A stretch of DNA of 64,000 bases from an uncultured Alphaproteobacteria bacterium. Its GTDB lineage: Bacteria > Pseudomonadota > Alphaproteobacteria > Rs-D84. Shown here one piece after another: positions 1 to 64,000 of the stretch. The notes below the pieces were generated by a model that saw nothing but the letters and a program-made list of their open reading frames with translations, did no database searches and was not told the origin of the DNA. Each line of letters starts with the position of its first letter. Within the stretch, counting starts at the first letter, position 1. The stretch is taken from positions 322,246-386,245 of the forward strand of contig CAMORN010000001.1 in the NCBI GenBank assembly GCA_946623825.1, in the 5' to 3' direction. The translations under genes and the position numbers were made by a program.

Positions 1-163
1 AATTCCACGGGCATAATCTGGTTTGTCCCACAAATCAGGTTGATTTGTAATTTCTGTTAATTTATCTATCTCTGATTGTAATTTGATAGGGTCAAAGAAA
101 CCCCCTGACGGCAGAAATGTCGTCTGAAATTTGTTGTAATAAATCGTTGTTTATAACAGCCAT
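1..163 (-). CDS. prfB: Peptide chain release factor 2, N-terminal part (gene runs off the left edge); two frames joined by a programmed +1 frameshift
   Basis: Not in the ORF track. Reverse-strand ATG at 163-161 reads MAVINNDLLQQISDDISAVRGFL, then an in-frame TGA at 94-92. Shifting +1 at CTT TGA C continues DPIKLQSEIDKLTEITNQPDLWDKPDYARGI to the window edge. This is the typical RF2 N-terminus (LRG[YF]L-stop-D ... D[LV]W). Confidence 0.85.
91..106 (-). promoter_or_regulatory. prfB +1 frameshift (recoding) signal
   Basis: Minus strand reads AGGGGG TTT CTT TGA C: an internal Shine-Dalgarno (101-106), a 3-nt spacer, and the slippery CTT followed by TGA C. This is the canonical RF2 autoregulatory site. 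Confidence 0.85.
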
Positions 164-279
164 ACTTAAAATATATCAATTTATTTGTCTAAATCAACTT
201 TTTTGTGTTTTTATATCAAAAGTTTTATTGCGTTTTGTTTGTCATTGTGTTAAAATATTCTCAACGAGAGGGATATTCC

Positions 280-1530
280 ATGAATAAATTTTTGATGGCT
301 TTTGGATTTATAGGCGCTTGTTTGCTTGGGAATTCAGCAATGGCTGTGTCTGCTGGAACAACTGCAAATGATACGGCGCGTGCGACGATTTATACGAATT
401 CAGCTGGGGTTTCTACTGCTGGTTCTCGTGGACAAAAGGGCACTGTGAATGCTTATATTCAAAATCAACGCAACACATATTTTATGATTACACAACCTGA
501 TGTTGATACGGCGTGTCGTCAAAAAATTATGGCTTGTTTGACAGATTATTGTGGTGATACAACAATTGTTCCGGGTAAAACATCTGGACGCTGTATGTAT
601 GCAAGTGAAATAGAATTATACAATTATGCTCTGTTGTGTTTACAGAAAGACACTTCTATTTTATTACCTCAATATAATACAATGACTAAAAACGGTTCTG
701 GCGGTATGAATACTGCGGCCAGATTGTGTCCATCTTATGTTCAGCAAGAATTAATGTCTTATTTGTCTATGGCAAATATGGCAGATAAATTAACAAAAAC
801 CCATTCTGATTTGTGTGTTCAACGCCGTCGTGAATTAGAAGCGGCTATGTCATGCCACAGTGTTGCATTGGCATACGGTAACGAAACAACCAGTATGTTA
901 ACAACAACATTATCTGATTATTGTGGTGCGGGTGTTCCTGGTGGTTCTGCTGAAATGGTTACACGTTTTGTAAATGCTGGAAACCTTGGTGCAAATGTTT
1001 GGGGTTGGGCTGACAAGATTGTTGGTCTTGAATTAAATAACAAGGGACAAAATTGGGAAGCGGCAGTAGATGCCGTCTTGGCAAGTTATACCAACAGAAT
1101 GAATCTTGCTTGTGGTGATGATATGAAATTAAATACTGCACCACACGCATCTTCTTCTGGTAATGGTTATTCTAATTTACAGGCAGCGGTTGCGGTTGCT
1201 GCAAATGTAGCTTTTCCAAGTCAACCAACAAATCAAGCAAACCCATACGCAAACCAAAGTGTGTTTATGGAAGTAACATCTTTGTCTGAAATATATGATT
1301 ATAAAACTGCAAATCAGGTTGTTCAGGCTGGTTTAACAAATAATGCTTTGACTCAAAATGCTTTCTTAAGCAGTGCCCAAATGGATAACATGCAGAAAGC
1401 ATATAAATTGGGAACAAAAGTATTTGTTATCCGTGATTCTTCAAGATGTTTTACAATACCAGTTTCAACATTAACGCAATCTGAAACATCTATGGTTGCA
1501 CAAATGTTTGCAAATTGTGTTAACAGATAA
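280..1530 (+). CDS. Secreted Cys-rich protein of unknown function (paralogue of 53370..55868)
   Basis: ORF 205..1530 trimmed to ATG 280, preceded by GAGAGGGA. Signal peptide MNKFLMAFGFIGACLLGNSAMA. Motif ACRQKIMACLTDYCG resembles ACRDSYATCMDQFCA in the 832-aa protein. Confidence 0.7.
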   Translation: MNKFLMAFGFIGACLLGNSAMAVSAGTTANDTARATIYTNSAGVSTAGSRGQKGTVNAYIQNQRNTYFMITQPDVDTACRQKIMACLTDYCGDTTIVPGKTSGRCMYASEIELYNYALLCLQKDTSILLPQYNTMTKNGSGGMNTAARLCPSYVQQELMSYLSMANMADKLTKTHSDLCVQRRRELEAAMSCHSVALAYGNETTSMLTTTLSDYCGAGVPGGSAEMVTRFVNAGNLGANVWGWADKIVGLELNNKGQNWEAAVDAVLASYTNRMNLACGDDMKLNTAPHASSSGNGYSNLQAAVAVAANVAFPSQPTNQANPYANQSVFMEVTSLSEIYDYKTANQVVQAGLTNNALTQNAFLSSAQMDNMQKAYKLGTKVFVIRDSSRCFTIPVSTLTQSETSMVAQMFANCVNR

Positions 1531-1647
1531 TTGATTTATATTTTTGACCTTTGTACGACCACTGTTGAACAGTGGTCGTTTTTTGTGTTCAGAAAAAAAT
1601 CGTATCATATCTTGAACCAAGAAAGATTTTTTGATATAATTGTCATC

Positions 1648-2838
1648 ATGAAATTAAACAGAAGAGAGTTTGTAAAATCGGTCAGTTTTTCTGCGTTGGT
1701 GATTGCTTTGTCGCCACGTGTTGCGTTATCTGCGCCAAATTCGTTGAAATCTATGCGTACGGGAATTCAGCCGGGGGGTAAAACACGTTTGGTTATTGAA
1801 ACTGCAACTCGTCCATCTTATACACTATCATATGGCGAAAAACAGTTAATCGTAAATTTATCAAATACAAACGGCAATACAAACGCTGAAACAAAATTAG
1901 CATCAGGAACATTGATAAAAAGAATCACACAAATTCAAGATGGTTCTGTGTTAAAGATTAATGCCACATTGGGATCTGAAATAGACGCTATTGAAAAAAA
2001 TCAGATTATGGTTCTGGAACCAAATGGCGATAATGATTATCGTTTGGTTTTTGATTTTGCAGCTGGTTCTGGTCGTGGTATTAAAATTGAAAAAACTGCT
2101 GTTGCAACCACCAAAACAACAAACACAAATAATGCTGTAAAAACGAATACTCAAAATACAAAACAACATATCATTGTGTTGGATCCGGGACATGGTGGCA
2201 AAGACCCTGGTTGTATAGGAAAGGGCGGAACACAGGAAAAAACAGTGGTGTTGTCTGTTGCAAAAAAATTGAAAGCAAAATTGGAAGCCGAGGGTTATAA
2301 AACATTTTTAACCCGTTCAAGCGATATTTATCTTAAATTGGCAGAACGTGCAGAAATTGCAGAAAAGAAACACGCAGATTTGTTTATTTCTTTGCATGCT
2401 AACGCGAACCCAAGCCGTGATATGAAGGGTTATTCAATTTATACTTTGTCAGAAAAAGCATCTGACGAAGAAGCACAAAAATTGGCAGAATCTGAAAATG
2501 CCGCAGATAAAATAGATGTAAGTGGTTTTGAAAAATTTTCAAAAGATATTCGTGTTGCTTTGTCTTCATTGCAACAACACGCTGTTGCTGAATTAAGTGA
2601 AGAATACGCAAATGGTGCGGCAAAAAGTTTCAACCGTGCATCAATTGAACAACAAAAAGGACCTGCGGTTCGTCATGCACCTTTTGCTGTTTTGCGTTCC
2701 ACCGTGCCGGGGGCATTGATAGAATTGGGACATTTGTCTAATAAAAACGAAGAAAAATTGCTTAAAAGTGATGCTCACCAAAATAAATTGGTTGATGCAA
2801 TTGTAAAATCTGTAAATTCTTACGATTTTGATGTTTAA
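1648..2838 (+). CDS. amiC: N-acetylmuramoyl-L-alanine amidase with Tat signal and AMIN domain
   Basis: Trimmed to ATG 1648. Twin-arginine signal MKLNRREFVKSVSF...ALSA. AMIN-like segment (MRTGIQPGGKTRLVIE). Amidase_3 motifs VLDPGHGGKDPG, FISLHANA, ELGHLSN. Confidence 0.85.
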   Translation: MKLNRREFVKSVSFSALVIALSPRVALSAPNSLKSMRTGIQPGGKTRLVIETATRPSYTLSYGEKQLIVNLSNTNGNTNAETKLASGTLIKRITQIQDGSVLKINATLGSEIDAIEKNQIMVLEPNGDNDYRLVFDFAAGSGRGIKIEKTAVATTKTTNTNNAVKTNTQNTKQHIIVLDPGHGGKDPGCIGKGGTQEKTVVLSVAKKLKAKLEAEGYKTFLTRSSDIYLKLAERAEIAEKKHADLFISLHANANPSRDMKGYSIYTLSEKASDEEAQKLAESENAADKIDVSGFEKFSKDIRVALSSLQQHAVAELSEEYANGAAKSFNRASIEQQKGPAVRHAPFAVLRSTVPGALIELGHLSNKNEEKLLKSDAHQNKLVDAIVKSVNSYDFDV

Positions 2839-2843
2839 TCATG

Positions 2844-2875
2844 AAAAAACACCCGCATAATACGGGTGTTTTTTA
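2844..2875. terminator. Bidirectional rho-independent terminator
   Basis: A-run, stem CACCCG / CGGGTG around loop CATAATA, then T-run. Sits between the convergent amiC and Fic-like genes. Confidence 0.6.
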
Positions 2876-3619
2876 TCGTAATATTTCGATAATTTCTTTT
2901 TGTGTGCGCAACATACATTTTTCCATGTATTCTGTGTAGGCACGACGGTTCCCTTGGACTCTTTCACGCAAAGCATTTGTGTATTCGTTTGCGTCGCTCT
3001 TTTTGTTGAATACAATAGGGCGATAACCATTTTGTATCAAAAACCAATTCATAATCATACGAGCAGTGCGTTTGTTAAAATCACTGAAAGGTTGTGTCAT
3101 GATAAGGTCGTAATGAACATCAAAAGCACGGGTTAACACAGAATGTGATTTATCGCTTAAATGATATTCTATATCGTTCATTCTGTAATAAATTTTTTCA
3201 ATAGATGGCGCAAATTCATCAAAAACCTTCACCATGCCAACACGATAGCCATTCGGGCAATCTGTGCCTTGTGTTAAAATGTCATGAATCTGGCGAATTT
3301 GATAAGAATCAATCTTTGTGCTTTTATGTTTCAAGATATAATCGTATGCCAAACCAATGTTTTTAAGATTTGTATAATCTACGGTTGTTTTGCGTTTCAC
3401 ACTTGGAACCAATTTTTGTTGAGGTTGAAACAAAACCAAAGGTTCAACAGATGTTATCTGATAGCGTAACATATTAATACTGTCCAGATTTTTAGCAGAA
3501 ATGTGCATTAAATCGTTAATAGTTTCACGATTTTGTTCGATTCTTTCTTTGTTTGTCAAACCCCGTGCCGCAGAATATGTCTGTTGCTTAGGTTGTTTTT
3601 TCTTTATACTTTTCTTCAT
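2873..3619 (-). CDS. Fic/Doc-family protein with a degenerate active-site motif
   Basis: VHYDLIMTQPFSDFNKRTARMIMNWFLIQNGYRPIVF aligns to the Fic core HxFx(D/E)GN(G/K)RxxR followed by the helix ending in GY.P. The His position is Gln and the first Gly is Phe. Confidence 0.7.
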   Translation of the reverse strand: MKKSIKKKQPKQQTYSAARGLTNKERIEQNRETINDLMHISAKNLDSINMLRYQITSVEPLVLFQPQQKLVPSVKRKTTVDYTNLKNIGLAYDYILKHKSTKIDSYQIRQIHDILTQGTDCPNGYRVGMVKVFDEFAPSIEKIYYRMNDIEYHLSDKSHSVLTRAFDVHYDLIMTQPFSDFNKRTARMIMNWFLIQNGYRPIVFNKKSDANEYTNALRERVQGNRRAYTEYMEKCMLRTQKEIIEILR

Positions 3620-3646
3620 GTTTTTTACCTTTGATTTATATTTATA

Positions 3647-3674
3647 AATATAATACTAAAAAATAATTTGTCAA
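3647..3674 (-). promoter_or_regulatory. Candidate sigma-70 promoter for the Fic-like gene
   Basis: Minus strand TTGACA (3674-3669), 16-nt spacer, TATATT (3652-3647), about 28 nt upstream of the ATG. Confidence 0.4.
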
Positions 3675-3687
3675 CATAAAAGAGTAA

Positions 3688-3720
3688 ACAAAAAAACAAC
3701 CTGACGGTTGAGTTTTTTTA
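3688..3720 (-). terminator. Terminator downstream of tRNA-Ser(CGA)
   Basis: Minus strand CAACC-GTCA-GGTTG hairpin followed by a T7 run. Confidence 0.55.
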
Positions 3721-3724
3721 TTTA

Positions 3725-3815
3725 TGGCGGAGATAGGGGGATTCGAACCCTCGATAGTGTTGCCACTATACGCGATTTCGAGTCGCGCGCATTCAACCAG
3801 CTCTGCCATATCTCC
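3725..3815 (-). tRNA. tRNA-Ser (anticodon CGA), long variable arm, encoded CCA
   Basis: Reverse complement GGAGATATGGCAGAGCTGGTTGAATGCGCGCGACTCGAAATCGCG...GGGTTCGAATCCCCCTATCTCCGCCA. Acceptor GGAGATA/TATCTCC, anticodon loop CTCGAAA, T-loop GGTTCGAATCC. Confidence 0.9.
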
Positions 3816-3849
3816 GTTATGGGGTATTATACATACAAGACCTGAAAAA

Positions 3850-4044
3850 TCAACGATTTAATATTGTTTTTTTTGTTTGTTTCTGCAAGAAATCTTCAAG
3901 CATTTTCTTTTTGTTAACAAGATTGAAGAAATCTTCCAATTTGCCACGATTATTCAAGTCTATAAGAATATTTAACATAAAGGCACCATCTTGTTCAAAA
4001 AATTCTGATAATTTTACAAGTGTGCCTATGTCTAGTTTTTTCAT
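3850..4044 (-). CDS. Small hypothetical protein (64 aa)
   Basis: ORF only; fills the gap between the tRNA and the ATL gene. No recognisable motif. Confidence 0.35.
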   Translation of the reverse strand: MKKLDIGTLVKLSEFFEQDGAFMLNILIDLNNRGKLEDFFNLVNKKKMLEDFLQKQTKKTILNR

Positions 4045-4134
4045 ATACTCGTCCTTTGCCAGATTAAAGCATAAAATATTCTGGTAATCAAATAAATTTT
4101 GATTATCATATATTCAACACAGGAAACACAAAAT

Positions 4135-4482
4135 ATGAAGACTTTTTTTGAACAAGTTTACGACATAGTAGAAAAAATTCCAGCTGGTTATATTTTGACC
4201 TATGGTGATATTGCAAAAATGCTCGGACGTCCGCGTATGGCTCGTTTTGTTGGCTTTGCAATGAGTGCGGTTTGTGAAACAGATAATCGTCCATGGCATC
4301 GGGTTGTTTTTTCAGGTGGTCGTTTATGGGACGGTCAATGGGGCAAAGTGCAACATGATATGTTGGCGTCCGAAGGTGTCGGTTTTACAAAAGATGGCAA
4401 AGCAGATATTGAAAAATACAGATGGCATATTGAAAATATGATGGCACCGTCCGATTTACACGATATGCCTTTAAAATTTTAA
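4135..4482 (+). CDS. Alkyltransferase-like (ATL) protein, MGMT DNA-binding domain without the acceptor Cys
   Basis: Trimmed to ATG 4135. IPAGYILTYGDIAKMLGRPRMARFVGFAM...NRPWHRVV: the MGMT PCHRV site reads PWHRV, as in ATL proteins. Confidence 0.75.
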   Translation: MKTFFEQVYDIVEKIPAGYILTYGDIAKMLGRPRMARFVGFAMSAVCETDNRPWHRVVFSGGRLWDGQWGKVQHDMLASEGVGFTKDGKADIEKYRWHIENMMAPSDLHDMPLKF

Positions 4483-4484
4483 GA

Positions 4485-5201
4485 TTATTTCTTTTTGATT
4501 TTATTGAATATCCTGTTTTCGGGTAAATTGCCCAATGTGAAATACCATGTTTGTACATCTTTGTTTGGTTTTTGTAATTTTTTATTCATTTCTTCGCTTG
4601 TTTTTGGAATTGGTTTTATGATTTTATCACCCAGTGTCCAATTCGCAGGTGTTGAAACACCAAATATATCGCTGGTTTGCAGGGCTATTAAAATTCGTTT
4701 GATTTCTTTGATGTTGCGTCCGGTTGTTTGCGGATAATATAGAACTGTTCTGACAATTCCTTTGTTATCTATGATAAATACGGCGCGTACAGTTTTTGTA
4801 TCGGAAGTATTTGGGTGAATCATTCCATATAATTTTGATATGTGTAAATCAATGTCTTCTATGACAGGAAATTTAATAATGATATTGCGTAAACCATTAA
4901 AATTTATTTCTTCATAAATAGAACGAAACCATGCCAAATGTGATGTAATTGCGCCGACTGATAAACCGACCAGTTCAGTGTTTAATTTCTGAAAATCGTC
5001 CATTTCCGCTTGAAAAGATATAAATTCTGTTGTGCACACTGGGGTAAAATCCATCGGATGAGAAAACAAAATTATCCATTGACCAATATATTGTTCTGGA
5101 AATTTTATGATGCCGTTTGTTGTTTTTGCAACAAAAGATGGTGCTTTATCACCAATCAATGGCGTATTCATACATATATTTTCGTTTTTTTCTTCATTCA
5201 T
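4485..5201 (-). CDS. Peroxiredoxin (1-Cys / Prx6-like)
   Basis: LFSHPMDFTPVCTTEF peroxidatic-Cys motif; AAGGAA RBS upstream of ATG 5201. Confidence 0.85.
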   Translation of the reverse strand: MNEEKNENICMNTPLIGDKAPSFVAKTTNGIIKFPEQYIGQWIILFSHPMDFTPVCTTEFISFQAEMDDFQKLNTELVGLSVGAITSHLAWFRSIYEEINFNGLRNIIIKFPVIEDIDLHISKLYGMIHPNTSDTKTVRAVFIIDNKGIVRTVLYYPQTTGRNIKEIKRILIALQTSDIFGVSTPANWTLGDKIIKPIPKTSEEMNKKLQKPNKDVQTWYFTLGNLPENRIFNKIKKK

Positions 5202-5352
5202 ATCAGATTCCTTTTTTATGATTTTATCAAGGAATCTGCATGTTTCGTATAAGAGCCTTTTCTTATTTTTAATTATCTATAAGAAAAAACTTTATTTTTT
5301 GTAAAATATGGTATCATATATAGATATAGGTGTATTAAAAGGATATATAATT

Positions 5353-5631
5353 ATGAAACGTTCGGATGTTATAAGAACAATACAGGTGCAATTTAAAAAT
5401 ATGCGTGCCAGTGATGCAATGGCTATGGTTGATACGGTTGTAGATACTATGAAAGATGCAGTTGCAAACGGCGACAGAATTGAAATTCGTGGTTTTGGAA
5501 CATTTCAACAACGCGCACGTGCAACAAAAAATGGATATAACCCAAGTACGGGTGAAACCATGTTTTTGCCATCTGGAAAAACTATTTTATTTAAACCAAG
5601 TCGTGAATTAACTAAACAGATGAATGATTAA
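5353..5631 (+). CDS. ihfB: Integration host factor beta subunit (HU/IHF family)
   Basis: Trimmed to ATG 5353. GDRIEIRGFGTFQQRARATKNGYNPSTGE...FKPSRELT matches the IHF-beta pattern (RIEIRGFG.F ... R.GRNPKTG ... FKPGKEL). Confidence 0.75.
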   Translation: MKRSDVIRTIQVQFKNMRASDAMAMVDTVVDTMKDAVANGDRIEIRGFGTFQQRARATKNGYNPSTGETMFLPSGKTILFKPSRELTKQMND

Positions 5632-5651
5632 TTATTGGGGGAATATTTATT

Positions 5652-7391
5652 ATGGCAGCGGGAATAAAAAATCATAATCGTGACAGATACGAACGTGTGC
5701 GCAGATTAATGTGGATAAAATGCGAAGCATGTGGTCGTCTGGTTTATTATAAAGATTATAAAAATAATCACTATGTTTGCCCACGTTGTGGTCGTGCATT
5801 TATAATGACGCCAAAACAAAGATTTGATTTATTGTTTGATAATATCAATTGGCAAAAATTTGAATTACCAATAACAAGTGATGACCCATTAAATTTCACA
5901 GACAGAATGTCTTATAAAGAAAGATTAAATGAGGCTCGTGAAGACACCGGCACAAATGATGCTATTTCCACTGCAGACGGTCAGGTTGCAGGTATAAACA
6001 CAACAATTTGTGTTATGAATGGCGATTTTATGATGGGGTCTATGGGACGTGCTGCGGGTGATGCAATTGTTGCAAGTATTGAACATGCAATTGAATTAAA
6101 AAATCCATTTGTTATGGTTACTTGCAGTGGCGGTGCCAGAATGCAAGAAAATATTTTATCTTTGATGCAAATGGCACGAACAACAGTTGCTGTGAATAAA
6201 TTACATGACAATAAAATTCCATACATTGTTATTTTAACAGACCCTACATTCGGTGGTGTTTCTGCATCTTTCGCGATGTTGGGCGATATCCATATTGCAG
6301 AAAAGGGTGCACGTGTCGGATTTGCGGGGCGTCGAGTTATCGAACAAAATATACATGAAAAATTACCGTCTAATTTCCAAACCGCAGATTATTTATATGA
6401 ACATGGTATGGTTGATATAGTTGTTGATCGCGACAGATTAAAATCTGTGTTGGAAAAAGTTTTGACTGTTTTAACAAAACAACCACGCGAGGCAAAAGTT
6501 ATAGATGTAAAAACACCTAAATTTGAACCTCAAAAGAAATCTCGTGATTTAGGTAAAACCCCAGAATACGACCGTGTTTTGTTGGCTCGTAATGAAAACA
6601 GACCACATTTCTTAGATTATGTTGCGGGTATTGTTGATGATTGGACATATCTGGCGGGCGACAGAAATTTTGCCGAAGATGCTGCGATGTGTGGCGGTAT
6701 TGGTTATTGGTATGGTATACCGTCTGTAATCATTGGACAAGAAAAGGGCAGAACAATTGAAACCCGTCAACAACATCGTTTTGGTATGCCAAACCCAGAA
6801 GGATACAGAAAGGCTCAGCGTTTGATGAAATTGGCTGAAAAATTTAATTTGCCTTTGATTTCATTGTTTGACACTGCGGGCGCTTTTGCCGGTGGTGCAG
6901 CAGAAGAACGCGGTCAATCTCAGGCTGTGGCATCAACTATTGCAATGGGTCTGAAAGTTAAAACGCCTTATGTTGCGGTCAATGTAGGTGAAGGTGGTTC
7001 TGGTGGTGCAATTGCCATTGGAACAGGCGACAGAATTATGATGCTTGAAAATGCAATTTATTCTGTGATTGCACCTGAATCTTGTGCAAGTATTTTATGG
7101 AAAGATAACAAGTTTAAGGCCGAAGCAGCAACTGCATTAAAATTGACTGCTCGTGATATGGCATCATTAAATGTGATAGATAAAATCATATCTGAACCAG
7201 CGGGCGGTGCACATCAAGATTGGCAAACAACAATGGAATTGGTTGCAAAAGCAGTTGCGGACGCTATCAACGAATTGCAAGAAATTCCATTGGAAGATTT
7301 GGTTCGAGAACGCGCCAAGAAATTTATTTCTATGACCAGAGATGTTGAAATTTTCCAACCGGGGCATATCCCAGAAGAAAAATTGATATAA
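5652..7391 (+). CDS. accD-accA: Acetyl-CoA carboxylase carboxyltransferase, fused beta (AccD) and alpha (AccA) subunits
   Basis: The N-terminal half has the AccD zinc ribbon CEACGRLVYYKDYKNNHYVCPRCG and GGARMQE. The C-terminal half has AccA motifs FGMPNPEGYRKAQRLMKLAEKF, DTAGAFAGGAAEERGQS, GEGGSGGAIAIG, EPAGGAH. One uninterrupted ORF. Confidence 0.85.
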   Translation: MAAGIKNHNRDRYERVRRLMWIKCEACGRLVYYKDYKNNHYVCPRCGRAFIMTPKQRFDLLFDNINWQKFELPITSDDPLNFTDRMSYKERLNEAREDTGTNDAISTADGQVAGINTTICVMNGDFMMGSMGRAAGDAIVASIEHAIELKNPFVMVTCSGGARMQENILSLMQMARTTVAVNKLHDNKIPYIVILTDPTFGGVSASFAMLGDIHIAEKGARVGFAGRRVIEQNIHEKLPSNFQTADYLYEHGMVDIVVDRDRLKSVLEKVLTVLTKQPREAKVIDVKTPKFEPQKKSRDLGKTPEYDRVLLARNENRPHFLDYVAGIVDDWTYLAGDRNFAEDAAMCGGIGYWYGIPSVIIGQEKGRTIETRQQHRFGMPNPEGYRKAQRLMKLAEKFNLPLISLFDTAGAFAGGAAEERGQSQAVASTIAMGLKVKTPYVAVNVGEGGSGGAIAIGTGDRIMMLENAIYSVIAPESCASILWKDNKFKAEAATALKLTARDMASLNVIDKIISEPAGGAHQDWQTTMELVAKAVADAINELQEIPLEDLVRERAKKFISMTRDVEIFQPGHIPEEKLI

Positions 7392-7402
7392 AAAACTGGA
7401 TA

Positions 7403-7870
7403 TTACCAATACCACCAGGTAAGACCTTGGTCCCAACGTTTTGATAAAGAATCCCAATCTATGTCGGGATAGGTTGCTTGTATTGTTTCTTTGTTGGTAA
7501 TCAGTTCTTCTTTTGCCAATTTAAACAGTGTCGATTTATCTATTCTTTTTCCAAATTCTATTTTGTTTGCACCAGATTGGTATATTTTTGGAGATTTACA
7601 TTGTTGTTTTATAACTTCTGTTAATGGGGTTATTTCATATATGTACACGGATTTTGAACCACGAAAAGATAATATGTCATACCATAATAAAGTTTCACAG
7701 GCACTATCTGTGAAGTGAATCATAGGTTCATCGGCTTTTATTTGCATATCTATTATAGCTTTGAATTTTTGAGCAACAAACACTTTACCAGTTGGGATGT
7801 CTTCTGGTTTGTAAGATTTTGCCAGTGTATGCGCAAAAATACCATTTTCTTTAACGATTTTATAATACAT
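7403..7870 (-). CDS. Hypothetical protein (155 aa)
   Basis: Clean ORF with no competing frame; no recognisable motif. Confidence 0.5.
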   Translation of the reverse strand: MYYKIVKENGIFAHTLAKSYKPEDIPTGKVFVAQKFKAIIDMQIKADEPMIHFTDSACETLLWYDILSFRGSKSVYIYEITPLTEVIKQQCKSPKIYQSGANKIEFGKRIDKSTLFKLAKEELITNKETIQATYPDIDWDSLSKRWDQGLTWWYW

Positions 7871-7934
7871 ATTACCGCCACTTTTGGTTTATATTATAGC
7901 ATAAAAAACACATTTAGACAATATTATAACGACA

Positions 7935-7951
7935 CGGAGCGTGTAGGATTT
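7935..7951 (-). repeat. 17-nt exact duplicate of the 3' end of tRNA-Ser(GCT) (att-like scar)
   Basis: CGGAGCGTGTAGGATTT at 7935-7951 is identical to 8102-8118 inside the tRNA gene, in the same orientation, 150 bp from the tRNA 3' end. Confidence 0.7.
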
Positions 7952-8061
7952 CCCTTGCTTCGCTGTGGGGTATTCGTAAGGTGTTTATTTGATTATAAAC
8001 ACCAACTCATAATGAACCTAGATTGATATTGTCAATATAATTTCAAACCAAACGACACGAG

Positions 8062-8092
8062 ATAAAAATAAAACCGACAAAAGTCGGTTTAA
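8062..8092 (-). terminator. Terminator downstream of tRNA-Ser(GCT)
   Basis: AAACCGAC-AAAA-GTCGGTTT hairpin (8071-8090) followed on the minus strand by TATTTTTAT. Confidence 0.55.
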
Positions 8093-8098
8093 TTTTTA

Positions 8099-8188
8099 TG
8101 GCGGAGCGTGTAGGATTTGAACCTACGGACCGCATTACTACGGTCACGGATTAGCAATCCGCTGCATTTACCCCTCTGCCAACGCTCC
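8099..8188 (-). tRNA. tRNA-Ser (anticodon GCT), long variable arm, encoded CCA
   Basis: Reverse complement GGAGCGTTGGCAGAGGGGTAAATGCAGCGGATTGCTAATCCGTGACCGTAGTAATGCGGTCCGTAGGTTCAAATCCTACACGCTCCGCCA. Anticodon loop TTGCTAA. Confidence 0.9.
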
Positions 8189-8283
8189 AAGTGAATTGTA
8201 TTATATATAAAGTGTTTTTTAATTGCAAGAACGTTTTTCAAGTTTTTTATGTTTATAATCATTAAATTTTTTAATAAAAATAC

Positions 8284-8312
8284 TTGACAAAAATATTATA
8301 TGGTTTATATTA
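8284..8312 (+). promoter_or_regulatory. Candidate sigma-70 promoter with a long (about 200 nt) leader
   Basis: TTGACA (8284-8289), 16-nt spacer, TATATT (8306-8311). The next CDS starts at 8524. Confidence 0.35.
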
Positions 8313-8523
8313 CAAATACTTGGTTCCCCGTACGGGGCGGGCTGTCAAAAGATTATAAATTGACAAGTCGGGGCATTTGATTTTTCATTTGTCTGAATGT
8401 ACGTCGCTGATTTTTCTTTTCTGACGACGAACCAATCAAAAAAAGTAAAAACAAATTCAATGAAAAACAGATCTGATTATAGACAGGTTTGTTCTTTTAT
8501 TGGAATATAAAAAGGAGAACGGT

Positions 8524-9240
8524 ATGAAAAATACAAATTTACACTCGTCCCTCTTTGTTATAACTTCTTTTTTGGTTGGAATAGTACCAAAAACTAGCAA
8601 AGCGGGTAGTGTGCAATATGCACATGATACAGAAAAAAATGATTCTGTTTATACAATTATGTATGAACCGAGTTATTTAAATTGCTATCCTGTTTTTAGT
8701 CAGGAATTTGTGAACACTATGCAAAAGATGTTTGAAGAAAAAAAGTTATCAAACATAAATCCAGAAAATATACAAAATTTTAATTACACAATATCTTCAT
8801 ACGAAAGATGTGTAAAATATGTATTACCTGATGGCAGTGGTTTTACAAGAAAAAATGGTTCCAGAACATGGCGTAATATGAATCCTGGGGCAATCAGATA
8901 TGGTGAATTTTCTAGACAATATGGTGCCTGTGGAAAAGCTGGCGGATTCGCTGTTTTTCCAACAGAAGAACATGGTATGAATGCATTAAAGGCTTTGTTG
9001 ATGTCACCAAAATATATAAATTTAACAGTGGCAAAGGCAATATATAAATGGGCCCCACCAAGTGATAATAACAACACAAAGTTATATCAAATACATGTGC
9101 AAAAAATTACTGGTATTCCATTAAACAAAAGACTTAGCCAATTGACACCGGCAGAAATAGACCGTGTGGCAACAGCTATCAAAACAATTGAAGGTTGGAA
9201 GGCCGGAATACAAATAAATCAACGTGAATATGGTGGTTAA
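8524..9240 (+). CDS. Secreted protein of unknown function
   Basis: Trimmed to ATG 8524 after AGGAGA. Hydrophobic N-terminus SLFVITSFLVGIVPKTSKA. Conserved-looking block WRNMNPGAIRYG...GGFAVFPTEEHGMNALKALL...WAPPSDNNNT. Confidence 0.65.
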   Translation: MKNTNLHSSLFVITSFLVGIVPKTSKAGSVQYAHDTEKNDSVYTIMYEPSYLNCYPVFSQEFVNTMQKMFEEKKLSNINPENIQNFNYTISSYERCVKYVLPDGSGFTRKNGSRTWRNMNPGAIRYGEFSRQYGACGKAGGFAVFPTEEHGMNALKALLMSPKYINLTVAKAIYKWAPPSDNNNTKLYQIHVQKITGIPLNKRLSQLTPAEIDRVATAIKTIEGWKAGIQINQREYGG

Positions 9241-9245
9241 AAAAC

Positions 9246-9276
9246 AAAACCGACAATTTTGTCGGTTTTTGTTTTT
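9246..9276 (+). terminator. Rho-independent terminator
   Basis: AACCGAC-AATTTT-GTCGGTT hairpin followed by a T-run. Confidence 0.6.
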
Positions 9277-9303
9277 GACTTGTGTTTCTGATTGTGGCAT
9301 AAT
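9275..9303 (+). promoter_or_regulatory. Candidate sigma-70 promoter upstream of cysS
   Basis: TTGACT (9275-9280), 17-nt spacer, CATAAT (9298-9303). Confidence 0.35.
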
Positions 9304-9427
9304 AGCAGTATGACGATATTATTTATAAATTTTTACTGTTGTCGCTAATAATGTTTTTCGCAAACAATATGTTTGCATTGTATTTCGTTTTTTTATATCA
9401 TAACCCTGAAAATCAAAGGATTTTATT

Positions 9428-10852
9428 ATGCAAATTAGATTATTTAACACATTAACTCGTAAAGTAGAAGATTTTGTTCCTATTATTCCAAACCATGTTG
9501 GGTTTTATTCATGCGGTCCAACGGTTTATCATTATGCGCATCTTGGTAATTTAAGAACAATGGTTCATAATGATTTGTTGAAACGTATGTTTTTAGCAAA
9601 CGGTTATGATGTACACCATGTTATGAATATCACCGATGTTGGCCATTTAACAAATGAAGACAACGATTCTGGCGAAGATAAAATGGAAAAGGGTGCGGCG
9701 CGCGACCACAAATCTGTGTGGGATATTGCTAAATTCTATCTTGATGAATTTTTGCACGACAGTGATGATTTGAATATAATGCGTCCAACAGATATGCCAC
9801 GTGCCACAGAATATATTCAGGAACAAATCGAACTGATTCAGAAATTGGAAGAATTGGGTTATACCTATGAAATTTCTGGTGATGGAATTTATTATGATAC
9901 ATCTAAATTTGCAGATTATGGTGCATTGACAGGTGGTTCTTTGTCGGGACAACGTGCGGGGGCGCGTGTTGAATACAATGATGCAAAACGCAATCCTACT
10001 GATTTCGCGTTATGGAAATATTCACCGAAAGATGTTCAACGACAAATGGAATGGGACAGTCCATGGGGTGTTGGTTTCCCAGGTTGGCATACAGAATGCT
10101 GTGTTATGAGCATGAAATTATTGGGTGCGCATTTTGATATTCATACCGGCGGCGAAGATTTGTCACGTGTTCACCATACAAACGAAATTGCACAATCAGA
10201 ACCAATTGTTGGAAAACCTTGGGTTCATTATTGGGTTCATTTCAGTTTCTTGGTTGATAAAAGTGGCGATAAAATGTCTAAATCAAAGGGCGAATTCTTG
10301 GGTATGAACGCTGTTCGCGACAGAAATATTGACCCAATTGTATATCGTTATTGGATTGTGTTGGGGCATTATCAATCACAACTTGCGTTTTCTTTTGATG
10401 CACTTGAATCTGCGGGAACTGGCTATAATAACATTGTTCGTAAAGTGGTCGAATTGTTGACAACCCCAGATGGTGAAATTGATAAAAATGCCTATGATAT
10501 GTGGCATGGTAAAATATTAGCACCGGTATCAGATAACTTAAAAACCGCTGAATCTTTGGTTGTTTTCCAAGATTTATTGAAAGATAAATCTGTTAATAAT
10601 GCAACTAAATTAGAATTGGTAAAATTCGTTGATGAATTATTGGGTTTGTTGTTTGTTAAACATGCCCAAAAAATACGTGAACTTGAAACAGCGGTTGCGC
10701 CAGATGATATCCAAGAATTGGCACAAAAACGTCTGGAAGCCAAGAAATCACGCGATTTTGCAACGGCAGATAATTTGCGTAATCAAATAGATTCTGCGGG
10801 TTGGATGGTTATGGATACACCAGACGGCTATAAACTTGTAAAAAAACAATAA
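9428..10852 (+). CDS. cysS: Cysteine--tRNA ligase
   Basis: Class I signatures HYAHLGN (HIGH) and KMSKS. CGPTVY start and WHTEC zinc site. Confidence 0.92.
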   Translation: MQIRLFNTLTRKVEDFVPIIPNHVGFYSCGPTVYHYAHLGNLRTMVHNDLLKRMFLANGYDVHHVMNITDVGHLTNEDNDSGEDKMEKGAARDHKSVWDIAKFYLDEFLHDSDDLNIMRPTDMPRATEYIQEQIELIQKLEELGYTYEISGDGIYYDTSKFADYGALTGGSLSGQRAGARVEYNDAKRNPTDFALWKYSPKDVQRQMEWDSPWGVGFPGWHTECCVMSMKLLGAHFDIHTGGEDLSRVHHTNEIAQSEPIVGKPWVHYWVHFSFLVDKSGDKMSKSKGEFLGMNAVRDRNIDPIVYRYWIVLGHYQSQLAFSFDALESAGTGYNNIVRKVVELLTTPDGEIDKNAYDMWHGKILAPVSDNLKTAESLVVFQDLLKDKSVNNATKLELVKFVDELLGLLFVKHAQKIRELETAVAPDDIQELAQKRLEAKKSRDFATADNLRNQIDSAGWMVMDTPDGYKLVKKQ

Positions 10853-10923
10853 AATTTTATAAAAAGGTCTTGAATATAGCACTTTTTGTGCTATATTTAT
10901 TCCGTCTTAAAAAGGAAAAATTC

Positions 10924-11451
10924 ATGAATTACCCATATATGCCTAAATCAACAGCCTTGTGGCTTATAGAAAATACAGCTTTAACATTTGAACAAATCGG
11001 TGAATTTTGTGGCTTGCACGAATTGGAAGTCAAAAAAATTGCTGATGCAGAATCAAATAAAATGCAGGGTTTGAACCCAATTATTCACGGTCAAATCACA
11101 CGTGAAGATATTGAAAGATGTGAAGCTGATCCAAATGCACGCTTGGTTTTGCGTGAAGAAATCATAGAAGCACAAAAGAAACAGAATACAAAGGGTGGTG
11201 GTTATACACCAAAATTACACCGTCAAAATCGCTTGGGCGGAATTTTGTGGATTTTGAAAAACTATCCAGATTTGAAAGACAGCCAAATTGCTCGTTTAAT
11301 GCGCAGCACAAAACCAACAGTATCTTCTGTTCGTAATAAAACACATAAATCTTATTCAACGATTCAAATTCAGAATCCTATTGTTCTTGGTCTGGTTTCT
11401 GAATCCGCTTTGCATGAAGCAAACGCAAAGGCACAGAAATCTAGTAAATAA
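10924..11451 (+). CDS. DUF1013 / TrcR-like cell-cycle transcriptional regulator
   Basis: Trimmed to ATG 10924. MPKSTALWLIENTALTFEQIGEFCGLHELEV is the conserved N-terminus of the alphaproteobacterial DUF1013 family. Confidence 0.7.
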   Translation: MNYPYMPKSTALWLIENTALTFEQIGEFCGLHELEVKKIADAESNKMQGLNPIIHGQITREDIERCEADPNARLVLREEIIEAQKKQNTKGGGYTPKLHRQNRLGGILWILKNYPDLKDSQIARLMRSTKPTVSSVRNKTHKSYSTIQIQNPIVLGLVSESALHEANAKAQKSSK

Positions 11452-11491
11452 TTTTTAAAAAGTTTTATTAATAAATAACAAAGGCTTCTTT

Positions 11492-13579
11492 ATGGCAAAA
11501 AAACTTGATGCAGAAACAAAATTTCTTATTGAAAACTCGTTATCAGAGAATTTAAAAGAATTGGCATTTTCTTCATTAGATATGGGATATTTAACCCAAA
11601 TGGATTTTAATGCTGCAATCCAAGCTGATGAAATTCCAGATGAAGAACAAGCAGAAATACTTGAATTTTTTAAACAAGATTTGGAACTTGAAATTATAGA
11701 CACAGACAGCGACAGATTTGCTCGTGATATGGAAAAATATTACGAAGAAGACGATGAAAATTATAATCGTGATAAATCTCGTGATGTGTTGAATGCAGAT
11801 GCAGAACAAGTTGATGTTAATGATGAAGATTATGAACACTATGCAAAGCAATTGGAACGCAGTAATGTTTCAAATATTGTGTTGGGTGGACAAGATTCTG
11901 TTCAATCTTATTTAAAACAAATCGGGGCAGTACAATTATTAACTGCTGCTGGTGAAATTGCTATCGCACAAAGAATAGAAGCTGCATCTCGTTTAATGGT
12001 TTATGGTTTGTGCGAAAGCCCGATGACAATCAAAGCAATGCTGGATTGGTATCAACAATTGTTAAATGGTGATATCAAATTGCGTCATATCATAAATCTT
12101 GAAGTGATGTATTCAAGCGATTCAGAAAAAAAGAATTTAGCTGCATTGGCGGACGCCTTGAAAAACAAAGGTGTGGATCAAGTTGATGATTTAGACGATG
12201 CTGATTTTGATGCATTGGAAGATTCTGTTGATGAAGAAGATGATGAAGACGAAGAATTAGAAGATGGCGAAGACGACAAAAAAGAAGATTCACAACGCAG
12301 TTCTTCTGGTGTGCCAATTCCTGTTATGGAAGAAGCCTTGTACCCAATGGTTACAGATTTGTTTGCTAAAATTAAACGCATATTTACAAGTATGCAAAAA
12401 TTACAAACAAAACGTTTGGAAAATTTATTGGTGTCATCTGAACCTGATGCGGCATTGGAAAAGAAATATACCAAGGCCCGTATGGAATTATTTGAATATG
12501 TCGGTAAAATTCGTTTGAACGACGATAAAATCACAGAAATTATGGAAGAATTAAGCAATCGCAACAAATTGCTTATGGGATTGGAAAACAAAATGTTGCG
12601 TCTTGCAGAATCTTGCAGGGTTAAACGCGAAGATTTCTTGAGTGAATATTTCGGAAATGAATTGAATCGCAATTGGGTTAAAAAATTAGCAAAAAGCAAA
12701 AGTACTGCATGGCAGAATTTTGTTAAAAAATATCAAAACGATATACTTAAGATTCAATCTGATTTGACTGATTTTGCTAAATCAACTGGTCAGCCAACCG
12801 GTGAATATAAAAAGGTTGTTGAATTGGTAAAACGTGGTCAGGCTGAAGCAGCACGTGCAAAACGTGAAATGATAGAAGCCAACCTGCGTTTGGTTATCAA
12901 ATTTGCCAAGAAATCAAGCAACCGTGGTTTGGGACTTGATTTTTCTGATTTGGTTCAAGACGGAAATATTGGTTTGATGAAGGCTGTGGATAAATTTGAT
13001 TATCGTCTTGGAAACAAATTTTCTACATATGCAACAAACTGGATACAACAGGGTATTTCACGTAGTATCGCAGACCAAGCAAGAACAATCAGAATACCTG
13101 TTCATATGATAGATAATATACATAAAATTCAACGCGCAAGCCGTCAATTTATGCATAAATACGGTCGTAATCCAACCGCAGAAGAATTGTCAAAGATTAT
13201 TTATTTGCCAGTAGATAAAATACACAAGGCTATGAAAGTAAATCTTAAACCAATTTCTTTAGAGGCACCTGTTGGAACAGAAGACGACAGTTCAAGATTG
13301 GAAGTTATTGCGGACGAAAATGCAAAAAATCCATTTGTTGCTGCTGCACAAAAGAATTTAGCACACGTTCTTGAAGAAATGTTGCATGATTTAGACCCAA
13401 AAGAAGAAACAGTGTTAAGATTGCGTTTTGGTATTAAATGTCCAACGCACACATTGGAAGAAGTTGGTGAAAAATTAGGCGTTACACGTGAACGTATTCG
13501 TCAGATTGAACAAAAGGCTTTACAGAAACTGCAACACCCAACACGTGCGCGTATCTTAAAGAACTTTTTAGAAAATTAA
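11492..13579 (+). CDS. rpoD: RNA polymerase primary sigma factor
   Basis: Acidic non-conserved region (DDLDDADFDALEDSVDEEDDEDEELEDGEDD). Region 2 LRLVIKFAKK...DLVQDGNIGLMKAVDKFDY..G.KFSTYATNWI. Region 4 LEEVGEKLGVTRERIRQIE. Confidence 0.95.
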   Translation: MAKKLDAETKFLIENSLSENLKELAFSSLDMGYLTQMDFNAAIQADEIPDEEQAEILEFFKQDLELEIIDTDSDRFARDMEKYYEEDDENYNRDKSRDVLNADAEQVDVNDEDYEHYAKQLERSNVSNIVLGGQDSVQSYLKQIGAVQLLTAAGEIAIAQRIEAASRLMVYGLCESPMTIKAMLDWYQQLLNGDIKLRHIINLEVMYSSDSEKKNLAALADALKNKGVDQVDDLDDADFDALEDSVDEEDDEDEELEDGEDDKKEDSQRSSSGVPIPVMEEALYPMVTDLFAKIKRIFTSMQKLQTKRLENLLVSSEPDAALEKKYTKARMELFEYVGKIRLNDDKITEIMEELSNRNKLLMGLENKMLRLAESCRVKREDFLSEYFGNELNRNWVKKLAKSKSTAWQNFVKKYQNDILKIQSDLTDFAKSTGQPTGEYKKVVELVKRGQAEAARAKREMIEANLRLVIKFAKKSSNRGLGLDFSDLVQDGNIGLMKAVDKFDYRLGNKFSTYATNWIQQGISRSIADQARTIRIPVHMIDNIHKIQRASRQFMHKYGRNPTAEELSKIIYLPVDKIHKAMKVNLKPISLEAPVGTEDDSSRLEVIADENAKNPFVAAAQKNLAHVLEEMLHDLDPKEETVLRLRFGIKCPTHTLEEVGEKLGVTRERIRQIEQKALQKLQHPTRARILKNFLEN

Positions 13580-13584
13580 ACATT

Positions 13585-13612
13585 AAAAACCCGTCTTTTG
13601 ATGGGTTTTTAT
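13585..13612 (+). terminator. Rho-independent terminator after rpoD
   Basis: AACCCGTC-TTTT-GATGGGTT hairpin (one G-T pair) followed by a T-run. Confidence 0.55.
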
Positions 13613-13619
13613 TTATAAG

Positions 13620-14240
13620 GTGTTTTATATGTTAGATAAAAATTGGATTTTATTTTGTACTGGGTTGTCGGGAACCGGTAAAACTTATTTTGTTAAAAAT
13701 GTATTGCCACAAAACGCATTTTATAATCTTAAATCTGCGACAACACGTCCAATGCGCGATTACGAACAAGATGGTCGTGAATATTATTTCAGAGATGAAA
13801 AATATTTTGATACACAAAAATTTGCTACGCATTTATGGGTAAATGAAGCTTTCTGGAAAAGTGGCGATTTGAAGTGGTTGTATGGGGTTCCTGAATTTGA
13901 AATATTGCACCATCTGGGGCAAGATTTTACATATGATGTTATTCAACCAAGATATGTTGCAGAAATGATAAACTGGTTTACAAAAACAGGGTTGAACAGT
14001 GCATATAATTATAAAATATTATGGTTCCAACCAAATCCTAATGCGGCAAATATTGTTGAAAAGCGTCAAAATATGCCAAATGATTTAGATGTTCGTCGTG
14101 CAAACACATGTAACGAGCAAGATTTCGCATTTGCGGGGATAAAACCAGATCACAAAGTTATATGTTCACCACAAGGTATTTATATGGATAATAAATTAAA
14201 AAGATTTCTGGCTGATATTGAACGAAACAAAATTAAATGA
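13620..14240 (+). CDS. Guanylate-kinase-like P-loop kinase (divergent)
   Basis: GLSGTGKT P-loop, then ATTRPMRDYEQDGREYYFRDEKYF (Gmk pattern S.TTR.pR.gE.dG.dY.F). The C-terminal half is not obviously Gmk-like. Confidence 0.55.
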   Translation: MFYMLDKNWILFCTGLSGTGKTYFVKNVLPQNAFYNLKSATTRPMRDYEQDGREYYFRDEKYFDTQKFATHLWVNEAFWKSGDLKWLYGVPEFEILHHLGQDFTYDVIQPRYVAEMINWFTKTGLNSAYNYKILWFQPNPNAANIVEKRQNMPNDLDVRRANTCNEQDFAFAGIKPDHKVICSPQGIYMDNKLKRFLADIERNKIK

Positions 14241-14257
14241 TAAATTATTCATAAAAA

Positions 14258-14287
14258 ATAAAAAGCACCGTTTTTGGTGCTTTTTTG
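14258..14287. terminator. Bidirectional terminator
   Basis: AGCACC-GTTTTT-GGTGCT hairpin flanked by an A-run and a T-run, between convergent genes. Confidence 0.6.
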
Positions 14288-14302
14288 TTTCGTTATTCAA
14301 TA

Positions 14303-16219
14303 TTATTTGTTTGTTAAATGTTTATAGATTATGCCCAAATCAGATTTCAATATTGTTGAAACAAGATTTTTTGCTTCATCGGTTTGTTGTGCGCCTTGCA
14401 ATAATTTATCAAAACTGCGAACAAATTGTGTTGCCTGTGAATTTAAAATTTTATCTTTCTTTAATAATTCTTGAATCTGTTTTTTATTAGACGCATTTAA
14501 TATCTTAACTAACCATTTGGCAAATATTTTATTGTCGCCATTGTTGAATTTGTTCCACACAACGGTTGGAATGTCTGCACCAGTAGCACATGTTAAATCT
14601 TTGGAGAGTGCATATAAATTATCAAACACAGATTCTATTGTTGCGGTAAAATCTTTCGCGCTGATAGGTTTAAAAGCTGTTGCAGGGGCGACTTTAATTG
14701 CGTCCATCGGTGCAGATGCGCGCGCAATCATCATTTGTTTGTTTAAACTCTGCATTGCTTCTACTGCCTTGGTATAATCTGTCATTAAATCAATCATTTG
14801 TTGACGAGATTGACCAGATAATTCACCCAATTGTGCGGACGAATTTTGTATATTCACAAGTGATTCTGCAATACTTGTCTTCATTAATTCAATTTTTTCA
14901 ACCAACGCATCAACAATACCTTTGATGTTTTGACTCATTTCTTGAGAGCCTTGTGATAAATCTGGTAATGCTTTGTAATATTTTTCAATTAATTCAGACA
15001 AAGGTTGCAATTGTGCAGTTGTATCTGCAGAAACTTTTATTAACGCATCTGATTGGGTCGATAATTCTTTGTGTGTCTTGATCATTTTTACAAGTGCGTC
15101 GTTTATTCCGATTTCCATGCTCTTGATAGAATCAGCAAATTCAGCAGTTGTATTGTTTGTGTTTTCAAGTGTTGTATTAGCTATGCCAGAAACTTCTTGT
15201 AATTTTGCAAGTATTCCATTTGCAAAATCCGCAATTTCTTTTTTGAAATTGTTTGTCATATCGTTCAATCCCTTACATGTGTTTTCAGTCACTGTACGGG
15301 TTGTAGCGGTAGATTCATCAAAAGCCAATTTCATTTCTGCAAGTTTTCTAAGGTGTCTGTCCAATGAAGATTCTTCCAATCTTGATGCAGAATAAACCAA
15401 ATCAGCGGTTTCTTTCAGGTTTGTTGCGTATCCCTTGATTTCTTTGTTCGTTTTAACATTAAATTCAGATAAATTAGCCAAATAATCCTTCAACATTTTA
15501 TCGTTTTTTCGCATCGTTTCATCGTATTCTGTTGCAGATGTTTTTACATTATTAAAACCTTCAGAAACATTTGTTGATAAATCTGATAATTGTTGTTGCA
15601 GACCATTTGCTGTTGTGGTCATTTCATTCATTTTAGTTGTGTTTTCTTCAAAAGAATTTTGCAATTGTTCAGATATCTGTTGATGAGATACGATGCATTG
15701 GTTTATATGTTCTTGAATTTTTTCTGAATTTTCGGTTGTTGTTTGTGCTGTTTCTTTCATGCGATTAATTAAATTATCTGTGTTTGCCAGAAAATTGTTA
15801 GCAGATGTTTGCATATCTGACCATTCGCCAGAATAGACGACACGATTTAACCCATCTATTGTGTTTTCTATGCGTTGCGACATATTTGCTATTTTTTTAA
15901 CAGCATCTTCTGCGGTAGTTAAAATTTTATCGTTTTCTTCGCCCAGTGATTTTTTGATTTTTTCGGTATCTGCAATTTGTTGTTTCATGATATCAGACAT
16001 AGATTGAAAATTGTCATTTATCTTTGTTATTTCGTCTTTCAATATAACCTGTAAAACACGCGTTGCATTTTGTATTTTTGCCTGTTCAGGATTTGTTATG
16101 ATTTCTAATAAATCACGCATAACCCGTTGAGATTTGCGAGAAATAAAGAAAAGACAAATTAAGCTTATGAATAACAATCCACCAAATACGGATAAAATTA
16201 TAAATAATGGTTGGTTCAT
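14303..16219 (-). CDS. Membrane-anchored long coiled-coil protein (638 aa), function unknown
   Basis: N-terminal TM PLFIILSVFGGLLFISLICLFFI, then about 500 aa of heptad-like, Asn/Thr/Glu/Lys-rich sequence, then a distinct C-terminal block (IPTVVWNKFNNGDNKIFAKWLVKIL). Confidence 0.6.
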   Translation of the reverse strand: MNQPLFIILSVFGGLLFISLICLFFISRKSQRVMRDLLEIITNPEQAKIQNATRVLQVILKDEITKINDNFQSMSDIMKQQIADTEKIKKSLGEENDKILTTAEDAVKKIANMSQRIENTIDGLNRVVYSGEWSDMQTSANNFLANTDNLINRMKETAQTTTENSEKIQEHINQCIVSHQQISEQLQNSFEENTTKMNEMTTTANGLQQQLSDLSTNVSEGFNNVKTSATEYDETMRKNDKMLKDYLANLSEFNVKTNKEIKGYATNLKETADLVYSASRLEESSLDRHLRKLAEMKLAFDESTATTRTVTENTCKGLNDMTNNFKKEIADFANGILAKLQEVSGIANTTLENTNNTTAEFADSIKSMEIGINDALVKMIKTHKELSTQSDALIKVSADTTAQLQPLSELIEKYYKALPDLSQGSQEMSQNIKGIVDALVEKIELMKTSIAESLVNIQNSSAQLGELSGQSRQQMIDLMTDYTKAVEAMQSLNKQMMIARASAPMDAIKVAPATAFKPISAKDFTATIESVFDNLYALSKDLTCATGADIPTVVWNKFNNGDNKIFAKWLVKILNASNKKQIQELLKKDKILNSQATQFVRSFDKLLQGAQQTDEAKNLVSTILKSDLGIIYKHLTNK

Positions 16220-16308
16220 GATGTTTTTCTCCCGAGATAAAAAAATAACTTCCTTGCAGTACAGTAAAATTTATACTAAAATTATTTTAATAAAGCAAGG
16301 GGATAATC

Positions 16309-19194
16309 GTGCCAATCAGAATAAAAAATTATAAATTATCAGATGAACAGGAAAGTGCCGTAAACCCGTCTTCTAATGCTTGGGTTCAGGCTAATGCTGG
16401 TGCGGGAAAAACGGAAATATTGGCTGGTCGATTATTGCGCATATTATTCAGATACAAACAACAGGGTAAAGATATAACAAAAATACCGGGGATATTGTGT
16501 TTAACATATACAGAAACCGGTGTTGGTGAAATGAAAGATCGTGTTGTAAAAACTTTTCGCAAATGGGCAATGGCTTGTGAAGAAGATTTACGTGAAGCAA
16601 TATCTTTCATAGTAGAAGGACAATCCGTCACAGATAACGATGTTAAAGTGGCACGTCAAATATTTTTTGATGTTATTGATAACCCAGATATATTAAAAAT
16701 TCGCACAATACACAGTTTTTGTTCTGATATATTAAAACAATTTTCATTGGAAGCGGGACTGCCACCGGCTTGGTCTGTTATTTCAGATTACAATCAACGC
16801 GTTTTATTAGAAAAAACATTTGAAAAAATGATAAATAATCCGAATATGAATTCTCAGGTACGGGAAGCTTTACATAATGTTATGTCTGTTCAGACAGAAA
16901 CCGCCATGGATGAAATATATCGGATTTTGGTAAAAAAATATAAAGCAATTTTCGCAATAAAAGATAAAAAAGATTATAGAAATTATTTTAAAGAACAAAT
17001 CGATAAATATTTGAATATAGATGATACGGCTAATGTTCCTGCAAAACCGGAAGATTTAGACGAAATGATTCAAAAATTGCAAGACATAGCACAAACCCAA
17101 GAAGACGAAAATATAAAACATTTTTATACTGGTCTGTGTAAAAAAATTGAAACTTTTAAATCTGACCAAAAACGCAATTTTGCTGAATACAAAACATTGT
17201 TTTTAAATGGTGCTGAAATTAAATACAAAACCTTTAAAGATGTAAAGATGGTTGATGGTACCAATAAAAGAATTGCTTATATAAAAATGCATCCAGATAT
17301 ATTTTTAGCAGAAGCAGAACGTGTAAAACGGTTATCAGAATACAATGCTAAATATAAATTACACACAGACACAATGTCTATGTTTGAATTGGTTCTCGAA
17401 TTTGAAAAGTTATATAAAAAAACAAAACGTGAATACAATGTTCTAGATTTTGATGATTTAATTTTATATACAACAAAATTGTTTGAAAATCCTGTTACTG
17501 TCGGTGCTGTATTGCAACAATTATCTGGTTCTGTCGGTCATATATTGGTTGACGAAGCGCAAGATACCAGTTTGCAGCAATGGCAAATATTCAATACATT
17601 GCGTGATAATATTGTTTTAAATGGGGATTTTACATCTTTGGTTGTGGGCGATTCAAAACAGGCTATATTTGGTTTCCAAGACGCCGATACAAAAGCTTTT
17701 ATTGATAATCGTGCAGATTTTGAAAAAAGAACAAAAGAAACAGGAAACTCTTTTTCTGGTGTAGATTTAACATTAAACTTTCGTTCTTTGGCGCCTGTGT
17801 TGAATACGGTTGATTATTTCTTTAATAAATTCAAAAAAGATGACAATCAACAAGACGGCGCAGAAATAAATGTAAAATTTGTGAATTCTAAACATATAAG
17901 TTTTCGTTCGGACAGATTAAATGAAAAGGGCGGTTTGGTTGAAATAAATAAAGCTTTTATTCCAAATTCATCTGGCGAAGCTGGAAAAAAAGAATACGCA
18001 GAATATCTTGCTGAAAAAATAGAAAATGTTTTAAAAACAGAAAAGGTATATAAAGACGGAAAATTGTGTGATATCACACCAGATGATATTATGATTCTGG
18101 TCAGAAAACGCAGTGTGGTTGTTTCTCATTTATTACACTTATTAAAAGACAAGGGCATAGAAGTTGCTGGTGAAGATAAAATTGTTTTAAATGACTTTTT
18201 GCCTGTGCGTGATTTATTAAATTTAATCAGATTTTCAATCAAACACAAAAAATATGGATATTATTCTGATGATTATACATTGGGTTGTATTTTAAAAAGC
18301 CCGCTTTACAGATTGTCTGAATCGCAAATTTATGATTTATGTGAAGAAGCACAAAGTTCGGATGAAAAACCAGCCTCTGGATTTATGTGGAAACTGTTGG
18401 AAGAACATTATCCAGAAATTTACAAAGATTTATCTGAAATCTTGGCAAGATGTAAAACAGATGCCCCATATACTTTCTTTAATTATGTGTTAAGCAAGAA
18501 GTTTAGACCAGATGATGAAATGAATAATCGTCAAAAAATAATTTCTGCTATGGGAAAACATATTATAGATCCTTTGGAAGACTTTTTGACATTGTGTTTG
18601 GTCTATGAAAGAACACAATCTGGTACACCAAAAGATTTCTTGAAATGGTTTGTAACCAGCGAAACTGCTGTTAAACGAGATGTTAAATCTGCACATGGTG
18701 TAAAAGTGATGACAGTGCATGGCAGCAAGGGGTTAGAAGCACCAGTTGTGTTTTTAATAGACACATTTAACAAGGGAAATAAAAATTTTGATTTGTTTGA
18801 TTTGAATTTTAAAAATCCGCCTGAAAAACAATTGTATGATTTGTGGATGTGGAAAACCGTGCCGTTATCAGATTTGCCTGCTAACATAGCGCAAGACAAG
18901 AAAGATTATTCTGATAAAGAAATTTTAGAAGAATATTACAGGTTATTATATGTTGCAATGACGCGTGCACGTGATCAATTGTATATATATGGACAAACAA
19001 ACACAAAGCCAAAAGAAGATGCTGACAAAGAAGAAAAATTAGGTGAATGGTATCCTGTTTTGTGGCGAAAATTGTCAGATATAGCAGTGGCTTTGCCAAA
19101 CACAGCAACAAAAGACACACTTACACAAGAAATAGAAAAAATTAGGATTACAGATGACCCAGAAATTAAAGAATTTTTTGAATCAAAAATTTAA
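16309..19194 (+). CDS. addA: AddA-type (UvrD/Rep superfamily 1) helicase, helicase portion; reading frame ends before the nuclease domain
   Basis: GTG 16309 after AAGGGGA. Walker A ANAGAGKTE, motif II LVDEAQDTS, VVGDSKQAIFGFQDAD, MTVHGSKGLEAPVVFL, LLYVAMTRARDQLYI. Confidence 0.8.
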   Translation: MPIRIKNYKLSDEQESAVNPSSNAWVQANAGAGKTEILAGRLLRILFRYKQQGKDITKIPGILCLTYTETGVGEMKDRVVKTFRKWAMACEEDLREAISFIVEGQSVTDNDVKVARQIFFDVIDNPDILKIRTIHSFCSDILKQFSLEAGLPPAWSVISDYNQRVLLEKTFEKMINNPNMNSQVREALHNVMSVQTETAMDEIYRILVKKYKAIFAIKDKKDYRNYFKEQIDKYLNIDDTANVPAKPEDLDEMIQKLQDIAQTQEDENIKHFYTGLCKKIETFKSDQKRNFAEYKTLFLNGAEIKYKTFKDVKMVDGTNKRIAYIKMHPDIFLAEAERVKRLSEYNAKYKLHTDTMSMFELVLEFEKLYKKTKREYNVLDFDDLILYTTKLFENPVTVGAVLQQLSGSVGHILVDEAQDTSLQQWQIFNTLRDNIVLNGDFTSLVVGDSKQAIFGFQDADTKAFIDNRADFEKRTKETGNSFSGVDLTLNFRSLAPVLNTVDYFFNKFKKDDNQQDGAEINVKFVNSKHISFRSDRLNEKGGLVEINKAFIPNSSGEAGKKEYAEYLAEKIENVLKTEKVYKDGKLCDITPDDIMILVRKRSVVVSHLLHLLKDKGIEVAGEDKIVLNDFLPVRDLLNLIRFSIKHKKYGYYSDDYTLGCILKSPLYRLSESQIYDLCEEAQSSDEKPASGFMWKLLEEHYPEIYKDLSEILARCKTDAPYTFFNYVLSKKFRPDDEMNNRQKIISAMGKHIIDPLEDFLTLCLVYERTQSGTPKDFLKWFVTSETAVKRDVKSAHGVKVMTVHGSKGLEAPVVFLIDTFNKGNKNFDLFDLNFKNPPEKQLYDLWMWKTVPLSDLPANIAQDKKDYSDKEILEEYYRLLYVAMTRARDQLYIYGQTNTKPKEDADKEEKLGEWYPVLWRKLSDIAVALPNTATKDTLTQEIEKIRITDDPEIKEFFESKI

Positions 19195-19603
19195 CGAACA
19201 GCTCGCAACATCTAAAGGAACGGTTGCTCATCTTAAGATGGAAAACATTGTCATAGATGATGTTGTTGGTGAAAGTGGCGATAAAGATATAATTAAAAAA
19301 ATAAAAACAAAACCAGAATTGTTGCCTTATTTTGTTGCGTCTGCACAAAGAGAAGTTCCGATTGCTGGGTTCATAGACGGTGAATTTGTCAGCAAGCGCA
19401 TAGATCGTTTGTTAATAAATCACGAAACAAAAAATATTGTTTTTATAGACTATAAAACAGATACAGATAAAACCCAGTTTATAGATGAATATAAAAAACA
19501 ATTAAAAGGCTATGAAATATTGCTGCGTTCTGCGTATCCAGAATATGCAATATCTGGTTATATTTTATGGCTGCAAGATTGGACGCTTGATAAAATTATT
19601 TAA
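19154..19603 (+). CDS. addA: AddA C-terminal PD-(D/E)xK (RecB-type) nuclease domain as a separate, overlapping ORF
   Basis: KGTVAHLKMENI ... GFIDGEFVSKRIDRLLINHETKNIVFIDYKTDT (D...[DE]xK nuclease core) ... QLKGYEILL. Overlaps the helicase ORF by 41 nt in the next frame. Confidence 0.7.
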   Translation: MTQKLKNFLNQKFNEQLATSKGTVAHLKMENIVIDDVVGESGDKDIIKKIKTKPELLPYFVASAQREVPIAGFIDGEFVSKRIDRLLINHETKNIVFIDYKTDTDKTQFIDEYKKQLKGYEILLRSAYPEYAISGYILWLQDWTLDKII

Positions 19604-19639
19604 TTGAAATTTTGTTGCTTTTTTGTCTATAATCTGGCT

Positions 19640-21292
19640 ATGTTAACAAGTCTTTATATTTCTAATGTTGTTTTGATAGAAAAACTGAATCTAGAATTCG
19701 GAAATGGTTTAAATATTATGACCGGTGAGACTGGTGCCGGTAAAAGTATTTTGCTGGACGCATTATCATTGGCGTTGGGTGGACGCAGTGATATTGGTCT
19801 GATACGAAATGGGACAGATATGGCAACCATTATTGCTACATTTGATTCTGTGAATAATTCTGCAAAACAAATTCTTGATGAAAATGGCATTGAATGTTCA
19901 GATGAATTGATTTTGCGCAGAACCTTGTCAAAAGATGGTAAAAGCAAGGCTTGGATAAATGATATACCTGTGTCCATAAAAACATTGAAACAAATCGGCG
20001 ATGAAATGGTCGAAATTCATGGACAATTTGAAAATCGTTCTTTGCTTGATACATCTACACATTTAAAATCATTGGATGATTATGCAAAAATAAATGACAA
20101 AGATTTTAATGAAGTTTTAAATAAAACACATATTGCATATGAAGATTTACATAAAAATCAAAAGCAATTAAAACAATTACAAGAAATACTTGAAAAATCA
20201 GAATCTGAACGCGATTTTTTGGAACATAATGTGTCTGAATTGCGAAAATTAAACCCACAACCGGGTGAAGAAGAAGAATTGGCAAATCAGCGTGCTATGA
20301 TGATGGATGCTGAAAAAAACGCTGGTATTTTAACAGACGCAATCAGTGTTCTGAAAAATAATGGCAATTCATTGGACGAACAAATTTGTTCTGTGGCGCA
20401 TATCTTGGAAAGAATCAAGACAGACCCAAACCCTTATTCTGAAATCATAGATAAATTATATGATGCGGCATCAACGGTTGCGGAAATAGGGGAACAGATT
20501 CAACCTGAAACAATGGATGTAAATGACATAGATTCTATCGAAGAAAGATTGTTTGCTATTCGTGGGGCGGCGCGTAAATATCGTGTCTCTGCGGACGAAT
20601 TACCAAACAAACTGGCAGAAATGGAATCTCAATTAAACGCCATAGACAACAGCGATATTGAATTAAAGAAATGTAAATCATTGGTTGCTGAATCGCAAAA
20701 GATATTTAATGAATATGCAGATAAATTAACCGAATTACGAAAGGTTTCTGCTGATAATTTAAGAAAACAAATATTGCAAGAATTGCCAGACTTAAAATTG
20801 GGCAGTGCAGATTTTATGGTTGATATATCAGATACAGAACCAAACATAAACGGTAAAAATGACATTGTTTTTATGATTAAAACGAATCCGGGGACTCCGT
20901 TCGCACCATTACATAAAATCGCGTCTGGGGGTGAATTATCGCGTTTGATGTTGGCTTTGCGTGTCGTATTAAATAACCCAGATAATCAAAAAACATTGAT
21001 ATTCGATGAATTGGATACTGGTATCAGTGGTGCAACCGCATCTGCCGTTGGCGACAGATTAAATAAATTGGCGCATAATGAACAATTGTTGGTCATTACC
21101 CATTCTGCTCAGGTTGCTGGTTTTGCAGATAAACATTTCAAGATTTCTAAACAAAGCAACCAAGATTCAACCACCACAACCGTTGTTGAATTATCTGGTG
21201 ATGACAGAATAAATGAAATTGCCCGTATAATCAGTGGCGCAACAATAACCGCGGAATCTGTTGCAACTGCAAAGACATTGATTAAACATTAA
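19640..21292 (+). CDS. recN: DNA repair protein RecN
   Basis: Trimmed to ATG 19640. GLNIMTGETGAGKSILLDAL Walker A, long coiled coil, SGGELSRLMLAL signature, LIFDELDTGISG Walker B. Confidence 0.92.
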   Translation: MLTSLYISNVVLIEKLNLEFGNGLNIMTGETGAGKSILLDALSLALGGRSDIGLIRNGTDMATIIATFDSVNNSAKQILDENGIECSDELILRRTLSKDGKSKAWINDIPVSIKTLKQIGDEMVEIHGQFENRSLLDTSTHLKSLDDYAKINDKDFNEVLNKTHIAYEDLHKNQKQLKQLQEILEKSESERDFLEHNVSELRKLNPQPGEEEELANQRAMMMDAEKNAGILTDAISVLKNNGNSLDEQICSVAHILERIKTDPNPYSEIIDKLYDAASTVAEIGEQIQPETMDVNDIDSIEERLFAIRGAARKYRVSADELPNKLAEMESQLNAIDNSDIELKKCKSLVAESQKIFNEYADKLTELRKVSADNLRKQILQELPDLKLGSADFMVDISDTEPNINGKNDIVFMIKTNPGTPFAPLHKIASGGELSRLMLALRVVLNNPDNQKTLIFDELDTGISGATASAVGDRLNKLAHNEQLLVITHSAQVAGFADKHFKISKQSNQDSTTTTVVELSGDDRINEIARIISGATITAESVATAKTLIKH

Positions 21293-21319
21293 AAAAAACG
21301 CCCATACGGGCGATTTTTT
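21291..21319. terminator. Bidirectional terminator
   Basis: A8, CGCCC-ATAC-GGGCG, T-run. Confidence 0.65.
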
Positions 21320-21686
21320 ATTTGTTTCTGAAATAATTTTTCATCATGTATGTATCAAACATATAACTGTTTTGTTTGTAAAACCAATAAACTTGGTTTA
21401 TGAATTTCAACAGTACAGAATTTGTATTATTTATTTCAGAATCTAAAAATGTTTCAGCAGCAATCAATTTGCTTTTGTTATCAAACACCATACAAATACC
21501 GCCGTTAAATTTTTTGATTTTGTTTATAATAAAGCTGTATATTTTGTCACCATTAAGAGAGCGAGCCTCTAAAACAATGCGTCCATCTGGTTCTTGATCA
21601 TAGGTTATGTACACTTTGCTTGTATCAAGATTATTCTTGATTTCTTGTAATTTTTCCTTGGTTATTTCCTTGAATATAGCAGACAT
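21318..21686 (-). CDS. Hypothetical protein (122 aa)
   Basis: Start moved to ATG 21686, which has AAAGGAGA 4 nt upstream. No recognisable motif. Confidence 0.5.
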   Translation of the reverse strand: MSAIFKEITKEKLQEIKNNLDTSKVYITYDQEPDGRIVLEARSLNGDKIYSFIINKIKKFNGGICMVFDNKSKLIAAETFLDSEINNTNSVLLKFINQVYWFYKQNSYMFDTYMMKNYFRNK

Positions 21687-21791
21687 TTTATCTCCTTTGT
21701 TGTCTTTTATGTACATAAATATAATACAAAAATTTAATTTGTCAAGTGTTTTAGTAAAAAAGTTAAAAATATCCAGACTGGTAATATTTCG

Positions 21792-23021
21792 TTATAATTT
21801 GATTATTCCATCAGCAAATTCAATCGTTTCTGGTATGGCTGAAACAGTGCTGATTATATTATTGTCTTTGTCGCGAACAATGGCATAACCGCGTTGCAAA
21901 ACATTTTTATAAGACAAAGAATTCAACATTTGGTCAATATGGGTTAAATTCTGTTTCAACATATTTAATCTGGTTTCAACGAATATAGGAAATCTTGAAA
22001 TCAATTCTATCTTTTGATGTGCAGATTGCATTTCGTTTGCAATAATTATATTCATTGTTTTTTCAATATCGTCTATCCGTTGTGTTTTTTCCATAATAAT
22101 TTGATGCGGACTTTTGATATTTATATTTAATAAATGCTTTTTTAATCCCAATAAAGTATTGGTAAAGGCAGTATTTAATCTGTGTGATAAATTATCCAGT
22201 TCTTGAATCAAAGATATTTTTGTTGGAACAACCATTTCCGCCGCGCCAGTTGGGGTTGGGGCGCGCACATCGGCTGCAAAATCTATCAACATCCAATCTG
22301 GTTCATGACCAACACCGGAAATAAGTGGTATATGACTGTTAGCGGCAGCGCGAACAACAATTTCTTCACTGAACGGTAATAAATCTTCCAATGCACCGCC
22401 ACCGCGTGCAACGATAATAACATCGACATTATTCATACGATTGAAATATTCGATACCTGCAACAACTTCGCCAGCGGCACTGGTTCCTTGAACCGTAGCA
22501 GGGTAAAGTAATACTTTAACCGGAAATCTTTCGCGCAATCTGTTTTGTATATCTTGGAAAGCAGCACCTGTTGGACTGGTTACAACACCAATTGTTTGTG
22601 GAAAACGTGGCAAAGGTTTCTTGCGCGCGGCGTCAAATAATCCTTCCTTGGCCAGTTTTTGTTTGCGTTCTTCCAACATTTTTAATATTGCGCCAACACC
22701 AGCCATTTCAATAGAATTTATAATTATTTGATAATTGCTGCGTGCAGGATATGTTGTAAAACGACCTGTGATGATAACTTCCATTCCGTCTTCTAATTTC
22801 ATTGGAACGGGTGTGCCACGCCATATAATTGCATTTATAGCAGAACCAGAATCTTTTATTGTCATATATACATGACCAGATGATGCGCGTGTAATTTGTG
22901 ATAATTCACCACGAATACGAATTTCAGAAAACGCGGTTTCTACAACTTTTTTTAAGAGCGTTGAAGCATCACTTACTGAAAAAATAGTGTTTTTATCAAA
23001 AAAAGGAACTGGTTTTTCCAT
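21792..23021 (-). CDS. xseA: Exodeoxyribonuclease VII large subunit
   Basis: OB-fold N-terminus VSDASTLLKKVVETAFSEIRIRGELSQ...SGHVYMTIKD, plus IGVVTSPTGAAFQDI and ARGGGALEDL. Confidence 0.9.
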   Translation of the reverse strand: MEKPVPFFDKNTIFSVSDASTLLKKVVETAFSEIRIRGELSQITRASSGHVYMTIKDSGSAINAIIWRGTPVPMKLEDGMEVIITGRFTTYPARSNYQIIINSIEMAGVGAILKMLEERKQKLAKEGLFDAARKKPLPRFPQTIGVVTSPTGAAFQDIQNRLRERFPVKVLLYPATVQGTSAAGEVVAGIEYFNRMNNVDVIIVARGGGALEDLLPFSEEIVVRAAANSHIPLISGVGHEPDWMLIDFAADVRAPTPTGAAEMVVPTKISLIQELDNLSHRLNTAFTNTLLGLKKHLLNINIKSPHQIIMEKTQRIDDIEKTMNIIIANEMQSAHQKIELISRFPIFVETRLNMLKQNLTHIDQMLNSLSYKNVLQRGYAIVRDKDNNIISTVSAIPETIEFADGIIKL

Positions 23022-23024
23022 GGT

Positions 23025-23531
23025 TTATTCTTTTTGGTTTTTAGCGAGTTCTCTCAATAAAATTTTTTTGAATACTTCTTTATTTGGTGTGCGTAATTTT
23101 CCTGGATCCAGAGGAACACCAATATTATAAGGCACATTTAATGGATAAAAATGTTCGCCGGTTGTCCCAAAATTTATGCCCGTTGTTTTGTCTTGTAAAA
23201 ACACAACAGAACTGATGTTTTTGCCATCTACAACCCAGTCTGTATAACGTATAGCCATAAGATTCCAAACATCTTCGCCACCAGTCATTTCATAGATAAG
23301 CAAACTGGCCATCGCACAGAAACCAGAAGACCATTTGTTGTCAGATAATTTACTGCCTACAAAATGCGAATGATACACTGGATTTTTATAGATATTACGC
23401 AAAGCAATTGTTATTTCAGGTAAAGTATATTTTGCGTTACACAACTTGTCCATATTTGCAGACTGAATTTTTTCTGCTAATTTAATGGTTGCTTGGGTGA
23501 ATTCTTCATATCTTTGTGCGTACGGTTTCAT
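23025..23531 (-). CDS. Hypothetical protein (168 aa)
   Basis: Clean ORF 3 nt downstream of... upstream neighbour tsaD and tightly packed before xseA. No motif recognised. Confidence 0.5.
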   Translation of the reverse strand: MKPYAQRYEEFTQATIKLAEKIQSANMDKLCNAKYTLPEITIALRNIYKNPVYHSHFVGSKLSDNKWSSGFCAMASLLIYEMTGGEDVWNLMAIRYTDWVVDGKNISSVVFLQDKTTGINFGTTGEHFYPLNVPYNIGVPLDPGKLRTPNKEVFKKILLRELAKNQKE

Positions 23532-23552
23532 TTGCTTTATTCTATCATAATT

Positions 23553-24683
23553 CTATAATTCGGTCAATGGCCAACGTGGACGTGGTGCCACAGGTTCGTG
23601 AACGATGTTACCTTGCTTGTAATTTTCAATACCAGCCCACGCAATCATCGCACCATTGTCTGTACATAAACTCATCGGTGGTGCAGCAAATAACATATTG
23701 TTTTTGTTTGCTAATGTTTCCATTGCGGAACGAATAGCGCTATTTTTAGCAACACCGCCAGCAACAACCATGGTTTTTGGTTTCGCGTTTTTTACCCGTT
23801 CATCTTTCAATGCGTTTGTTAAACGATTGGTTATACAATCAACGATAGCCTGTTGAAAAGACGCACAAAAATCATTTATAAATGTTTCGTCTATTTCATC
23901 TTGTGGTGTTTTGTCCAACAACATACGAGCGGCGGTTTTTATTCCTGAAAATGAAAAATCGCATCCGGCTTTATCGCACAATGGGCGTGGAAAATTAAAT
24001 CTTTTTGGATTGCCCAGTTTTGCACGATTATCAACAATTGGGCCACCCGGATAACCAAGTCCCAACATTTTTGCAATTTTATCAAATGCTTCGCCGGCGC
24101 TGTCGTCCAATGTTTGTCCAATCATTTCGTATTTGCCAACATTGTGAACCAATAAAATCTGACAATGTCCACCAGACGCCAACATTAATAAATATGGAAA
24201 TTCAACATCAATATTGGTTGCAGAATCAGTTGCAGACGAAGATTTAAGGCGTGGAACGAGTGCGTGTCCTTCCAGATGATTTACAGCAACCAGTGGCTTG
24301 TTTGTGGCGTTTGCAATACCAGTTGCAGTCATCCATCCAATCAAAACACCACCAATTAACCCAGGGCCCGCAGTAGCGGCAATAACATCTATGTCGTCTA
24401 TGGTTTTGTTTGCGCGTTCAAGGGCCAATTTAATAACTTCATCAACCGCCAATATGTGTGCACGTGCCGCTAATTCAGGAACAACACCACCATATTTTTG
24501 GTGTTCTGGAATTTGGGAATAAATTATATGCCCCAGAATGTTTTTATCACTGTCAACAACGGCCGCACTGGTTTCATCACAAGATGATTCAATGCCCAAA
24601 CACAGCACAGGTTTATCGTTACCTTTATGTGCATGGTCTGTGGTTGTTTCCATATCTATACGAATAATTTTTTCTTCACTCAT
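23553..24683 (-). CDS. tsaD: tRNA N6-adenosine threonylcarbamoyltransferase
   Basis: LGIESSCDETSAAVV, VNHLEGH, ASGGHCQ, FSFSGIKTA, VAGGVAKN. Confidence 0.92.
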   Translation of the reverse strand: MSEEKIIRIDMETTTDHAHKGNDKPVLCLGIESSCDETSAAVVDSDKNILGHIIYSQIPEHQKYGGVVPELAARAHILAVDEVIKLALERANKTIDDIDVIAATAGPGLIGGVLIGWMTATGIANATNKPLVAVNHLEGHALVPRLKSSSATDSATNIDVEFPYLLMLASGGHCQILLVHNVGKYEMIGQTLDDSAGEAFDKIAKMLGLGYPGGPIVDNRAKLGNPKRFNFPRPLCDKAGCDFSFSGIKTAARMLLDKTPQDEIDETFINDFCASFQQAIVDCITNRLTNALKDERVKNAKPKTMVVAGGVAKNSAIRSAMETLANKNNMLFAAPPMSLCTDNGAMIAWAGIENYKQGNIVHEPVAPRPRWPLTEL

Positions 24684-25381
24684 TTTATTTTCACCAATGT
24701 TATTCCGATATTATGCTCGTTTTTTGCGATTTGTCTAATATATTTATCAAAATTTGTATCCATCACACGACCATGTCTTCTGGACGCGTGGCGCAATTGT
24801 CCATTTGGTAATAAAAAGCCCATATGAATAACCGCTATATCGGAACCTATTTTATCATAAATATTTGGGTTTTTATATATAAATAACACAATCAAAGGTT
24901 CTTTTGTTTCTATTTTGTTTATGTTTTCATATGGAATATATTTTATTTCAGCCCTTTGTGGTTTCAGGTTTGTTTTTAAATTATATTTTTTTAACAACCA
25001 ATTTTGTTTGTTGTTTATAACAGTTCTGGTTGCTGTTTTACCATATAAATCACTTACATTTTCAAATAAATCTTGGTTATTGTTTAACCAATCTGTTTCT
25101 ATGAAATGGTTGCGATTCATAAAATCTATATTTCCGTCTTTATATCTGATTTTATTTAATTTATTAATGTCACCTTGTGCCAGTGATGTTTCTACAAATG
25201 TGGTACAATCAAACGCATCAAATCTGATAAGTGGGTCTGTGTCAGGGGCTTTTTCTTCACCCAGTGGAGATTTTAAATATTTTGCCCCAAGATATTCTTC
25301 GCCAATAAAAGATTGTTTTGTACAACCAAAAACAAATAATACAGATAAAAGAAAAACAAAACTATTTTTCATCTGGTTCAA
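24680..25381 (-). CDS. DUF1460-like lipoprotein (amidase-like fold family)
   Basis: Lipobox LFVFGC. LGEEKAPDTDPLIRFDAFDCTTFVETSLA resembles the DUF1460 signature. 4-nt overlap with tsaD. Confidence 0.55.
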   Translation of the reverse strand: MNQMKNSFVFLLSVLFVFGCTKQSFIGEEYLGAKYLKSPLGEEKAPDTDPLIRFDAFDCTTFVETSLAQGDINKLNKIRYKDGNIDFMNRNHFIETDWLNNNQDLFENVSDLYGKTATRTVINNKQNWLLKKYNLKTNLKPQRAEIKYIPYENINKIETKEPLIVLFIYKNPNIYDKIGSDIAVIHMGFLLPNGQLRHASRRHGRVMDTNFDKYIRQIAKNEHNIGITLVKIK

Positions 25382-25700
25382 TGTTTAATTTTATACCATT
25401 ATAACACAAAGCGGCTGCATCACGAACCATCATTTCGTTTGCGTCTGGTAAAGTGGAAATTTTATTCATACAAGACAACATTAATTCTGAATCTGGGTTG
25501 TTTTTTACAATATAATTCAATGTTGTTATTTTTTGGGAATCTGTCAGTTTTTTCCAGTTTTTCATATTCGCATTTTCATATGTTTTGTTTGTGTATTGAA
25601 CAAAAAACCCCAATATAACAAACAATAATAACAGTCCACTGGCCACAGTGATTTTAATAATGCGTTTTATTTGTTGAATTTTTGTTTTCTTTTTTTTCAT
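25362..25700 (-). CDS. Small membrane-anchored hypothetical protein
   Basis: Basic N-terminus plus TM VASGLLLLFVILGFFV. Confidence 0.5.
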   Translation of the reverse strand: MKKKKTKIQQIKRIIKITVASGLLLLFVILGFFVQYTNKTYENANMKNWKKLTDSQKITTLNYIVKNNPDSELMLSCMNKISTLPDANEMMVRDAAALCYNGIKLNIEPDEK

Positions 25701-25705
25701 TTTAT

Positions 25706-26068
25706 TTATTCACATTTTTCAAGCCAAACATCGTAAGCGTCATCTTGCAGCGGGTTTTGTCCCGGTTCGTTGCGGTTCATCCAACCACTGAAAATACGCA
25801 AGTCTGATTTTGTATAAATTTCAACAAAAGCAAAATAATTTTCAGCATCAAATGGGTCGGATTGCTTGCAACTTCTTACTTTAATTGTTAAGCCTTCGAT
25901 GCGGATATTTTTGTCTTTTGCTGCGAACACTGTTTGTGTTTTTCCCGCGGCTTTGTTCATAACACGCAATATTGCGGTGTCTTTTTCTATATAAGCAAAA
26001 GAATCATGTGCGGAAAAACACATGGTAAAAACACAAAATAGGGCAAAAAACACTGTCTTTTTAATCAT
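25706..26068 (-). CDS. DUF2155 domain protein (secreted)
   Basis: Trimmed to ATG 26068 (signal MIKKTVFFALFCVFTMCFSA). AILRVMNKAAGK...IEGLTIKVRSCKQSDPFD...FSGWMNRNEPGQNPLQDDAYDVWLEKCE fits the alphaproteobacterial DUF2155 pattern. Confidence 0.7.
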   Translation of the reverse strand: MIKKTVFFALFCVFTMCFSAHDSFAYIEKDTAILRVMNKAAGKTQTVFAAKDKNIRIEGLTIKVRSCKQSDPFDAENYFAFVEIYTKSDLRIFSGWMNRNEPGQNPLQDDAYDVWLEKCE

Positions 26069-26131
26069 GGTTATAATAATACAAGGCTTTTTAATATAAG
26101 TCAAATTTTATAAAATATTTTAATAAAAAAA

Positions 26132-26160
26132 TTGACAAAATAAAATATTGTGTATATAAT
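26132..26160 (+). promoter_or_regulatory. Consensus sigma-70 promoter abutting the NTase start codon
   Basis: TTGACA (26132-26137), exactly 17 nt, TATAAT (26155-26160). ATG at 26167 is 7 nt after the -10, and there is no Shine-Dalgarno. Confidence 0.55.
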
Positions 26161-26166
26161 TTGAGT

Positions 26167-27096
26167 ATGTATGAAGTAAAAAGAGAGATTTTAGATTCAT
26201 TTTGTCTTGCTCAAAACCCATTGGCAGCAGAGCGAGATTATATTGAATGCAATATATTGAATCAAATTTTTCAATTCCCATATTTTTGTAATAATTTTGT
26301 GTTCACTGGTGGTGGTACAATATCCAAAATTTATCACATGGGAAACAGAATCAATCAAGATATTGACTTGGCGTGCTTTGATTTCAAGGAAGTTGTTCCA
26401 ACACGCAGTGTCGGTCAATTGGGTAAATTCAAAAGCAGATTTAGAGATTATATTTTTACTGAATTGAAAGAAAAAATTGAAACAGGTTTAAGTGAATTTG
26501 GTAAATTCCAAATCATTACAGATGCACAATGGCGTGCAGAACGTCCTGAATTACCAAGACATTCTACATCAACATTGCATATTCAATATGCTTCTATGGT
26601 AAATCCAAAATTGAAAGATTACATCAGTATTGAATTTATTCCACGTCATTACAGTTCTGATAAAATTAAATTTAATTCTGTTGTTCCTTATTCAATCAAA
26701 GAAAGCGAAGTATCAACAAAAATACCAAACATTAAATTTGAACAGACTTTCTGGGATAAAATATATGCGTTATATTCTATAAATAAAAACGTTGTTTCGA
26801 GAGATGGTTTATCCAGACATTTTTATGATGTGATTCATATTGTTCCGTATGTAACATTGGAAGAAACACAAAATATGTTCTGGGATACGGTTGAATATCA
26901 AAAATTATACACAACTAAAAACCTGCAAATGCCGAATAAAACATCTGGTTTAGATATTGTTCCAGACACAGAAAAATCACAGGTCTTGGAACAAGATTAT
27001 AGTGCTAACAAAGACCAATATATGACACCAATTGTTCCGTGGGAATATATTATGTTGGGCACAAATCAACTGCAACAAAAAATAAGGGGGCTGTAA
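26167..27096 (+). CDS. AbiEii/DUF1814-like nucleotidyltransferase
   Basis: FVFTGGGTISKIYHMGNRINQDIDLACFD (pattern lkGGTaL...R.S.DiDf) and a C-terminal WDKIYALYS...LSRHFYDVIHIV (K..Al..R...RDlyDl). Confidence 0.65.
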   Translation: MYEVKREILDSFCLAQNPLAAERDYIECNILNQIFQFPYFCNNFVFTGGGTISKIYHMGNRINQDIDLACFDFKEVVPTRSVGQLGKFKSRFRDYIFTELKEKIETGLSEFGKFQIITDAQWRAERPELPRHSTSTLHIQYASMVNPKLKDYISIEFIPRHYSSDKIKFNSVVPYSIKESEVSTKIPNIKFEQTFWDKIYALYSINKNVVSRDGLSRHFYDVIHIVPYVTLEETQNMFWDTVEYQKLYTTKNLQMPNKTSGLDIVPDTEKSQVLEQDYSANKDQYMTPIVPWEYIMLGTNQLQQKIRGL

Positions 27097-27097
27097 T

Positions 27098-27616
27098 ATG
27101 GTATATGTATTTTCAGACCCTCATTTTTATTCAGAAAGAATTATCAAGGTTGCAAATCGCCCATTTCATTCTGTTGAAGAAATGAACGAAACAATAATAA
27201 AAAACTATAATCTGGTTGTGCAAAAACAAGATGTTTGTTATTGGTTGGGCGATATTATGTATGATGCATCAAAAGAAAAAGTTCATGAAATATTGGGTCG
27301 TATGCACGGTCGTAAATATCTTATTCGTGGCAACCATGATATGAATCATTCTGAAACATGGTGGAAAGCAGCCGGATTTGATAAAGTTTTTTCCCATCCT
27401 ATTTATGATACAGAAAATCATGCAATATTATCACACGAACCATTGCCAGAATTTGGCAGTGTCCCAGGAATCGTAAATTATCACGGACATATTCATATAA
27501 ACGGTTATGATTTTCAAAATCATCAAAATTGTATAAATGTCTGTGTGGAAATGACCGATTATAAACCTGTTCCGTTAATTAATCCTTTGTTATTACAAAA
27601 GCAAAATACAAAATAA
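27098..27616 (+). CDS. Calcineurin-like metallophosphoesterase (172 aa)
   Basis: VFSDPHF, WLGDIMYD, IRGNHD, ILSHEP, YHGHIH metal-binding motifs in canonical order. AAGGGGG RBS. The start lies 1 nt after the NTase stop. Confidence 0.8.
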   Translation: MVYVFSDPHFYSERIIKVANRPFHSVEEMNETIIKNYNLVVQKQDVCYWLGDIMYDASKEKVHEILGRMHGRKYLIRGNHDMNHSETWWKAAGFDKVFSHPIYDTENHAILSHEPLPEFGSVPGIVNYHGHIHINGYDFQNHQNCINVCVEMTDYKPVPLINPLLLQKQNTK

Positions 27617-27646
27617 TAAAAAACTGCCCATACGGACAGTTTTTAT
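27617..27646. terminator. Bidirectional terminator
   Basis: A-run, ACTGCCC-ATAC-GGACAGT (one mismatch), T-run, between convergent genes. Confidence 0.55.
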
Positions 27647-27665
27647 TTTATTCAGACAAACTGAA

Positions 27666-28052
27666 TTAGTCTTCAGATTTATTTGCGTTAGCAGACAAAT
27701 CTTCAACAATACGAGCCTTTTTACCAGACAAACCGCGTAAGAAGAACAATTTAGAACGGCGGACTTTACCAACACGTACTTTTTCAATCTTTTCGATTGC
27801 TGGGCTATATAATGGGAATTTACGTTCTACACCAACGCCATAAGATTCACGACGTACTGTGAAAGATGCGTTGTTTCCGTTTCCACCATCGCGTGCAATA
27901 ACAACACCTTCAAACATCTGAATACGGAATTTGTCCCCATCTTTAATTTTAACATGAACTTTAACAGTATCACCGGCTTTGAAAGCAGGGATTTTTTTGT
28001 CGCCTTTTAATTTAGCAACTTGTTCTTGTTCAATTTTTTGTATTATGCTCAT
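27666..28052 (-). CDS. rplS: 50S ribosomal protein L19
   Basis: [33 protein letters not shown]...[20 protein letters not shown]. Confidence 0.95.
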
Positions 28053-28053
28053 T

Positions 28054-28728
28054 TTAGTTTTCCTTTATTAAATCCGGACGACGTTCTTTTGTTATTTCGT
28101 CCGATTGTTGTTTCCGCCACCGTTCGATATTGCCATGGTGACCGGACAGCAGGACTTCTGGGACTTTATGTCCACGCCATACTGACGGACGGGTGTATAA
28201 TGGCCATTCAAGCCCGCCGATTTCGAAACTTTCATTTTGGACGGCTTCTGCACCGCCACCTAATACATTATCTAATACGCGAACCGTACTGTCAACAAAA
28301 ATTTGCGCAGCAATTTCGCCACCAGATAAAACATAATCTCCGACAGATAATTCTTCTATGTCATATTCATCGATGACGCGTTGGTCTATGCCTTCGTATC
28401 TGCCACAGAGCAGGGTTATTGTATCATATTTTGCATATTCATGCACTAATTTTTGATTTAATTGTTTTCCGCGCGGTGAAAAGAATATGATTTTACCCTT
28501 GTTTTCAATAGAATCCAGCGCATTTCCCAGAACATCAGGGCGCATAACCATACCGGCGCCACCACCAAATTGTTCGTCATCAACACTGCCGTAATTGTTT
28601 ATAGCAAAATCACGGATATTGATTGCATTATATGACCAAATTCCTTTTTCCAGTGCACGACCAACAACCCCTTTATCAAGGGTTCCTGGAAACATTTCTG
28701 GAAAAACAGTCAATATATTAAAATGCAT
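28054..28728 (-). CDS. trmD: tRNA (guanine37-N1)-methyltransferase
   Basis: Trimmed to ATG 28728. [15 protein letters not shown]..., [25 protein letters not shown]. Confidence 0.93.
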
Positions 28729-28729
28729 A

Positions 28730-28921
28730 TTATTTTCCGTTAATTGCGTGTTGTTTGATACAAAAATCACAAACTTCTTTGATTATATTATCCAATTTAA
28801 ATGTAGAATCATATGATAATTCAACACCATGTAATGCTTGATATACCAAAGATCTCCGACATACAATATCTGGGTTAGATTTTTGTGGACATTTTTTAGT
28901 TGTGGTTCCGTCTATAAACAT
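28730..28921 (-). CDS. Possible small Cys-containing protein (63 aa)
   Basis: ORF exactly fills the gap between the 146-aa ORF stop (28939) and the trmD ATG (28728). ATG start. No known motif. Confidence 0.35.
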   Translation of the reverse strand: MFIDGTTTKKCPQKSNPDIVCRRSLVYQALHGVELSYDSTFKLDNIIKEVCDFCIKQHAINGK

Positions 28922-28938
28922 TTTATCAAGCCCTTATA

Positions 28939-29379
28939 TTATCTGTCGTTATATTTTTGTCTGGAAAGTCCTAATTCATATCTTTCTTTCCTAACTGCTT
29001 CAACTTCTTCCAACAAATCTACAATATTGGTTGATTTATATGGGTATCCAGCAATTGCATTTGAATATGGACGTTCGCTTAAACTGTATGTTTTAATTTG
29101 TGATTCAAAATAATCTTTGACTTTTTTTCTGACCATCGGCGCCTTGATAGGAAACCGATATGTTAAATCTATTAAATCGCAAACCAGTCCGCGTTTTGAA
29201 TATACTTTATTTAAATGTTCTTCTAAATAAGAATGAATTTCGTAATATCTTACAGATTTTTTCTTGTCGATAAGGTCAGGGTATTTTGCCAACTGGTTGT
29301 CTGCAAACTGCATAACAGATTTTATGGTGTTTTTGAATTTTTTGTCTGCTAAAGTCCCATTTATTTCAAAATTTAACAT
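28939..29379 (-). CDS. Hypothetical protein (146 aa) inserted between rimM and trmD
   Basis: Clean ORF 1 nt downstream of the rimM stop. No recognisable motif. Confidence 0.55.
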   Translation of the reverse strand: MLNFEINGTLADKKFKNTIKSVMQFADNQLAKYPDLIDKKKSVRYYEIHSYLEEHLNKVYSKRGLVCDLIDLTYRFPIKAPMVRKKVKDYFESQIKTYSLSERPYSNAIAGYPYKSTNIVDLLEEVEAVRKERYELGLSRQKYNDR

Positions 29380-29380
29380 A

Positions 29381-29842
29381 TTATAAAACCTTTATCGTTT
29401 TATTGTTTAAATCTACAATGGCACCTGCAAACGCGACCATATCACCGTTATCCAATTCAATTATATCGCCACCACCAAAATTTTGAAAACAATCAACTGT
29501 CCCAATTTTTTTATTATCACGAATAACATCAAAACCAATTAAATCAGATTGATAATATTCGTTGTCTTTCAATTTTGGTAAATCATCACGCGATATAAAC
29601 AATTCTACGCCACGTAATGTTTCAATGGCGTTTCTACTGTCAAAACCATCGATTTTTGCGATTATAAGTCCAGATTTTAAAACGCGAACAAAATGAAACT
29701 GTTCAGAATTGAATTTTGTAGAAATAATATGGAATTTTTGAAAATCTTTTTCTGATTCAGAATATGTTTGCACACGGCATTCACCACGAATACCCTGAGG
29801 TGCAACAATTTTTCCAACCAAAATTTTGTTTTCCGTATCCAT
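29381..29842 (-). CDS. rimM: Ribosome maturation factor RimM
   Basis: ILVGKIVAPQGIRGECRV N-terminal signature, C-terminal PRC-barrel-like half, and position in the rpsP operon. Confidence 0.85.
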   Translation of the reverse strand: MDTENKILVGKIVAPQGIRGECRVQTYSESEKDFQKFHIISTKFNSEQFHFVRVLKSGLIIAKIDGFDSRNAIETLRGVELFISRDDLPKLKDNEYYQSDLIGFDVIRDNKKIGTVDCFQNFGGGDIIELDNGDMVAFAGAIVDLNNKTIKVL

Positions 29843-29845
29843 TAT

Positions 29846-30154
29846 TTAACCACGTTGTCTGGTTTTGTGCTCTGCACACAAAGATTTAAGATTCATTGGA
29901 CAACCATCAAACATATTGCCACAAGTGTGAAACATATAATTTTTACCTTGCTTGGCATATAATTTAACAGCATTGGTCCATTCGTCTAAAATAATTTGCT
30001 TTTCAACACACCATTGGTTGTTGAAAGGGCACATTGTTTCGCTTTTATTATTATCAGGTCTAGCAAACACAATAGGGCTAAGACGCAGCAAAATACCATT
30101 TGTTGCAATTCTCGCTGTTTTAGTTTCTGGTAAAACATATGATTTCTTCTGCAT
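29846..30154 (-). CDS. Hypothetical Cys/His-rich protein (102 aa) inserted between rpsP and rimM
   Basis: Clean ORF 3 nt upstream of rimM. MCPFNNQWC...FHTCGNMFDGCPMNLKSLCAEH suggests metal binding. Confidence 0.5.
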   Translation of the reverse strand: MQKKSYVLPETKTARIATNGILLRLSPIVFARPDNNKSETMCPFNNQWCVEKQIILDEWTNAVKLYAKQGKNYMFHTCGNMFDGCPMNLKSLCAEHKTRQRG

Positions 30155-30233
30155 TTTGTTAGCCTTGTTTTTTTATCAACAGAAAATTATACTTGGTGAG
30201 TTTCCCCACCAAGTATTCAAGATTACAAAATTA

Positions 30234-30704
30234 TTATTCAGCAACAGCTTCTGTTGATGCTTCTTCAGCAGGGGTTTCAGTTTCTGCAACTGGTTCTTCA
30301 GCTGGTGCTTCTGCGGCTGCTTTTGCAGCGGCTTCTGCTGCAGCTTTTTCTTCTGCTATTTTAGCCAATTTTTCAGCTTTATCTTTAGCCTTCATTTGTG
30401 TTTTTTCAGAAGGTTGATTTTTCTTTGTTTGTGTTGGAATTGGTTTTGCAGCAACCAAACCAGCGTTTACCAAGAATTTGTAAACACGGTCAGATGGTTT
30501 TGCACCTTTACCCATCCAAGATTTAATTTTTTCAATATCTAAAACAACGCGTTTTTCGTCGTCTTTTGCCAACATTGGGTTGTATTTACCAACTGTTTCT
30601 AATATAGCGCCTGAATTACGTGCATTGCGAGAATCTGTCACAACGACATGATAATAAGGGCGTTTTTTTGCACCATAACGTGCCAATCTGATAACTGTTG
30701 CCAT
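30234..30704 (-). CDS. rpsP: 30S ribosomal protein S16 with Ala/Glu/Lys-rich C-terminal extension
   Basis: Trimmed to ATG 30704 (AAGGAGC RBS). MATVIRLARYGAKKRPYYHVVVTDSRNARNSG. The tail reads KAAAEAAAKAAAEAPAEEP. Confidence 0.93.
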   Translation of the reverse strand: MATVIRLARYGAKKRPYYHVVVTDSRNARNSGAILETVGKYNPMLAKDDEKRVVLDIEKIKSWMGKGAKPSDRVYKFLVNAGLVAAKPIPTQTKKNQPSEKTQMKAKDKAEKLAKIAEEKAAAEAAAKAAAEAPAEEPVAETETPAEEASTEAVAE

Positions 30705-30754
30705 AATTTTGCTCCTTGTTTTTTTGTTATCTTGTTTTCCCCGAAAATTGCACA

Positions 30755-30796
30755 TAAAAAAACCAACATCAAGAGCGAAACTCGCCGGATGATGTT
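30755..30796 (-). promoter_or_regulatory. Terminator-like hairpin plus U-run inside the rpsP 5' leader (possible attenuator)
   Basis: Minus strand AACATCA-(18 nt)-TGATGTT followed by GGTTTTTTT, lying between the candidate promoter (30857-30885) and the rpsP ATG. Confidence 0.3.
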
Positions 30797-30856
30797 CCTT
30801 GCACATACCGTGCACAGGGGGTATAGAAATGGCAATCTTTTGGGATTTGCAGGGAT

Positions 30857-30885
30857 ATTATGTATTATTTTTTTCTAAAAGTCAA
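30857..30885 (-). promoter_or_regulatory. Candidate sigma-70 promoter of the rpsP operon
   Basis: Minus strand TTGACT (30885-30880), 17-nt spacer, CATAAT (30862-30857). Confidence 0.4.
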
Positions 30886-30898
30886 ATATTTCTTGGGT

Positions 30899-31522
30899 TT
30901 AACAGCCGTAACAACGACAACAACGGTTCTTGTGGCACCAAGAATCTTGTTTTCTTAACCCAAAATGTGCAGGTTTGTATTTGTGTTCCATATCAGGTGC
31001 AACTTGAAAATCTAAGGTTATCGTTATTTTGTATTTTTTGTCACCTTTCTTTTGATGTTTTGTGCGATATACAGGTTTGGTGTCGCGTCTGGCATTGCAT
31101 ATTTTGTGTGTTGGTTGCATATTCGACATATCATAGCTGCCACCTTGAGATTTTGGTTTCATATGATCCCATGTGAACGACATCTGGTCTGATTGTTTTT
31201 CGTGTTTTAATTCATAAGTGCTGATTTTAATTGGCTGACCACACAATTTACAAACTGGATAAAATTCATAATCGCCCATAATAGCATATATTTGTTTCAT
31301 AGTTCTGCGATTTATAATGTTGTTCACATGGTCCATTTTTGTTAGATCAGATATAATCTTTTTAATTTCTTTTTTTATATCTATAAAAAAGAAAAACGCA
31401 CCAGTTTTTTTGCTGTGTGCGTTCGTAAGTGTGCAGAGCAGTTTTTTTAGATGTTCTTTATCCATACAGTTGGAAAGGGCACTTACATTGTGTAAAACCT
31501 GACGAATTTCATTGTTAGTCAT
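30899..31522 (-). CDS. HNH endonuclease-domain protein with Cys-rich tail
   Basis: CKLCGQPI ... FTWDHMKPKSQGGSYDMSNMQPTHKICNARR (C-x2-C ... DH..P.s.GG...N...H..CN). The C-terminus reads CHKNRCCRCYGC. Confidence 0.7.
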   Translation of the reverse strand: MTNNEIRQVLHNVSALSNCMDKEHLKKLLCTLTNAHSKKTGAFFFFIDIKKEIKKIISDLTKMDHVNNIINRRTMKQIYAIMGDYEFYPVCKLCGQPIKISTYELKHEKQSDQMSFTWDHMKPKSQGGSYDMSNMQPTHKICNARRDTKPVYRTKHQKKGDKKYKITITLDFQVAPDMEHKYKPAHFGLRKQDSWCHKNRCCRCYGC

Positions 31523-31660
31523 AATAAAAAATCCTTAATATCACTTCATTGTAGATTCTGACACAAACCGCGCTAAAACAAAAGAATAAAAAATACAAAT
31601 ATGTACTTTAATAACTAGATTTTTATTTTGAAATGATATACAATTACAGTGTGTACCCAC

Positions 31661-31734
31661 GCGGGCGTGGTATAATGGCAGAACGAAAGCTTCCCAAGCT
31701 TTAGACGAGGGTTCGATTCCCTTCGCCCGCACCA
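31661..31734 (+). tRNA. tRNA-Gly (anticodon CCC), encoded CCA
   Basis: GCGGGCGTGGTATAATGGCAGAACGAAAGCTTCCCAAGCTTTAGACGAGGGTTCGATTCCCTTCGCCCGCACCA. Acceptor GCGGGCG/CGCCCGC, anticodon loop TTCCCAA. Confidence 0.9.
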
Positions 31735-31738
31735 AGAT

Positions 31739-31775
31739 AAAAAAACAACCGGCGTTTTGCCGGTTGTTTTTGTTT
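31739..31775. terminator. Bidirectional terminator (tRNA-Gly and the giant gene)
   Basis: A-run, ACAACCGGC-GTTTT-GCCGGTTGT, T-run. Confidence 0.7.
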
Positions 31776-31786
31776 AAAATTGATTA

Positions 31787-34700
31787 TCAGAACACAGATG
31801 CGTCGTGGGCATTATATCTGTCACCACCGTATTCAACATGCATTTTACGTGATGAATCCTTGTTTATCGGAATTTCCGGATCTTTCGTCAACATTATGTA
31901 ATATGGAACATTGTTTTTGTGTATAACCATTGCAGGGTGGGTTGTCTGTTGTTCGTACATACATATTCTTTCGTTGCCGACACGCAGCCATTTGCCAGAT
32001 TCGCAAACGAATTCCCATATAGCGTATAAAGTGATTTCTGTTTCGTTATATGGTGGGTTTTCAGTCATTTTATTTGTGAAAGAAATCACATCACTGTCTG
32101 CAGATTTTGACCAGCCCAATAATCTATAACCAAATCTATTTATTTCGGTTTCTTTGTTATTTCTGATGTCGCAATTATAATCATCATATTCACAAACAAC
32201 ATCGTTTTTGAATCCGTTTCCACCATTTGCATCAAATTTCACAGTAAATGTATTATAACGCCAGTTTGCATAACAAGAAATCACTGTCCCTGTATCTTCA
32301 GCCCAAGAAATGTTTTCTGTGTTTATACTATAATTCTTTATCTTGCTCTTATATGCGTTGCTGACACAAGACCAACCATTAAATACTTTATCTTCTGCAT
32401 CAGGACATTCGGATAACGAATTTTTATAATTTCCAAGATTAAAGTTTTCACCATAACTGATTTGTTCATATCCGACAAGGTCTAATTTTTCATCGTTGCA
32501 ATAGACATTATAATCTAATTTGCTCTTTTCATAATAGCCGTATACGTCCAGCATACCGACAGTCAAAACATCGTTTTCTTGGTCTGCATAATCAACACCA
32601 TTTTCGTCTTGCCATGTTTTGAAAGCATAACCTTCTACATATTGAGGCCATATTTCTGAAAGAGGTATGCCATTTATATATTCTGCAATATATGGAACAT
32701 CTAATTCTTCTGTTTCATCGTTTATATTGTTGTGTACAGTGATTGTTGTAAAGCAATCATCAATAGATGTTAAACTGCCTTCTATGTAATTAGGGAACAA
32801 ATCAGGACATTTTTTACACGCTATTTCGCGTCTGTCATAATATTCATCGTCAGCACATGTGAATTCGCGCCATTGTGCGTGTAAATATACTTTATCATTG
32901 TCTACTTCGGTCAAATATTGTATATCCCCATCTGGACCGATGCTTGTCATGTCGGCAATGATATCTTCGTCATTGCATTCTGCAGTGTACATGTTTCCTT
33001 GACACCAACCAATGAAAGTGTTCATTTGTTTTGTGAATGGATTTTTTATCAATTGTTTTGTTTCACCATAATTGAAAGATTGTGTAGAAGTTCTGTTCGG
33101 TACACCGCTGTTAGGTCTAAAATACACTGTGTATTTTATAGGTCTACATTTATTTTGTGTAAGCGATGTTTCTTCGCCAGTTTCTGAATCTATAACAAAG
33201 GTTTCATCAACAACATATCCAACAAGGCAATTTGTGTCTTCTATGATACAATTTTCAGGTATTCTGGACGGTTCGCCATTTAATATAGTCCAAGAATCTT
33301 CCACTTTAAATTTACAAGATATCGCAGGTGATGTACATTCTGGCGGTGTGGTGCCACAGTTTTCTATATTATAACACTGTGATACAGATGTCGCCCCATC
33401 TGGTGCAAAAGGATAAGCATCTGGACAGGCAATACATGTATTTGTCGCACCGTCAAAATATTGACCTTTTTCAGCAGAATCAAGACCTGTTATACATTCT
33501 GGTTCTTCCCATTGTGCAACACAGTTTATTGATGTTAATGTCATATCTGGAACAATAGATGTTGCGGTATTCGTAAACGCGGCACCAGTATCACAAATCC
33601 AGCCAGTAAATCTGTATGTACCATATTTGTTTTCACAAGTATTTACACTTGGAATAGATATTGTTTGACCTGTCTTTTTTGTGCCAGAAACAATTAAATC
33701 TGAATTGTCTGAATCACAATAGAACGCATAATTCAAATCTAACTGGTTCCATTGGGCATACAAATTCAAATCAGTATAGAATGTTTTTTCTATTGTGTAT
33801 GGTTTATGATAATTTTGTTCATCGCATATTTCAGAAGAAACACACCAACCAGTAAATTCATAACCGTCTTTTATAGGGGTGCTTATTTGATATTCTTCGT
33901 CTATTTGATATGTGCTTGGATGTACAGGGCCTGTCCAATTAGTTATTTCAACACTGCCGTCGTAATATTTTACATTATATGTATCTTTGTGCCATTGTGC
34001 GTATAAATGTTCGGTTGCACCGTCTGTCGTTGATAAATGTGCAACATCTCCATCTGGGCCGACCACAGCACCATTTGTGATTATCGTATCACAGGTTTCG
34101 GCACCATGACACCAACCATCAAAAATATAACCATTTCTTTCAAATGTATTTAAATTCAAGTTAGTGTTTGTGTCATATACAAATAATTGATTTTCCATCT
34201 GTATATCGTTTGTGTTACTGTTACCATGGAATTCAACTGTATATGTTATAGGTTCACACACACCGTTGTTTTCTTTATAACCAACAGTGCAATTTGTAGC
34301 GTTAATTTGACAGCGACCATCTATATCAGTTGTTTTTGGATAATATACATTCCATGTTGTATCACCAATATATTCACAACTGGTCGCTTTTGGATGAACT
34401 TCATTACATTTTTCAATTGTTAATGGTAATGGATTGCAAGATTCTTTTTTATAACAACCATTTGCTGAATTTGTATCTGTATCAGAATAACCATATCCAT
34501 CAGGACACTGATGACAACTGTTAGTAGCCGTGTCAAAATATTCAGCAACTGTATCATTATTACCAACAGAACAATTTATTCTGTTCCATGTTGCAGTCCA
34601 TGTCGTTGTAAATTCTGACATGTTTCTTATATTTGCTATGAATGAATCAGTGTTTACAAAAAGACCGTCTTTATTAACTGTTTCTGTTAAACCAGAATCA

Positions 34701-37700
34701 ACAAAACCATTAAATGTATACCATGTGCGTTTTGGCAAATTGTCGTTTTGCAAACTATTTACAACTTTGTTTTCGTCTGCAAATACAACAGATTTATAAA
34801 TATCATTTCCATTTATTGCGTCTGCATAAATGTAAAGATGGTTTATATCGCCTGAAACCGCATCTTCGGCACCAGGGTCAAGAACTATTGTTTTTATTGC
34901 ACTCCATTGTGCGACCCATTTTAAATCGCCTGTGTTTATAATATTATCTATTGCAGATTTTCCATATTGGGTCAGGGTGCCATCTTTATTAACCATTAAG
35001 ACACCGTCGCTGCTGTTTGTGTAGCCAGCAAAAGAATAATTTGCTTTCGTTGGCAAGAACGCAGTTAAATTTGCAGAATTTGATGTGTTTCCAACAAAAT
35101 TCTTAAATTCTTGGTCGGCATAGAAAGAACCTTCGTCAATATAAAGGTGTCCCAAACCGCCTTCTGAACCTTCACCGTTATCAAGTTCTATATTATAGAA
35201 CGCAATAACCCAATGCGCCCACAAATCTATTTGACCGTTTACAAGATCACTTCTGTTAAATGTTGTATTTGTTAATTTTCCACCGACAAAATTACCATTT
35301 GAATCTATCAAAGCATCGCAGCCGTCCGGATTCTTTGGAATTGGTAAAGCTTGTCTGGTCAAACAATATCCTGTAAAACCGTGTCCTTTCCATTCTGGGG
35401 CAGTAATACTGTTGATTTCAACACCTTCGGCATTTTCAAAATGTTCACCATATATCTGATATATTTCAGTATTATCATCGTCGCCATTATCATAATTTAA
35501 AACGATTTTTATCTTAGCTGGGTTCCATGTTGCAAAACAAGACACTTGTTCCAGATAGCCGTTTTCCCATTTAACACCCGTTGCATCAATGTCAAAATCT
35601 TGGCTTATTGTCGCGTCGCTTGGTTTAATACATGTCCATTTTACAGGATCATATGTATTGTTGTATGCAGAACAAGAATCTATTATCAACTGTTTATTAT
35701 CAGATATATCAAATGTCTCATCAAAATGTTTCACAACTGTTGTAATTTTAGGATTAACATTTGAATCACAGTACAAATTATAAGACATTTCTTTTGCTGT
35801 GTAATATCCATGCAAGATGTTAAGCCCGTTTTCTGCTGCCAACACAGAATTTGAATTATATGTAATATCGCCCGTTGAATTTGTCCATTTTTGTAATTCA
35901 TAACCGTCCAATGGGGAAGCCGTTTGTTCTGAATTTAAATCAGACAACAATATTCCAGATTGTCTGGCCGAAGAATAATTATATTTTCTTGTTTCAAGTG
36001 TTTCGTACAAAGCATCATTTATATATTTTTCAATTTTAAGTTCAGAATAACAATTTTCCATGGTCATAGTTTCAAGGTTTGCTTTGTTCGACAATGGATA
36101 TGCAGCAGGGCACCCCTTGCAAGAATTAGATGCGGTATCAAAATATTGATTGTTTTCGCATACAATATCACCCCATCTTGCATATAAAGTTATTGTGTTG
36201 TCATCGTTGTTATCTGGTGTGTTATCAACGATGTTTGTAATACTTGTGGTTTTGGTGTTTTGGTCTGTGTACCAACCTTGGAATGTGTGCCCAATCCATT
36301 GTATATCGTTAAGCGCCAGTGGCAAATCGGTATAAATATAATTTGTAGTGGCTGGTTTGGATATGCTTCCGTTGGCGTCGCCCAGATTATATTCTATATG
36401 ATATGTTATTGGTTCCCATTTTGCATACAATGTTATATCTCTTGCAGAATCTGTAAGAACCGTATATGGATTAAATGAAGGTGAACAATTTGAATTTGTA
36501 TCATCACACCAACCAGCAAACACATAGTAAGGTTTTGTTGGGTTTTGTATGTCAAAATTATCTTGTTCTATATTATATAATGCAGGTGCCTCGTAATCTT
36601 GTGGCCATACGGCGTTTGCCATACTGGCTGTGTCATATTTAATTGAATAGTTTGTTGGTTCCCAATGTGCGTATAACACACCAGAGCCAGCTGTTTGCCA
36701 CATTTTTAATGATTCAATAGCACCATTTGATGAAACACCATAATATTTGTTTCCAGAATTATCTCTTGTGTCCCAATATCCGGTAAATGTGTATCCTTTG
36801 CGAACAGGTATAGTTAATGGTTTGTCGACATTGTTTTCTTTATATGTTGTTGGCACATAGTCATCATAAGTTGCAGAAACTGTTGCAACTTTTTGGTCTG
36901 TATCGCCATAGTTTTGATATAAATCAATGTTATATTTATTAGGATTCCATGTTGCATACCATACCGTGTCATCATCTGACAGGTTTTTCATAATTTCTTT
37001 TGCTCTGTTATTAAATACGATAAAGACATTATTGCTGCTTGCAGTTGTTGTTGCCATAGGACATAAACCAGCGGCGGTTTTTTCGGACGCATCACAGGTT
37101 CCTTCACCGACATAGCCAGAGAAAGTATAACCAGTTTTCAAAGGTATTCCATATGTGTTGGTGTTTATTTCCACGTCTTGTACAGTGCTGCCCAATCCTG
37201 AGTCAGAAACAAAACTTTCATTTGCGTTAACCAATGTGTGGTCTGTGTACATAGCAGACAATCCGTTGGTGTCTTCTGGGGTATTATTATTGATATCGTC
37301 ATCTGAATCTTCATTGTCCAGTGTTATTTTATAAAAACGGGTCCAATGAGCGGTCAATTCCATGTTATCAAAAACATCATATACCAATGAATTATAATTT
37401 TCTTCGCTGATGGTGGCTTTTCTGCTTCTTTGTGGGTTAATAACCATTGTTTCATTGTTGTCTATAATTCCATAGTATCCATCAAATCTGTGTTTTAACC
37501 ATGATGGTTCTTCAATATTATCTGTGTTAAAGAAGTTTATAGAATGTCCAATATCTTTATACAATTGTTTTGCATGTACACCATATAATTTAGATGTACC
37601 TTGTTCAACTTCAGATGTTGGGGCATTGTTTGCTTCGCCCAGATTCAAAATGATTTCGTACGCATTTGATTCCCATTTTGGATGGCAATCTATTCTGTAT

Positions 37701-40700
37701 AATTCTTGGTTATGGTTTGCAGGAATAATTGTGGTCCAATTATTGTCAGAAACCTTGTAATTAAATGGGTTAGGGGAACTTGCTGTATCAGGATTGTTTC
37801 CGCTGGACAGTGTATATTTTGTGCATTCCCATTCGCCTTTGTGGACATAATCTTCTGCTTCGGTACAAATCGGACTTGTTTGGTTTATTGTTTTATTTAA
37901 ATTGGTTGGGAAATTAATTTCTGCACCAAAAGACAACAAGGTTGGATTTTGTATTAGTTTAGTATTGTTCGTATCACAATATAAATTAACATTATATTGA
38001 TTATCATAAATACAGGTTGGATACATGTTTGTTGGGTTTTCATCAAAATGTGAAGCATTTACCACTATGTCACCATTGCTCGCAATCACCAGCCCCAGTC
38101 CTTCATAATAACCAATAAACTTTTTACCAGTCGCGCATCTTCCCTGTAAAACACCTTCATACATATTTGGTTGTTTCACATTGTCTATAACGAATTGTTT
38201 TGTGGTGTCCAAGAATTTATCACCATAACTTTCTTTTATATTAATAGCATTTTCCACATTATTATCATACAAATAAATATCTATTATCTGTGGTTCCACA
38301 GAAGAATAACATTCAACAGAATCAATAGACCCGTCAGTCTGGATACTGTCGCCACTGATAACGGATTCGCAATTTAAATCATCTGGTTTTATGCTTGAAT
38401 CATTTGGTTTATAACAGAAAGTTTCTGTTTTTTCACCGTTTTGGTTTTGACTGTTATATGTCTTTTTACATACCCAATAATAATGATTGTCGGTATGGCA
38501 AATGTTTTGTGTATCAAAACCACCAGTTTTACTGATAAGACCATATTTTGGATTACCCGGTGTTGTTGGTATTATGCTGTTTAATACGACGCCGGTTTCA
38601 ACAGCTGCACTGGTGCTTTCTGCACAGCTAAAACCATAAGATGTGCTTGAATCAACAAAATGTGCATATAAATCTATATTGCCATCAACAATATATTTTT
38701 CTAATTCAGATATCTTAGGTAAATCTGCTTGTGCTTCATTGACGGGCGGGGCAATTATTTGTTTGCCACTGTCATCTCTCACACTGTAATAACCATCAAA
38801 TTTTCCATATTTATTATCATCTGGATTTGATGGAATATAATTAGTTCCTGTTCCAGAATTGTCCTGCAGAGCATATATTGGCGTATTAACTTCGTGATTT
38901 ACTGGGTTATAGTCTCTATAATAACCTCTTACGAATGTAAGGCCTTGTTGTTCATCTATAACAAAAGATTTTAAATCGTATTTAACATATAAAGTATATG
39001 TTTCTTTATCAGGTGTTTGGGCATTGTTTCCGTTGTTCCCATGCAATGTTAAGGTATATATTTTTGGTCTGAACGATGGTGTGCATCTTACAGTATATGT
39101 TCCGGTTGGGTATGTTATACTGTTTAATAATTCACCGGTTGTCGAATCATATACAGGCAAATATTTTATGACGTTATCACGATCACTAAGTTGTGCACAC
39201 TGCCAGAATACTTCTTTGTGTTCCTTGTAAAAATCGTTAGAATAACCGCATCTTGATATAACTGTTTCATCACTTGGGAACAAATTGCCTTCTTTTGCAG
39301 ATACAGTTGTGTTTTGACCGACTATATCTTCGTTGTAACCTGGGGTTTTACCCAATACAATAGAATCACCAATCTTGCTGGTATAATTTCCATTATTACA
39401 TTTGAATATTATTTCGGTCTGTTTCTGCCAATCGGCTACTAAATTTGTATGTTGGCTGACCGCTTTATCCTTATAAGAATCGTCTATGAATGTACCGTTT
39501 TCATCTATTACTTGAATTCTTCTGTTGATACTTTGATCTGTGTACCAATAACCTAAGAATTTCCACGCGTGTGCAGATGGTACATTTGGTAAAGTGTCAT
39601 TAACCAATGCTGGGCCAACGACCGTTCTTGTTTGGGCATCATAGGAAGATTTTGGATAGATTTCCGTGAGATATTGTTCATACAAAATATCTGGGCCTGC
39701 GACTTTGTTTGGTGCGTTTTGCAGATTAGGATCTTTTCCAAAATTATCGCTTAATGTTATTTTATACATCTGTGGGCGCCATACACCATATAATTGCACA
39801 ATATGTTGGACATCATTTGGAATTGTTTCTTCTGGGTTTGGTGTGTAGACGCTGCCGTTTCTACAATATAAAGAATTCCATCTCAACCCTGCAGATGAAA
39901 GAACATTACCGTTTGCATTATAATATCTTACCGCCTTTCCAGAAGCGGTATCTTCGATATTCGTGGTTAAATTACCCATATTATCAGCAGCACAACTGCG
40001 GATTCCATTGTATCCGATAAATTCATATCCCGGACATTCTGGAACAACCAATCTGTTGTCATTTATGTCCACGGTGTACATTATACCATTGGTTTTATAT
40101 GTTTCTATTATCTGGTCTGGCACAGGGCTGTTGATTTCAAGGTTTTCTTCATCAAAATAGGCATTTGGAACAAATTCACCACTGAAAATACCTTTTGTGT
40201 TAACATGACTATAATCAATACCGTTTGAGTTTCTTGCGTTATAACAGTTTCTGTACAAATATATTTTTTCCAACGGTCTTTCTGTACTGGATCCTTTTAC
40301 TACACACATAAGCTTTCTGGTTGAATTTGAACTTTGATTATAAAAACTGTCTTCTTCATTAGAATCTGCAACACGATACAAACCATTAAGGATTCGTGGT
40401 AATCCACTGGTTGGGTCGGAACCTTCTACTGCTACTAAATTTTCATTTGATGCTTCACCTAATGCTTCACATTGTTCATTAGCAGTTGAAAAATTTGTGC
40501 CTGTTTCTGCAATGCCAAGTGAACCCGCGTTTATATTTGGAACCCCAACAAACATACCAGCAGTGGCCTTGGCAGAATTGACAGAATTAATACAAACATC
40601 ACCAAAAAACATTCTTGGAATATAATTTATGGTTTCTTTTGTGCCTGTTTCTGTAGAATATAAATATTGTATGTTGGAACACCCATAAAACGTTTCAGCA

Positions 40701-41761
40701 TATGCTTTTGAATCTGAAGAAAAGTTTTCATAATTACCGCACTGTTGTTGTAATAGTGTTGTTTTGTGTGTGACACGACGACCAAATCCCTGAAACAAAT
40801 ATCTTGGGATACCAGTTAAGCTAGAACAATTTTTAAATGTTCTGAAAAACATTTCTGGTTGGGTCGCGTTTGCAAATGTATCAAATAAACCTTCTGGAAT
40901 ATCACCAGTCAACCCAGAGCAACCTGAAAATGTACTACTAAATAAACTTGGGGTTATATCACCTTTGATACTTTTGAACAGATTTGCAGGTATTCCATAC
41001 ATACCCAACCCGTTTTCAGTACCCAATTTCGAACATCCTGCAAATGTTGCAAAGAACATAGCGTCAGAAGGGGTACCACGCAACCCATTAGAAAACAGGT
41101 TTTCTGGAATTTGACCCTCTAATTCAGAGCAACCTGCAAAAGCACTGCGGAAACTTGGCTGCTTTTGAACAGATTCTTGTATGATATTATAATCAACATC
41201 TGGCCCCAGACTGATATCTGTATGGGTAGGGAACACAGCGCCCAAAGAACCGTAAATTCCTTTTACAGCATAGTTGTTTTCGATGCTTTCTGTACCACCA
41301 CCAGAAAAAACTATTGCACCAGATGTTTTGCTATAGCCCCTGTAATCACAATCAGCAGATCTTCTAAATTTAATATAACGCGTATTGGCGTTGGTATATG
41401 TTTTTTCAAATTTTATTGTGTTGACAGTCTTTTTCTTGAAAGAAGCAACGAAATCATTTCTTCTGTATTCTTTAATTTCTGTGTTGTCTGGCAATTCTTC
41501 TTGGTATACAGACATTTGTCCGGCGCCACATTCTTCATCATCCAGACTTGCACAGTCCCATTTGATATCATAACAACCGGCGGCACTTAAAGAAAAAGTG
41601 AATTTATAACCATCTTGTAATCTTGGTGTTATTTTGACAGCAAAATAATCTGTAATTGCATCATCTGCAAACGAAGGTTGTGCAAAAACTGGTACAAAAA
41701 CGACAGATAACGCAAAAACTGCGCTTTTTAAAACAGCACAAAAATCGCGGAATACCGCCAT
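31787..41761 (-). CDS. Giant secreted mosaic surface protein (3,324 aa from ATG 41761): LRR-like repeats, InlB-type B-repeats and Cys-rich modules
   Basis: Uninterrupted 10 kb ORF. ATG 41761 follows AGGAAGGA. Signal peptide MAVFRDFCAVLKSAVFALSVVFVPVFAQPSFA. See the sub-features for the repeat content. Confidence 0.85.
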   Translation of the reverse strand: MAVFRDFCAVLKSAVFALSVVFVPVFAQPSFADDAITDYFAVKITPRLQDGYKFTFSLSAAGCYDIKWDCASLDDEECGAGQMSVYQEELPDNTEIKEYRRNDFVASFKKKTVNTIKFEKTYTNANTRYIKFRRSADCDYRGYSKTSGAIVFSGGGTESIENNYAVKGIYGSLGAVFPTHTDISLGPDVDYNIIQESVQKQPSFRSAFAGCSELEGQIPENLFSNGLRGTPSDAMFFATFAGCSKLGTENGLGMYGIPANLFKSIKGDITPSLFSSTFSGCSGLTGDIPEGLFDTFANATQPEMFFRTFKNCSSLTGIPRYLFQGFGRRVTHKTTLLQQQCGNYENFSSDSKAYAETFYGCSNIQYLYSTETGTKETINYIPRMFFGDVCINSVNSAKATAGMFVGVPNINAGSLGIAETGTNFSTANEQCEALGEASNENLVAVEGSDPTSGLPRILNGLYRVADSNEEDSFYNQSSNSTRKLMCVVKGSSTERPLEKIYLYRNCYNARNSNGIDYSHVNTKGIFSGEFVPNAYFDEENLEINSPVPDQIIETYKTNGIMYTVDINDNRLVVPECPGYEFIGYNGIRSCAADNMGNLTTNIEDTASGKAVRYYNANGNVLSSAGLRWNSLYCRNGSVYTPNPEETIPNDVQHIVQLYGVWRPQMYKITLSDNFGKDPNLQNAPNKVAGPDILYEQYLTEIYPKSSYDAQTRTVVGPALVNDTLPNVPSAHAWKFLGYWYTDQSINRRIQVIDENGTFIDDSYKDKAVSQHTNLVADWQKQTEIIFKCNNGNYTSKIGDSIVLGKTPGYNEDIVGQNTTVSAKEGNLFPSDETVISRCGYSNDFYKEHKEVFWQCAQLSDRDNVIKYLPVYDSTTGELLNSITYPTGTYTVRCTPSFRPKIYTLTLHGNNGNNAQTPDKETYTLYVKYDLKSFVIDEQQGLTFVRGYYRDYNPVNHEVNTPIYALQDNSGTGTNYIPSNPDDNKYGKFDGYYSVRDDSGKQIIAPPVNEAQADLPKISELEKYIVDGNIDLYAHFVDSSTSYGFSCAESTSAAVETGVVLNSIIPTTPGNPKYGLISKTGGFDTQNICHTDNHYYWVCKKTYNSQNQNGEKTETFCYKPNDSSIKPDDLNCESVISGDSIQTDGSIDSVECYSSVEPQIIDIYLYDNNVENAINIKESYGDKFLDTTKQFVIDNVKQPNMYEGVLQGRCATGKKFIGYYEGLGLVIASNGDIVVNASHFDENPTNMYPTCIYDNQYNVNLYCDTNNTKLIQNPTLLSFGAEINFPTNLNKTINQTSPICTEAEDYVHKGEWECTKYTLSSGNNPDTASSPNPFNYKVSDNNWTTIIPANHNQELYRIDCHPKWESNAYEIILNLGEANNAPTSEVEQGTSKLYGVHAKQLYKDIGHSINFFNTDNIEEPSWLKHRFDGYYGIIDNNETMVINPQRSRKATISEENYNSLVYDVFDNMELTAHWTRFYKITLDNEDSDDDINNNTPEDTNGLSAMYTDHTLVNANESFVSDSGLGSTVQDVEINTNTYGIPLKTGYTFSGYVGEGTCDASEKTAAGLCPMATTTASSNNVFIVFNNRAKEIMKNLSDDDTVWYATWNPNKYNIDLYQNYGDTDQKVATVSATYDDYVPTTYKENNVDKPLTIPVRKGYTFTGYWDTRDNSGNKYYGVSSNGAIESLKMWQTAGSGVLYAHWEPTNYSIKYDTASMANAVWPQDYEAPALYNIEQDNFDIQNPTKPYYVFAGWCDDTNSNCSPSFNPYTVLTDSARDITLYAKWEPITYHIEYNLGDANGSISKPATTNYIYTDLPLALNDIQWIGHTFQGWYTDQNTKTTSITNIVDNTPDNNDDNTITLYARWGDIVCENNQYFDTASNSCKGCPAAYPLSNKANLETMTMENCYSELKIEKYINDALYETLETRKYNYSSARQSGILLSDLNSEQTASPLDGYELQKWTNSTGDITYNSNSVLAAENGLNILHGYYTAKEMSYNLYCDSNVNPKITTVVKHFDETFDISDNKQLIIDSCSAYNNTYDPVKWTCIKPSDATISQDFDIDATGVKWENGYLEQVSCFATWNPAKIKIVLNYDNGDDDNTEIYQIYGEHFENAEGVEINSITAPEWKGHGFTGYCLTRQALPIPKNPDGCDALIDSNGNFVGGKLTNTTFNRSDLVNGQIDLWAHWVIAFYNIELDNGEGSEGGLGHLYIDEGSFYADQEFKNFVGNTSNSANLTAFLPTKANYSFAGYTNSSDGVLMVNKDGTLTQYGKSAIDNIINTGDLKWVAQWSAIKTIVLDPGAEDAVSGDINHLYIYADAINGNDIYKSVVFADENKVVNSLQNDNLPKRTWYTFNGFVDSGLTETVNKDGLFVNTDSFIANIRNMSEFTTTWTATWNRINCSVGNNDTVAEYFDTATNSCHQCPDGYGYSDTDTNSANGCYKKESCNPLPLTIEKCNEVHPKATSCEYIGDTTWNVYYPKTTDIDGRCQINATNCTVGYKENNGVCEPITYTVEFHGNSNTNDIQMENQLFVYDTNTNLNLNTFERNGYIFDGWCHGAETCDTIITNGAVVGPDGDVAHLSTTDGATEHLYAQWHKDTYNVKYYDGSVEITNWTGPVHPSTYQIDEEYQISTPIKDGYEFTGWCVSSEICDEQNYHKPYTIEKTFYTDLNLYAQWNQLDLNYAFYCDSDNSDLIVSGTKKTGQTISIPSVNTCENKYGTYRFTGWICDTGAAFTNTATSIVPDMTLTSINCVAQWEEPECITGLDSAEKGQYFDGATNTCIACPDAYPFAPDGATSVSQCYNIENCGTTPPECTSPAISCKFKVEDSWTILNGEPSRIPENCIIEDTNCLVGYVVDETFVIDSETGEETSLTQNKCRPIKYTVYFRPNSGVPNRTSTQSFNYGETKQLIKNPFTKQMNTFIGWCQGNMYTAECNDEDIIADMTSIGPDGDIQYLTEVDNDKVYLHAQWREFTCADDEYYDRREIACKKCPDLFPNYIEGSLTSIDDCFTTITVHNNINDETEELDVPYIAEYINGIPLSEIWPQYVEGYAFKTWQDENGVDYADQENDVLTVGMLDVYGYYEKSKLDYNVYCNDEKLDLVGYEQISYGENFNLGNYKNSLSECPDAEDKVFNGWSCVSNAYKSKIKNYSINTENISWAEDTGTVISCYANWRYNTFTVKFDANGGNGFKNDVVCEYDDYNCDIRNNKETEINRFGYRLLGWSKSADSDVISFTNKMTENPPYNETEITLYAIWEFVCESGKWLRVGNERICMYEQQTTHPAMVIHKNNVPYYIMLTKDPEIPINKDSSRKMHVEYGGDRYNAHDASVF
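32750..32857 (-). other. Cys-rich module A2 (paralogue of A1)
   Basis: CADDEYYDRREIACKKCPDLFPNYIEGSLTSIDDCF (residues 2979-3014). Confidence 0.6.
33143..33496 (-). other. Cys-rich module B2 (paralogue of B1)
   Basis: CITGLDSAEKGQYFDGATNTCIACPDAYPFAPDGATSVSQCYNIENCGTTPPECTSPAISCKF...ENCIIEDTNCLVGYVVDE...KCRP (residues 2766-2883). Confidence 0.6.
34253..34573 (-). other. Cys-rich module B1 (extended, about 107 aa)
   Basis: CSVGNNDTVAEYFDTATNSCHQCPDGYGYSDTDTNSANGCYKKESCNPLPLTIEKCNEVHPKATSCEY...GRCQINATNCTVGYKENNGVCEP (residues 2407-2513). Confidence 0.6.
36047..36160 (-). other. Cys-rich module A1 (C-x4-Y-F-D-x5-C-x2-CP)
   Basis: CENNQYFDTASNSCKGCPAAYPLSNKANLETMTMENCY (ORF residues 1878-1915). 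Confidence 0.6.
40532..41155 (-). repeat. Five leucine-rich-type repeats with core F-x-G-C-S-x-L-x-G-x-IP-x-x-LF (BspA/DUF285-like)
   Basis: FRSAFAGCSELEGQIPENLF / FFATFAGCSKLGTENGLGMYGIPANLF / LFSSTFSGCSGLTGDIPEGLF / FFRTFKNCSSLTGIPRYLF / YAETFYGCSNIQ...IPRMFF (ORF residues 213-420). Confidence 0.6.
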
Positions 41762-41830
41762 CTGTATAAAAATCCTTCCTTTTATATACACAGAGTGTAG
41801 AAAAATGCGAAAATTAAGTAAAGCAAAAAA

Positions 41831-42904
41831 TTATATGTGTTTTTGTTTTAATGTGTCGGCTATAACTTTAAGCTTTGATATCACATTCGTGACGGAAAAA
41901 ATCTTTTGATTACAGACTTTTTTAATGTTTGTTTTGGTTCCATTATTGCAAACTGGACATTGATTAATATCTGTGTTTTGCAACGCAGGGCATGTTTTAA
42001 GCATTTTTATTATCGGTTTTTGTTGTCCGGTGTATAATTTCGAGTATTGTTCTTTGTTTGTTTTTTTCATGTTTAACAAAAACACATATGCTGGACAAAT
42101 TTGTTTTGCTTGTTCTGATTTTTGCTTTATTTCTGCGTAATATCGTTTTTGTTGTGCAAGATATCTTTCTTTATTTGCTTCGTAATTTTCTTTGTTCTTT
42201 TTGCAATATTGTTCGTGTTTTGCAACATAACATTTTTTCTTGCGTTCAGATACTGCCTGAGCATTTGTTTTGCGATATTTCTTAAAATATCTCTTTAAAT
42301 GTTCTGCGTTATCTTGACGCCATTGTGATTGGTATGCACGATATTGTTCAACATGATTCAACCGCCATTGTTTGTTTCTTTCAAGAACAAGCTTTTTATT
42401 TAACCGATAAAATCTGCGTTTGTTTTTTCGATTGTATTCACGAACAAATTCTTTTCGTTCTTGTACAGCTATATGAATTTTTTCGATTATATTTGGTTTT
42501 GATTTTATTAAATATGCACTACGGTTTTGCAATACAGATTCTTGATTTAATCTTTTTATTTTGTCTATTTGTATTTGAAAGGGGATTTTTTTAGAAATAA
42601 ATAAAATTAAATTTTCATCAACGTACGCACCACCACACATTAAATCAATAAATTCTGTTTCTGTAAAAACATTTTTTAAATCAGATTTTTCTAAAAAAGT
42701 TTTAATGTCTTTTACATAACTTGAATCAAATAAAAACCATTCTAAAAACAATTCTGATAATGTTGTTATTCGTCCAATTTCATTGTCAGAATAAACAGTA
42801 TTTGTTAAACTATAATTGCCATCTTCTGAATTCATAAAAGCAAACATACCGGAAGCGATGGAATAATTTTCTTCAAAAAGTTTTTCTGGGGTATTCATGT
42901 TCAA
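41831..42904 (-). CDS. Hypothetical protein (357 aa) with periodic basic Tyr/Trp-Asn repeats and a C-terminal Cys cluster
   Basis: Clean ORF 14 nt downstream of the radical SAM gene. Residues 150-265 are K/R/Y/N/E-rich with about 19-aa periodicity. The C-terminus has CPAL...CPVCNNG...C. Confidence 0.6.
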   Translation of the reverse strand: MNMNTPEKLFEENYSIASGMFAFMNSEDGNYSLTNTVYSDNEIGRITTLSELFLEWFLFDSSYVKDIKTFLEKSDLKNVFTETEFIDLMCGGAYVDENLILFISKKIPFQIQIDKIKRLNQESVLQNRSAYLIKSKPNIIEKIHIAVQERKEFVREYNRKNKRRFYRLNKKLVLERNKQWRLNHVEQYRAYQSQWRQDNAEHLKRYFKKYRKTNAQAVSERKKKCYVAKHEQYCKKNKENYEANKERYLAQQKRYYAEIKQKSEQAKQICPAYVFLLNMKKTNKEQYSKLYTGQQKPIIKMLKTCPALQNTDINQCPVCNNGTKTNIKKVCNQKIFSVTNVISKLKVIADTLKQKHI

Positions 42905-42918
42905 TATTTACTTTAATA

Positions 42919-43767
42919 TTATTTAATAATCTGTTGAAACGAGTTTATAATTTTAATTAAACTGCGATTGTTAACTTGTGTGCGATATATGTAATTATAG
43001 GTTGCAATATCATTGTTATCTAACACCAAACAATTGTGTCTATCACTGTTAGTTGGTTGACCAGAATTTGTATAAACTTTATTTATTTTTGCGCGACCTG
43101 AATTAAACACACTAGATGAAAAATCATTGTATATAAACATTGTGTTTTTACCGTCTGGTGATGTTATTATCCAATCACCAATTTCATTTGTAATGATATT
43201 AAAATCTTTCTTGGATAATTCTTGTTCTAAATTATTTAATGCAAACAATGATTTTTGTGTGTTAAAACCAACCAGACAAATTCTGATTGCATAAGACAAA
43301 GCGATTTCTTTTGTAATATCATTGATTATTTTTATAACACCACTTTGATTGTTATGAAATTCATCAACAGAAATATCTAGTGTTACTAATTTTTCGTATT
43401 TATAAGCATACTTTGCAATATCATACAATATTTTAATACGCGTTCTGTCGCTGTTTCCCCAAACACCATTTGTTTTGAGTGTTGGAATAAAACCGTTTTT
43501 ATAAATAATATCTAACAGATTTGGAATATAATTATCTTGTCCGTGAATATAAGGTGCCATAACTTCACCGCCACCAACACTTAACAATTCATTTGGTTTT
43601 TTGTCCATGCGTGCGGCTTCGTACATATATTTTTCAATTTTTTCTAATGAAAATAATTTTAATGGTTGGGTTGGGGCGCTGCATTCACAACAATGTCGAC
43701 AATTTAAGTCGCACCAATTTGTTATCTTGAAATGAAGATTCCATTTTGTATTCATATTGGACAACAA
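42919..43767 (-). CDS. Radical SAM enzyme (minimal, about 280 aa, no obvious SPASM or auxiliary-cluster domain)
   Basis: NWCDLNCRHCCE gives C-x3-C-x2-C at residues 19-26, and SVGGGEVM is the GGE SAM-binding motif. TTG at 43767; an alternative ATG lies at 43755. Confidence 0.7.
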   Translation of the reverse strand: MLSNMNTKWNLHFKITNWCDLNCRHCCECSAPTQPLKLFSLEKIEKYMYEAARMDKKPNELLSVGGGEVMAPYIHGQDNYIPNLLDIIYKNGFIPTLKTNGVWGNSDRTRIKILYDIAKYAYKYEKLVTLDISVDEFHNNQSGVIKIINDITKEIALSYAIRICLVGFNTQKSLFALNNLEQELSKKDFNIITNEIGDWIITSPDGKNTMFIYNDFSSSVFNSGRAKINKVYTNSGQPTNSDRHNCLVLDNNDIATYNYIYRTQVNNRSLIKIINSFQQIIK

Positions 43768-43770
43768 ACA

Positions 43771-44034
43771 TTATCTGCCATTTCTTTTGGGATTATATGT
43801 GTTGTTTAGGTCGTGTGTAAATTTGCTTATTTCCCTGACGCGTTCCCATCGTAATAAAAGATTATATCTTTCGATTTCGCGCATATAATCCAATAATTTT
43901 TGTTTATCTTCCAATTTTACATTAACAAACCAATTAGCATACATTATACCCCTTATTTGTCCCATCAATTTGCGACAATTTGGTTCTTTCTTTAAATTTC
44001 TGGACATATAATAAGGTTGAACGTATTTTGGCAT
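43771..44034 (-). CDS. Small basic hypothetical protein (87 aa)
   Basis: ATG 44034 after AAGGA. 3-nt gap to the radical SAM ORF and 9-nt gap from the LysM gene. No known motif. Confidence 0.5.
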   Translation of the reverse strand: MPKYVQPYYMSRNLKKEPNCRKLMGQIRGIMYANWFVNVKLEDKQKLLDYMREIERYNLLLRWERVREISKFTHDLNNTYNPKRNGR

Positions 44035-44043
44035 TATAAATCC

Positions 44044-45174
44044 TTATTTAACAGGGATTTTTAAATCTTGTTCTGGGAATATCAAATCAGGATTTTCGAT
44101 TTTGTTTTCTTTTGCTATTGTTGTGAACAAGATACCTTTGCGCAAGAAATTGCGTGCAATTATCCATAAACAATCCCCGCGACGAACGGTATAAAATGTG
44201 TTATTAGCACCAGTCATATTTGGCATAACAAATTTATGTTCAATATCGGCAACAACATTGCCTTCGCCATCATGTAAACGAACATTCATTTTATATGTTG
44301 CGCCTTCTTTTAATTTACCGACATCAACGCCCAGACCATAATTTTTATAACTGGATACGCGTGCATAACCAAGGTATTTATCGTTTAAAGACAAAGATAC
44401 TCTTAATTTTGGCAAAGCTTTACCAGAAACAACCAAACGGCCAGATTCAAGATAATCTATTTTGGATACTGTCAAATCACCATCTTCTACATTTGGAGCT
44501 TGCAAAAATTTGCTGCCGTTTTTAGTTAATAACAAAGATGTTGAATTTTTATATCCGCGTTCAGAAATATAAACAAAAACAGAATTTTCAGATTTGATAT
44601 TTTTTGTTATATCTATCAAAGAAATTACATAGTTGCCTGGTTTATATGCGTTTGCAGGTGCAAAAACAAATTCACCATTTTTATTTGTGTGTTCTGTGGC
44701 AATTATTTTGTTGTTCATAATAACAGAAACATTATCCCCAGGAATTGTACGGCCAGCAATAACCAATTTGCCGTTTTCTTCAATTCTTACAATATCAAAT
44801 TCTGGTTTTGTGATTTCTTTTACAGAATTTGTTTTATCAATTGGTTTAATAACTGGTTCCGGAACAGCAGGGGCAATAACTTTTACCGGAGTGTTTATTT
44901 TTACCAACATAACAACGACGGCTATCAAAACAACCAACAACGCGCATAACATAGGGAACCAATAAGAACGCAATGTGTTTTTATTTTTTTCGTTTGTTGT
45001 TTTTTGTTTTACAGATTTTTGTTCTGGCTGTTTTGTGTTGAACATATTAAATTTACGCAAAAATTCGCGTGTAAAATTACGACGTTTTTCCAACCAAGAT
45101 TGTTGACGATTTACAGCCCCATTTATAATTTCATCTGTTGAACGTTTTGTTTTGTTGATATTGGTTGTTGCCAT
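44044..45174 (-). CDS. Single-pass membrane protein with Ig-like beta-sandwich repeats and a C-terminal LysM domain
   Basis: Start moved to ATG 45174 (AAGGGGG RBS). TM YWFPMLCALLVVLIAVVVMLV. Two GR/GK...P...V.V-type repeats (GRTIPGDNVSVIMNNKIIATEHTNKNGEFVF; GKALPKLRVSLSLNDKYLGYARV). LysM: YTVRRGDCLWIIARNFL...NPDLIFPEQDLKIP. Confidence 0.75.
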   Translation of the reverse strand: MATTNINKTKRSTDEIINGAVNRQQSWLEKRRNFTREFLRKFNMFNTKQPEQKSVKQKTTNEKNKNTLRSYWFPMLCALLVVLIAVVVMLVKINTPVKVIAPAVPEPVIKPIDKTNSVKEITKPEFDIVRIEENGKLVIAGRTIPGDNVSVIMNNKIIATEHTNKNGEFVFAPANAYKPGNYVISLIDITKNIKSENSVFVYISERGYKNSTSLLLTKNGSKFLQAPNVEDGDLTVSKIDYLESGRLVVSGKALPKLRVSLSLNDKYLGYARVSSYKNYGLGVDVGKLKEGATYKMNVRLHDGEGNVVADIEHKFVMPNMTGANNTFYTVRRGDCLWIIARNFLRKGILFTTIAKENKIENPDLIFPEQDLKIPVK

Positions 45175-45208
45175 GCTAAGCCCCCTTGTTTGTTTTCTAC
45201 TTGACAAA

Positions 45209-45236
45209 ATTATTACAAAAAATATTTATTTGTCAA
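45209..45236 (-). promoter_or_regulatory. Candidate promoter of the LysM / radical SAM gene string
   Basis: Minus strand TTGACA (45236-45231), 16-nt spacer containing TGn, AATAAT (45214-45209), about 30 nt upstream of ATG 45174. Confidence 0.45.
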
Positions 45237-45244
45237 GTTATTTG

Positions 45245-45253
45245 TGATATAAT
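45245..45253 (+). promoter_or_regulatory. Extended -10 element upstream of the phosphofructokinase gene
   Basis: TGATATAAT (TGnTATAAT) 27 nt upstream of the TTG start at 45280. Confidence 0.35.
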
Positions 45254-45279
45254 AAAGACAAATTTACAGGGAGATTAAA

Positions 45280-46368
45280 TTGGCAACTAAAAAAATTGGA
45301 ATTATGACAACAGGTGGCGATTGTTCGGGGTTAAACACCGTTATTCAACGCATTGTTGACGGCTGTGAGCATCGTAAATGGCATGTAATAGGTATCCAAG
45401 ATGGTACGGACGGTTTATATTCATCACCGGCAAAAACAATAGATTTGTCTGATGCCACTTTTTTATTTGCTAATTCTTATTCATCGGGCAGTATTCTGGC
45501 GAACGGAAATGAAAACGCAACAAATTTTGAATCTGCGGCACGCGCGGGTAAATTAAGTGCTTTTAATAAAAGATTGCAAAAATCATTAAAAGATTTGAAT
45601 TTGGATGCTCTTATTTTGATTGGTGGCAATGGCAGTTTGTCATTGGCACATTTATATAAAGAAATATATTCAGATTTGCAATTAATATGTATTCCAAAGA
45701 CAATGGATCTTGATATACCTTTAACCGATAAAACAATTGGTTTTGATACAGCGGTGCAACAATTGTCTTATTATGCAGAACAATTGTTATTAATTGCGCG
45801 CAGTCATCACAGATGGTTTGTTATTCAAGCAATGGGGCGCGCCTGTGGAAGTTTGGCTTTACACGCGGGTGTTGCAGTTGGCGCAGATGCAATTTTGATA
45901 CCAGAGGTAAAATTTGATGTTGATAATTTGGTTAAACATATTAAAAAATCAAAACGTGATTATGGAATAATAATGGTATCAGAAGCAATTTCAATTCGTG
46001 GGCATTCTGGAAAACCTGCAGATATGATTTCACGTGCATTAAATGCTGCAAATATACCAAACAGAACATCTTTTCCTGAACATCTGCAAAGGGCGGGCAA
46101 TACAACTGCAAACGACAGAATATTAGCCATGGGTTTTGCTGATACTGCATTAAAAGCAATAGAAAACAATGAAACAAATGTCATGACTGTATTACAAAAT
46201 GGTGAATACAAAACGGTATCTTTGAGTGATTTCTTTGATGCAGGACGAAAAGTGAAAGATCCACATATTGTTGGTGTAATGACTTCAAATCGTTATGTAG
46301 AACCAGACGATGTATTATTGCAAATAGCAACAGATATGGGAATTTATATCGGTGAAAAAAGAAAATAA
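45280..46368 (+). CDS. 6-phosphofructokinase (PfkA family; phosphoryl donor ambiguous)
   Basis: IGIMTTGGDCSGLN, LILIGGNGS, IPKTMDLDI, AMGRACGSLAL, EHLQRAG align with the PfkA motifs GGDxPGxN, GGDGS, PGTIDND, MGRxxG, GHxQRGG. Confidence 0.85.
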   Translation: MATKKIGIMTTGGDCSGLNTVIQRIVDGCEHRKWHVIGIQDGTDGLYSSPAKTIDLSDATFLFANSYSSGSILANGNENATNFESAARAGKLSAFNKRLQKSLKDLNLDALILIGGNGSLSLAHLYKEIYSDLQLICIPKTMDLDIPLTDKTIGFDTAVQQLSYYAEQLLLIARSHHRWFVIQAMGRACGSLALHAGVAVGADAILIPEVKFDVDNLVKHIKKSKRDYGIIMVSEAISIRGHSGKPADMISRALNAANIPNRTSFPEHLQRAGNTTANDRILAMGFADTALKAIENNETNVMTVLQNGEYKTVSLSDFFDAGRKVKDPHIVGVMTSNRYVEPDDVLLQIATDMGIYIGEKRK

Positions 46369-46369
46369 T

Positions 46370-46993
46370 ATGTTCGGATATAAAGTTTATATAAACTTGT
46401 TTTTGTATAAAATTGGCGCAAAACATATATTGCCGTCTGCAATCATAAACAGCAAACCAATTAAAGAAAACAACGAAGATTTAGTAAAATATCAAAATGT
46501 TTTTGTTCGCAAATCTGTTGCTAAAATGTTAAAGATAGCGACAAATTTGCTGCCAAAAGATTATTCTTTTAAAATATTGTGTGGTTATCGTTCAATAGCC
46601 GAACAACAAAAAAATTGGGAAAACGGTATAAAAATACTTATAAAACAACACCCAACATTATCAATATCTGAAATAGAAAACATCAACAGAAAAATGAACG
46701 CAGATCCAAGACGTGGCTTCGGCCCACATCAAACGGGTGGAGCAACAGATATAATTTTGTTATACAAAAACAAACCTGTTGATATGGGTGGCGAATATAT
46801 GTCAAACCTAAATTCTAAAACATATTCTAAAAATTTAACAAACATCCAAAAAACAAATCGTAAAATTTTAATTACCGCACTTGAAAGTGTCGGATTCCAA
46901 AATTATCCAAATGAGTGGTGGCATTGGTCTTACGGAGACAGGGCTTATGCAGCATATAAAAATAAAAAATATGCAATTTATGGAAAAAAATAA
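46370..46993 (+). CDS. D-alanyl-D-alanine dipeptidase (peptidase M15D, VanX/DdpX-like)
   Basis: CGYRSIAEQ, GPHQTGGATD (H-x2-G-x-A-x-D zinc site), NEWWHWSYGD (EWWH). The start is uncertain (GTG 46352 or ATG 46370). Confidence 0.8.
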   Translation: MFGYKVYINLFLYKIGAKHILPSAIINSKPIKENNEDLVKYQNVFVRKSVAKMLKIATNLLPKDYSFKILCGYRSIAEQQKNWENGIKILIKQHPTLSISEIENINRKMNADPRRGFGPHQTGGATDIILLYKNKPVDMGGEYMSNLNSKTYSKNLTNIQKTNRKILITALESVGFQNYPNEWWHWSYGDRAYAAYKNKKYAIYGKK

Positions 46994-47019
46994 AAAAAAC
47001 GCCCGAAAGGGCGCTTTTC
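46992..47019. terminator. Bidirectional terminator
   Basis: A-run, CGCCC-GAAA-GGGCG (GNRA loop), T-run. Confidence 0.65.
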
Positions 47020-47425
47020 ATTTTTGTTTGTTTTGTTTTATTTGTTTCAATTGTTTTAACAGATTTGTTGCTAGTTTATCCATTTCAACAACATTCATAT
47101 TCGGAATAGCCAATTCGCGACCAGATTTACGGGCTTCTTCTGTTTCTTTTTTCATATATTTAACAATGCTAAATTCACGAATTTCTGGGCCTGTTTTTAC
47201 AATTTCGCCGTTAACTCTATCAAAAGTAGGTTTACCGTGTATTAAAACATAATCACCAACGCGCAATAATTTTACAAGGTTGTTCATAGCGCCGTGATCT
47301 CTGTCATATTTATATTCTATTGCAAAACGACCCCACCAAGGGTTATAAAATTCCAAATTATAACCGTTTTTTATTTCTGATTTAGATAATAAAACAGATT
47401 TTATTTTAGATACAATTTCTGCCAT
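47018..47425 (-). CDS. Hypothetical protein (135 aa) in the position usually held by dnaJ
   Basis: Clean ORF downstream of dnaK. No J-domain HPD motif and no Cys-rich zinc finger. Confidence 0.5.
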   Translation of the reverse strand: MAEIVSKIKSVLLSKSEIKNGYNLEFYNPWWGRFAIEYKYDRDHGAMNNLVKLLRVGDYVLIHGKPTFDRVNGEIVKTGPEIREFSIVKYMKKETEEARKSGRELAIPNMNVVEMDKLATNLLKQLKQIKQNKQK

Positions 47426-47532
47426 TGATTTACCCCTCTATACATTTAATGGTATCACAGATATCTTCGTTGTCAACAAAGAACCGCCCATTTGGACGGT
47501 TCTTTGGATAGGAGTAAATTAACCATAAAACA

Positions 47533-49434
47533 TTATTTTTCAGAAAAATCTGCATCTGTTGCGTTTTTGTCGCCAGATTCAGTGTTTTGTTCTGATGATG
47601 CACCTTGCTGTTGTTGTGCTTCTTGGGCTGCTTTATAGACGGCTTCACCCAATTTCATAGCTTTTTCAGTAAGGGCATCAGTTTTTGTCTTTAATGATTC
47701 AGCAGTTGCATCTGCTTTTGCTAATTCATCAGACAAATCTTTCTTTGCGGTTTCTATTGCTTCGCGTTCTTCAGCAGAGATTTTATCACCATGTTCTTTC
47801 AATGATTTTTCAATGCTGAATATTGCTGTTTCCGCTGTGTTTTTTGCTTCTGCTAATTCTTTCTTCTTTTTATCAGATTCAGCATTTGCAGCAGCTTCAT
47901 CAACCATGCGTTTGATTTCCTCTTCGGATAATCCGCCGTCTGATTTAATAGAAATCGCTTGTTCTTTGCCGGTTCCTTTATCTTTTGCAGACACATGAAC
48001 GATACCGTTTGCGTCTATATCAAAAGAAACTTCAATTTGTGGCATTCCACGTGGGGCAGGTGCGATACCTTCCAAATTAAATTGACCCAACAATTTATTA
48101 TCGGCAGCCATATCGCGTTCACCCTGAAATACACGAATTGTCACAGCAGATTGGTTGTCTTCTGCAGTAGAGAATATTTGTGATTTCTTGGTTGGAATTG
48201 TTGTATTTCTGTCAATCAAACGTGTGAATACACCACCCAATGTTTCAATACCCAATGACAATGGGGTAACATCCAACAACAAGACATCTTTAACATCGCC
48301 TTTTAAAACACCACCTTGAATAGCAGCACCAAGGGCAACGACTTCGTCTGGGTTAACGCCTTTGTGTGGTTCTTTACCAAAGAATTCTTTTACAGTTTCT
48401 ACAACCTTTGGCATACGTGTTTGACCACCAACCAAAATAACTTCGTTGATTTGAGATGTTGTCAAACCCGCATCTTTCAATGCTTTGCGACATGGTTCAA
48501 TTGTTTTTTCAATTAAATCTTCAACCAAAGATTCCAATTTTGCACGTGTCAATGTTGTGTTGAAATGTTTTGGACCAGTTGCATCAGCAGTCAAGAAAGG
48601 CAAATTGATTTCTGTTGATGTCTTTGAAGACAATTCAATTTTTGCCTTTTCTGCGGCTTCTTTCAAACGTTGCAGTGCCAATTTATCATTTGATAAATCA
48701 ATACCTGTTTGAGATTTGAATTCTTCAATCAAATGTTTCAAGATGCGTGCATCAAAATCAGAACCACCCAATGCGGTATCACCGTTTGTAGATTTAACTT
48801 CGAATACACCGTCTACGATTTCCAAGATAGAAACATCGAATGTACCACCACCAAGGTCATAAACAGCAATCACACCATCTTTGTTTTTATCCAAACCATA
48901 TGCCAATGCAGCGGCAGTTGGTTCATTAACAATACGCAATACATTTAAACCTGCAATACGACCAGCGTCTTTTGTAGCCTGACGTTGAGAATCATTAAAA
49001 TATGCAGGAACAGTAATAACAGCATCTGTAACTGTTTCACCAAGATAACTTTCTGCATCTTTCTTTAATTTAGCTAAAATCATAGCTGAAATCTGTGATG
49101 GGGCATATTTTTTTCCATCAATTTCAACCCATGCATCACCATTTTCACCTGCTACGATTTTATAAGGAACACGCGCTTGAATTTCTTTGACTGCAGCACT
49201 GTCGTAACGCAATCCCATCAAACGTTTAATTTCATAAATTGTGTTTTCAGGATTTGTGACAGCTTGGTTTTTTGCAGTGATACCAACCAATTGGTCGCCA
49301 GATGTTGTCAAAGCAACCACAGATGGTGTTGTGCGTTGTCCTTCGCTGTTTTCAATGATTTTTGGATCTGTTCCGTCCATGAAAGCCATAGCGGAATTAG
49401 TTGTTCCAAGGTCGATACCTAATACTTTTGACAT
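47533..49434 (-). CDS. dnaK: Molecular chaperone DnaK (Hsp70)
   Basis: [32 protein letters not shown] and full-length collinearity with Hsp70. Confidence 0.97.
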
Positions 49435-49465
49435 AATTTTTACTCCTTAAATTTCTACTTGTTTG

Positions 49466-49495
49466 AGATATAGTTATTATTATTTTGATTTCAAG
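49466..49495 (-). promoter_or_regulatory. Sigma-32 (heat-shock)-type promoter upstream of dnaK
   Basis: Minus strand CTTGAAA (49495-49489), 15-nt spacer, CTATATCT (49473-49466). Compare the consensus CTTGAAA-N13-15-CCCCATNT and the alphaproteobacterial CTTG-N17-18-CYTATNT. Confidence 0.5.
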
Positions 49496-49530
49496 TGGTC
49501 AAACAAAAAATTATTCAAGGTTGTTATTCC

Positions 49531-49562
49531 TAATAAAAAAGACCGTCCGGAAAGGGCGGTCT
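49531..49562 (-). terminator. Terminator after rplY
   Basis: Minus strand AGACCGCCC-TTTCC-GGACGGTCT followed by T6. Confidence 0.65.
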
Positions 49563-49584
49563 TGTAATTTCAGAAACAAAGATA

Positions 49585-50208
49585 TTATTTCTTTGCAGGT
49601 GCAGCAGCCGCAGGGGCAGCAGCCTGTTGTTTTGCATCTGCTTCTTCTGGCATTTTACCACCGATAGTAGCGAAAGCCAAATCAGCCATATGCAAGCCCA
49701 ATTTAATACCTTCTGGTAATACCAAATCTGAACCGTGGATTGTATCGCCGATTGTAACATCTGATAAATCAATTGTGATTTTTTCAGGCATATCAGATAC
49801 CAAACCAATCAAAGCAACCTTACGTACTGCGAAATTCAATACACCACCCAATTTAAGACCTTTGGATGATTCTGTATTGATAACTTCTACAGGAACAACA
49901 ACATGTACAGGTTCTTTAACATTGATGCGTTTAAAATCAACGTGAACAACTTTGTCAGATACTGGATGATATTGAATATCCATCAACATAGCGTCTTCTT
50001 TGCCGTTTGATGTTGTAATTTCAAACAATTTTGTTCGCAATGATGGTTGTCCCAACAACATATTGAATTCATGTCCATTCAATTCAATAGACACAGGTTC
50101 TTTCTTTTCGCCATAGATAACAGCAGGGATGTTTTGGTTCTTGCGAACTGCACGTGCGGCCCCCTTGCCAGCAACTTTGCGAATTTCAGCGTTTAATTGT
50201 ATAGCCAT
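49585..50208 (-). CDS. rplY: 50S ribosomal protein L25 / general stress protein Ctc
   Basis: GKGAARAVRKNQNIPAVIYG, and a full Ctc-type two-domain length with an Ala/Pro/Lys tail. Confidence 0.9.
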   Translation of the reverse strand: MAIQLNAEIRKVAGKGAARAVRKNQNIPAVIYGEKKEPVSIELNGHEFNMLLGQPSLRTKLFEITTSNGKEDAMLMDIQYHPVSDKVVHVDFKRINVKEPVHVVVPVEVINTESSKGLKLGGVLNFAVRKVALIGLVSDMPEKITIDLSDVTIGDTIHGSDLVLPEGIKLGLHMADLAFATIGGKMPEEADAKQQAAAPAAAAPAKK

Positions 50209-50314
50209 TTTAAATCCTTTTTAATGGTTTGTTTGTTTTGTTACATGACCTCCAAGGGTGTCATGCAGGGCATATTATTTATTAAAAAGCACGAAAAATC
50301 AAGTTTTTTCTGAT

Positions 50315-50863
50315 TTATTTTTTACGTAAAATTAAAAATCTGGCACGGCCATAGGTTTTATCTTTCAAAATTTCCCATTTTTCGTTTAATTTTGGTGTGT
50401 TTGTGTTTTCCAATTCCCAGATTAAAACAGCACCTGTTTTTGCAACATTTGTTAATTTTCTGACAAATGCACAGCCCAGATTAAATTCAGAATAAGGCGG
50501 ATCAATAAAAATCAAATCTGAAATACCACCGAATTTAGATATACCAGCCAATGCGTCCAATCTTTCAATTGTCGCAATTTCATTAACTGAATTCAGGTTC
50601 TTTTTTAATGTTCCGATAGATGATGATGCGGTATCAGTAAACACAACCATTGGTTTATCATATCTGGACAAACATTCTATACCAAATGCCCCAGAGCCAC
50701 CAAACGCATCCCACACAGATATCCTTTCAGATTTATCCAATATTTCGTTCAACATGTTAAATAACGCACCACGCGCCATATTTTGTGTTGGACGGGCATC
50801 TTGGGGTAAAAGTAATTTTTTACCACGATATTTTCCTGAAATGATTTGCAAATTTGATTTCAT
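50315..50863 (-). CDS. rsmD: 16S rRNA (guanine966-N2)-methyltransferase
   Basis: IISGKYRGKKLLLP, DAFGGSGAFGIE (SAM motif I), FIDPPY (motif IV). Confidence 0.85.
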   Translation of the reverse strand: MKSNLQIISGKYRGKKLLLPQDARPTQNMARGALFNMLNEILDKSERISVWDAFGGSGAFGIECLSRYDKPMVVFTDTASSSIGTLKKNLNSVNEIATIERLDALAGISKFGGISDLIFIDPPYSEFNLGCAFVRKLTNVAKTGAVLIWELENTNTPKLNEKWEILKDKTYGRARFLILRKK

Positions 50864-50880
50864 AGTATAAACTTTACAAT

Positions 50881-51330
50881 ATGAATTTTATGAATCAAGC
50901 ATTTTTATTAGCAAAAAAAGCACAATTACACGATGATGTGCCAATTGGTGCAGTTATTGTTCGTGACGGTAAAATAATTGCACGTGGCGAAAACAGAGTG
51001 CAAAAAAGCAAAAATCCGACCTTGCATGCAGAAATCGTTGCTATAAACAAGGCATGTAAGAAATTAAATGTTAAATTCTTAGACGATTGCGATATCTATG
51101 TTACATTAGAACCGTGTTCTATGTGTGCAACTGCGATATCTTTTGCCCGCATAAGAAATGTTTATTTTGCAGCATGCGATGAAAAGGGCGGTGGAATAAC
51201 TAGCAATGCGAAAATATATGAATCTGACAGACATTTATGGAAACCAAATGTAATTCAAATGCCAGAATATGCAGAAGAATCTGCAATTTTGCTTAAAAAC
51301 TTTTTTGCCAAAATGCGTAAAAAGAATTAA
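50881..51330 (+). CDS. tadA: tRNA adenosine(34) deaminase
   Basis: DVPIGAVIV, HAE...LEPCSMCATA (H[AC]E ... PC..C zinc site). Confidence 0.9.
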   Translation: MNFMNQAFLLAKKAQLHDDVPIGAVIVRDGKIIARGENRVQKSKNPTLHAEIVAINKACKKLNVKFLDDCDIYVTLEPCSMCATAISFARIRNVYFAACDEKGGGITSNAKIYESDRHLWKPNVIQMPEYAEESAILLKNFFAKMRKKN

Positions 51331-52793
51331 ATTAACGATTTGCCAGTCATTTCAGATGGTTGTTTTATATTCAACAAATGTAAAATTGTTGGTGCGACAT
51401 CTGATAAACCGCCATCGTGTGCCGTAAATTCATGATTAGAAACCATAATAAAACGAACCGGATTTGTCGTATGCGATGTCAATGGAACATTATGTTCGTT
51501 ATCCCACATTTGTTCTGCATTTCCGTGGTCTGCGATAATTAAAACACACCCGTCTAAATCAAGCACCGCAGGAACTATTTTTGATAATTGTTTGTCCAAA
51601 GATTCCATTGCTTTTATCGCAGCAGATTCATTGCCGGTATGCCCAACCATATCACCATTTGCAAAATTCAACAAAACAACATCAAATTTTGAAAGTCGAG
51701 GCAACAACGCAGCCGTTATTTCATTTGCAGACATTTCAGGTTTCATATCAAAAGTTGCAACATCTGGTGACGCAATTAAAACTTTTTCTTCGTTTTCATA
51801 ATCTATATTGCGTTCCGCATCCATAAAATATGTCACATGATTATATTTTTCTGTTTCAGCAATGCGCAGTTGAGATTTACCGTGTTTGGCTAATACATCA
51901 CCCAATGTGTTCAAAACCTTTTCATCTTTTAATAAAGCAGGGCATAATTCGTCCAAACCTTCGCCATATTGGGAAAAACATAAAATATGACAGCCGTTTT
52001 CAATAACCTTGCGCATAATTTGACGCGCACGATCACTGCGATAATTACAGAACAAAAAACCATCTTTTGTGGTTAATTCTGTTGGTTTTATAACAGTTGG
52101 TTTGATAAATTCATCTGTTTCACCGCGGGAATAAGCACCCAATAACGCCTGTTCAATTGTGTCTGCATGATATTCTGATTCTGATTTTTCAATTGCAGAA
52201 AAAGCCAATTCTGTGCGGTCCATATTTTTGTTTCTGTCCATTGTATAATAACGACCAGAAATTGTTCCAAACCATACATTTTCATTATCAAAATCAGCCG
52301 ACAATTCGTCTTTCAACATTCTTATATATTTGTCTGCAGATTGTGGCGGTGTATCACGACCATCGGCTATAAAATGAATACATACACGCAGCCCATTTTT
52401 TAATATATGTTTAATTGTTGTAATTATATCAACAATATTTGCGTGCACACGACCATCAGACATCAAACCTGAAACATGAACAATTCCACCGTCGTTTTTA
52501 ACAGATTCTATAAATTTGTTTAATTCGACATTCTTGGACAAATCTTCAATTTCAAATCTGCGTAAAAACTGATTTACAACACGTCCGGACCCAATCGTAA
52601 TATGCCCAACTTCTGAATTTCCCATAATACCGTCTGGCAATCCAACCGCGTTACCGCTGGCATTCAATTGTGAACAAGGATATTTTCTAATTAAATCATT
52701 ATAAAACGGCATGTTTGCCATTGCTACGGCGTTATGTTCTTTGGAATTATTTATTCCAATCCCATCTAAAATACATAAAACAATTGGTCTCAT
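51327..52793 (-). CDS. gpmI: 2,3-bisphosphoglycerate-independent phosphoglycerate mutase
   Basis: Trimmed to ATG 52793 (AAGGAA RBS). MRPIVLCILDGIG, GNSEVGH, ADGRDTPP, NFANGDMVGHTG, ADHGNAE. Confidence 0.92.
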   Translation of the reverse strand: MRPIVLCILDGIGINNSKEHNAVAMANMPFYNDLIRKYPCSQLNASGNAVGLPDGIMGNSEVGHITIGSGRVVNQFLRRFEIEDLSKNVELNKFIESVKNDGGIVHVSGLMSDGRVHANIVDIITTIKHILKNGLRVCIHFIADGRDTPPQSADKYIRMLKDELSADFDNENVWFGTISGRYYTMDRNKNMDRTELAFSAIEKSESEYHADTIEQALLGAYSRGETDEFIKPTVIKPTELTTKDGFLFCNYRSDRARQIMRKVIENGCHILCFSQYGEGLDELCPALLKDEKVLNTLGDVLAKHGKSQLRIAETEKYNHVTYFMDAERNIDYENEEKVLIASPDVATFDMKPEMSANEITAALLPRLSKFDVVLLNFANGDMVGHTGNESAAIKAMESLDKQLSKIVPAVLDLDGCVLIIADHGNAEQMWDNEHNVPLTSHTTNPVRFIMVSNHEFTAHDGGLSDVAPTILHLLNIKQPSEMTGKSLI

Positions 52794-52907
52794 TTTCTTT
52801 CGTTCCTTTATGTTAAAAAGCATATCATATATGTTTTTTCATTGCAAAATAAAAAGAAAAAATATATATTATTAATAAAGGAAACAATTCATATAACAGG
52901 ATAACCC

Positions 52908-53321
52908 ATGGCAAAAAGACCGGTTGTTATTAACGAAGTAGATTCTCACATAGCACAACGTTTATTATTGCGTCGGGTTATGTTGGGTTTTTCTCAATCT
53001 GATTTGGCAAAAAAATGTGGAATCAGTTTTCAACAAATACAAAAATACGAAACCGCAGGCAACAGAATTCCGGCATCTCGTCTTTTTGATTTAAGTCAGG
53101 CGCTTGAAACATCTGTTGCTTTCTTCTTTTCTGGATTGCCGGGGAATATACCACCTGAAACCAAGGCCAGTCGTTCAAGCCGTGTTTCAGAACAAAAAGA
53201 AACAGATCCGTTGTCTAAAAATGAATCTTTACAGCTTATAAATTTATATTGGGGACTTGCATCAGACAGTCAACGCGAAATGGTTATGAAAATGTTAAAA
53301 ACATTAAATGGTCAAGAATAA
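52908..53321 (+). CDS. XRE-family helix-turn-helix transcriptional regulator
   Basis: IAQRLLLRRVMLGFSQSDLAKKCGISFQQIQKYETAGNRIPASRLFDLSQAL is a Cro/C1-type HTH. Confidence 0.8.
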   Translation: MAKRPVVINEVDSHIAQRLLLRRVMLGFSQSDLAKKCGISFQQIQKYETAGNRIPASRLFDLSQALETSVAFFFSGLPGNIPPETKASRSSRVSEQKETDPLSKNESLQLINLYWGLASDSQREMVMKMLKTLNGQE

Positions 53322-53332
53322 AAAAACAATTT

Positions 53333-53369
53333 AAAAAAAACAGCCACTTTTTTGGTGGCTGTTTTTTTG
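53333..53369. terminator. Bidirectional terminator
   Basis: A8, CAGCCAC-TTTTTTG-GTGGCTG, T7. Confidence 0.65.
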
Positions 53370-55868
53370 TTATTTTTCGTTTGGACTTCTGATATTTTGA
53401 ATTTCGCATTGTTGATTGAAATATGTTCCGCCCAACATATCGCATCTGCTTTCATACCAAGCAGGGGTTAAAACACATTGATTCAAAGCTTCATCAAATT
53501 CAGCCAACGCAACTTCAAGCATCTTGTTTTTATCTGATGGGTCTCTGTTCTGTTCAAGACATGTTGTCTTTAAATTACCACTTACACAATAACCAACATC
53601 TTCAAGATTAAGGTTCGCGACACTTGATGCATTTGCAATAGATACACCATAATATTTTTTATAGAATTCAGCATGTAAATCTGCCGCATTCAGATTTTTT
53701 ATGTCGCCGCCATTCATCCAAATACCATCCAGACTTTCACAACCGACAGAAAATCCAATTCCCAATTCAGCAAAAACATCTTTGATTATGCGGTCTCTGA
53801 TTTCGAGATTAAACGCAGATATTTCATTTGTTCCGATTGTATTAGATTCATCGTTTTTAACCAAATCTGTTGCACAGAATATTTTTATACGACTTTCCAA
53901 GGCGGCACGCAATTCTTGTTTTTGTTTTGTTTTGCAAGAACCATATTTAACTGTTTTGATAACAGTTCCTTCTTCGTCTTTGATTTCTTCGTCAGGGCAA
54001 ATTGTTGCTAAATATTTTTCCAATGCAACCTCGCATCCTTCGGCAACTTTAACACTATCAACAGTATCAACGAAAGCTAACAATGCTTGTAAACCACAAG
54101 TTTTGTTTGGAACAGGGGTTAATTTTTTGCTTTTGTCATCATATTGACAACCGTCTGGGTCACCATACAATGCAGCACAAGCCATAACACGTTCATAACA
54201 CATACCACGTGCAGCAACCGCAGATATTGCTTTTGTAGAACTTTGTTCTCCTTCACCAACGGTTGTGTCTAAACTGTCCATCGCACCTGTTTGTTTATCA
54301 TAACATTGTTTAATTGTCGCAACACAAGAATCTTTTACAGATTCAATCTTTGTGTCTTGTGCTTGTGCGATTTGAATAAGTGCACTGCGCTTAAATTCAA
54401 ACCATACTGTATCTGCAATATCGCGACATGAATTTAAAGCTGTTTCGGCAAACATTCTTTTTGAATCAAGGAAATCATTAAATCCTTTATTTGCCCCTAA
54501 AACATCAGCACTGTCGCCCAATACAATTAAATTATTTAAACCAAATAAAGCCTTTGAATAAATAGGTTCGCCGGTTGTTGTATTTATATATTGACCAGTA
54601 TAATCCATACATCTTTCATAATTTGGTCCACAAGCCAACGGATTTTTAAGTGCTTCTTCAACCTTGGTTAAACATTGGTTTACGTCTGCTGAATTGTGTG
54701 CACGATATTCTTCCAATCTTGCTTCGCGTAAATATTTTTCAGCCTGACGAACGGTTTCTTCAACAGAAGCCTTTTTTGCATTGATGTTCTTTTCATATAA
54801 ATTACAATCTTGGGTTACCAATATTGAATATGAAGAACGCGCTAAATTAAACATAGCGTCGCTATTGCAAGCCTCGCGGGTAATTTGTGAACATTGATTG
54901 CTAGCTGATGTGAATAACTCTTTACCTTCCATTTCAGCTAAATTTGTAGTATCATTATTTTCGCCAAACAAAGATGTGCCACCACCAAAGGCATCGCCAC
55001 CACCCCAAACATTATCCAACGAAGATGAAAAACCAGACAAATCTAAAACACCAATTGAATTACCAGTATTTGAACTTGGTTTAGATGTAGATTTCTTTTT
55101 GCCTGCCAATATATCACTGATGTTATCTAACATTTTTTGTGATGCTGATGTGTCTCTTTTAATAGCTGCTTCACCTTCGGTTGCAGTGTACATTGCGTTA
55201 ACTTCTGCGGCAGTTTTATCAACAGCATCTAAATTGTTGTTTTGGAAATCAGCCAACATTTGCAAAGCTTCGTCTAAAGCGTTTGCTGTATCACGAAAGT
55301 CTGTAAATCTATCGCTACAAAAACATCTTCTGTATGTTTCGTTGGCAGCTGCACAGAATTGATCCATACATGTTGCATAAGAATCACGACAAGCCGCATA
55401 TCCGCCACCAATTTTTGAAACATCGTTAAATACAGCTGTTGCACGTGATTTGTTTGCACGAGAAGTATTTTTATCAGATGAAATATTTTTCTTGTTTGCA
55501 GAAGAATGTATCACAGTGCCAGATTTTTTGACTGCATTAGATGCTGCAGCACGAGAAACATTTGCACCACCGGAAACAACATTATTTCCAGAACGAACGG
55601 AACGACCAGCATCAACAGAACGTTGAACCGCAGCGGCACGAGAATTTACAACAGTATGTTTTTTACTGTTTGCAGACACATTACGTGCAATAACAGATGT
55701 TGCAGAGCGTCTGAGCGAAGCATTTGCGTTTGCTTCTTGAACATAAGAAGCATTTCGCCCCGTTGCAGCGTTACTGCCACGTGGATTTTGTGCCTGAACC
55801 CCAAAAGCAATCCCCGGCAAAATCATTGCCATTGCAGATAATTTTAGAATATTTTTTATGCCCACCAC
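53370..55868 (-). CDS. Large secreted Cys-rich protein (832 aa), paralogue family with 280..1530
   Basis: Signal MVGIKNILKLSAMAMILPGIAFGVQA. About 110 aa of S/A/N/R-rich low complexity, then repeated Cys pairs and triplets (ACRDSYATCMDQFCA, MCYERVMACAALYGDPDGC, CGPNYERCMDY, and others). Confidence 0.7.
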   Translation of the reverse strand: MVGIKNILKLSAMAMILPGIAFGVQAQNPRGSNAATGRNASYVQEANANASLRRSATSVIARNVSANSKKHTVVNSRAAAVQRSVDAGRSVRSGNNVVSGGANVSRAAASNAVKKSGTVIHSSANKKNISSDKNTSRANKSRATAVFNDVSKIGGGYAACRDSYATCMDQFCAAANETYRRCFCSDRFTDFRDTANALDEALQMLADFQNNNLDAVDKTAAEVNAMYTATEGEAAIKRDTSASQKMLDNISDILAGKKKSTSKPSSNTGNSIGVLDLSGFSSSLDNVWGGGDAFGGGTSLFGENNDTTNLAEMEGKELFTSASNQCSQITREACNSDAMFNLARSSYSILVTQDCNLYEKNINAKKASVEETVRQAEKYLREARLEEYRAHNSADVNQCLTKVEEALKNPLACGPNYERCMDYTGQYINTTTGEPIYSKALFGLNNLIVLGDSADVLGANKGFNDFLDSKRMFAETALNSCRDIADTVWFEFKRSALIQIAQAQDTKIESVKDSCVATIKQCYDKQTGAMDSLDTTVGEGEQSSTKAISAVAARGMCYERVMACAALYGDPDGCQYDDKSKKLTPVPNKTCGLQALLAFVDTVDSVKVAEGCEVALEKYLATICPDEEIKDEEGTVIKTVKYGSCKTKQKQELRAALESRIKIFCATDLVKNDESNTIGTNEISAFNLEIRDRIIKDVFAELGIGFSVGCESLDGIWMNGGDIKNLNAADLHAEFYKKYYGVSIANASSVANLNLEDVGYCVSGNLKTTCLEQNRDPSDKNKMLEVALAEFDEALNQCVLTPAWYESRCDMLGGTYFNQQCEIQNIRSPNEK

Positions 55869-55929
55869 TTTCGTTCTCTCTTTATTTATGTTTTTATTTT
55901 ATCATTTTTTGCGATACTAAATCAAGCGT

Positions 55930-56526
55930 TTATTCTATACAACAATTCACTGCGTTTTTTACCCATTGTCCAAGGCGTTTAACACTAGATACTTTTTCTT
56001 CTGTTTTTACAGTTTTTTTAGTTTCTTTTTTTTCAGGAACCTTACATTCTTTGACTGCACCATCATAAAAAGCAGGAACAGATTCATGAACACCGTTTAA
56101 GTCTATTAAGTGCATATTTAACCCCCAAAACAGAGAATATAAATCATATGCCTTGGAAAACATTTCATAAGCATCTTTCTTACGGCCAGCGCCCATTGCT
56201 TTTGTTCCAACTTCGTATAAACGCATAGAAGCGGCCAACAAATGTTTAGAAATACACCAAACTTCGCCATCTTCTGGACCAGATTTTTTAACAATGCGTT
56301 CCATTAATTCTTTGCGCATATTACGAACAGTGTTAATTAAATCGTAAAAACCGACTTTCTGTGTCTTTGCACCACTGAAGAAAAAGTGTTCTTCGAGAGA
56401 TACCAAGTTCATCAAAGCTATTGATAAATCTTGATCAGATGACAAATCAAGTGGGTTTGCTTTTTTTGCAGCATCCAATTTTTCAATCATTTCTTCCATA
56501 GACAATTTTTTATCAGATTTTTTCAT
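55930..56526 (-). CDS. Hypothetical protein (198 aa)
   Basis: Clean ORF; no motif recognised. Confidence 0.5.
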   Translation of the reverse strand: MKKSDKKLSMEEMIEKLDAAKKANPLDLSSDQDLSIALMNLVSLEEHFFFSGAKTQKVGFYDLINTVRNMRKELMERIVKKSGPEDGEVWCISKHLLAASMRLYEVGTKAMGAGRKKDAYEMFSKAYDLYSLFWGLNMHLIDLNGVHESVPAFYDGAVKECKVPEKKETKKTVKTEEKVSSVKRLGQWVKNAVNCCIE

Positions 56527-56544
56527 TTTATTTTTCCTTTTTAA

Positions 56545-57036
56545 TTAAATCGTGTATTTAGAAACCAAGAAACTTACAATAAACAACATAACCAATGCCA
56601 TAACTACTTTTTCAAAAGGGAAATGTGCATGATTATTATTACGAATTTTCATATATTCATAAAGTTTCTGGGATATAATATAAACAATTCCACCAACAAT
56701 AGCCCATAACAAGAAAGCATCTATACCAAAGAAACAAGGTGTATAAACCAGATGTTTAATATATAACGCGCCAATCATTGAAAAAGACAGTAACATTAAA
56801 ATCGCATCACGACCAAAAAAATGCCAATTCTTTTTATCAAACCATTTAATTGCCCAATAACCCAAAATAACCAAAAAAGCGCCCAACCAAACCGCAACAG
56901 CGTTATCACAAACCCCAAGTCTTCTGGATATTGTCAATGTTGCGCCAATTGCAACCGTGCAAACAGCACACGCAGGATTTGCAAAAACATTAGTCGTTGC
57001 AAATGTTCCAAATAAAATTGCTAGTAATTTCTTCAT
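56545..57036 (-). CDS. Polytopic membrane protein, function unknown
   Basis: Trimmed to ATG 57036 (AAGGAA RBS). Signal-like MKKLLAILFGTFATTNVFA plus about 4 hydrophobic spans. Confidence 0.55.
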   Translation of the reverse strand: MKKLLAILFGTFATTNVFANPACAVCTVAIGATLTISRRLGVCDNAVAVWLGAFLVILGYWAIKWFDKKNWHFFGRDAILMLLSFSMIGALYIKHLVYTPCFFGIDAFLLWAIVGGIVYIISQKLYEYMKIRNNNHAHFPFEKVVMALVMLFIVSFLVSKYTI

Positions 57037-57096
57037 AGTTTCCTTTCCTTTGTTTCGTATTTTAACATAATTCAAGATTTTAGGTCAACACCATAT

Positions 57097-57945
57097 TTAT
57101 AGTTTTTTTATCGCCCTTAAATGCGCAGATCTGGCGCGTGGATTATTTTCCAATTCCGTATCATCTGGGGTAAAAACCTTTAACATTTCATATTCAGAAT
57201 TGCTGACGGTTGGTAATCTTGGGTCTCCGATTGGTTGACTCCATTGTCTGAAAGTGTTTTTAACAATTCGGTCTTCAATACTGTGAAATGTCACACACAC
57301 ACAACGCCCATCTTTTTTTAATAAATCTTTGACAGAATCTAACGCAGATTTAATCTGGCCCATTTCATCATTAACAGCTATACGTAAAGCCTGAAATACA
57401 GGGGCAACATCTTTTGGATTTTTGATTAAATCACGCAATTGAAATGTTGTTTGTGGCAAATTCTTTTTTAAAATATTCGCAATCAAATAAGATTTCTTGA
57501 TATCACCATATTCATACAAAATATCAGCCAATTCTTTTTCAGACAATGTTTCAATTAAATCTTTTGCACTTTGTCCAGAATTCGCGTTCATACGCATATC
57601 AAGCGGACCATCAAAACGGAAAGAAAAACCGCGTTCACCGTTATCTATTTGCATAGAAGAAATACCTAAATCAAAAACAATATCATCAAAATCATCAGAA
57701 TTTAATTCTTTGATTTCTGAAAAAGGTTTGTTTATAAATGTGAATTTATCACCGTATTCTTGTTTTAATTGTTCAGCATCAGCAATAACATTTGTGTCGC
57801 GATCAAAAGCTATCACATTTGCACCGTGTTCTAAGAAAGCACGAGAATAACCACCCGCACCAAATGTACAATCAACAATTGTGCGATTTTTTATATCACC
57901 CAATGTTTCAAGAACTTTGTCTAAAAGTACAGGTATGTGTTTCAT
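57097..57945 (-). CDS. rsmH: 16S rRNA (cytosine1402-N4)-methyltransferase
   Basis: HIPVLLDKVLE, DCTFGAGGYS, DLGISSMQ, SFRFDGPLDMRM, FHSIEDRIVK. Confidence 0.92.
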   Translation of the reverse strand: MKHIPVLLDKVLETLGDIKNRTIVDCTFGAGGYSRAFLEHGANVIAFDRDTNVIADAEQLKQEYGDKFTFINKPFSEIKELNSDDFDDIVFDLGISSMQIDNGERGFSFRFDGPLDMRMNANSGQSAKDLIETLSEKELADILYEYGDIKKSYLIANILKKNLPQTTFQLRDLIKNPKDVAPVFQALRIAVNDEMGQIKSALDSVKDLLKKDGRCVCVTFHSIEDRIVKNTFRQWSQPIGDPRLPTVSNSEYEMLKVFTPDDTELENNPRARSAHLRAIKKL

Positions 57946-60900
57946 TATTCAATTACCACTTTTGTTCCCAATGCTGTTAAATCTTTTGCGGTTGAAGTAT
58001 CTAATTCCACCGTCTGCTTTAAAACCAAAGACGCCACTTTATCCGCAGAATGTAATTTTAAAACAACCTGAGTCATACCGAACGGCAGGGCACTCAAAAC
58101 CTTTTTTACATCCGCCAATGCGTTTTGAGAATATACTTCTATATTTATTCTTTTTGCTATTTTTGCGACCCATTTTGATAATGGCATCAATGAATCTACA
58201 AATACAGAAACGCGTTCATCACGAATAGATACCTTGCCAGAAATAACAACTGCTGTTTCTGATTTTAATACATCCATCAATAAATTTGCGTTTTCACCGA
58301 AAGCGACACCTTCTATATTGCCATAGCTGTCAGATGCATTTATGGTCAACATTTCTTTGCCGGTTTTTGTTGTGCGCTTTGAAAACGAATTTACAATCGC
58401 GGCAATCTGTACTGGTTTTCTATCGCCCAGCTCTGCTATTTTGTCGCTTGTCTTTAAATTAGAACGAGATATTAAAGATTTATATTGGTCCAATGGGTGG
58501 GCGGAAATATAAAATCCAAGTGCAGACAATTCATTTTCAAGTTTTTGTATAAAAGTCCAAGGTTTTGTTTTTGGTAAATCTTTGCGTAATCTGTCACTGG
58601 TAACATCATCTGCCGTTGTGTTTTCAAATAAAGATAACGCATTTGATGTTTCTCTTGATTTTGTGCCATATGCTAAAATTGCGTCAGCATTCATAAATAT
58701 CAATGCACGGTTTGGTTCAAGTGAATCAAGAACACCAACCTTGGCAAAAGCTTCAAGTATTCGCTTGTTTATAAATGGTGAACACCGTTTGATAAAATCT
58801 GTCAGATTCTTGAATTTACCATTTTCTTCGCGTTCTGCAACAATTGCATCTGTGGCAATGGTTCCAACACCTTTAATAGCAGCAAGTGCATAAATAATTT
58901 TTCCGTTTTTAACTGTAAATGTAGATTCACTTTCGTTTATATCCGGTGCGACAATTTGAATATTGAAATTGGTTTTTGCATCATCTACAAACAAAGCCAA
59001 TTGATCTGTGTCATTCATATTACTGGACATAGAGGCAGCTAAAAATTCTGCTGGGAAATGCGCCTTTAAATAAGCACATTGGTTTGCAACGATAGAATAG
59101 GCGATAGCGTGCGATTTGTTAAACGCATATTTTGCAAATTCTTTGAATTTTTCCCACAAATCTTTTGCTTCGTCTTCTTTCAATGTGTCGTGGTCGGCAC
59201 AACCCTTTAAAAATTTAACTTCAAGTTCGGCCAGCAATTCAATTTTCTTTTTACCCATAGCTTTTCGCACAGTATCAGATTCACCACGGGTAAATCCCGC
59301 CAATGCGCGTGTTAATTGCATAACCTGTTCTTGATAAACAATAATACCATAACTTTCTTTTAAAATTGGTTCCGCCAATGGGTGAACATATTTAATTTCT
59401 TCTTCACCGTGCATACGCGCAATAAATTGTGGAATAAACGCGATAGGTCCCGGACGATTTAATGCATTCAAAGCGGATATTTCCAAGAAACTTGTAGGGT
59501 GCATTTTCTTTAATGTTTGTTGAACAAACGGCGCATCGAATTGGAATATACCTTCGGTTAAACCAGATTGCCATAATTTCATTGTTTCTTCGTCATCGGT
59601 TGGAATTTTATCTAAATCTATGTTGATACCACGCGTTTTTTGAATTAATTGAACTGCGTATTTTAACACAACCAATGTTTCCAACCCCAAAAAGTCGAAC
59701 TTAATTAAACCTGCACTTTCCAAATAATGTCCATCAAATTGACATGATGGTAATTGGTTCGCAGGATCACGATACACTGGTGCAATTTTTGTTGTTGGTC
59801 TGTCGCCTATAACAACACCACAGGCGTGTTGACCCAGATTTCGTATAGAACCTTCCAATTCTTCTGCGATATCCATAACTTTCTTCATATCAGAATCATT
59901 GTCGATGATTTCACGAATTTCACGAGTCTTTTCAACGGCTTCTTTCAATGTTTTTACATCTGCAGGTATCAATTTACATACCGCGTCAGATTTAGAATAT
60001 GGCATACCATATACACGTCCAATATCACGAACCGCGCCACGTGCCTGCAGACTGCCAAAAGTAATAATTCTGCACACAGAATCACGTCCATATTTACCGC
60101 CAACATAATCGAGAACTTTTTCTATACCAGTTGGTTCAAAGTCCACATCAAAATCGGGCATAGATATACGATCTGGATTTAAAAATCTTTCAAACAATAA
60201 TCCATATTTTAATGGGTTCACATGGGTAATACCCAATGCCCACGCAACGATAGAACCCGCACCACTGCCACGACCTGGTCCTGTTAAAATATTGTTTTGG
60301 CGACACCAATTAATATAATCTGCCACGATAAGGAAATATCCTGGGAAACCCATACCTATAATAACACCTAATTCATATTCAGCCTGTTCATAATATGGGG
60401 CTGTGTCGGTGATATTATGTTGTTCAAGACGTGCTTTTAACCCGTTCATTGTTGCATCGCGCAACATTTGACATTCTGTTTCAAGGTCGCCCCCAAATCG
60501 TGGCAACAAAGGTTTTTCATGAACATTGACATAAAAAGCACATCTTTTTGCAATATTAACTGTGTTTTCAAGTGCCTCTGGTAAATCAGAAAACAATTCG
60601 TTCATTTCTGATTTTGATTTAAAATATTGTTCTGGTGATTTGCGTGGGCGTTCTGGGTTAATAACACGCGTTTGCCCCAAAACACAACCCAATGCATCTG
60701 TGGCCTCATAATCATCAGCGGTTGCAAAACAAACATCATTTGTTGCAACAATCGGAATATTTAAATCACGCGCAATTTGTAAAAACACAGGTTCAGTTTT
60801 TATTTCTTCTGGCAAACCATGTCTCTGAATTTCCATATAAAAATTGTTTCCGAATATTTCCAGAAATTGTTGTGCCAATGTAAACGCGGTGTTGTTTTGA

Positions 60901-61379
60901 TTGTTTAATACAGCCATACCAATTGGACCAGTATGTGCACCAGACAAACAGATAATATCGTCTTTGTGTGCTTTTAATTCTGAAAATGTTATATACGGCC
61001 CCAAATGATGATTATCTTGACGCATATACATTATACGGCTTAATTCACACAGGTTTAAATATCCTTCGTGATGTTTTGCCAATAATACAATTTTAGACAA
61101 AGATGATTGACGTAATATTTTTGGATCTGCACTGTGTTGGTTTAATGTTATTTCAACACCTATAATTGGTTGAACCTTGTTTGATGGCATAACATCTGAA
61201 AATTCTGCGCAACCAGACATCATATTTGTATCAGTCAACGCACATGCAAACATTTCGTTGTCATGACACAATTCAGGAATACCTTTTAATATACCTAATT
61301 TTTTATTTGCGCCAACGGGCAGGGTTGAACCGCCAACAGAAACCTTTGAATGAACACGCAAATGCACAAAATCAGGCAT
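57945..61379 (-). CDS. dnaE: DNA polymerase III alpha subunit
   Basis: PHP N-terminus FVHLRVHS, GPGRGSGAGS, PDFDVDF, FDFLGL, YQEQVMQ, and full length of 1144 aa. Confidence 0.95.
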   Translation of the reverse strand: MPDFVHLRVHSKVSVGGSTLPVGANKKLGILKGIPELCHDNEMFACALTDTNMMSGCAEFSDVMPSNKVQPIIGVEITLNQHSADPKILRQSSLSKIVLLAKHHEGYLNLCELSRIMYMRQDNHHLGPYITFSELKAHKDDIICLSGAHTGPIGMAVLNNQNNTAFTLAQQFLEIFGNNFYMEIQRHGLPEEIKTEPVFLQIARDLNIPIVATNDVCFATADDYEATDALGCVLGQTRVINPERPRKSPEQYFKSKSEMNELFSDLPEALENTVNIAKRCAFYVNVHEKPLLPRFGGDLETECQMLRDATMNGLKARLEQHNITDTAPYYEQAEYELGVIIGMGFPGYFLIVADYINWCRQNNILTGPGRGSGAGSIVAWALGITHVNPLKYGLLFERFLNPDRISMPDFDVDFEPTGIEKVLDYVGGKYGRDSVCRIITFGSLQARGAVRDIGRVYGMPYSKSDAVCKLIPADVKTLKEAVEKTREIREIIDNDSDMKKVMDIAEELEGSIRNLGQHACGVVIGDRPTTKIAPVYRDPANQLPSCQFDGHYLESAGLIKFDFLGLETLVVLKYAVQLIQKTRGINIDLDKIPTDDEETMKLWQSGLTEGIFQFDAPFVQQTLKKMHPTSFLEISALNALNRPGPIAFIPQFIARMHGEEEIKYVHPLAEPILKESYGIIVYQEQVMQLTRALAGFTRGESDTVRKAMGKKKIELLAELEVKFLKGCADHDTLKEDEAKDLWEKFKEFAKYAFNKSHAIAYSIVANQCAYLKAHFPAEFLAASMSSNMNDTDQLALFVDDAKTNFNIQIVAPDINESESTFTVKNGKIIYALAAIKGVGTIATDAIVAEREENGKFKNLTDFIKRCSPFINKRILEAFAKVGVLDSLEPNRALIFMNADAILAYGTKSRETSNALSLFENTTADDVTSDRLRKDLPKTKPWTFIQKLENELSALGFYISAHPLDQYKSLISRSNLKTSDKIAELGDRKPVQIAAIVNSFSKRTTKTGKEMLTINASDSYGNIEGVAFGENANLLMDVLKSETAVVISGKVSIRDERVSVFVDSLMPLSKWVAKIAKRINIEVYSQNALADVKKVLSALPFGMTQVVLKLHSADKVASLVLKQTVELDTSTAKDLTALGTKVVIE

Positions 61380-61409
61380 ATCAAAAACCTTTCCTTTTAC
61401 CGTATATTA

Positions 61410-64000
61410 TTAATTTAATTTTCCATGACAATGTTTGTATTTCAACCCAGAACCGCATGGACACAATGCGTTGCGGCTGATATTCATATTTGCCATATTA
61501 TTTTCATTTTGATTCAGATTTGAATCATGTTCTGCCTGTTGTTGTGCTGTTGCATCAACATCTTCTTGTGTTAATTCCATACGGCAAATATACGCAACAG
61601 ATATTGTTTTGAAATTCATAATTGTGTTTTTAAACAATTCAAGAGCTTCGTTTTTATATTCATACAATGGATTTTTCTGGGCATATCCACGCAAACCAAT
61701 AGAACCCTGTAAATAATCCATTTGTTGCAAATGACGTTTCCAAACACTGTCCAATGCACCCAACATCATTTGACGCTGTGCAACCTGTAATAATTCTGGA
61801 CCATATTTTTCACATTGTTGTTTATAACGACGCATTGCCAATCTTAACAATGTTTCATATGCAGCGCGTTCAGATACAGATTCATCTGTTTTCCATTTGT
61901 CTAAATCAGTGATATCGAGCGAGAATATACGCATCATATCATTATGAATTCCGTCCAAATTCCAATCCATTGGGTGCGCTTTTTCAGGAATATTGTTTTC
62001 ACAAATAATTTCAACAACATCACCAATTAATTCTTCTACAAATGGATTCAGGTTTTTAGAACTCATCAAATCATCGCGTTGTTTATAAATAACCGTTCTT
62101 TGATCATTCATAACATTGTCGTATTTCAACAATTCTTTACGCGCTTCAAAATATCTGGCTTCTACGCGTTTTTGTGCTTTTTCAAGCGCCTTGGTTATCC
62201 ATGGATGTGTGATTGCTTCGCCAGGTTTCAATCCAAGATTTGTTAACATATTTTCCAATCTGGACGCACCGAATATACGCATTAAATCGTCGTCCAATGC
62301 TAAAAAGAATTTAGAATCTCCTGGGTCACCCTGACGACCAGAACGTCCACGCAATTGATTATCAATACGACGAGATTCATGTCTTTCTGTGCCGATAACA
62401 TATAAACCGCCAGCATCTAATACCAATTGTTTGTTTTTTTCAATTCTGTCTATGATTTCTTTTTTCTTTTCTTCAAAATCAGGTGCGTTTTCATCCAATT
62501 CAGCAATTAAATCTTCTGCATTACCACCCAATTTAATATCGGTTCCACGACCCGCCATATTTGTTGCAATTGTCACAGCCCCTGGTGCACCCGCTTGTGA
62601 TACAATTTTCGCTTCGCTTTCATGGTGTTTTGCGTTTAATACCGCTGGGGTTATACCTAATTTTTCACGAACAATTTTTGCCAATTCTTCTGATTTTTCA
62701 ATAGATACAGTTCCCACCAATACCGGTTGTTGACGGTCCATACATTCTTTGATTTGTTTAATAATCGCATCGTATTTTTCAGATTTATTGCGATAAATTT
62801 CATCATGATGATCAATACGCGCAACTGGTTTATTTGTAGGTATAGAAACAACACGCAATTTATATATTTCTTCAAATTCAGCTGCTTCTGTCATTGCTGT
62901 TCCGGTCATACCTGCCAATTTAGGATACATTCTGAATAAATTTTGATAAGATATGCTGGATACAGTTTGATTTTCAGGTTGAACCTCTACATGTTCTTTT
63001 GCTTCAATTGCCTGATGTAAACCTTTACCAAAACGACGGCCAGACATTACACGACCTGTAAATTCATCAACAATTAAAACTTCGCCATCACGAACGACAT
63101 AATTTACATTTTTGATATACAAATGGTGTGCTAACAAAGATTGTTGAATATGCATAACCAAAATGGCATTTTCAGACGCATATAAATTATCCCCAACCAA
63201 AATACCTGCATCTTTCAATAAACTTGTTGCGTGATCAATACCCGCATCTGTCAAAGTAACATGTCTGTCTTTTTCATCTATTTTGTAATCTTCTGGAACC
63301 AATTGTGCAACCACAGCATCAACTTTGTTATACAATTCACTTGTATCTTCTGCTGGCCCAGAAATAATCAAAGGTGTTCTGGCTTCGTCAATTAAAATAC
63401 TGTCCACTTCGTCAACGATAGCATAAAAGAAAGGGCGCAATACCTGTTGTTCTTTTGTAAATTTCATATTGTCGCGCAAATAATCAAAACCCAATTCTGA
63501 ATTTGTAACATAGGTAATATCGCAATTATACGCGGCGCGTCTGTCTTCGTCCGACATATCGTGTTGAATGATACCAACACTCATACCCAAAAATCTGTAA
63601 ACCTGACCCATCCAACCCGCATCACGAGATGCCAAATAATCATTAACAGTAATTAAATGCGCACCTTTGCCATGCAAAGCTTTCAGATACAAAGCCAATG
63701 TGGCAACCAATGTTTTACCTTCACCGGTTTTCATTTCTGAAATCTGACCGTTTCCCAACACCATACCACCAATCAATTGCACATCAAAATGACGCAAACC
63801 AATTGAACGTTTAGAAGCCTCACGCACAGCAGCGAAAACATCTGGCAAAATATCTTTTTCTTTTTCGCCGTTTGCCAATCTTTCACGAAAAACATTAGTT
63901 AAATTATGAATTTCATCATCACTCATTGCAGCATATTTAGGTTCAAGCCCATTTATCAATGCCACAGTTTTATCGTAAGATTTTACCAATCTGTCATTTA
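61410..64000 (-). CDS. secA: Preprotein translocase ATPase SecA (5' end beyond the right window edge)
   Basis: MKTGEGKTLVATL Walker A, DEVDSILIDEARTPLIISG, TNMAGRGTDI, C-terminal zinc site CPCGSGLKYKHCHGK. The frame stays open upstream of the listed TTG (…NDRLVKSYDKTVALIN matches the SecA N-terminal region). Confidence 0.95.
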   Translation of the reverse strand, partial: NDRLVKSYDKTVALINGLEPKYAAMSDDEIHNLTNVFRERLANGEKEKDILPDVFAAVREASKRSIGLRHFDVQLIGGMVLGNGQISEMKTGEGKTLVATLALYLKALHGKGAHLITVNDYLASRDAGWMGQVYRFLGMSVGIIQHDMSDEDRRAAYNCDITYVTNSELGFDYLRDNMKFTKEQQVLRPFFYAIVDEVDSILIDEARTPLIISGPAEDTSELYNKVDAVVAQLVPEDYKIDEKDRHVTLTDAGIDHATSLLKDAGILVGDNLYASENAILVMHIQQSLLAHHLYIKNVNYVVRDGEVLIVDEFTGRVMSGRRFGKGLHQAIEAKEHVEVQPENQTVSSISYQNLFRMYPKLAGMTGTAMTEAAEFEEIYKLRVVSIPTNKPVARIDHHDEIYRNKSEKYDAIIKQIKECMDRQQPVLVGTVSIEKSEELAKIVREKLGITPAVLNAKHHESEAKIVSQAGAPGAVTIATNMAGRGTDIKLGGNAEDLIAELDENAPDFEEKKKEIIDRIEKNKQLVLDAGGLYVIGTERHESRRIDNQLRGRSGRQGDPGDSKFFLALDDDLMRIFGASRLENMLTNLGLKPGEAITHPWITKALEKAQKRVEARYFEARKELLKYDNVMNDQRTVIYKQRDDLMSSKNLNPFVEELIGDVVEIICENNIPEKAHPMDWNLDGIHNDMMRIFSLDITDLDKWKTDESVSERAAYETLLRLAMRRYKQQCEKYGPELLQVAQRQMMLGALDSVWKRHLQQMDYLQGSIGLRGYAQKNPLYEYKNEALELFKNTIMNFKTISVAYICRMELTQEDVDATAQQQAEHDSNLNQNENNMANMNISRNALCPCGSGLKYKHCHGKLN

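Follow-up and report, generated by a model that had tools for sequence, protein, structure and literature searches.

An AbiEii/MenT-type nucleotidyltransferase paired with a phage-type metallophosphoesterase at a fixed chromosomal site: a possible toxin-antidote-like module without AbiEi

A pair of genes encoding a predicted AbiEii/MenT-type nucleotidyltransferase (NTase) and a calcineurin-like metallophosphoesterase (MPE) was found in an uncultured alphaproteobacterium, a gut bacterium whose genome is small. Within the host genus the pair is inherited by vertical descent at one fixed chromosomal site, from which both genes have repeatedly been lost together, and the two proteins co-evolve. 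A fixed site and vertical inheritance are unusual for toxin-antitoxin or defence genes and islands. We lean, with some reserve, towards the reading that the pair is a toxin-antidote-like module, a derivative of AbiE/MenAT in which an enzymatic MPE stands in place of AbiEi. The features of the locus, all of which lie in a window of 64,000 nt (the whole stretch of DNA that was analysed), are collected in Table 1. An initial annotation had proposed that the pairing was one not recognised as described, and in agreement with this, full-text literature searches found no paper describing an NTase-MPE pair.

Table 1. Features of the NTase-MPE locus, with positions counted from the first nucleotide of the window.
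Feature	Coordinates	Strand	Basis
AbiEii/DUF1814 (MenT-like) nucleotidyltransferase (NTase), 309 aa	26167..27096	+	PF08843, PADLOC AbiEii, fold
Calcineurin-like metallophosphoesterase (MPE), phage-type, COG4186/phrog_547 type, 172 aa	27098..27616	+	PF00149, phrog_547, fold
Sigma-70 promoter TTGACA-17-TATAAT	26132..26160	+	12/12 consensus match
Shine-Dalgarno GGGGG for MPE, within the NTase gene at its 3' end	27086..27090	+	read from sequence
G+C-rich hairpin with T runs on both sides (terminator)	27619..27644	.	flagged on - strand

The two genes are closely spaced. The stop codon of the NTase gene (TAA, 27094-27096) is followed after one base by the ATG of the MPE gene at 27098, and the MPE Shine-Dalgarno sequence falls within the NTase coding sequence, near its stop codon, which implies that translation of the two genes is coupled. 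The -10 element of the promoter ends 6 nt before the ATG of the NTase gene and the mRNA of the pair is therefore probably leaderless, a start point read from promoter geometry alone. TTGACAAA and a -10 element ending approximately 6-10 nt before the ATG are kept in nearly all related loci, and in all of these loci a G-rich Shine-Dalgarno sequence precedes the MPE gene and the gap between the two genes is -4 to +24 nt. The terminator hairpin is common to the pair and to the convergent rplS operon; an equivalent hairpin is found 3' of the MPE gene in most related loci and persists at several empty sites. The upstream neighbour is a divergent DUF2155 gene (PF09923, 1.2e-21), and housekeeping genes are present on both flanks (tsaD and xseA; rplS-trmD-rimM-rpsP). 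The spacing of the genes, and their placement between housekeeping genes with a consensus promoter and a terminator of their own, are thus as the initial annotation described them. No conserved hidden open reading frame of at least 40 aa, whether in an alternative frame or antisense, was found in the pair region.

Profile searches and the modelled fold both identify the NTase as an enzyme of AbiEii/MenT type. Its match to Pfam PF08843 (AbiEii) has an E-value of 5.7e-17 (62.9 bits, cut-off 22.5), the PADLOC AbiEii model PDLC02289 matches over the full length of the protein (1e-29), and the top Foldseek matches to its AF2 model (pLDDT 91) are MenT4, MenT3/TglT and MenT1. These toxins of Mycobacterium tuberculosis, of which MenT1 and MenT3 belong to MenAT1 and MenAT3, are matched at a Foldseek probability of 1.0 and TM 0.5-0.6, with a sequence identity of only 7-14%, and presumably share with the NTase the chemistry of nucleotide addition to tRNA acceptor ends. 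Residues G48, G49, S/T51, D65, D67, D119, E156, R160, K198, A201, H218 and D221 do not vary among 33 homologues (residue 51 being Thr in 21 and Ser in 12), and K54 is kept in 32 of the 33. The protein accordingly contains hGG[ST], DxD, a third acidic residue (D119/E156) and K..A...[RH]..D. The GG-S/T, DxD and K..A...[RH]..D motifs are equally those of the DUF1814/PF08843 NTases of AbiE (AbiEi-AbiEii) in Streptococcus agalactiae and Lactococcus lactis, and the phospho-acceptor position of AbiEii is also conserved here. The original assignment to AbiEii/DUF1814, made from quoted motifs, was therefore borne out by profile and fold searches. In PADLOC v2 the NTase matches AbiEii models only, and no NCBIfam model matches it. 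An antibiotic nucleotidyltransferase was considered and set aside because the fold match to ANT(2'') is weak and partial. The unusually long AbiEii relatives P0149, P0205 and P0216 contain no phosphoesterase domain, so no NTase-MPE fusion was found.

The locus differs from AbiE in that AbiEi (COG5340/wHTH) is missing, the partner gene lies downstream and encodes an MPE, and the pair is chromosomal and inherited vertically. Among the nearest relatives of the NTase outside the genus, each of the seven that were checked is preceded by a DUF6088/AbiEi_4 gene that overlaps it. DUF6088-AbiEii pairs, carried by both plasmids and chromosomes in Pseudomonadota and present also in two genomes of the genus, contain the sister clade of the NTase (approximately 115-130 bits against the family profile); their NTases are 330-350 aa in length and are preceded by an overlapping antitoxin-like gene of approximately 205 aa, with no MPE. 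It had been noted that no wHTH AbiEi-type gene lies upstream of the pair, and indeed there is no such open reading frame. Neither AbiEi nor DUF6088 was found adjoining the NTase or elsewhere in this genome, no DUF6088 was found in the 29 pair-carrying genomes searched (the positive control was detected), and none of the antitoxin genes that mark AbiE and MenAT (AbiEi/COG5340, DUF6088 or MenA) adjoins the NTase.

The MPE belongs to the same family as the COG4186/phrog_547 phage phosphoesterases and Aquifex Aq_1665 (PDB 1XM7). Its profile matches are to PF00149 (1.8e-7; 32.2 bits, cut-off 21.5) and to phrog_547 'phosphoesterase' (1.6e-35). The motifs DPHF, GDIMYD, GNHD, SHEP and GHIH are present, confirming the earlier description of a calcineurin-like phosphoesterase with all of its metal motifs intact; DPHF, GD, GNHD, SHEP and GHIH are invariant in 41 sequences, and residues D7, H9, D52, N79, H80, H113, H131 and H133 are likewise invariant. 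Phage MPEs (BFVD) match the AF2 model (pLDDT 95) at TM 0.74-0.78, PDB 1XM7 is a match among solved structures, and in an MPE tree the clade of the genus nests among viral sequences. Among solved structures the fold comes closest to 1XM7, LpxH, Rv0805 and Mre11, and the top matches include no PPP enzyme; LpxH, Rv0805 and Mre11, its nearest characterised folds, represent nucleotide pyrophosphatases, diesterases and nucleases. PPP-type phosphatases bear the signature GDxHG, GDxVDRG, GNHE. A PPP-type Ser/Thr protein phosphatase resembling lambda phosphatase is ruled out for the MPE by SDPHF, GDIMYD and GNHD together with GHIH, and by the fold. PADLOC, named as a check on both proteins when the pair was first noticed, recognises the NTase as AbiEii and leaves the MPE without a significant match (v2; best 0.018, 'Cyclase'), so that no catalogued system, PDC-M21 included, takes in the MPE, and NCBIfam gives weak matches only (PdeM at 0.0016, far under its cut-off). 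Upwards of 1,100 phage records, as well as plasmids and other bacteria, contain members of the family with no NTase nearby, and the basic function of the family is therefore independent of an NTase. COG4186/phrog_547 members elsewhere have no NTase neighbour. The copies in the genus are distinguished by a YDF insertion after GHIH and by a conserved C-terminal tail, NP[FY]...R.F.R. Close to one of the phage relatives of the MPE there is a gene for a P-loop kinase (AAA_33/KTI12).

The NTase is carried by 46 of 257 genomes of the genus and the MPE gene is directly downstream in every one of the 46; the pair is absent from approximately 82% of the genomes. The two-gene arrangement was also seen in independent metagenome contigs. 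In genomes that do not carry the pair the site between DUF2155 and rplS is cleanly empty, and every member of the pair family, the most divergent included, is found at this same locus (DUF2155 / pair / rplS). The tree of the pair mirrors the species tree, which argues that the pair was ancestral in the genus and has been lost many times. Conservation of the two genes as neighbours in other genomes, which the initial annotation had proposed to survey, therefore holds throughout the NTase-bearing genomes of the genus; outside the genus no pairing was found at 85 viral or phage-like MPE loci, at 26 MPE sites in 15 other Pseudomonadota genomes, at 13 AbiEii sites, or on MPE-bearing plasmids and JGI metagenome contigs. 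Values of dN/dS of 0.03-0.15 point to purifying selection on both genes, and the NTase evolves approximately 4x faster than its housekeeping neighbours. NTase and MPE distances show a partial correlation of 0.63 (p 0.0005), against -0.03 to 0.28 for nine control pairs of neighbouring genes. It could be argued that the two are operon neighbours without a shared function, a phage-derived MPE having landed behind an orphan and perhaps inert AbiEii gene, and both the lack of the pairing at the sites searched outside the genus and the existence of partnerless orphan AbiEii genes within it would be consistent with this. Such an accident is very improbable in view of the complete co-occurrence (46/46) and joint loss of the genes, their conserved translational coupling, a co-evolution signal far above that of neighbouring gene pairs and the invariance of both active sites.

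A further alternative concerns the tRNA background of the host. A CCA-adding enzyme (PF01743) was detected in none of 30 genomes of the genus by a search that detected it in 10 of 14 control genomes, and in this genome each of the 43 tRNA genes has its CCA encoded. The pair might then be a domesticated, non-toxic system for RNA-end repair in which the MPE heals the 3' ends of damaged tRNA or RNA (2',3'-cyclic phosphate or 3'-phosphate), to be re-extended by the NTase, as an optional substitute for CCA maintenance. This tRNA background, the fixed site among housekeeping genes, vertical inheritance, purifying selection on both enzymes and the kinase gene near a phage relative would all fit such a role, which we nevertheless regard as decidedly doubtful: the genomes without the pair equally lack a CCA-adding enzyme, the NTase evolves faster than its housekeeping neighbours, its closest relatives are antitoxin-guarded toxins, and known MenT enzymes add untemplated runs of C/U and do not rebuild CCA (PMC11541572). 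The stronger proposal that the NTase is an essential stand-in for the CCA-adding enzyme was rejected, as the whole genus is without PF01743 whether the pair is present or not.

The toxin-antidote reading that we prefer can be set out in mechanistic terms. In the scheme that we infer for the toxicity of the NTase, its tRNA target and the substrate of the MPE, the NTase would, by homology, add nucleotides to the 3'-CCA ends of tRNA and so block aminoacylation. The ancestral upstream DUF6088/AbiEi antitoxin would have been replaced by a downstream, translationally coupled MPE of phage type. This enzyme would neutralise the NTase enzymatically by hydrolysing its phosphodiester or pyrophosphate product, for example by trimming the nucleotides that the NTase had added to tRNA ends. 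Judged from their sequences both enzymes are catalytically intact. The pair was already in place in the ancestor of the genus and has stayed between DUF2155 and rplS, from where it has been cleanly deleted many times. The flexible, genus-specific C-terminal tail of the MPE and the co-evolution signal suggest that the MPE also contacts the NTase. There are analogies for a detoxifying enzyme in the reversal of toxSAS tRNA modification by SAH hydrolases and in the detoxification of MenT3 by RNase PH and the CCA-adding enzyme. It has been shown that SAH enzymes reverse the pyrophosphorylation of tRNA CCA by toxSAS (bioRxiv 10.1101/2021.04.30.441581) and that MenT3 is counteracted by trimming, through PcnA and RNase PH (PMC11541572). 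The lack of PF01743 in the 30 genomes of the genus, which leaves the host no housekeeping repair of this kind, also speaks for the toxin-antidote reading. The logic proposed here is like that of toxSAS-SAH (the SAH antitoxins ATfaRel and PaSpo against the toxSAS FaRel2 and PhRel2), in which a co-encoded metal-dependent hydrolase reverses a tRNA 3'-CCA modification, although the folds of those proteins (RSH synthetase, HD hydrolase) are unrelated to a DUF1814 NTase and a calcineurin-like MPE and the chemistry here is proposed.

The sole decayed copy of the pair that was seen, in the metagenome-assembled genome G088, has a frameshifted NTase gene and an intact MPE gene. This is the order of decay expected if the NTase is harmful, as seen in a single frameshift. 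The same copy bears on the possibility that the roles are reversed, the MPE doing the harm as a nuclease or diesterase and the NTase serving as a modifying antitoxin, as in type VII HepT-MntA. Some NTases do act as antitoxins (HepT-MntA), and nucleases, Mre11 for one, are found in the MPE superfamily. Hardly any credence can be given to this reversal, however, since G088 retains its MPE beside the broken NTase, homologous MPEs stand alone in phages, plasmids and bacteria, and DUF1814 enzymes have been toxins wherever tested.

It is also conceivable that the MPE is an activator and not an antidote. Phosphorylation of an active-site Ser/Thr silences AbiEii/MenT toxins (T65 in AbiEii, S78 in MenT3) and a phosphatase can reverse it, so the pair could be a writer/eraser switch in which the NTase is silenced by phosphorylation of Ser/Thr51 and the MPE removes the phosphate as a reset factor. 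In vitro, a Ser/Thr phosphatase removes the phosphate from phospho-AbiEii, and reactivation of the toxin by phosphatases has been proposed in the same work (bioRxiv 10.64898/2026.01.19.700257). The presence of Thr or Ser at residue 51 in 33/33 homologues agrees with such a switch, but a Ser/Thr after GG is part of the general NTase catalytic motif and its conservation is thus non-specific. A protein substrate for the MPE would fit the co-evolution of the two proteins. Nonetheless this arrangement seems rather unlikely, as the phosphorylation of MenT1, MenT3 and AbiEii requires an antitoxin and none was found here; a MenA-type antitoxin is absent, and neutralisation through the induced auto-phosphorylation known from MenT enzymes cannot be assumed for the NTase. 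In addition, constitutive co-expression of a toxin with its activator would harm the cell itself. Phosphatases of the PstP type belong to the PP2C/PPM group. The published AbiEii eraser is described as a PstP homologue, an enzyme of another type than the MPE, whose fold is nearest to LpxH, Rv0805 and Mre11 and not to protein phosphatases.

A broader proposal, which we consider unlikely, is that the COG4186/phrog_547 MPE is a dedicated eraser for DUF1814 toxins that strips nucleotides from tRNA ends or resets the toxin itself. Were this true, the homologues that over 1,100 sequenced phages carry would serve in counter-defence against AbiE-type systems, and this gut bacterium would have captured a phage eraser as a replacement antitoxin. 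The proposal would offer a first functional hypothesis for a very common family of phage phosphoesterases. The pair itself suggests an undescribed way of controlling the AbiEii/MenT toxin family. In the literature AbiE is among the most abundant phage-defence systems and MenT relatives act in M. tuberculosis, and what turns such toxins off and on again is under active study, with induced auto-phosphorylation reported in 2024-2026. The two genes provide a simple and easily cloned system for asking whether an enzyme can undo what a toxin makes or a modification of the toxin itself. Another orphan AbiEii gene, without a recognisable partner, is present in two genomes of the genus, and an antidote may therefore not be obligatory in this host.

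The analysis shows two functionally coupled genes, with a phage-type phosphoesterase taking the place of the antitoxin beside a predicted toxin of AbiE type. The nucleotidyltransferase (NTase) matches Pfam AbiEii (PF08843, 5.7e-17) and 16 PADLOC AbiEii models, the top one at 1e-29 over its full length, which bears out the family assignment of the initial annotation. The metallophosphoesterase (MPE) matches Metallophos at 1.8e-7 and, far more strongly, the phage family phrog_547 'phosphoesterase' (1.6e-35). PADLOC recognised the AbiEii half alone and not the MPE. The close junction of the genes, their own promoter and terminator, the divergent DUF2155 gene upstream and the housekeeping flanks (tsaD/xseA on one side, rplS-trmD-rimM-rpsP on the other) are all as first described, and the remaining sequence statements of the initial annotation hold as well. 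We infer the NTase transcription start from promoter geometry; the mRNA of the pair is probably leaderless. In nearly all related loci the promoter is kept with a spacing of 6-10 nt from -10 element to NTase ATG, as are a G-rich Shine-Dalgarno of the MPE within the NTase 3' end and an NTase-MPE gap of -4 to +24 nt. A screen of the pair region for a further conserved ORF found none.

Features of the NTase-MPE locus and of the adjoining DUF2155 gene (positions in the window)
Feature	Position	Strand	Remark
DUF2155 start	ATG 26068	-	probable, rather than TTG 26104; MIKKTVFF..., signal-peptide-like
DUF2155 promoter	26104-26076	-	TTGACT-17-TATTAT; stops 7 nt short of ATG
Promoter of pair	26132-26160	+	consensus match 12/12
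NTase ORF, 309 aa	ATG 26167, TAA end 27096	+	start 6 nt past promoter
MPE ORF, 172 aa	27098-27616	+	one base separates start from NTase stop
Extra YDF after GHIH	27497-27514		MPE residues 134-139
MPE C-terminal tail	27578-27613		MPE residues 161-172; NP[FY]...R.F.R
Hairpin terminator	27619-27644		after MPE ORF

The host is an uncultured alphaproteobacterium from rumen or gut with a genome of about 0.93 Mb, to which the closest public record is the rumen MAG RUG14070. All 257 genomes of the genus were surveyed and the NTase is present in 46 (45 intact, one frameshifted), each with the MPE directly downstream; a 47th MPE match is cut short where its contig stops, and the same holds for one of the 46. 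In contigs from Logan and JGI the slot between DUF2155 and rplS is likewise occupied by the pair, with NTase identities as low as 39%, and the most divergent family members from a search of 1.84 billion representative proteins sit there too. The rplS operon has relocated in eight carriers, yet the pair is still beside DUF2155 there. At the empty site of ten pair-less genomes DUF2155 and rplS are about 50-110 bp apart, with no remnant of the pair and, in several, the terminator kept. Well-supported clades are common to the XseA+TsaD and NTase+MPE trees, and carriers are scattered such that at least 7-8 state changes are required, a minimum counted with only these ten empty genomes sampled. The simplest history would be presence in the genus ancestor, then vertical descent with many independent clean deletions. 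A domesticated role in RNA-end repair would agree with the fixed housekeeping site, and is unlikely, being at odds with loss from 82% of the genus and with the toxin ancestry of the NTase.

Both genes show dN/dS of 0.03-0.15 in close pairs, with fast divergence of the NTase (median pairwise identity 43.5%) against slow divergence of the MPE (69%). Once species divergence is removed, the correlation between NTase distances and MPE distances is r = 0.63 (p 0.0005), compared with -0.03 to 0.28 for nine control pairs of adjacent genes. That the two are mere neighbours is quite improbable.

The NTase family profile recovers 13 full-length representative clusters at E <= 1e-82 and then, after a gap, matches from about 1e-33. 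All seven relatives checked past this gap are preceded by an overlapping DUF6088/AbiEi_4 gene, the usual antitoxin. DUF6088 was absent from the 29 pair carriers searched and from the window's genome, in agreement with the claim that no AbiEi-type gene precedes the pair. Canonical DUF6088-AbiEii pairs were seen in two genomes of the genus, G616 (contig L206, 1794-3438, -) and G632 (L207, 1161-2833, +), so that the genus includes both the classical system and the variant linked to the MPE, in separate genomes. G685 (L208, 1480-2541, -, 354 aa) and G661 (L209, 1854-2861, -, 336 aa) carry a further, distinct orphan AbiEii NTase, whose gene immediately precedes a Sua5/YciO/YrdC (tsaC-like) gene; neither locus has a DUF6088 partner or an MPE, and in L209 the NTase gene adjoins a divergent gene for a NUDIX hydrolase.

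The AF2 model of the NTase (pLDDT 91) resembles MenT4, MenT3/TglT and MenT1. The catalytic residues of the NTase do not vary, and Thr or Ser always occupies position 51, the counterpart of the phospho-acceptors AbiEii T65 and MenT3 S78. Recent published work has described silencing of AbiEii/MenT toxins by antitoxin-induced phosphorylation, reversible by a phosphatase, and the main rival reading is that the MPE is such a phosphatase, re-arming a phosphorylated NTase. This is somewhat unlikely, as no antitoxin is present at the pair to induce phosphorylation and the modelled MPE fold is of diesterase type.

The MPE metal ligands are invariant, phage-like relatives included. The nearest relatives outside the lineage (41-49% identity) are on phage-like contigs, and a homologue is present in 1,135 phage records. 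In the MPE tree the genus clade (support 98) is nested among viral sequences, with alphaproteobacterial homologues apart, and the AF2 model of the MPE (pLDDT 95) fits phage MPEs at TM 0.74-0.78. Among solved structures 1XM7 (function unknown) fits first, then LpxH, Rv0805 and Mre11. The genus copies differ from phage relatives by the extra YDF, and have a conserved, genus-specific C-terminal tail, low-confidence in the model, which has diverged in the window's clade, where NTase evolution is also fastest; the tail is a candidate NTase contact. A survey of co-occurrence showed the pairing in every genome of the genus that has this NTase and did not find it elsewhere, with no AbiEii beside the MPE at 85 viral loci, at 26 sites in other Pseudomonadota or on the plasmids examined. 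In Bacillus phage Riley (SPO1-like; L157, 74887-83360) the homologue gp108 has a helicase gene on one side and two exonuclease genes on the other, which places it in the replication and recombination module. The cryptic 4.8 kb Veillonella plasmid pVJL1 (L211) encodes a homologue (38.6% identity) among only four genes, none of them AbiEii.

Our tentative preference is for a toxin-antidote-like module whose MPE would disarm the NTase by enzymatic means, a reading that is plausible rather than probable. By analogy, the most likely mechanism would be hydrolysis by the MPE of the NTase product on tRNA 3' ends. CCA-end modification by toxSAS toxins is undone by SAH hydrolases (bioRxiv 10.1101/2021.04.30.441581) and MenT3 is counteracted through trimming by PcnA and RNase PH (PMC11541572); both are precedents for the proposed role of the MPE as an eraser. 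Of 30 genomes searched in the genus, the window's included, none yielded a class II CCA-adding enzyme (PF01743); the same search detected it in 10 of 14 control genomes. In the window's genome 43/43 tRNA genes encode the 3'-CCA. The lineage seems to have abandoned both the addition and the repair of CCA ends completely, which leaves no housekeeping enzyme of this type to detoxify. The sole decayed copy, with a broken NTase and an intact downstream MPE, fits the NTase as toxin; a reversal of roles between the two proteins is very unlikely. This copy (G088, L036, about 6350-6365) has a one-base frameshift at TDR/DWHALENKEHF, which could be true decay or an assembly error.

Full-text literature searches found no paper on an AbiEii/DUF1814 toxin paired with a metallophosphoesterase, in line with the initial annotation. 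Confinement to one uncultured genus limits the reach of the finding; despite this narrow distribution the pair is directly testable in E. coli. As its promoter ends just before the probable ATG, the DUF2155 gene likewise appears to lack a leader, and such starts may be frequent in this organism.

Follow-up and report, generated by a model that had tools for sequence, protein, structure and literature searches.

A single intact open reading frame of 3,324 codons, starting with ATG, lies on the reverse strand at positions 31787 to 41761 of the 64-kb stretch of DNA that was analysed as a whole (the window). The gene, its putative expression signals and the adjoining tRNA gene are arranged as follows.

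31661..31734, forward strand: tRNA-Gly(CCC) gene, which flanks the giant gene and marks a variable region.
31741..31771, reverse strand: strong intrinsic terminator (13-bp stem with six G-C pairs, then a T-run), 16 nt past the stop codon.
31787..41761, reverse strand: coding sequence for 3,324 aa, with the stop codon at 31787-31789 and the ATG at 41761.
41773..41780, reverse strand: putative ribosome-binding site AGGAAGGA, read from the sequence, 11 nt 5' of the ATG at 41761.
41830..41859, reverse strand: promoter-like site, CCGACA and TATAAT with an 18-nt spacer (10/12 matches, a consensus match only).

A GTG start would lengthen the open reading frame to 41791. The ATG, and with it the 3,324-aa product, is favoured because it is preceded by AGGAAGGA, while nothing resembling AGGAAGGA was found upstream of the GTG. 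The promoter-like site overlaps the 3' end of the upstream open reading frame (41831-42904). Given the base composition, the probability that 3,324 codons contain no stop is about 1e-112. The gene was free of tandem and long direct repeats at the DNA level and its internal protein repeats share just 21-38% identity, so that collapse of repeats during assembly is unlikely. The identical protein is annotated on a 99-kb ENA scaffold (scaffold_221), whose locus matches the window at 100% identity across 15,975 nt. The 10-kb gene encoding a protein of 3,324 aa is genuine. One might suspect an artefact of assembly or a pseudogene in decay, as the sequence comes from a metagenome assembly and no full-length identical copy other than that ENA scaffold was retrieved. 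This is extremely improbable in view of the uninterrupted frame, the lack of nucleotide-level repeats able to collapse or expand, the intact start signals and terminator, the presence of the exact protein on contigs of three size classes, and the comparably built giants of four independent MAGs.

The tRNA-Gly(CCC) gene is kept in a syntenic relative (L009), from which the block of the giant gene, orf355, the radical-SAM gene and orf87 is missing and in which HNH adjoins LysM. SecA and DnaE of the window are 89% and 84-85% identical, respectively, to their counterparts in the nearest relatives, the rumen MAGs RUG791, RUG14344 and RGIG6783 Sheep_Rumen, and homologues of the giant are found in MAGs named 'Alphaproteobacteria bacterium'. 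These comparisons support an uncultured, alphaproteobacterium-like resident of the rumen or gut as the host, in line with the alphaproteobacterium-like and host-associated bacterium of the preliminary description. A literature search for RF32 and DUF285 returned nothing specific. At least three proteins that share the C-terminal module of the giant are encoded on one 99-kb contig, namely the 3,324-aa giant itself, a 2,614-aa Flg_new giant and a 947-aa DUF285 protein, and giants of 2,000-2,750 aa with the same module are present in four rumen MAGs.

The N-terminal part of the protein comprises the following predicted regions.

41666..41761, reverse strand: signal peptide, aa 1-32, MAVFRDFCAVLKSAVFALSVVFVPVFAQPSFA/DD (the sole hydrophobic peak, in a pattern common to homologues).
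41252..41665, reverse strand: N-terminal beta-sandwich, about aa 33-170 (AF2 model m78effea25c69).
40562..41179, reverse strand: five DUF285/BspA-type LRR-like repeats, about aa 195-400 (repeat cores and homology to PF03382 proteins).
40127..40561, reverse strand: linker without assignable family, aa 401-545 (low AF2 pLDDT).

The only strongly hydrophobic stretch covers aa 7-27 and is followed by AQPSFA/DD. The homologues P0002, P0088 and P0105 have a matching N-terminal pattern, and a cleavable Sec-type signal peptide is a supported prediction. A lipoprotein was considered and rejected, since the cleavage region has no lipobox-type Cys. In AF2 model m78effea25c69, strands extend over model residues 7-139 with pLDDT mostly 84-95. 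This part corresponds to a sandwich of the homologues with the alignment consensus 'F.F.ISA.G.F.IDWGDG...HTY', and some of the head homologues also have PKD matches. The cores of the LRR-like repeats, F-x-x-C-S-x-L...IP..LF, were located at aa 208, 240, 278, 309 and 358. The AF2 head model has a pTM of 0.84, and its pLDDT exceeds 90 within the repeats. Foldseek with the whole 408-aa head model gave weak matches only, all of them to the beta-sandwich (best E 0.13), and a PDB sequence search with the head found no match, InlA and InlB included.

The family of the repeats emerged from homologues. Many of the 80 head homologues carry precomputed PF03382 or PF13306 matches, and phmmer aligned the repeat region with proteins carrying such matches at E 1e-20 to 1e-33. 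BLASTP of the repeats against the repeat region of P0024, which itself scores PF03382 (DUF285) at E 1e-14, gave 39% identity and E 8e-21. Neither PF03382 nor PF13306 matched the giant (E≤1 for the whole protein, 0.01 for aa 30-540) or any of the 34 sequences that make up alignment A3. On this sequence evidence the LRRs of the giant are a divergent branch of the DUF285/BspA-type repeats, linked to them through homologues only. Taken alone, the head lies below the Pfam thresholds of every LRR family, which counts against its assignment. In the linker, AF2 pLDDT falls below 50 beyond model residue 379, and P0002 is the only protein that aligns across aa 401-545.

Most of the remaining length is made of repeated modules.

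32012..40126, reverse strand: stalk, aa 546-3250, with about 17-21 B-repeat (Flg_new) modules and interspersed Cys-rich modules (Pfam, NCBIfam and iterated HMM).
36032..36160, reverse strand: Cys-rich module 1, aa 1868-1910 (motif match; ephrin-receptor-like or GCC2_GCC3 resemblance).
34256..34573, reverse strand: Cys-rich module 2, long form, aa 2397-2502 (motif and self-alignment).
33146..33496, reverse strand: Cys-rich module 3, long form, aa 2756-2872 (motif and self-alignment).
32738..32857, reverse strand: Cys-rich module 4, aa 2969-3008 (motif match).

PF09479 (Flg_new) matches the giant in seven stretches with 102.9 bits (cut-off 27; E 1e-29), and TIGR02543 matches it in six with 74.9 bits (cut-off 20.95; E 4.5e-21). 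A regular expression for the signature G[YH].F.G[WY] ... L[YW]A.W of these units of about 70-90 aa located 11 and 17 motif sites. Seventeen clear B-repeat units (e.g. nt 33989-34255, 36413-36661 and 32012-32260) were mapped with an HMM iterated on the giant itself, whose E-values are not independent because it was trained on that protein. Four further variants, each with four Cys, were recognized by eye (nt 39077-39406, 38297-38644, 37676-38029 and 35522-35788). The stalk also contains super-repeats, in which aa 1825-2100 pair with aa 2914-3210 and aa 2348-2600 with aa 2716-2976. The four Cys-rich modules match C..[YF][YF]D...C..CP..[YF][PG] at aa 1868, 2397, 2756 and 2969, and modules 2 and 3 are paralogous (31% identity, E 9e-15). 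PF07699 (GCC2_GCC3) matches two of 34 homologues (best E 2.2e-6), and it has no match in the giant at E≤1. A PDB sequence search with the last 1,457 aa gave no match. Altogether the protein has 90 Cys residues in patterned modules, a content that is consistent with an oxidising extracytoplasmic location.

The preliminary description had been made from the sequence without database searches, and much of it stands: the uninterrupted reading frame, the signal peptide, the five LRR-type repeats and the four Cys-rich modules were all recovered, and its estimate of about 18 B-repeat units is a fair one beside 17 units mapped by HMM and about four variants seen by eye. The Pfam and TIGRFAM check that it proposed came out divided, as PF09479 and TIGR02543 match but PF13306, PF03382 and PF07699 have no direct match at E≤1. 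Its statement that LPXTG, autotransporter and RTX signatures are lacking also holds, and a T9SS C-terminal domain (CTD) is likewise absent (HMMs at E≤1, regular expressions). Three export classes were rejected on these grounds. An RTX/T1SS adhesin does not fit a protein with no GGxGxD, no match to an RTX model (E≤1) and a Sec-type N-terminus. A sortase substrate was dismissed as there is no LPXTG, the sole loose match being NPDTA at aa 1323. T9SS cargo was discarded with no match to TIGR04183 or PF18962, no CTD structure in Foldseek and six predicted strands in three hairpins.

The C-terminal 75 aa had been described as unique. They proved instead to be a conserved module shared by 1,030 clusters.

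31790..32011, reverse strand: predicted C-terminal three-beta-hairpin module, aa 3251-3324, with the pair Cys3253-Cys3267 (alignments A1 and A2; AF2).

The profile of alignment A1 reads roughly C..G..L..G....L....T.PA..V...G..YY..L......(I)N......V.Y.G..Y..(H)D. A search with it found 1,030 cluster representatives at E≤1e-3, of which 278 at E≤1e-10, and the match lies at the very C-terminus in nearly all of them. The 92.4 bits of the giant against A1 are not independent, as it is one of the 14 A1 sequences; independent support for the family comes from the 1,030 other cluster representatives that the profile matches. In a word-indexed database the same profile gave six short matches only, and a GTDB scan was run with the closer alignment A2, which covers the 'FVCESGKW' subfamily only. 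Cluster look-ups for ten module-bearing proteins gave no names. Among the 150 best of the 1,030 matches, 143 have the module no more than 16 residues from the C-terminus. The proteins that bear it range from 74 to 3,324 aa and have very different upstream regions. In a few of them (P0035, P0036, P0143, P0151 and P0222) the module sits right behind the signal peptide, P0090 has a tandem pair, and in P0238 and P0239 (133-135 aa) the module is accompanied only by a predicted signal peptide and a short Cys-rich stretch. The gene for P0238 adjoins genes for predicted outer-membrane proteins (Pom PF17251 and DUF3078) in one MAG.

AF2 predicts six strands in three hairpins (pLDDT 84.6, pTM 0.71). The strands are 5-9 residues long with charged residues on both faces, and the conserved positions are Tyr, His and Asp residues and the Cys pair. 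The module has no match in Pfam, NCBIfam, PHROGs or PDB sequences and no significant one in the plasmid collection. Foldseek of its model against the PDB found nothing significant (best E 1.2) and no CTD structure, and a BFVD fold search gave marginal matches only, to three uncharacterised gut-phage proteins. Judged by sequence, the tail is a small domain without earlier description that ends about 1,000 other secreted-protein clusters, and we propose it as the hallmark of a large secreted-protein family in this lineage. The giant shares no other feature with those clusters, which makes the tail the prime candidate for its missing anchor or sorting element. An obligate C-terminal export signal accounts less well for the N-terminal and tandem occurrences than a binding or anchor domain that works wherever it is placed. 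Two observations speak against an anchor: neither Foldseek nor PDB sequences indicated structural homology of the module to envelope-ligand binders, and in P0238 and P0239 an anchor with almost no passenger would be odd, ligand binding fitting them equally well.

The giant combines traits of several known systems. Its head is built like those of the DUF285/BspA-type proteins (PF03382, PF13306; e.g. Tannerella forsythia BspA and Mycoplasma DUF285 proteins), with an 'IDWGDG...HTY' sandwich followed by repeats of about 35 aa that have F..C..L.G.IP..LF cores. The overall logic of BspA also recurs, namely a signal peptide, LRRs, Ig-like repeats and a conserved C-terminal domain. However, the giant and its alphaproteobacterial subfamily fall under the Pfam thresholds of both families, it has five repeats only, and it misses the usual '...NY..IP..WK' cap. 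Its length is four to six times that of a typical member, and its C-terminal domain is not a T9SS CTD. With Listeria internalin B it shares the B-repeat (Flg_new) modules, significantly so, and the outline of an LRR head, a B-repeat spacer and a C-terminal non-LPXTG module as a possible non-covalent anchor. It differs from InlB in its type of LRR, in having about 20 B-repeats rather than one, in lacking the inter-repeat region and the GW/SH3 modules (no SH3_8 match), and in its host, a diderm alphaproteobacterium and not a Gram-positive bacterium. The term 'internalin-like' used beforehand thus suits the B-repeats but not the LRRs, which are of the DUF285/BspA type (39% identity to P0024, E 8e-21) and come without cap, inter-repeat region, GW modules or LPXTG.

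Gut proteins rich in Flg_new domains, e.g. from host-associated Methanomassiliicoccales and Methanimicrococcus, likewise carry multiple Listeria-Bacteroides repeats, are secreted in the digestive tract and have been proposed to act in attachment (PMC9723798). They use other anchors, e.g. PGF-CTERM in archaea, and none has been reported with the C-terminal module or the size of the giant. The giant adhesins of Gram-negative bacteria (RTX/T1SS adhesins such as LapA and SiiE, and autotransporter adhesins) are also beta-rich repeat rods of several thousand residues with a presumed binding end, but the protein studied here has a Sec-type signal and another repeat family, and lacks RTX repeats, a T1SS-type C-terminus and a beta-barrel. 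For the tail, the T9SS CTD (TIGR04183/Por_Secre_tail) offers a functional analogy, as a C-terminal domain of about 75 aa found on many unrelated secreted proteins of one lineage. The module differs from it in sequence, fold and predicted topology, is sometimes N-terminal or tandem, and belongs to a lineage outside the Bacteroidota.

We propose that the giant is a Sec-exported, fibre-like surface adhesin and that its tail keeps such proteins on the envelope, a reading that we hold to have an even chance of being right. We infer that the protein sits on the surface, that it adheres and that the module anchors it. The head, formed by the beta-sandwich and the five DUF285/BspA-type LRR-like repeats, would be the likely ligand-binding part, and a stalk of about 2,700 aa with some 20 B-repeats and four disulfide-rich modules would hold it far off the cell. 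The disulfide-containing tail module of 74 aa would retain the proteins of the family on the cell envelope as a non-covalent attachment or sorting domain, which may recognise an envelope component, e.g. LPS, a glycan of the capsule or a partner in the outer membrane. Known analogues are the GW modules of InlB, SLH domains and the T9SS C-terminal domain of BspA. The DUF285-bearing surface proteins homologous to the head support an adhesin-type reading, and Flg_new-rich proteins have been described as adhesin-like and tied to gut adaptation (PMC9723798). That the window yielded no outer-membrane translocation route counts against the proposal. The preliminary description had spoken of an adhesin or invasin; the protein fits a class of very large, exported, repeat-built, adhesin-like proteins, while for an invasin no evidence was obtained.

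The module may alternatively be a lectin-like, ligand-binding tip of a protein that is released or held at its N-terminus, with plant fibre, host mucus, protozoa or other microbes as sources of the glycan target. We regard this as possible but doubtful. In its favour are P0238 and P0239, small secreted proteins that are scarcely more than the module, together with the tandem copy in P0090 and the N-terminal copies elsewhere. The predicted beta-hairpins with conserved aromatics recall carbohydrate-binding hairpin repeats, and Foldseek listed the TcdA CROPs, at a non-significant E of 2. Neither Pfam, PDB sequences nor Foldseek revealed significant similarity to a known lectin or CBM, and the DUF285 head is the more conventional candidate for ligand binding. 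The extreme C-terminal bias over hundreds of unrelated architectures is more typical of a sorting or anchor element, to which the several differently built module proteins of one genome also point. Were the module instead an export signal for a dedicated outer-membrane translocon, functionally resembling the T9SS CTD and perhaps cleaved and swapped for a covalent link to a surface glycolipid, this would explain the logic of T9SS cargo, in which many diverse secreted proteins of one lineage have an N-terminal Sec signal and end in a conserved domain, about 75 aa long. The BspA protein of Tannerella is an LRR protein displayed via a T9SS C-terminal domain, and the position of P0238 beside the Pom PF17251 and DUF3078 genes would also fit. 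We nevertheless think it unlikely. No T9SS CTD was matched in NCBIfam or Pfam (E≤1) or among Foldseek structures, three hairpins are predicted and not a seven-strand sandwich, and N-terminal and tandem modules are ill-suited to an obligate C-terminal signal. To our knowledge the T9SS occurs in the Bacteroidota only, and no outer-membrane translocation route or candidate translocon gene was identified within the 64-kb window.

Two further readings have very little in their favour. An invasin homologous to the Listeria internalins, with an internalin LRR domain that binds a receptor of the host, would account for LRR-type repeats alongside B-repeats as in InlB, and the Flg_new matches are significant. 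It is most improbable, as no N-cap, 22-residue LRR, inter-repeat region, GW module or LPXTG was found (HMMs at E≤1, among them the LRR, Internalin_N and LRR_adjacent models, and regular expressions), the repeats align with DUF285 proteins instead, and PDB sequence searches returned neither InlA nor InlB. Moreover, the organism comes from a lineage of rumen commensal-type MAGs, and Flg_new domains are widespread in gut microbes, archaea included (PMC9723798). The C-terminus could also be imagined as an oligomeric outer-membrane beta-barrel anchor of a new type V-like autotransporter, the module being short (about 74 aa), predicted all-beta and C-terminal, with Phe as the last residue of the giant. 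The short strands with charges on both faces, the Cys pair, relatives that end in N, E, M or Q and not in an aromatic residue, the N-terminal and tandem copies and the lack of a YadA_anchor or autotransporter match (PF03797 and PF03895, E≤1) leave such a barrel scarcely credible.

Beyond the retention of the giant on the envelope, the 74-aa tail may be the recognition element of a new surface-display pathway of gut and rumen Alphaproteobacteria, acting in sorting or in covalent or non-covalent attachment. This wider claim is a tentative one. If true, the module would do the work of a T9SS C-terminal domain or a sortase signal in a lineage that is not known to have such a system, and the surface proteome there would be defined by the roughly 1,000 clusters that carry it. 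Rumen and gut communities regularly include uncultured low-GC Alphaproteobacteria, whose giant mosaic fibres would combine DUF285 LRRs with B-repeats, parts usually seen in gut Firmicutes, Bacteroidota and methanogens, and would end in this small domain. Should the tail be a binding tip only, the giant would be a routine, though very large, adhesin-like protein. If it is an anchor or sorting tag, all surface proteins of the lineage could be listed by a simple sequence search for it, and it would offer an entry to the machinery by which a diderm cell displays proteins of 3,000 residues that lack signatures of types I, V and IX.

The single uninterrupted ORF reported at 31787-41761 in the preliminary description was confirmed: on the minus strand it runs from an ATG at 41761 to a stop codon at 31787-31789 and encodes 3,324 aa (hereafter, the giant), a GTG extension being possible up to 41791. 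At the local base composition, a stop-free run of 3,324 codons has a chance of about 1e-112. A Shine-Dalgarno-like AGGAAGGA lies 11 nt 5' of the ATG, a promoter-like CCGACA-18-TATAAT is found upstream of it, and a terminator with a 13-bp stem is located 3' of the stop codon. The GC content of the gene equals that of its flanks. At the DNA level it lacks tandem repeats and notable direct repeats, and since the internal protein repeats are mutually just 21-38% identical, the assembly is unlikely to have collapsed any of them. Database records place the identical protein on a 99-kb ENA metagenome scaffold and in two other contig-size classes. Across 15,975 nt the retrieved ENA copy matches the window at 100% identity; it is therefore probably the same assembly and hence no independent proof of the gene.

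The signal peptide noted earlier is borne out by the sole hydrophobic peak of the protein (aa 7-27), which is followed by AQPSFA/DD; the N-terminus is predicted to be a Sec-type signal without a lipobox. Beyond generic features, the giants have F-R-x-F-x-R/A-x-x-K/R-T/S-x-x-F-A-L/I in common in their signal-peptide regions, possibly an extended signal motif specific to the family. It was observed at the N-termini of this giant (41666-41761) and of the related proteins P0002, P0088 and P0105 (locus L004).

A beta-sandwich is predicted at aa 33-170 (AlphaFold2 model), and five repeats lie within aa 195-400, their core being F-x-x-C-S-x-L-x-G-x-IP-x-x-LF. Homology searches with this head identified 80 homologues, many with precomputed matches to DUF285 (PF03382) or LRR_5 (PF13306). 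The head is 39% identical (E 8e-21) to the repeat region of the related protein P0024, which itself scores PF03382 at 1e-14. Neither PF13306 nor PF03382 matched the giant directly at E ≤ 1, and no Pfam LRR model was reached by its head or by its closest (alphaproteobacterial) relatives. Homology to DUF285 proteins at a level below every Pfam LRR model points to a divergent branch of DUF285/BspA-type repeats and to no internalin LRR, and the giant is best described as a divergent DUF285 relative below the membership threshold. The five LRR-type repeats stand, and their assignment to the internalin type does not.

The stalk occupies aa 546-3250. Flg_new (PF09479, the Listeria-Bacteroides B-repeat) matched the giant with 102.9 bits in 7 stretches and TIGR02543 with 74.9 bits; an HMM iterated on the protein itself mapped 17 B-repeat units, and about four more four-Cys variants were read by eye, in agreement with the earlier count of about 18. 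Judged by sequence, the giant is a genuine Flg_new repeat-family member. The four Cys-rich modules described before were recovered as well, having in common C..YFD...C..CP..YP, an ephrin-receptor-like pattern that PF07699 matches in two homologues only. Two pairs of super-repeats (aa 1825-2100 and 2914-3210; aa 2348-2600 and 2716-2976) show that the stalk expanded as whole blocks were duplicated and then diverged.

The C-terminus had been regarded as unique, which it is not. Its last 74 aa (the tail module) match 14 head homologues, which carry the pattern at their end or, in two cases, at their start, and about 1,000 clusters. An exhaustive search of 1.84 billion cluster representatives with a profile built from these 14 identified 1,030 proteins at E ≤ 1e-3, of which 278 reached E ≤ 1e-10. 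Among the best 150 matches, in proteins of 74 to 3,324 aa, the module lies at most 16 residues from the C-terminus in 143 and just after the signal peptide in six; one is spurious. AlphaFold2 with the same alignment predicted six strands in three hairpins with confidence (pLDDT 84.6, pTM 0.71). In the close subfamily a Cys pair is invariant, and Tyr, His and Asp are conserved. The module had no match in Pfam, NCBIfam, PHROGs, PDB sequences or PDB folds, and marginal matches in BFVD to three uncharacterised gut-phage proteins.

Beyond the window end, the same ENA contig (L006) encodes a second giant of 2,614 aa that has Flg_new and ends in the tail module. It also encodes a 947-aa DUF285-type protein with the module at its C-terminus (4338-7181), and both genes sit directly upstream of secA-dnaE-rsmH (L006 1-7181; window secA 61410-63989, minus strand). 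Four rumen MAGs encode giants of 2,019 to 2,748 aa with the same module, three of them (L002, L003, L005) again directly upstream of secA-dnaE-rsmH. These are just 25-45% identical to the present giant and carry their modules in different orders; the family is mosaic and fast-evolving.

A small tail-module protein of 135 aa (signal peptide and a short Cys-rich stretch) was observed in an 'Alphaproteobacteria bacterium' MAG (L007/L008 4241-8408). It lies among a run of small unknown genes after a Pom-family (PF17251) gene and a gene weakly matching DUF3078, both resembling genes for outer-membrane proteins. Another recurrent Cys-rich domain, roughly G.W.V.F.YG.I.G...C......CWC......W.F.......C...CA..C.....R..LF, is carried by P0143, P0222, P0105, P0093, P0099 and the 947-aa protein. 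It has no Pfam match (0 families in P0143), is often paired with the tail module and is absent from the giant.

The giant is exported, rich in disulfides and built of repeats; its head is of the DUF285 type, its stalk consists of B-repeats, and its tail module occurs family-wide. We propose that it would form a surface fibre: in the rumen or gut the head would bind a ligand, and the tail module would hold the fibre on the cell envelope. Anchoring or sorting is suggested for the tail because it shows a strong C-terminal bias across unrelated architectures, occurs on several different proteins of one genome and can function at the N-terminus or in tandem, as SLH, LysM, GW and choline-binding anchors can. 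In the chief alternative, the module would itself bind ligands in the manner of a lectin, which proteins of 133-135 aa with little beyond a signal peptide and the module fit equally well. By analogy, the module may also be a T9SS-like export signal, which is less likely.

When set against their defining features, four other readings are each unsupported: anchoring by a barrel, secretion of the RTX/T1SS kind, anchoring by sortase and a role as a Listeria-type invasin. The giant is no internalin, and the invasin reading of the preliminary description is not supported. Its closest functional counterparts are BspA/DUF285-type LRR surface proteins and, among gut microbes, the adhesin-like proteins rich in Flg_new; its layout parallels InlB in outline only.

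NCBI-sourced homologues are labelled 'Alphaproteobacteria bacterium' MAGs, and with the proteins of RUG791, RUG14344 and RGIG6783 (Sheep_Rumen) the window shares 89% identity in SecA and 84-85% in DnaE. The sample name SHIW14-1, if read rightly, may point to a sheep-rumen metagenome. The window is ordinary chromosome (trmD, rimM, rpsP, pfk, dnaK, rpoD, recN, secA, dnaE). In a more distant relative (L009; 50% GC, DnaK 88% identical), the order L19-TrmD-RimM-S16 ... tRNA-Gly(CCC) ... HNH-LysM-PFK ... DnaK-L25 is retained. The block giant/orf355/radical-SAM/orf87 (within 31661-44034) is absent there (5291-8010), GIY-YIG, TM2 and HNH genes being found in its place and a small tail-module protein between PFK and DnaK. 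As the block is missing in this syntenic relative, the giant, which adjoins tRNA-Gly(CCC), lies in a variable region. Its neighbours are:

30899-31522: HNH gene, in a variable hotspot at tRNA-Gly(CCC) with homing-endonuclease-like genes
41831-42904, minus strand: 355-aa ORF directly upstream of the giant, with a very high content of Lys, Arg, Gln and Tyr, repetitive 'KKYR/QYR'-like stretches and no Pfam or NCBIfam match; the giant's promoter-like site is at its 3' end
42919-44034, minus strand: radical SAM protein (weak YydG-like match, E 1.9e-12, far below cut-off), followed within this span by an 87-aa basic ORF without family

The radical SAM protein and the 87-aa ORF could be a peptide-modification pair; no link between them and the giant was established. 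Elsewhere in the window we observed:

205-1530, plus strand: 441-aa ORF, no match in NCBIfam
2873-3619, minus strand: 248-aa ORF, weak XopAC/AvrAC type III effector match (E 3.8e-6, far below cut-off); a Fic-like domain may be present
5652-7391, plus strand: 579-aa ORF matching AccD (aa 12-278) and AccA (aa 302-563), two acetyl-CoA carboxylase carboxyltransferase subunits that appear fused; the same arrangement (583 aa) adjoins the giant in L004
14303-16219, minus strand: 638-aa ORF, no match in NCBIfam
53370-55868, minus strand: 832-aa ORF, no match in Pfam; an 831-aa counterpart occupies the conserved position in L006, the ENA contig, with no Pfam match on record

The combination of a DUF285-type head, B-repeats and tail in a diderm alphaproteobacterial lineage is new, as is the size of the giant. 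That the tail module might tag proteins for a new surface-display pathway is a speculative and rather unlikely reading. New above all is the module itself, which is undescribed and common to about 1,000 protein clusters.

Follow-up and report, generated by a model that had tools for sequence, protein, structure and literature searches.

A palindromic promoter, a gene for a LysM membrane protein, a gene for a single-cluster radical SAM enzyme (rSAM) and a gene for a partner protein, p357, appear from comparative sequence analysis to make up a conserved unit. One copy lies on the minus strand of our window, the whole 64-kb stretch of uncultured alphaproteobacterial DNA that we analysed. The most likely mechanism, which we put forward tentatively, is that the enzyme modifies p357 by H-atom abstraction.

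The locus and its relatives

Our ORF calls place the minus-strand genes for the LysM protein, an 87-aa protein (p87), rSAM and p357, together with their gaps, promoter and terminator, where an earlier sequence-only reading had them. With its start codons, the ORFs are 44044-45207 for LysM (387 aa), 43771-44034 for p87 (87 aa, basic, ribosome-binding site AAGGA), 42919-43767 for rSAM (282 aa) and 41831-42904 for p357 (357 aa); a giant gene follows, its ORF at 31787-41791 (3334 aa), and those starts do give the stated gaps of 9, 3, 14 and 69 nt. The lengths of homologues, the ribosome-binding sites and a gene call made independently for this genome point to likelier starts at ATG 45174 for LysM (44044..45174, 376 aa, with AAGGGGG ahead; record P0264 is the identical 376-aa protein), ATG 43755 for rSAM (42919..43755, 278 aa), ATG 42898 for p357 (41831..42898, 355 aa) and ATG 41761 for the giant gene (31787..41761, 3324 aa, with AAGGAAGGA as ribosome-binding site upstream). 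The only strong minus-strand terminator, a 13-bp stem at 31771-31741, comes after the giant gene, matching the hairpin at 31739-31775 that had been reported as the first one visible, and no strong terminator was found between the four-gene cassette and the giant gene. Comparison of the window with L007, its nearest relative, gave dN/dS values of 0.066 for PFK, 0.078 for LysM, 0.149 for rSAM and 0.334 for p87, all below 1, which fits purifying selection on all four.

We surveyed 50 species-level GTDB loci of relatives. LysM is linked to rSAM in 24 of them, in most of which the junction is a TAATG stop/start overlap or a gap of at most 8 nt; the overlap persists across deeply diverged genomes whose rSAM proteins are only 31-45% identical. 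In 25 of the 50, p357 lies downstream of rSAM, always on the same strand, either directly, with a gap of -31 to +14 nt, or no more than 6 kb away, and this pairing spans five or more genomic settings, several of them unrelated. Searching in reverse, from p357, found rSAM upstream in all four loci that had enough upstream DNA. The neighbourhood check therefore upholds the LysM-rSAM and rSAM-p357 parts of the cassette, but not p87, whose homologues occur only in the window's genome and L007 (69% identical). At about 14 rSAM loci, and at all sister-family loci examined, the enzyme stands alone among housekeeping genes, consistent with a substrate that is a small molecule or whose gene lies elsewhere. 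The conserved LysM-rSAM-p357 unit contains no protease, exporter or RiPP recognition element.

Promoter, LysM protein and p357

The LysM promoter (45201..45236, minus strand) lies in a perfect 8-bp inverted repeat, TTGACAAA-N20-TTTGTCAA. Its -35 hexamer TTGACA occupies 45236-45231 and, after a 16-nt spacer, the TG-extended -10 hexamer AATAAT (TGTAATAAT) ends at 45209. This site, already singled out in the sequence-only reading as a good promoter, is the top match in 15.5 kb, agreeing at 11 of 12 positions and having TG ahead of the second hexamer. The number of promoter-like sites is itself no higher than in shuffles (82 versus 74.7 +/- 9.3), so what sets the LysM promoter above chance is its conservation: the 36-nt block that holds it hardly varies among four genomes (the window, L007, L066 and L068) whose LysM proteins are only 66-68% identical.

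The palindrome matches once in the window, against zero expected. Allowing at most one mismatch, 1.17 Mb of fetched loci hold 43 copies, 41 of which precede LysM (29), rSAM (11) or a sister-family rSAM operon (1); the other two sit upstream of exported-protein genes. Unlinked LysM and rSAM genes both retain the palindromic promoter (TTGACAAA-N19-21-TTTGTCAA), and we regard the palindrome as a candidate operator common to LysM genes and relocated rSAM genes. In genomic setting C it has no adjoining divergent gene, so a purely bidirectional promoter fails to explain its symmetry. Alternatively, LysM and rSAM could share the promoter because an operon was duplicated and its genes were then lost reciprocally, in which case it would be a relic rather than a sign of present co-regulation.

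Two further minus-strand sites could serve genes downstream. TTTACA-18-TATAAT (43792..43821; 11 of 12 positions) lies inside p87 at its 3′ end, some 35 nt ahead of the start codon of rSAM, and could drive rSAM and p357 from within the cassette; it is mostly retained in L007 (TTTACA...TACAAT), a conservation that is not diagnostic because the site falls within coding sequence. CCGACA-18-TATAAT (41830..41859; 10 of 12 positions) overlaps the stop codon of p357; the ATG of the giant gene, at 41761, follows 69 nt on, and the site could be that gene's own, independent promoter.

The LysM protein has a basic cytoplasmic N-tail, one transmembrane helix, one or more Ig-like regions and a C-terminal LysM domain (Pfam E 6.8e-10), as the earlier description of a single-pass LysM and Ig-like protein had it; the Ig-like Big_13 match and a Ca_tandemer match are weak. 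The N-tail is conserved as KRSTD...W..RR..F (alignment A9), with K10, S12-T13-D14, W27, R31-R32 and F38-L39. LysM belongs to the clade's core genes, with more than 1,200 clusters compared with 89 for the enzyme, and is present at the same locus also where rSAM is missing. Its place in the cassette thus holds in part: linkage and the shared palindrome point to a co-regulated envelope partner, but one that is no obligatory cis neighbour of rSAM.

The p357 protein has a disordered N-terminus, a small conserved N-domain (about residues 40-135), basic 15-residue helical repeats (about 156-260; their net charge is about +24, and short helices are predicted for them with confidence) and a conserved C-module with C270, C305, C316, C319 and C331 (alignments A2 and A5); CPVC is at 316-319, and the periodic basic repeats and CxxC tail described before are thus both present. 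The AF2 model (pLDDT 81) predicts that the C-module folds into a helical domain with a CxxC...CC pattern, more reminiscent of metal or nucleic-acid binding than of a peptide core. Searches for relatives of p357 in Pfam, NCBIfam, PHROGs, PADLOC, PDB sequences, PDB folds, phage records and viral contigs found none. The gene is often tandem-duplicated, and units of repeat plus C-module are also duplicated internally; by analogy, these copies resemble multi-copy substrate genes. At about half of the rSAM loci p357 is not within 10 kb, so it may be dispensable there or encoded elsewhere; L007 is one such locus, and its rSAM is still under purifying selection. Synteny nonetheless supports p357 as the enzyme's consistent genomic partner.

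The radical SAM enzyme

The enzyme family is confined to MAGs of gut and rumen Alphaproteobacteria with reduced genomes (Candidatus Enterousia and relatives). It comprises 89 clusters (about 23 at 50% identity), all of about 278 aa, with a clear score gap to a sister group of 316-336 aa. The motifs are C15-x3-C19-x2-C22, GGE at 62-64 (GGGE), TNGxWG, DEFH and GRAK; of these, C15, C19, C22 and G62-G63-E64 do not vary across 40 homologues (family alignment A1). Neither the sequence nor alignments A1 and A3 contain a second Cys cluster, in agreement with the initial description of a minimal enzyme with GGGE and no SPASM domain. The sole near-invariant Cys of the C-terminal domain, C242, is missing in three members and positionally resembles C207 of the YydG family. 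The AF2 model (pLDDT 93.5) has a partial TIM-barrel fold, and of its 36 Foldseek matches in the PDB at E <=0.001 all except the weakest are radical SAM enzymes. PF04055 scores 25.7 bits (E 1.4e-5) against a Pfam gathering score of 29.5 bits, and is a precomputed match on many homologues. The CX3CX2C motif, GGE and the fold make the enzyme a member of the radical SAM superfamily. No curated family or defence model (NCBIfam, PADLOC) claims it, and the family is uncharacterised; the sequence-only reading had recognised no described system with this gene set. Identities as viperin, QueE or NrdG were rejected, their models falling far below cut-offs and PADLOC giving no match.

By sequence profile, fold and hhalign the best match is YydG/EpeE, the Bacillus subtilis peptide epimerase (epeXEPAB; PDB 8AI1-8AI6; TIGR04078). 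A PDB profile search gave YydG at E 3e-13; Foldseek of the model against EpeE gave E 2.5e-12 and TM 0.63, an E five orders of magnitude better than for SkfB, SuiB or viperin; and hhalign of the two families gave a probability of 99.6% (E 1.7e-23, 166 columns). Both enzymes have CX3CX2C with HCC after it, GGE, (T/S)NGxWG, DE(F/Y)H and GRA, and radical SAM cores of like size. The rSAM enzyme appears to descend from the same stock as EpeE/YydG.

It also differs from YydG. TIGR04078 scores 47.3 bits, below the cut-off of 300, whereas bona fide YydG members reach 458 (P0202) and 431 bits (P0224). C207, C223, C224, C290 and C293 are invariant in the YydG family, and the rSAM C-terminal domain lacks C223-C224 and C290-x2-C293. 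EpeE has an auxiliary [4Fe-4S] in a T-SPASM (extended twitch) domain, and the thiol of Cys223, in a PCC motif, is its H-atom donor (PMC13012085). With these cysteines missing, the rSAM enzyme would have neither an auxiliary [4Fe-4S] nor a Cys223-type donor, and the outcome of its reaction need not be epimerisation. In a manual positional alignment N254-Y255 stands at the hairpin position of the missing CC motif, a correspondence drawn by position because hhalign leaves the region unaligned. The loci differ as well: an epeXEPAB-type set of small precursor peptide, membrane protease and ABC exporter is missing as a conserved unit, no small ORF is conserved beside rSAM across the loci compared, and a putative MacAB-TolC-type pump, assigned from sequence reading, is near rSAM only in settings C and D. 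The rSAM partners are instead a 355-aa predicted-folded protein and a LysM membrane protein, and the hosts are Alphaproteobacteria, not Bacillota.

Other known systems are more distant. SPASM/twitch RiPP maturases (SkfB, SuiB, anSME), which come next by structure (E 1e-7 to 1e-5), have peptide or protein substrates whose genes adjoin the enzyme gene; the rSAM enzyme has no SPASM/twitch cysteines (CX2CX5CX3C-type; alignments A1 and A3) and no RiPP recognition element, TM is only 0.41-0.55, and NCBIfam scores are negligible. The pyruvate formate-lyase activating enzyme type is likewise a single-[4Fe-4S] enzyme of about 250-280 aa whose folded protein partner is encoded alongside, but its Foldseek match (3C8F, E 3e-4) is far weaker than that of EpeE, and p357 lacks a glycyl-radical-type motif or fold, its C-module having no invariant Gly and no PDB fold relative. 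Prokaryotic viperins (pVips) are also single-cluster enzymes, of about 280-300 aa, with weak structural likeness (E about 1e-7, TM about 0.4); the viperin model NF038283 scores 18.2 bits against a cut-off of 180, PADLOC gives no match, and no nucleotide-kinase partner is conserved with rSAM.

Candidate substrates

In the mechanism that we favour, the cytoplasmic rSAM enzyme would convert SAM to a 5′-deoxyadenosyl radical, which would take an H atom from a protein substrate. The likeliest such substrate would be p357, probably at its conserved Cys-bearing C-module, and the conserved N-domain may be a docking element for the enzyme. In RiPP-type clusters the substrate gene is coupled to that of the maturase and often multi-copy; p357 is coupled to rSAM and often duplicated, but it has 355 aa, is predicted to be folded and is missing from about half of the loci.

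It is possible, if somewhat unlikely, that the substrate is no neighbouring protein and is instead a small molecule, lipid, cell-wall precursor or nucleic acid, with p357, a basic alpha-solenoid with a Cys4-like module, as a targeting or nucleic-acid-binding adaptor or a regulator. The many solitary rSAM and sister-family loci would suit this, as would the charge and predicted short helices of the p357 repeats, the predicted fold of its C-module, and the two palindrome copies ahead of exported proteins. Genes related to the envelope or lipids recur as neighbours (MltG/YceG, FabF and ACP, an LpxL-like acyltransferase, an aryl-polyene-like cluster and the putative efflux pump), as do NUDIX genes in settings B, C and D. 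However, envelope and translation genes predominate in 0.9-Mb genomes regardless (PMC12306168), small-molecule biosynthetic genes are not conserved with the enzyme across settings, the viperin, QueE, NrdG and PADLOC results speak against it, and the closest characterised relatives by sequence and fold, EpeE, SkfB and SuiB, all act on peptides. We think it doubtful that the substrate or direct partner is the LysM protein, modified on its cytoplasmic N-tail or as a nascent chain before or during membrane insertion, with p357 as accessory factor or second substrate. The TAATG overlap maintained at such divergence, the same palindromic promoter ahead of LysM and relocated rSAM, and the strongly conserved N-tail argue for it; a core LysM gene would supply a substrate in every genome, p357-less ones included, and at sister-family locus L077 rSAM similarly follows an exported lipoprotein gene by 8 nt behind the same palindrome. 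Yet a relocated rSAM takes p357 along, not LysM; LysM is far commoner than the enzyme, its orthologues with no adjacent enzyme have the same N-tail, and the adjacencies in setting A may all descend from one ancestral arrangement.

The sequence-only reading had joined the four-gene cassette and the giant gene in one functional unit, with the giant protein or p87 as substrate. All the genes are co-directional, 69 nt and no terminator before 31771-31741 separate cassette from giant gene, and the arrangement is repeated on independent assemblies of the same species. Synteny largely refutes the proposal, which we consider very improbable. The giant protein is secreted, with Flg_new (Listeria-Bacteroides) repeats (Pfam E 1e-29), and none of the 50 GTDB relatives or other loci fetched has its gene downstream of the cassette; weak Flg_new-type matches occur in four loci, at positions elsewhere. 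L007 has tRNAs and two other secreted proteins there, and in L066-L069 the order is LysM, small ORF, [HNH], rpsP with nothing intervening; LysM-only loci thus show the stretch from small ORF to HNH/rpsP, where the giant gene lies, to be a variable island. The giant gene also has its own promoter-like site and ribosome-binding site, and its product is exported via a signal peptide whereas the enzyme is cytoplasmic. As for p87, it has no Pfam, NCBIfam, PHROGs or PADLOC match, and a protein restricted to two genomes is a poor choice as general substrate. The ORFs of 80-88 aa that follow LysM in other genomes are unalignable. Both p87 and the giant gene are probably later additions in the window's lineage, outside the conserved unit.

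The LysM-rSAM-p357 unit itself is undescribed and appears to be restricted to Alphaproteobacteria of gut and rumen that have reduced genomes (Ca. Enterousia and related MAGs).

The gene unit and the variable island

An open reading frame (ORF) list reproduced the four minus-strand genes and the adjoining giant gene of the sequence-only reading, whose gaps of 9, 3, 14 and 69 nt are right given the start codons chosen there. Alternative ATG starts lie at 45174 (LysM), 43755 (rSAM), 42898 (p357) and 41761 (giant gene). Our start choice rests on homologue lengths, ribosome-binding sites and an independent gene call for the same genome, which gives 376 aa for the LysM envelope protein (44044-45174), 87 aa for the basic protein p87 (43771-44034), 278 aa for the radical SAM enzyme (rSAM, 42919-43755), 355 aa for its partner p357 (41831-42898) and 3324 aa for the secreted giant protein (31787-41761), all on the minus strand. 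The protein features reported earlier also hold: a LysM domain with a weak Ig-like match, CX3CX2C and GGGE motifs without a second Cys cluster in the enzyme, and a 15-residue basic repeat and a tail with CPVC in p357. The giant protein carries Flg_new repeats. Gene order is the same in an ENA 99-kb contig (ERZ28612945 scaffold_221), whose LysM protein is 100% identical to that of the window. Between the window and its nearest relative, L007, dN/dS is below 1 for PFK (0.066), LysM (0.078), rSAM (0.149) and p87 (0.334).

The earlier proposal of one functional unit survives in part. LysM-rSAM-p357 is a real and previously undescribed unit, while synteny places p87 and the giant gene outside it; among the papers searched we found none that joins radical SAM, LysM, Alphaproteobacteria and epimerase. 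The giant gene lies 3′ of p357 on the same strand, and the one strong minus-strand terminator is, as had been noted, beyond it at 31771-31741. The gene is at this position in no fetched relative (L007 has tRNAs and two different secreted proteins there), and it has its own promoter-like site (41859-41830, minus strand) and a strong ribosome-binding site. We consider the earlier model centred on this gene extremely improbable; no link between the giant surface protein and the enzyme was found, and the focus shifts to p357 and LysM.

Four loci with LysM only (L066-L069) read DnaK, PFK, LysM, an 80-85-aa ORF, an optional HNH gene, rpsP, rimM, trmD and rplS with nothing between, so the stretch from p87 to HNH/rpsP is a variable island, which in the window's genome is occupied by rSAM, p357, the giant gene and tRNA-Gly. 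This tRNA-Gly(CCC), at 31661-31734 on the plus strand and flanked by the giant and HNH genes, was the sole match in an Rfam search for riboswitches or other RNA elements. Free-standing HNH genes recur, with one immediately before rpsP in the window (30899-31522, minus strand), L007 (11699-12271), L031 and L066/L067 (L066 7762-8403); three genomes have shorter ones (144-147 aa) inserted precisely where LysM and rSAM meet. The LysM-to-rpsP stretch looks like an insertion hot spot.

At p87 no match was found in Pfam, NCBIfam, PHROGs or PADLOC. An origin as an HNH remnant was rejected: HNH genes enter the same junction elsewhere, yet p87 has no similarity to them. Basic helical ORFs of 80-88 aa stand directly after LysM in several genomes (L066 7145-7387; L068 7148-7405; p87 itself in the window) and after rSAM in L041 and L042 (~10853-11125). 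Many start MNEK or MNED, and they are not alignable to one another or to p87; forced alignment of p87 with the post-LysM ORFs gives 17-23% identity, and jackhmmer gave no cross-matches. These ORFs may be orthologues that evolve fast, or fillers with no relation to each other.

Neighbourhoods and the palindromic promoter

Neighbourhoods were compared in 50 species-level GTDB loci plus metagenome loci, with ORFs called by a simple longest-ORF rule and then clustered. Setting A, found in 24 of the 50 loci, has a divergent PFK gene followed by LysM, rSAM, optionally p357, and then rpsP. In most of these the LysM stop and rSAM start overlap as TAATG or are at most 8 nt apart; the junction holds p87 in the window and L007, and an HNH endonuclease gene in L033, L044 and L045. 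Elsewhere rSAM lies between mltG/NUDIX and fabF-acpP (setting B), 3′ of rpsA (setting E), next to genes read as a TolC-MacAB-type efflux pump with an aryl-polyene-like lipid cluster alongside (settings C and D), or in several further settings of one to three loci each. Neighbourhoods of the sister family, a related radical SAM group of 316-336 aa, were housekeeping contexts with no functional clue except a lipoprotein and palindrome in L077.

Some neighbours recur. The lipid cluster of settings C and D borders rSAM (L005 10884-20828; upstream of rSAM in L022-L024, L027 and L036) and comprises ketosynthases (KS), a ketoreductase (KR), an ApeP-like gene, two ACPs, an AMP-ligase/ApeI-like gene, a GT2 glycosyltransferase, a thioesterase, a LolA-like gene and an LpxL-like acyltransferase; one more neighbour was read as a phosphopantetheinyl transferase, and the genes read as a TolC-MacA-MacB-type efflux operon come after rSAM. 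Settings B, C and D share a recurrent gene for a MutT-like NUDIX hydrolase of 134-160 aa, in varying orientation and at most a few kb away from rSAM or p357 (L001, L010, L014, L016, L022-L024, L028, L029, L036, L043), which overlaps the rSAM stop by 11 nt in L022; none was found in setting A. A VanX/VanY-type M15 D-Ala-D-Ala peptidase gene (window 46352-46993, plus strand), with a 17-nt overlap with the PFK gene end, occurs there in no fetched loci other than those of the window's species and L007.

A neighbour-joining tree, midpoint-rooted and without bootstrap support, has setting A throughout its basal grade. The window and L007 are nested within a setting-B clade of this tree, so the present LysM adjacency in the window may be secondary. 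GC3 of rSAM (0.23) and p357 (0.21) is at core-gene level, which ascribes the local GC dip (0.288) to amino-acid composition and not to foreign DNA; neither gene's GC3 gives a compositional sign of recent transfer. A phage or mobile-element origin was rejected: tblastn against 50,697 phage records gave no match, and IMG/VR scans gave generic matches to the rSAM N-terminus only.

The LysM promoter at 45236-45209 (minus strand), TTGACAAATAAATATTTTTTGTAATAATTTTGTCAA, is the top consensus match of the region; the total of promoter-like sites there is not above that in shuffled sequence, and we take this promoter as real because it is conserved. Its -35 and TG-extended -10 elements lie within a perfect 8-bp inverted repeat, and four genomes have this block almost unchanged, with LysM proteins that share just 66-68% identity. 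The window contains a single copy of the palindrome, where 0 are expected. Allowing up to one mismatch, 1.17 Mb of fetched loci contain 43 copies, about half of the sample's TTGACAAA octamers: 29 upstream of LysM, 11 directly upstream of relocated rSAM (settings C, D and G), one ahead of a sister-family lipoprotein-rSAM pair, and two elsewhere before exported proteins. A purely bidirectional promoter fails to explain the symmetry, since in setting C no divergent gene stands beside the palindrome. The rSAM genes of settings B, E and F still have TTGACAAA and the extended -10 upstream, without the downstream half-site.

The simplest history is duplication of an ancestral promoter-LysM-rSAM-p357 operon, then reciprocal loss. 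Both palindrome halves persist in each copy, which suggests that LysM and relocated rSAM are still under common regulation. The sister-family copy, TTGACCAA-N19-TTTGTCAA (L077 4471-6002, GCA_031549385.1), precedes a 138-aa lipoprotein gene with rSAM 8 nt after it, paralleling the LysM-rSAM order. The two remaining copies (L048 19443-19479; L011 16988-17026) precede exported proteins, one a ~135-aa periplasmic protein and the other read as an LpoB-like lipoprotein, and the window has a further copy with two mismatches at 3641-3674. The extra copies hint at a small envelope regulon.

The radical SAM enzyme and p357

At 90% identity the rSAM family splits into 89 clusters, each of ~278 aa, and an exhaustive profile search gives about 23 at 50% identity. 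A score gap from 172 to 125 bits sets it apart from the sister group, which comes from Pseudomonadota/Alphaproteobacteria MAGs and is likewise without a family name. No curated model (Pfam, NCBIfam, PHROGs, PADLOC) claims the enzyme, all matches being sub-threshold; YydG scores highest among the NCBIfam models, with 47 bits where the cut-off is 300. YydG also ranks first in a PDB-sequence profile search (E 3e-13), with lysine 2,3-aminomutase (1e-4) and SkfB far behind, and profile-profile comparison with true YydG-family members gives 99.6% probability (E 1.7e-23, 166 columns). The AF2 model (pLDDT 93.5) matches EpeE/YydG at E 2.5e-12 and TM 0.63, followed by SkfB, SuiB, viperins and anSME, each at E 1e-7 or worse. 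Shared motifs are CX3CX2C with HCC after it, GGE, NGxWG, DE(F/Y)H and GRA.

EpeE/YydG is the structural model for radical SAM peptide epimerisation. Its hallmarks are a T-SPASM domain that carries a second [4Fe-4S] cluster, and an H-atom donor, Cys223 (PMC13012085). The YydG-family alignment has five invariant Cys (C207, C223, C224, C290, C293), whereas the C-terminal 90 residues of the rSAM family have one near-invariant Cys (C242, missing in three members), and the rSAM alignments have no CC or CxxC motif there. The hhalign alignment ends before this region, and we therefore aligned positions by hand, which puts C242 in the place of C207 and N254-Y255 at the PCC position of a retained beta-hairpin. 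The C-terminal domain has no meaningful match among PDB sequences. On sequence grounds the enzyme is an EpeE relative with a degenerate, apparently cluster-free twitch domain, outside the YydG family. With such a domain its chemistry need not be epimerisation, and lacking the auxiliary cluster and Cys223 donor it may perform a different one; a natural EpeE relative of this kind tests the role of those elements. Two tandem rSAM paralogues (282 and 271 aa) stand between LysM and a short p357 in L046 (~10001-11630).

HMMs for its three regions found p357 in 25 of the 50 GTDB loci, always 3′ of rSAM on the same strand and mostly directly adjacent (gap -31 to +14 nt), with 5-5.7 kb between them in setting C. 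The reverse search from p357 found rSAM upstream in all four loci with enough flanking DNA. p357 is an orphan with an unusual 15-residue basic helical repeat: no relatives were found in Pfam, NCBIfam, PHROGs, PADLOC, PDB sequence profiles, phage records or viral contigs, nor fold relatives in the PDB by Foldseek (best E 2.7). Its AF2 model (pLDDT 81) has a disordered stretch (1-42), a small N-domain, which is the most conserved part, and a helical C-module, with at least five helices of 14 residues at a period of 15 residues. Net charge across the repeats is ~+24; three Cys (C270, C305, C316) are invariant and two more (C319, C331) nearly so. p357 often occurs as tandem paralogues or with the repeat-plus-C-module unit duplicated internally. 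One subclade (L045-L052, L056) has a conserved 576-580-aa protein 3′ of p357 (e.g. L056 12525-14258), which has no Pfam match and carries HENMH...EEHKAD, a pattern reminiscent of zinc-binding motifs in M49 (DPP III-type) peptidases.

Candidate substrates and biological meaning

We tentatively favour p357 as a possible substrate, modified through radical H-abstraction, because the enzyme's closest relatives all act on peptides, and p357 both moves along with the enzyme gene and has been multiplied, as substrates often are. Against this, half of the loci, L007 included, have no p357 within 10 kb, the L007 enzyme is still under purifying selection, and the C-module looks folded and metal-binding in the predicted structure. 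The substrate may instead not be encoded next door, p357 then being a nucleic-acid-binding or metal-binding adaptor, a reading we find somewhat doubtful. That LysM is the substrate or direct partner, through its conserved cytoplasmic tail, seems to us distinctly improbable.

With p357 as substrate, an EpeE descendant without auxiliary cluster and thiol donor would act on a folded protein, not a short peptide; the repeat-plus-Cys module of p357 would be duplicable much like RiPP cores, the chemistry would differ from epimerisation, and an envelope regulon would include the system, controlled through a candidate TTGACAAA-N19-21-TTTGTCAA operator shared with the LysM peptidoglycan-binding protein. 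Taken jointly, a new radical SAM class in which a single-cluster EpeE descendant modifies full-size folded p357 in a non-epimerising reaction, within an envelope regulon with LysM, is unlikely to be right in every part. If true, the rSAM system would be a retained, lineage-specific function in ~0.9-Mb symbiont genomes.

All relatives are MAGs from gut, rumen or faeces under the labels Alphaproteobacteria bacterium or Candidatus Enterousia, the latter of the uncultured order Rs-D84, with genomes of ~0.75-1.0 Mb and a dependence on partners thought likely (PMC12306168). An enzyme kept under purifying selection in such tiny genomes, with an orphan 355-aa partner and an operator shared with LysM, suggests a function important to these uncultured gut bacteria.
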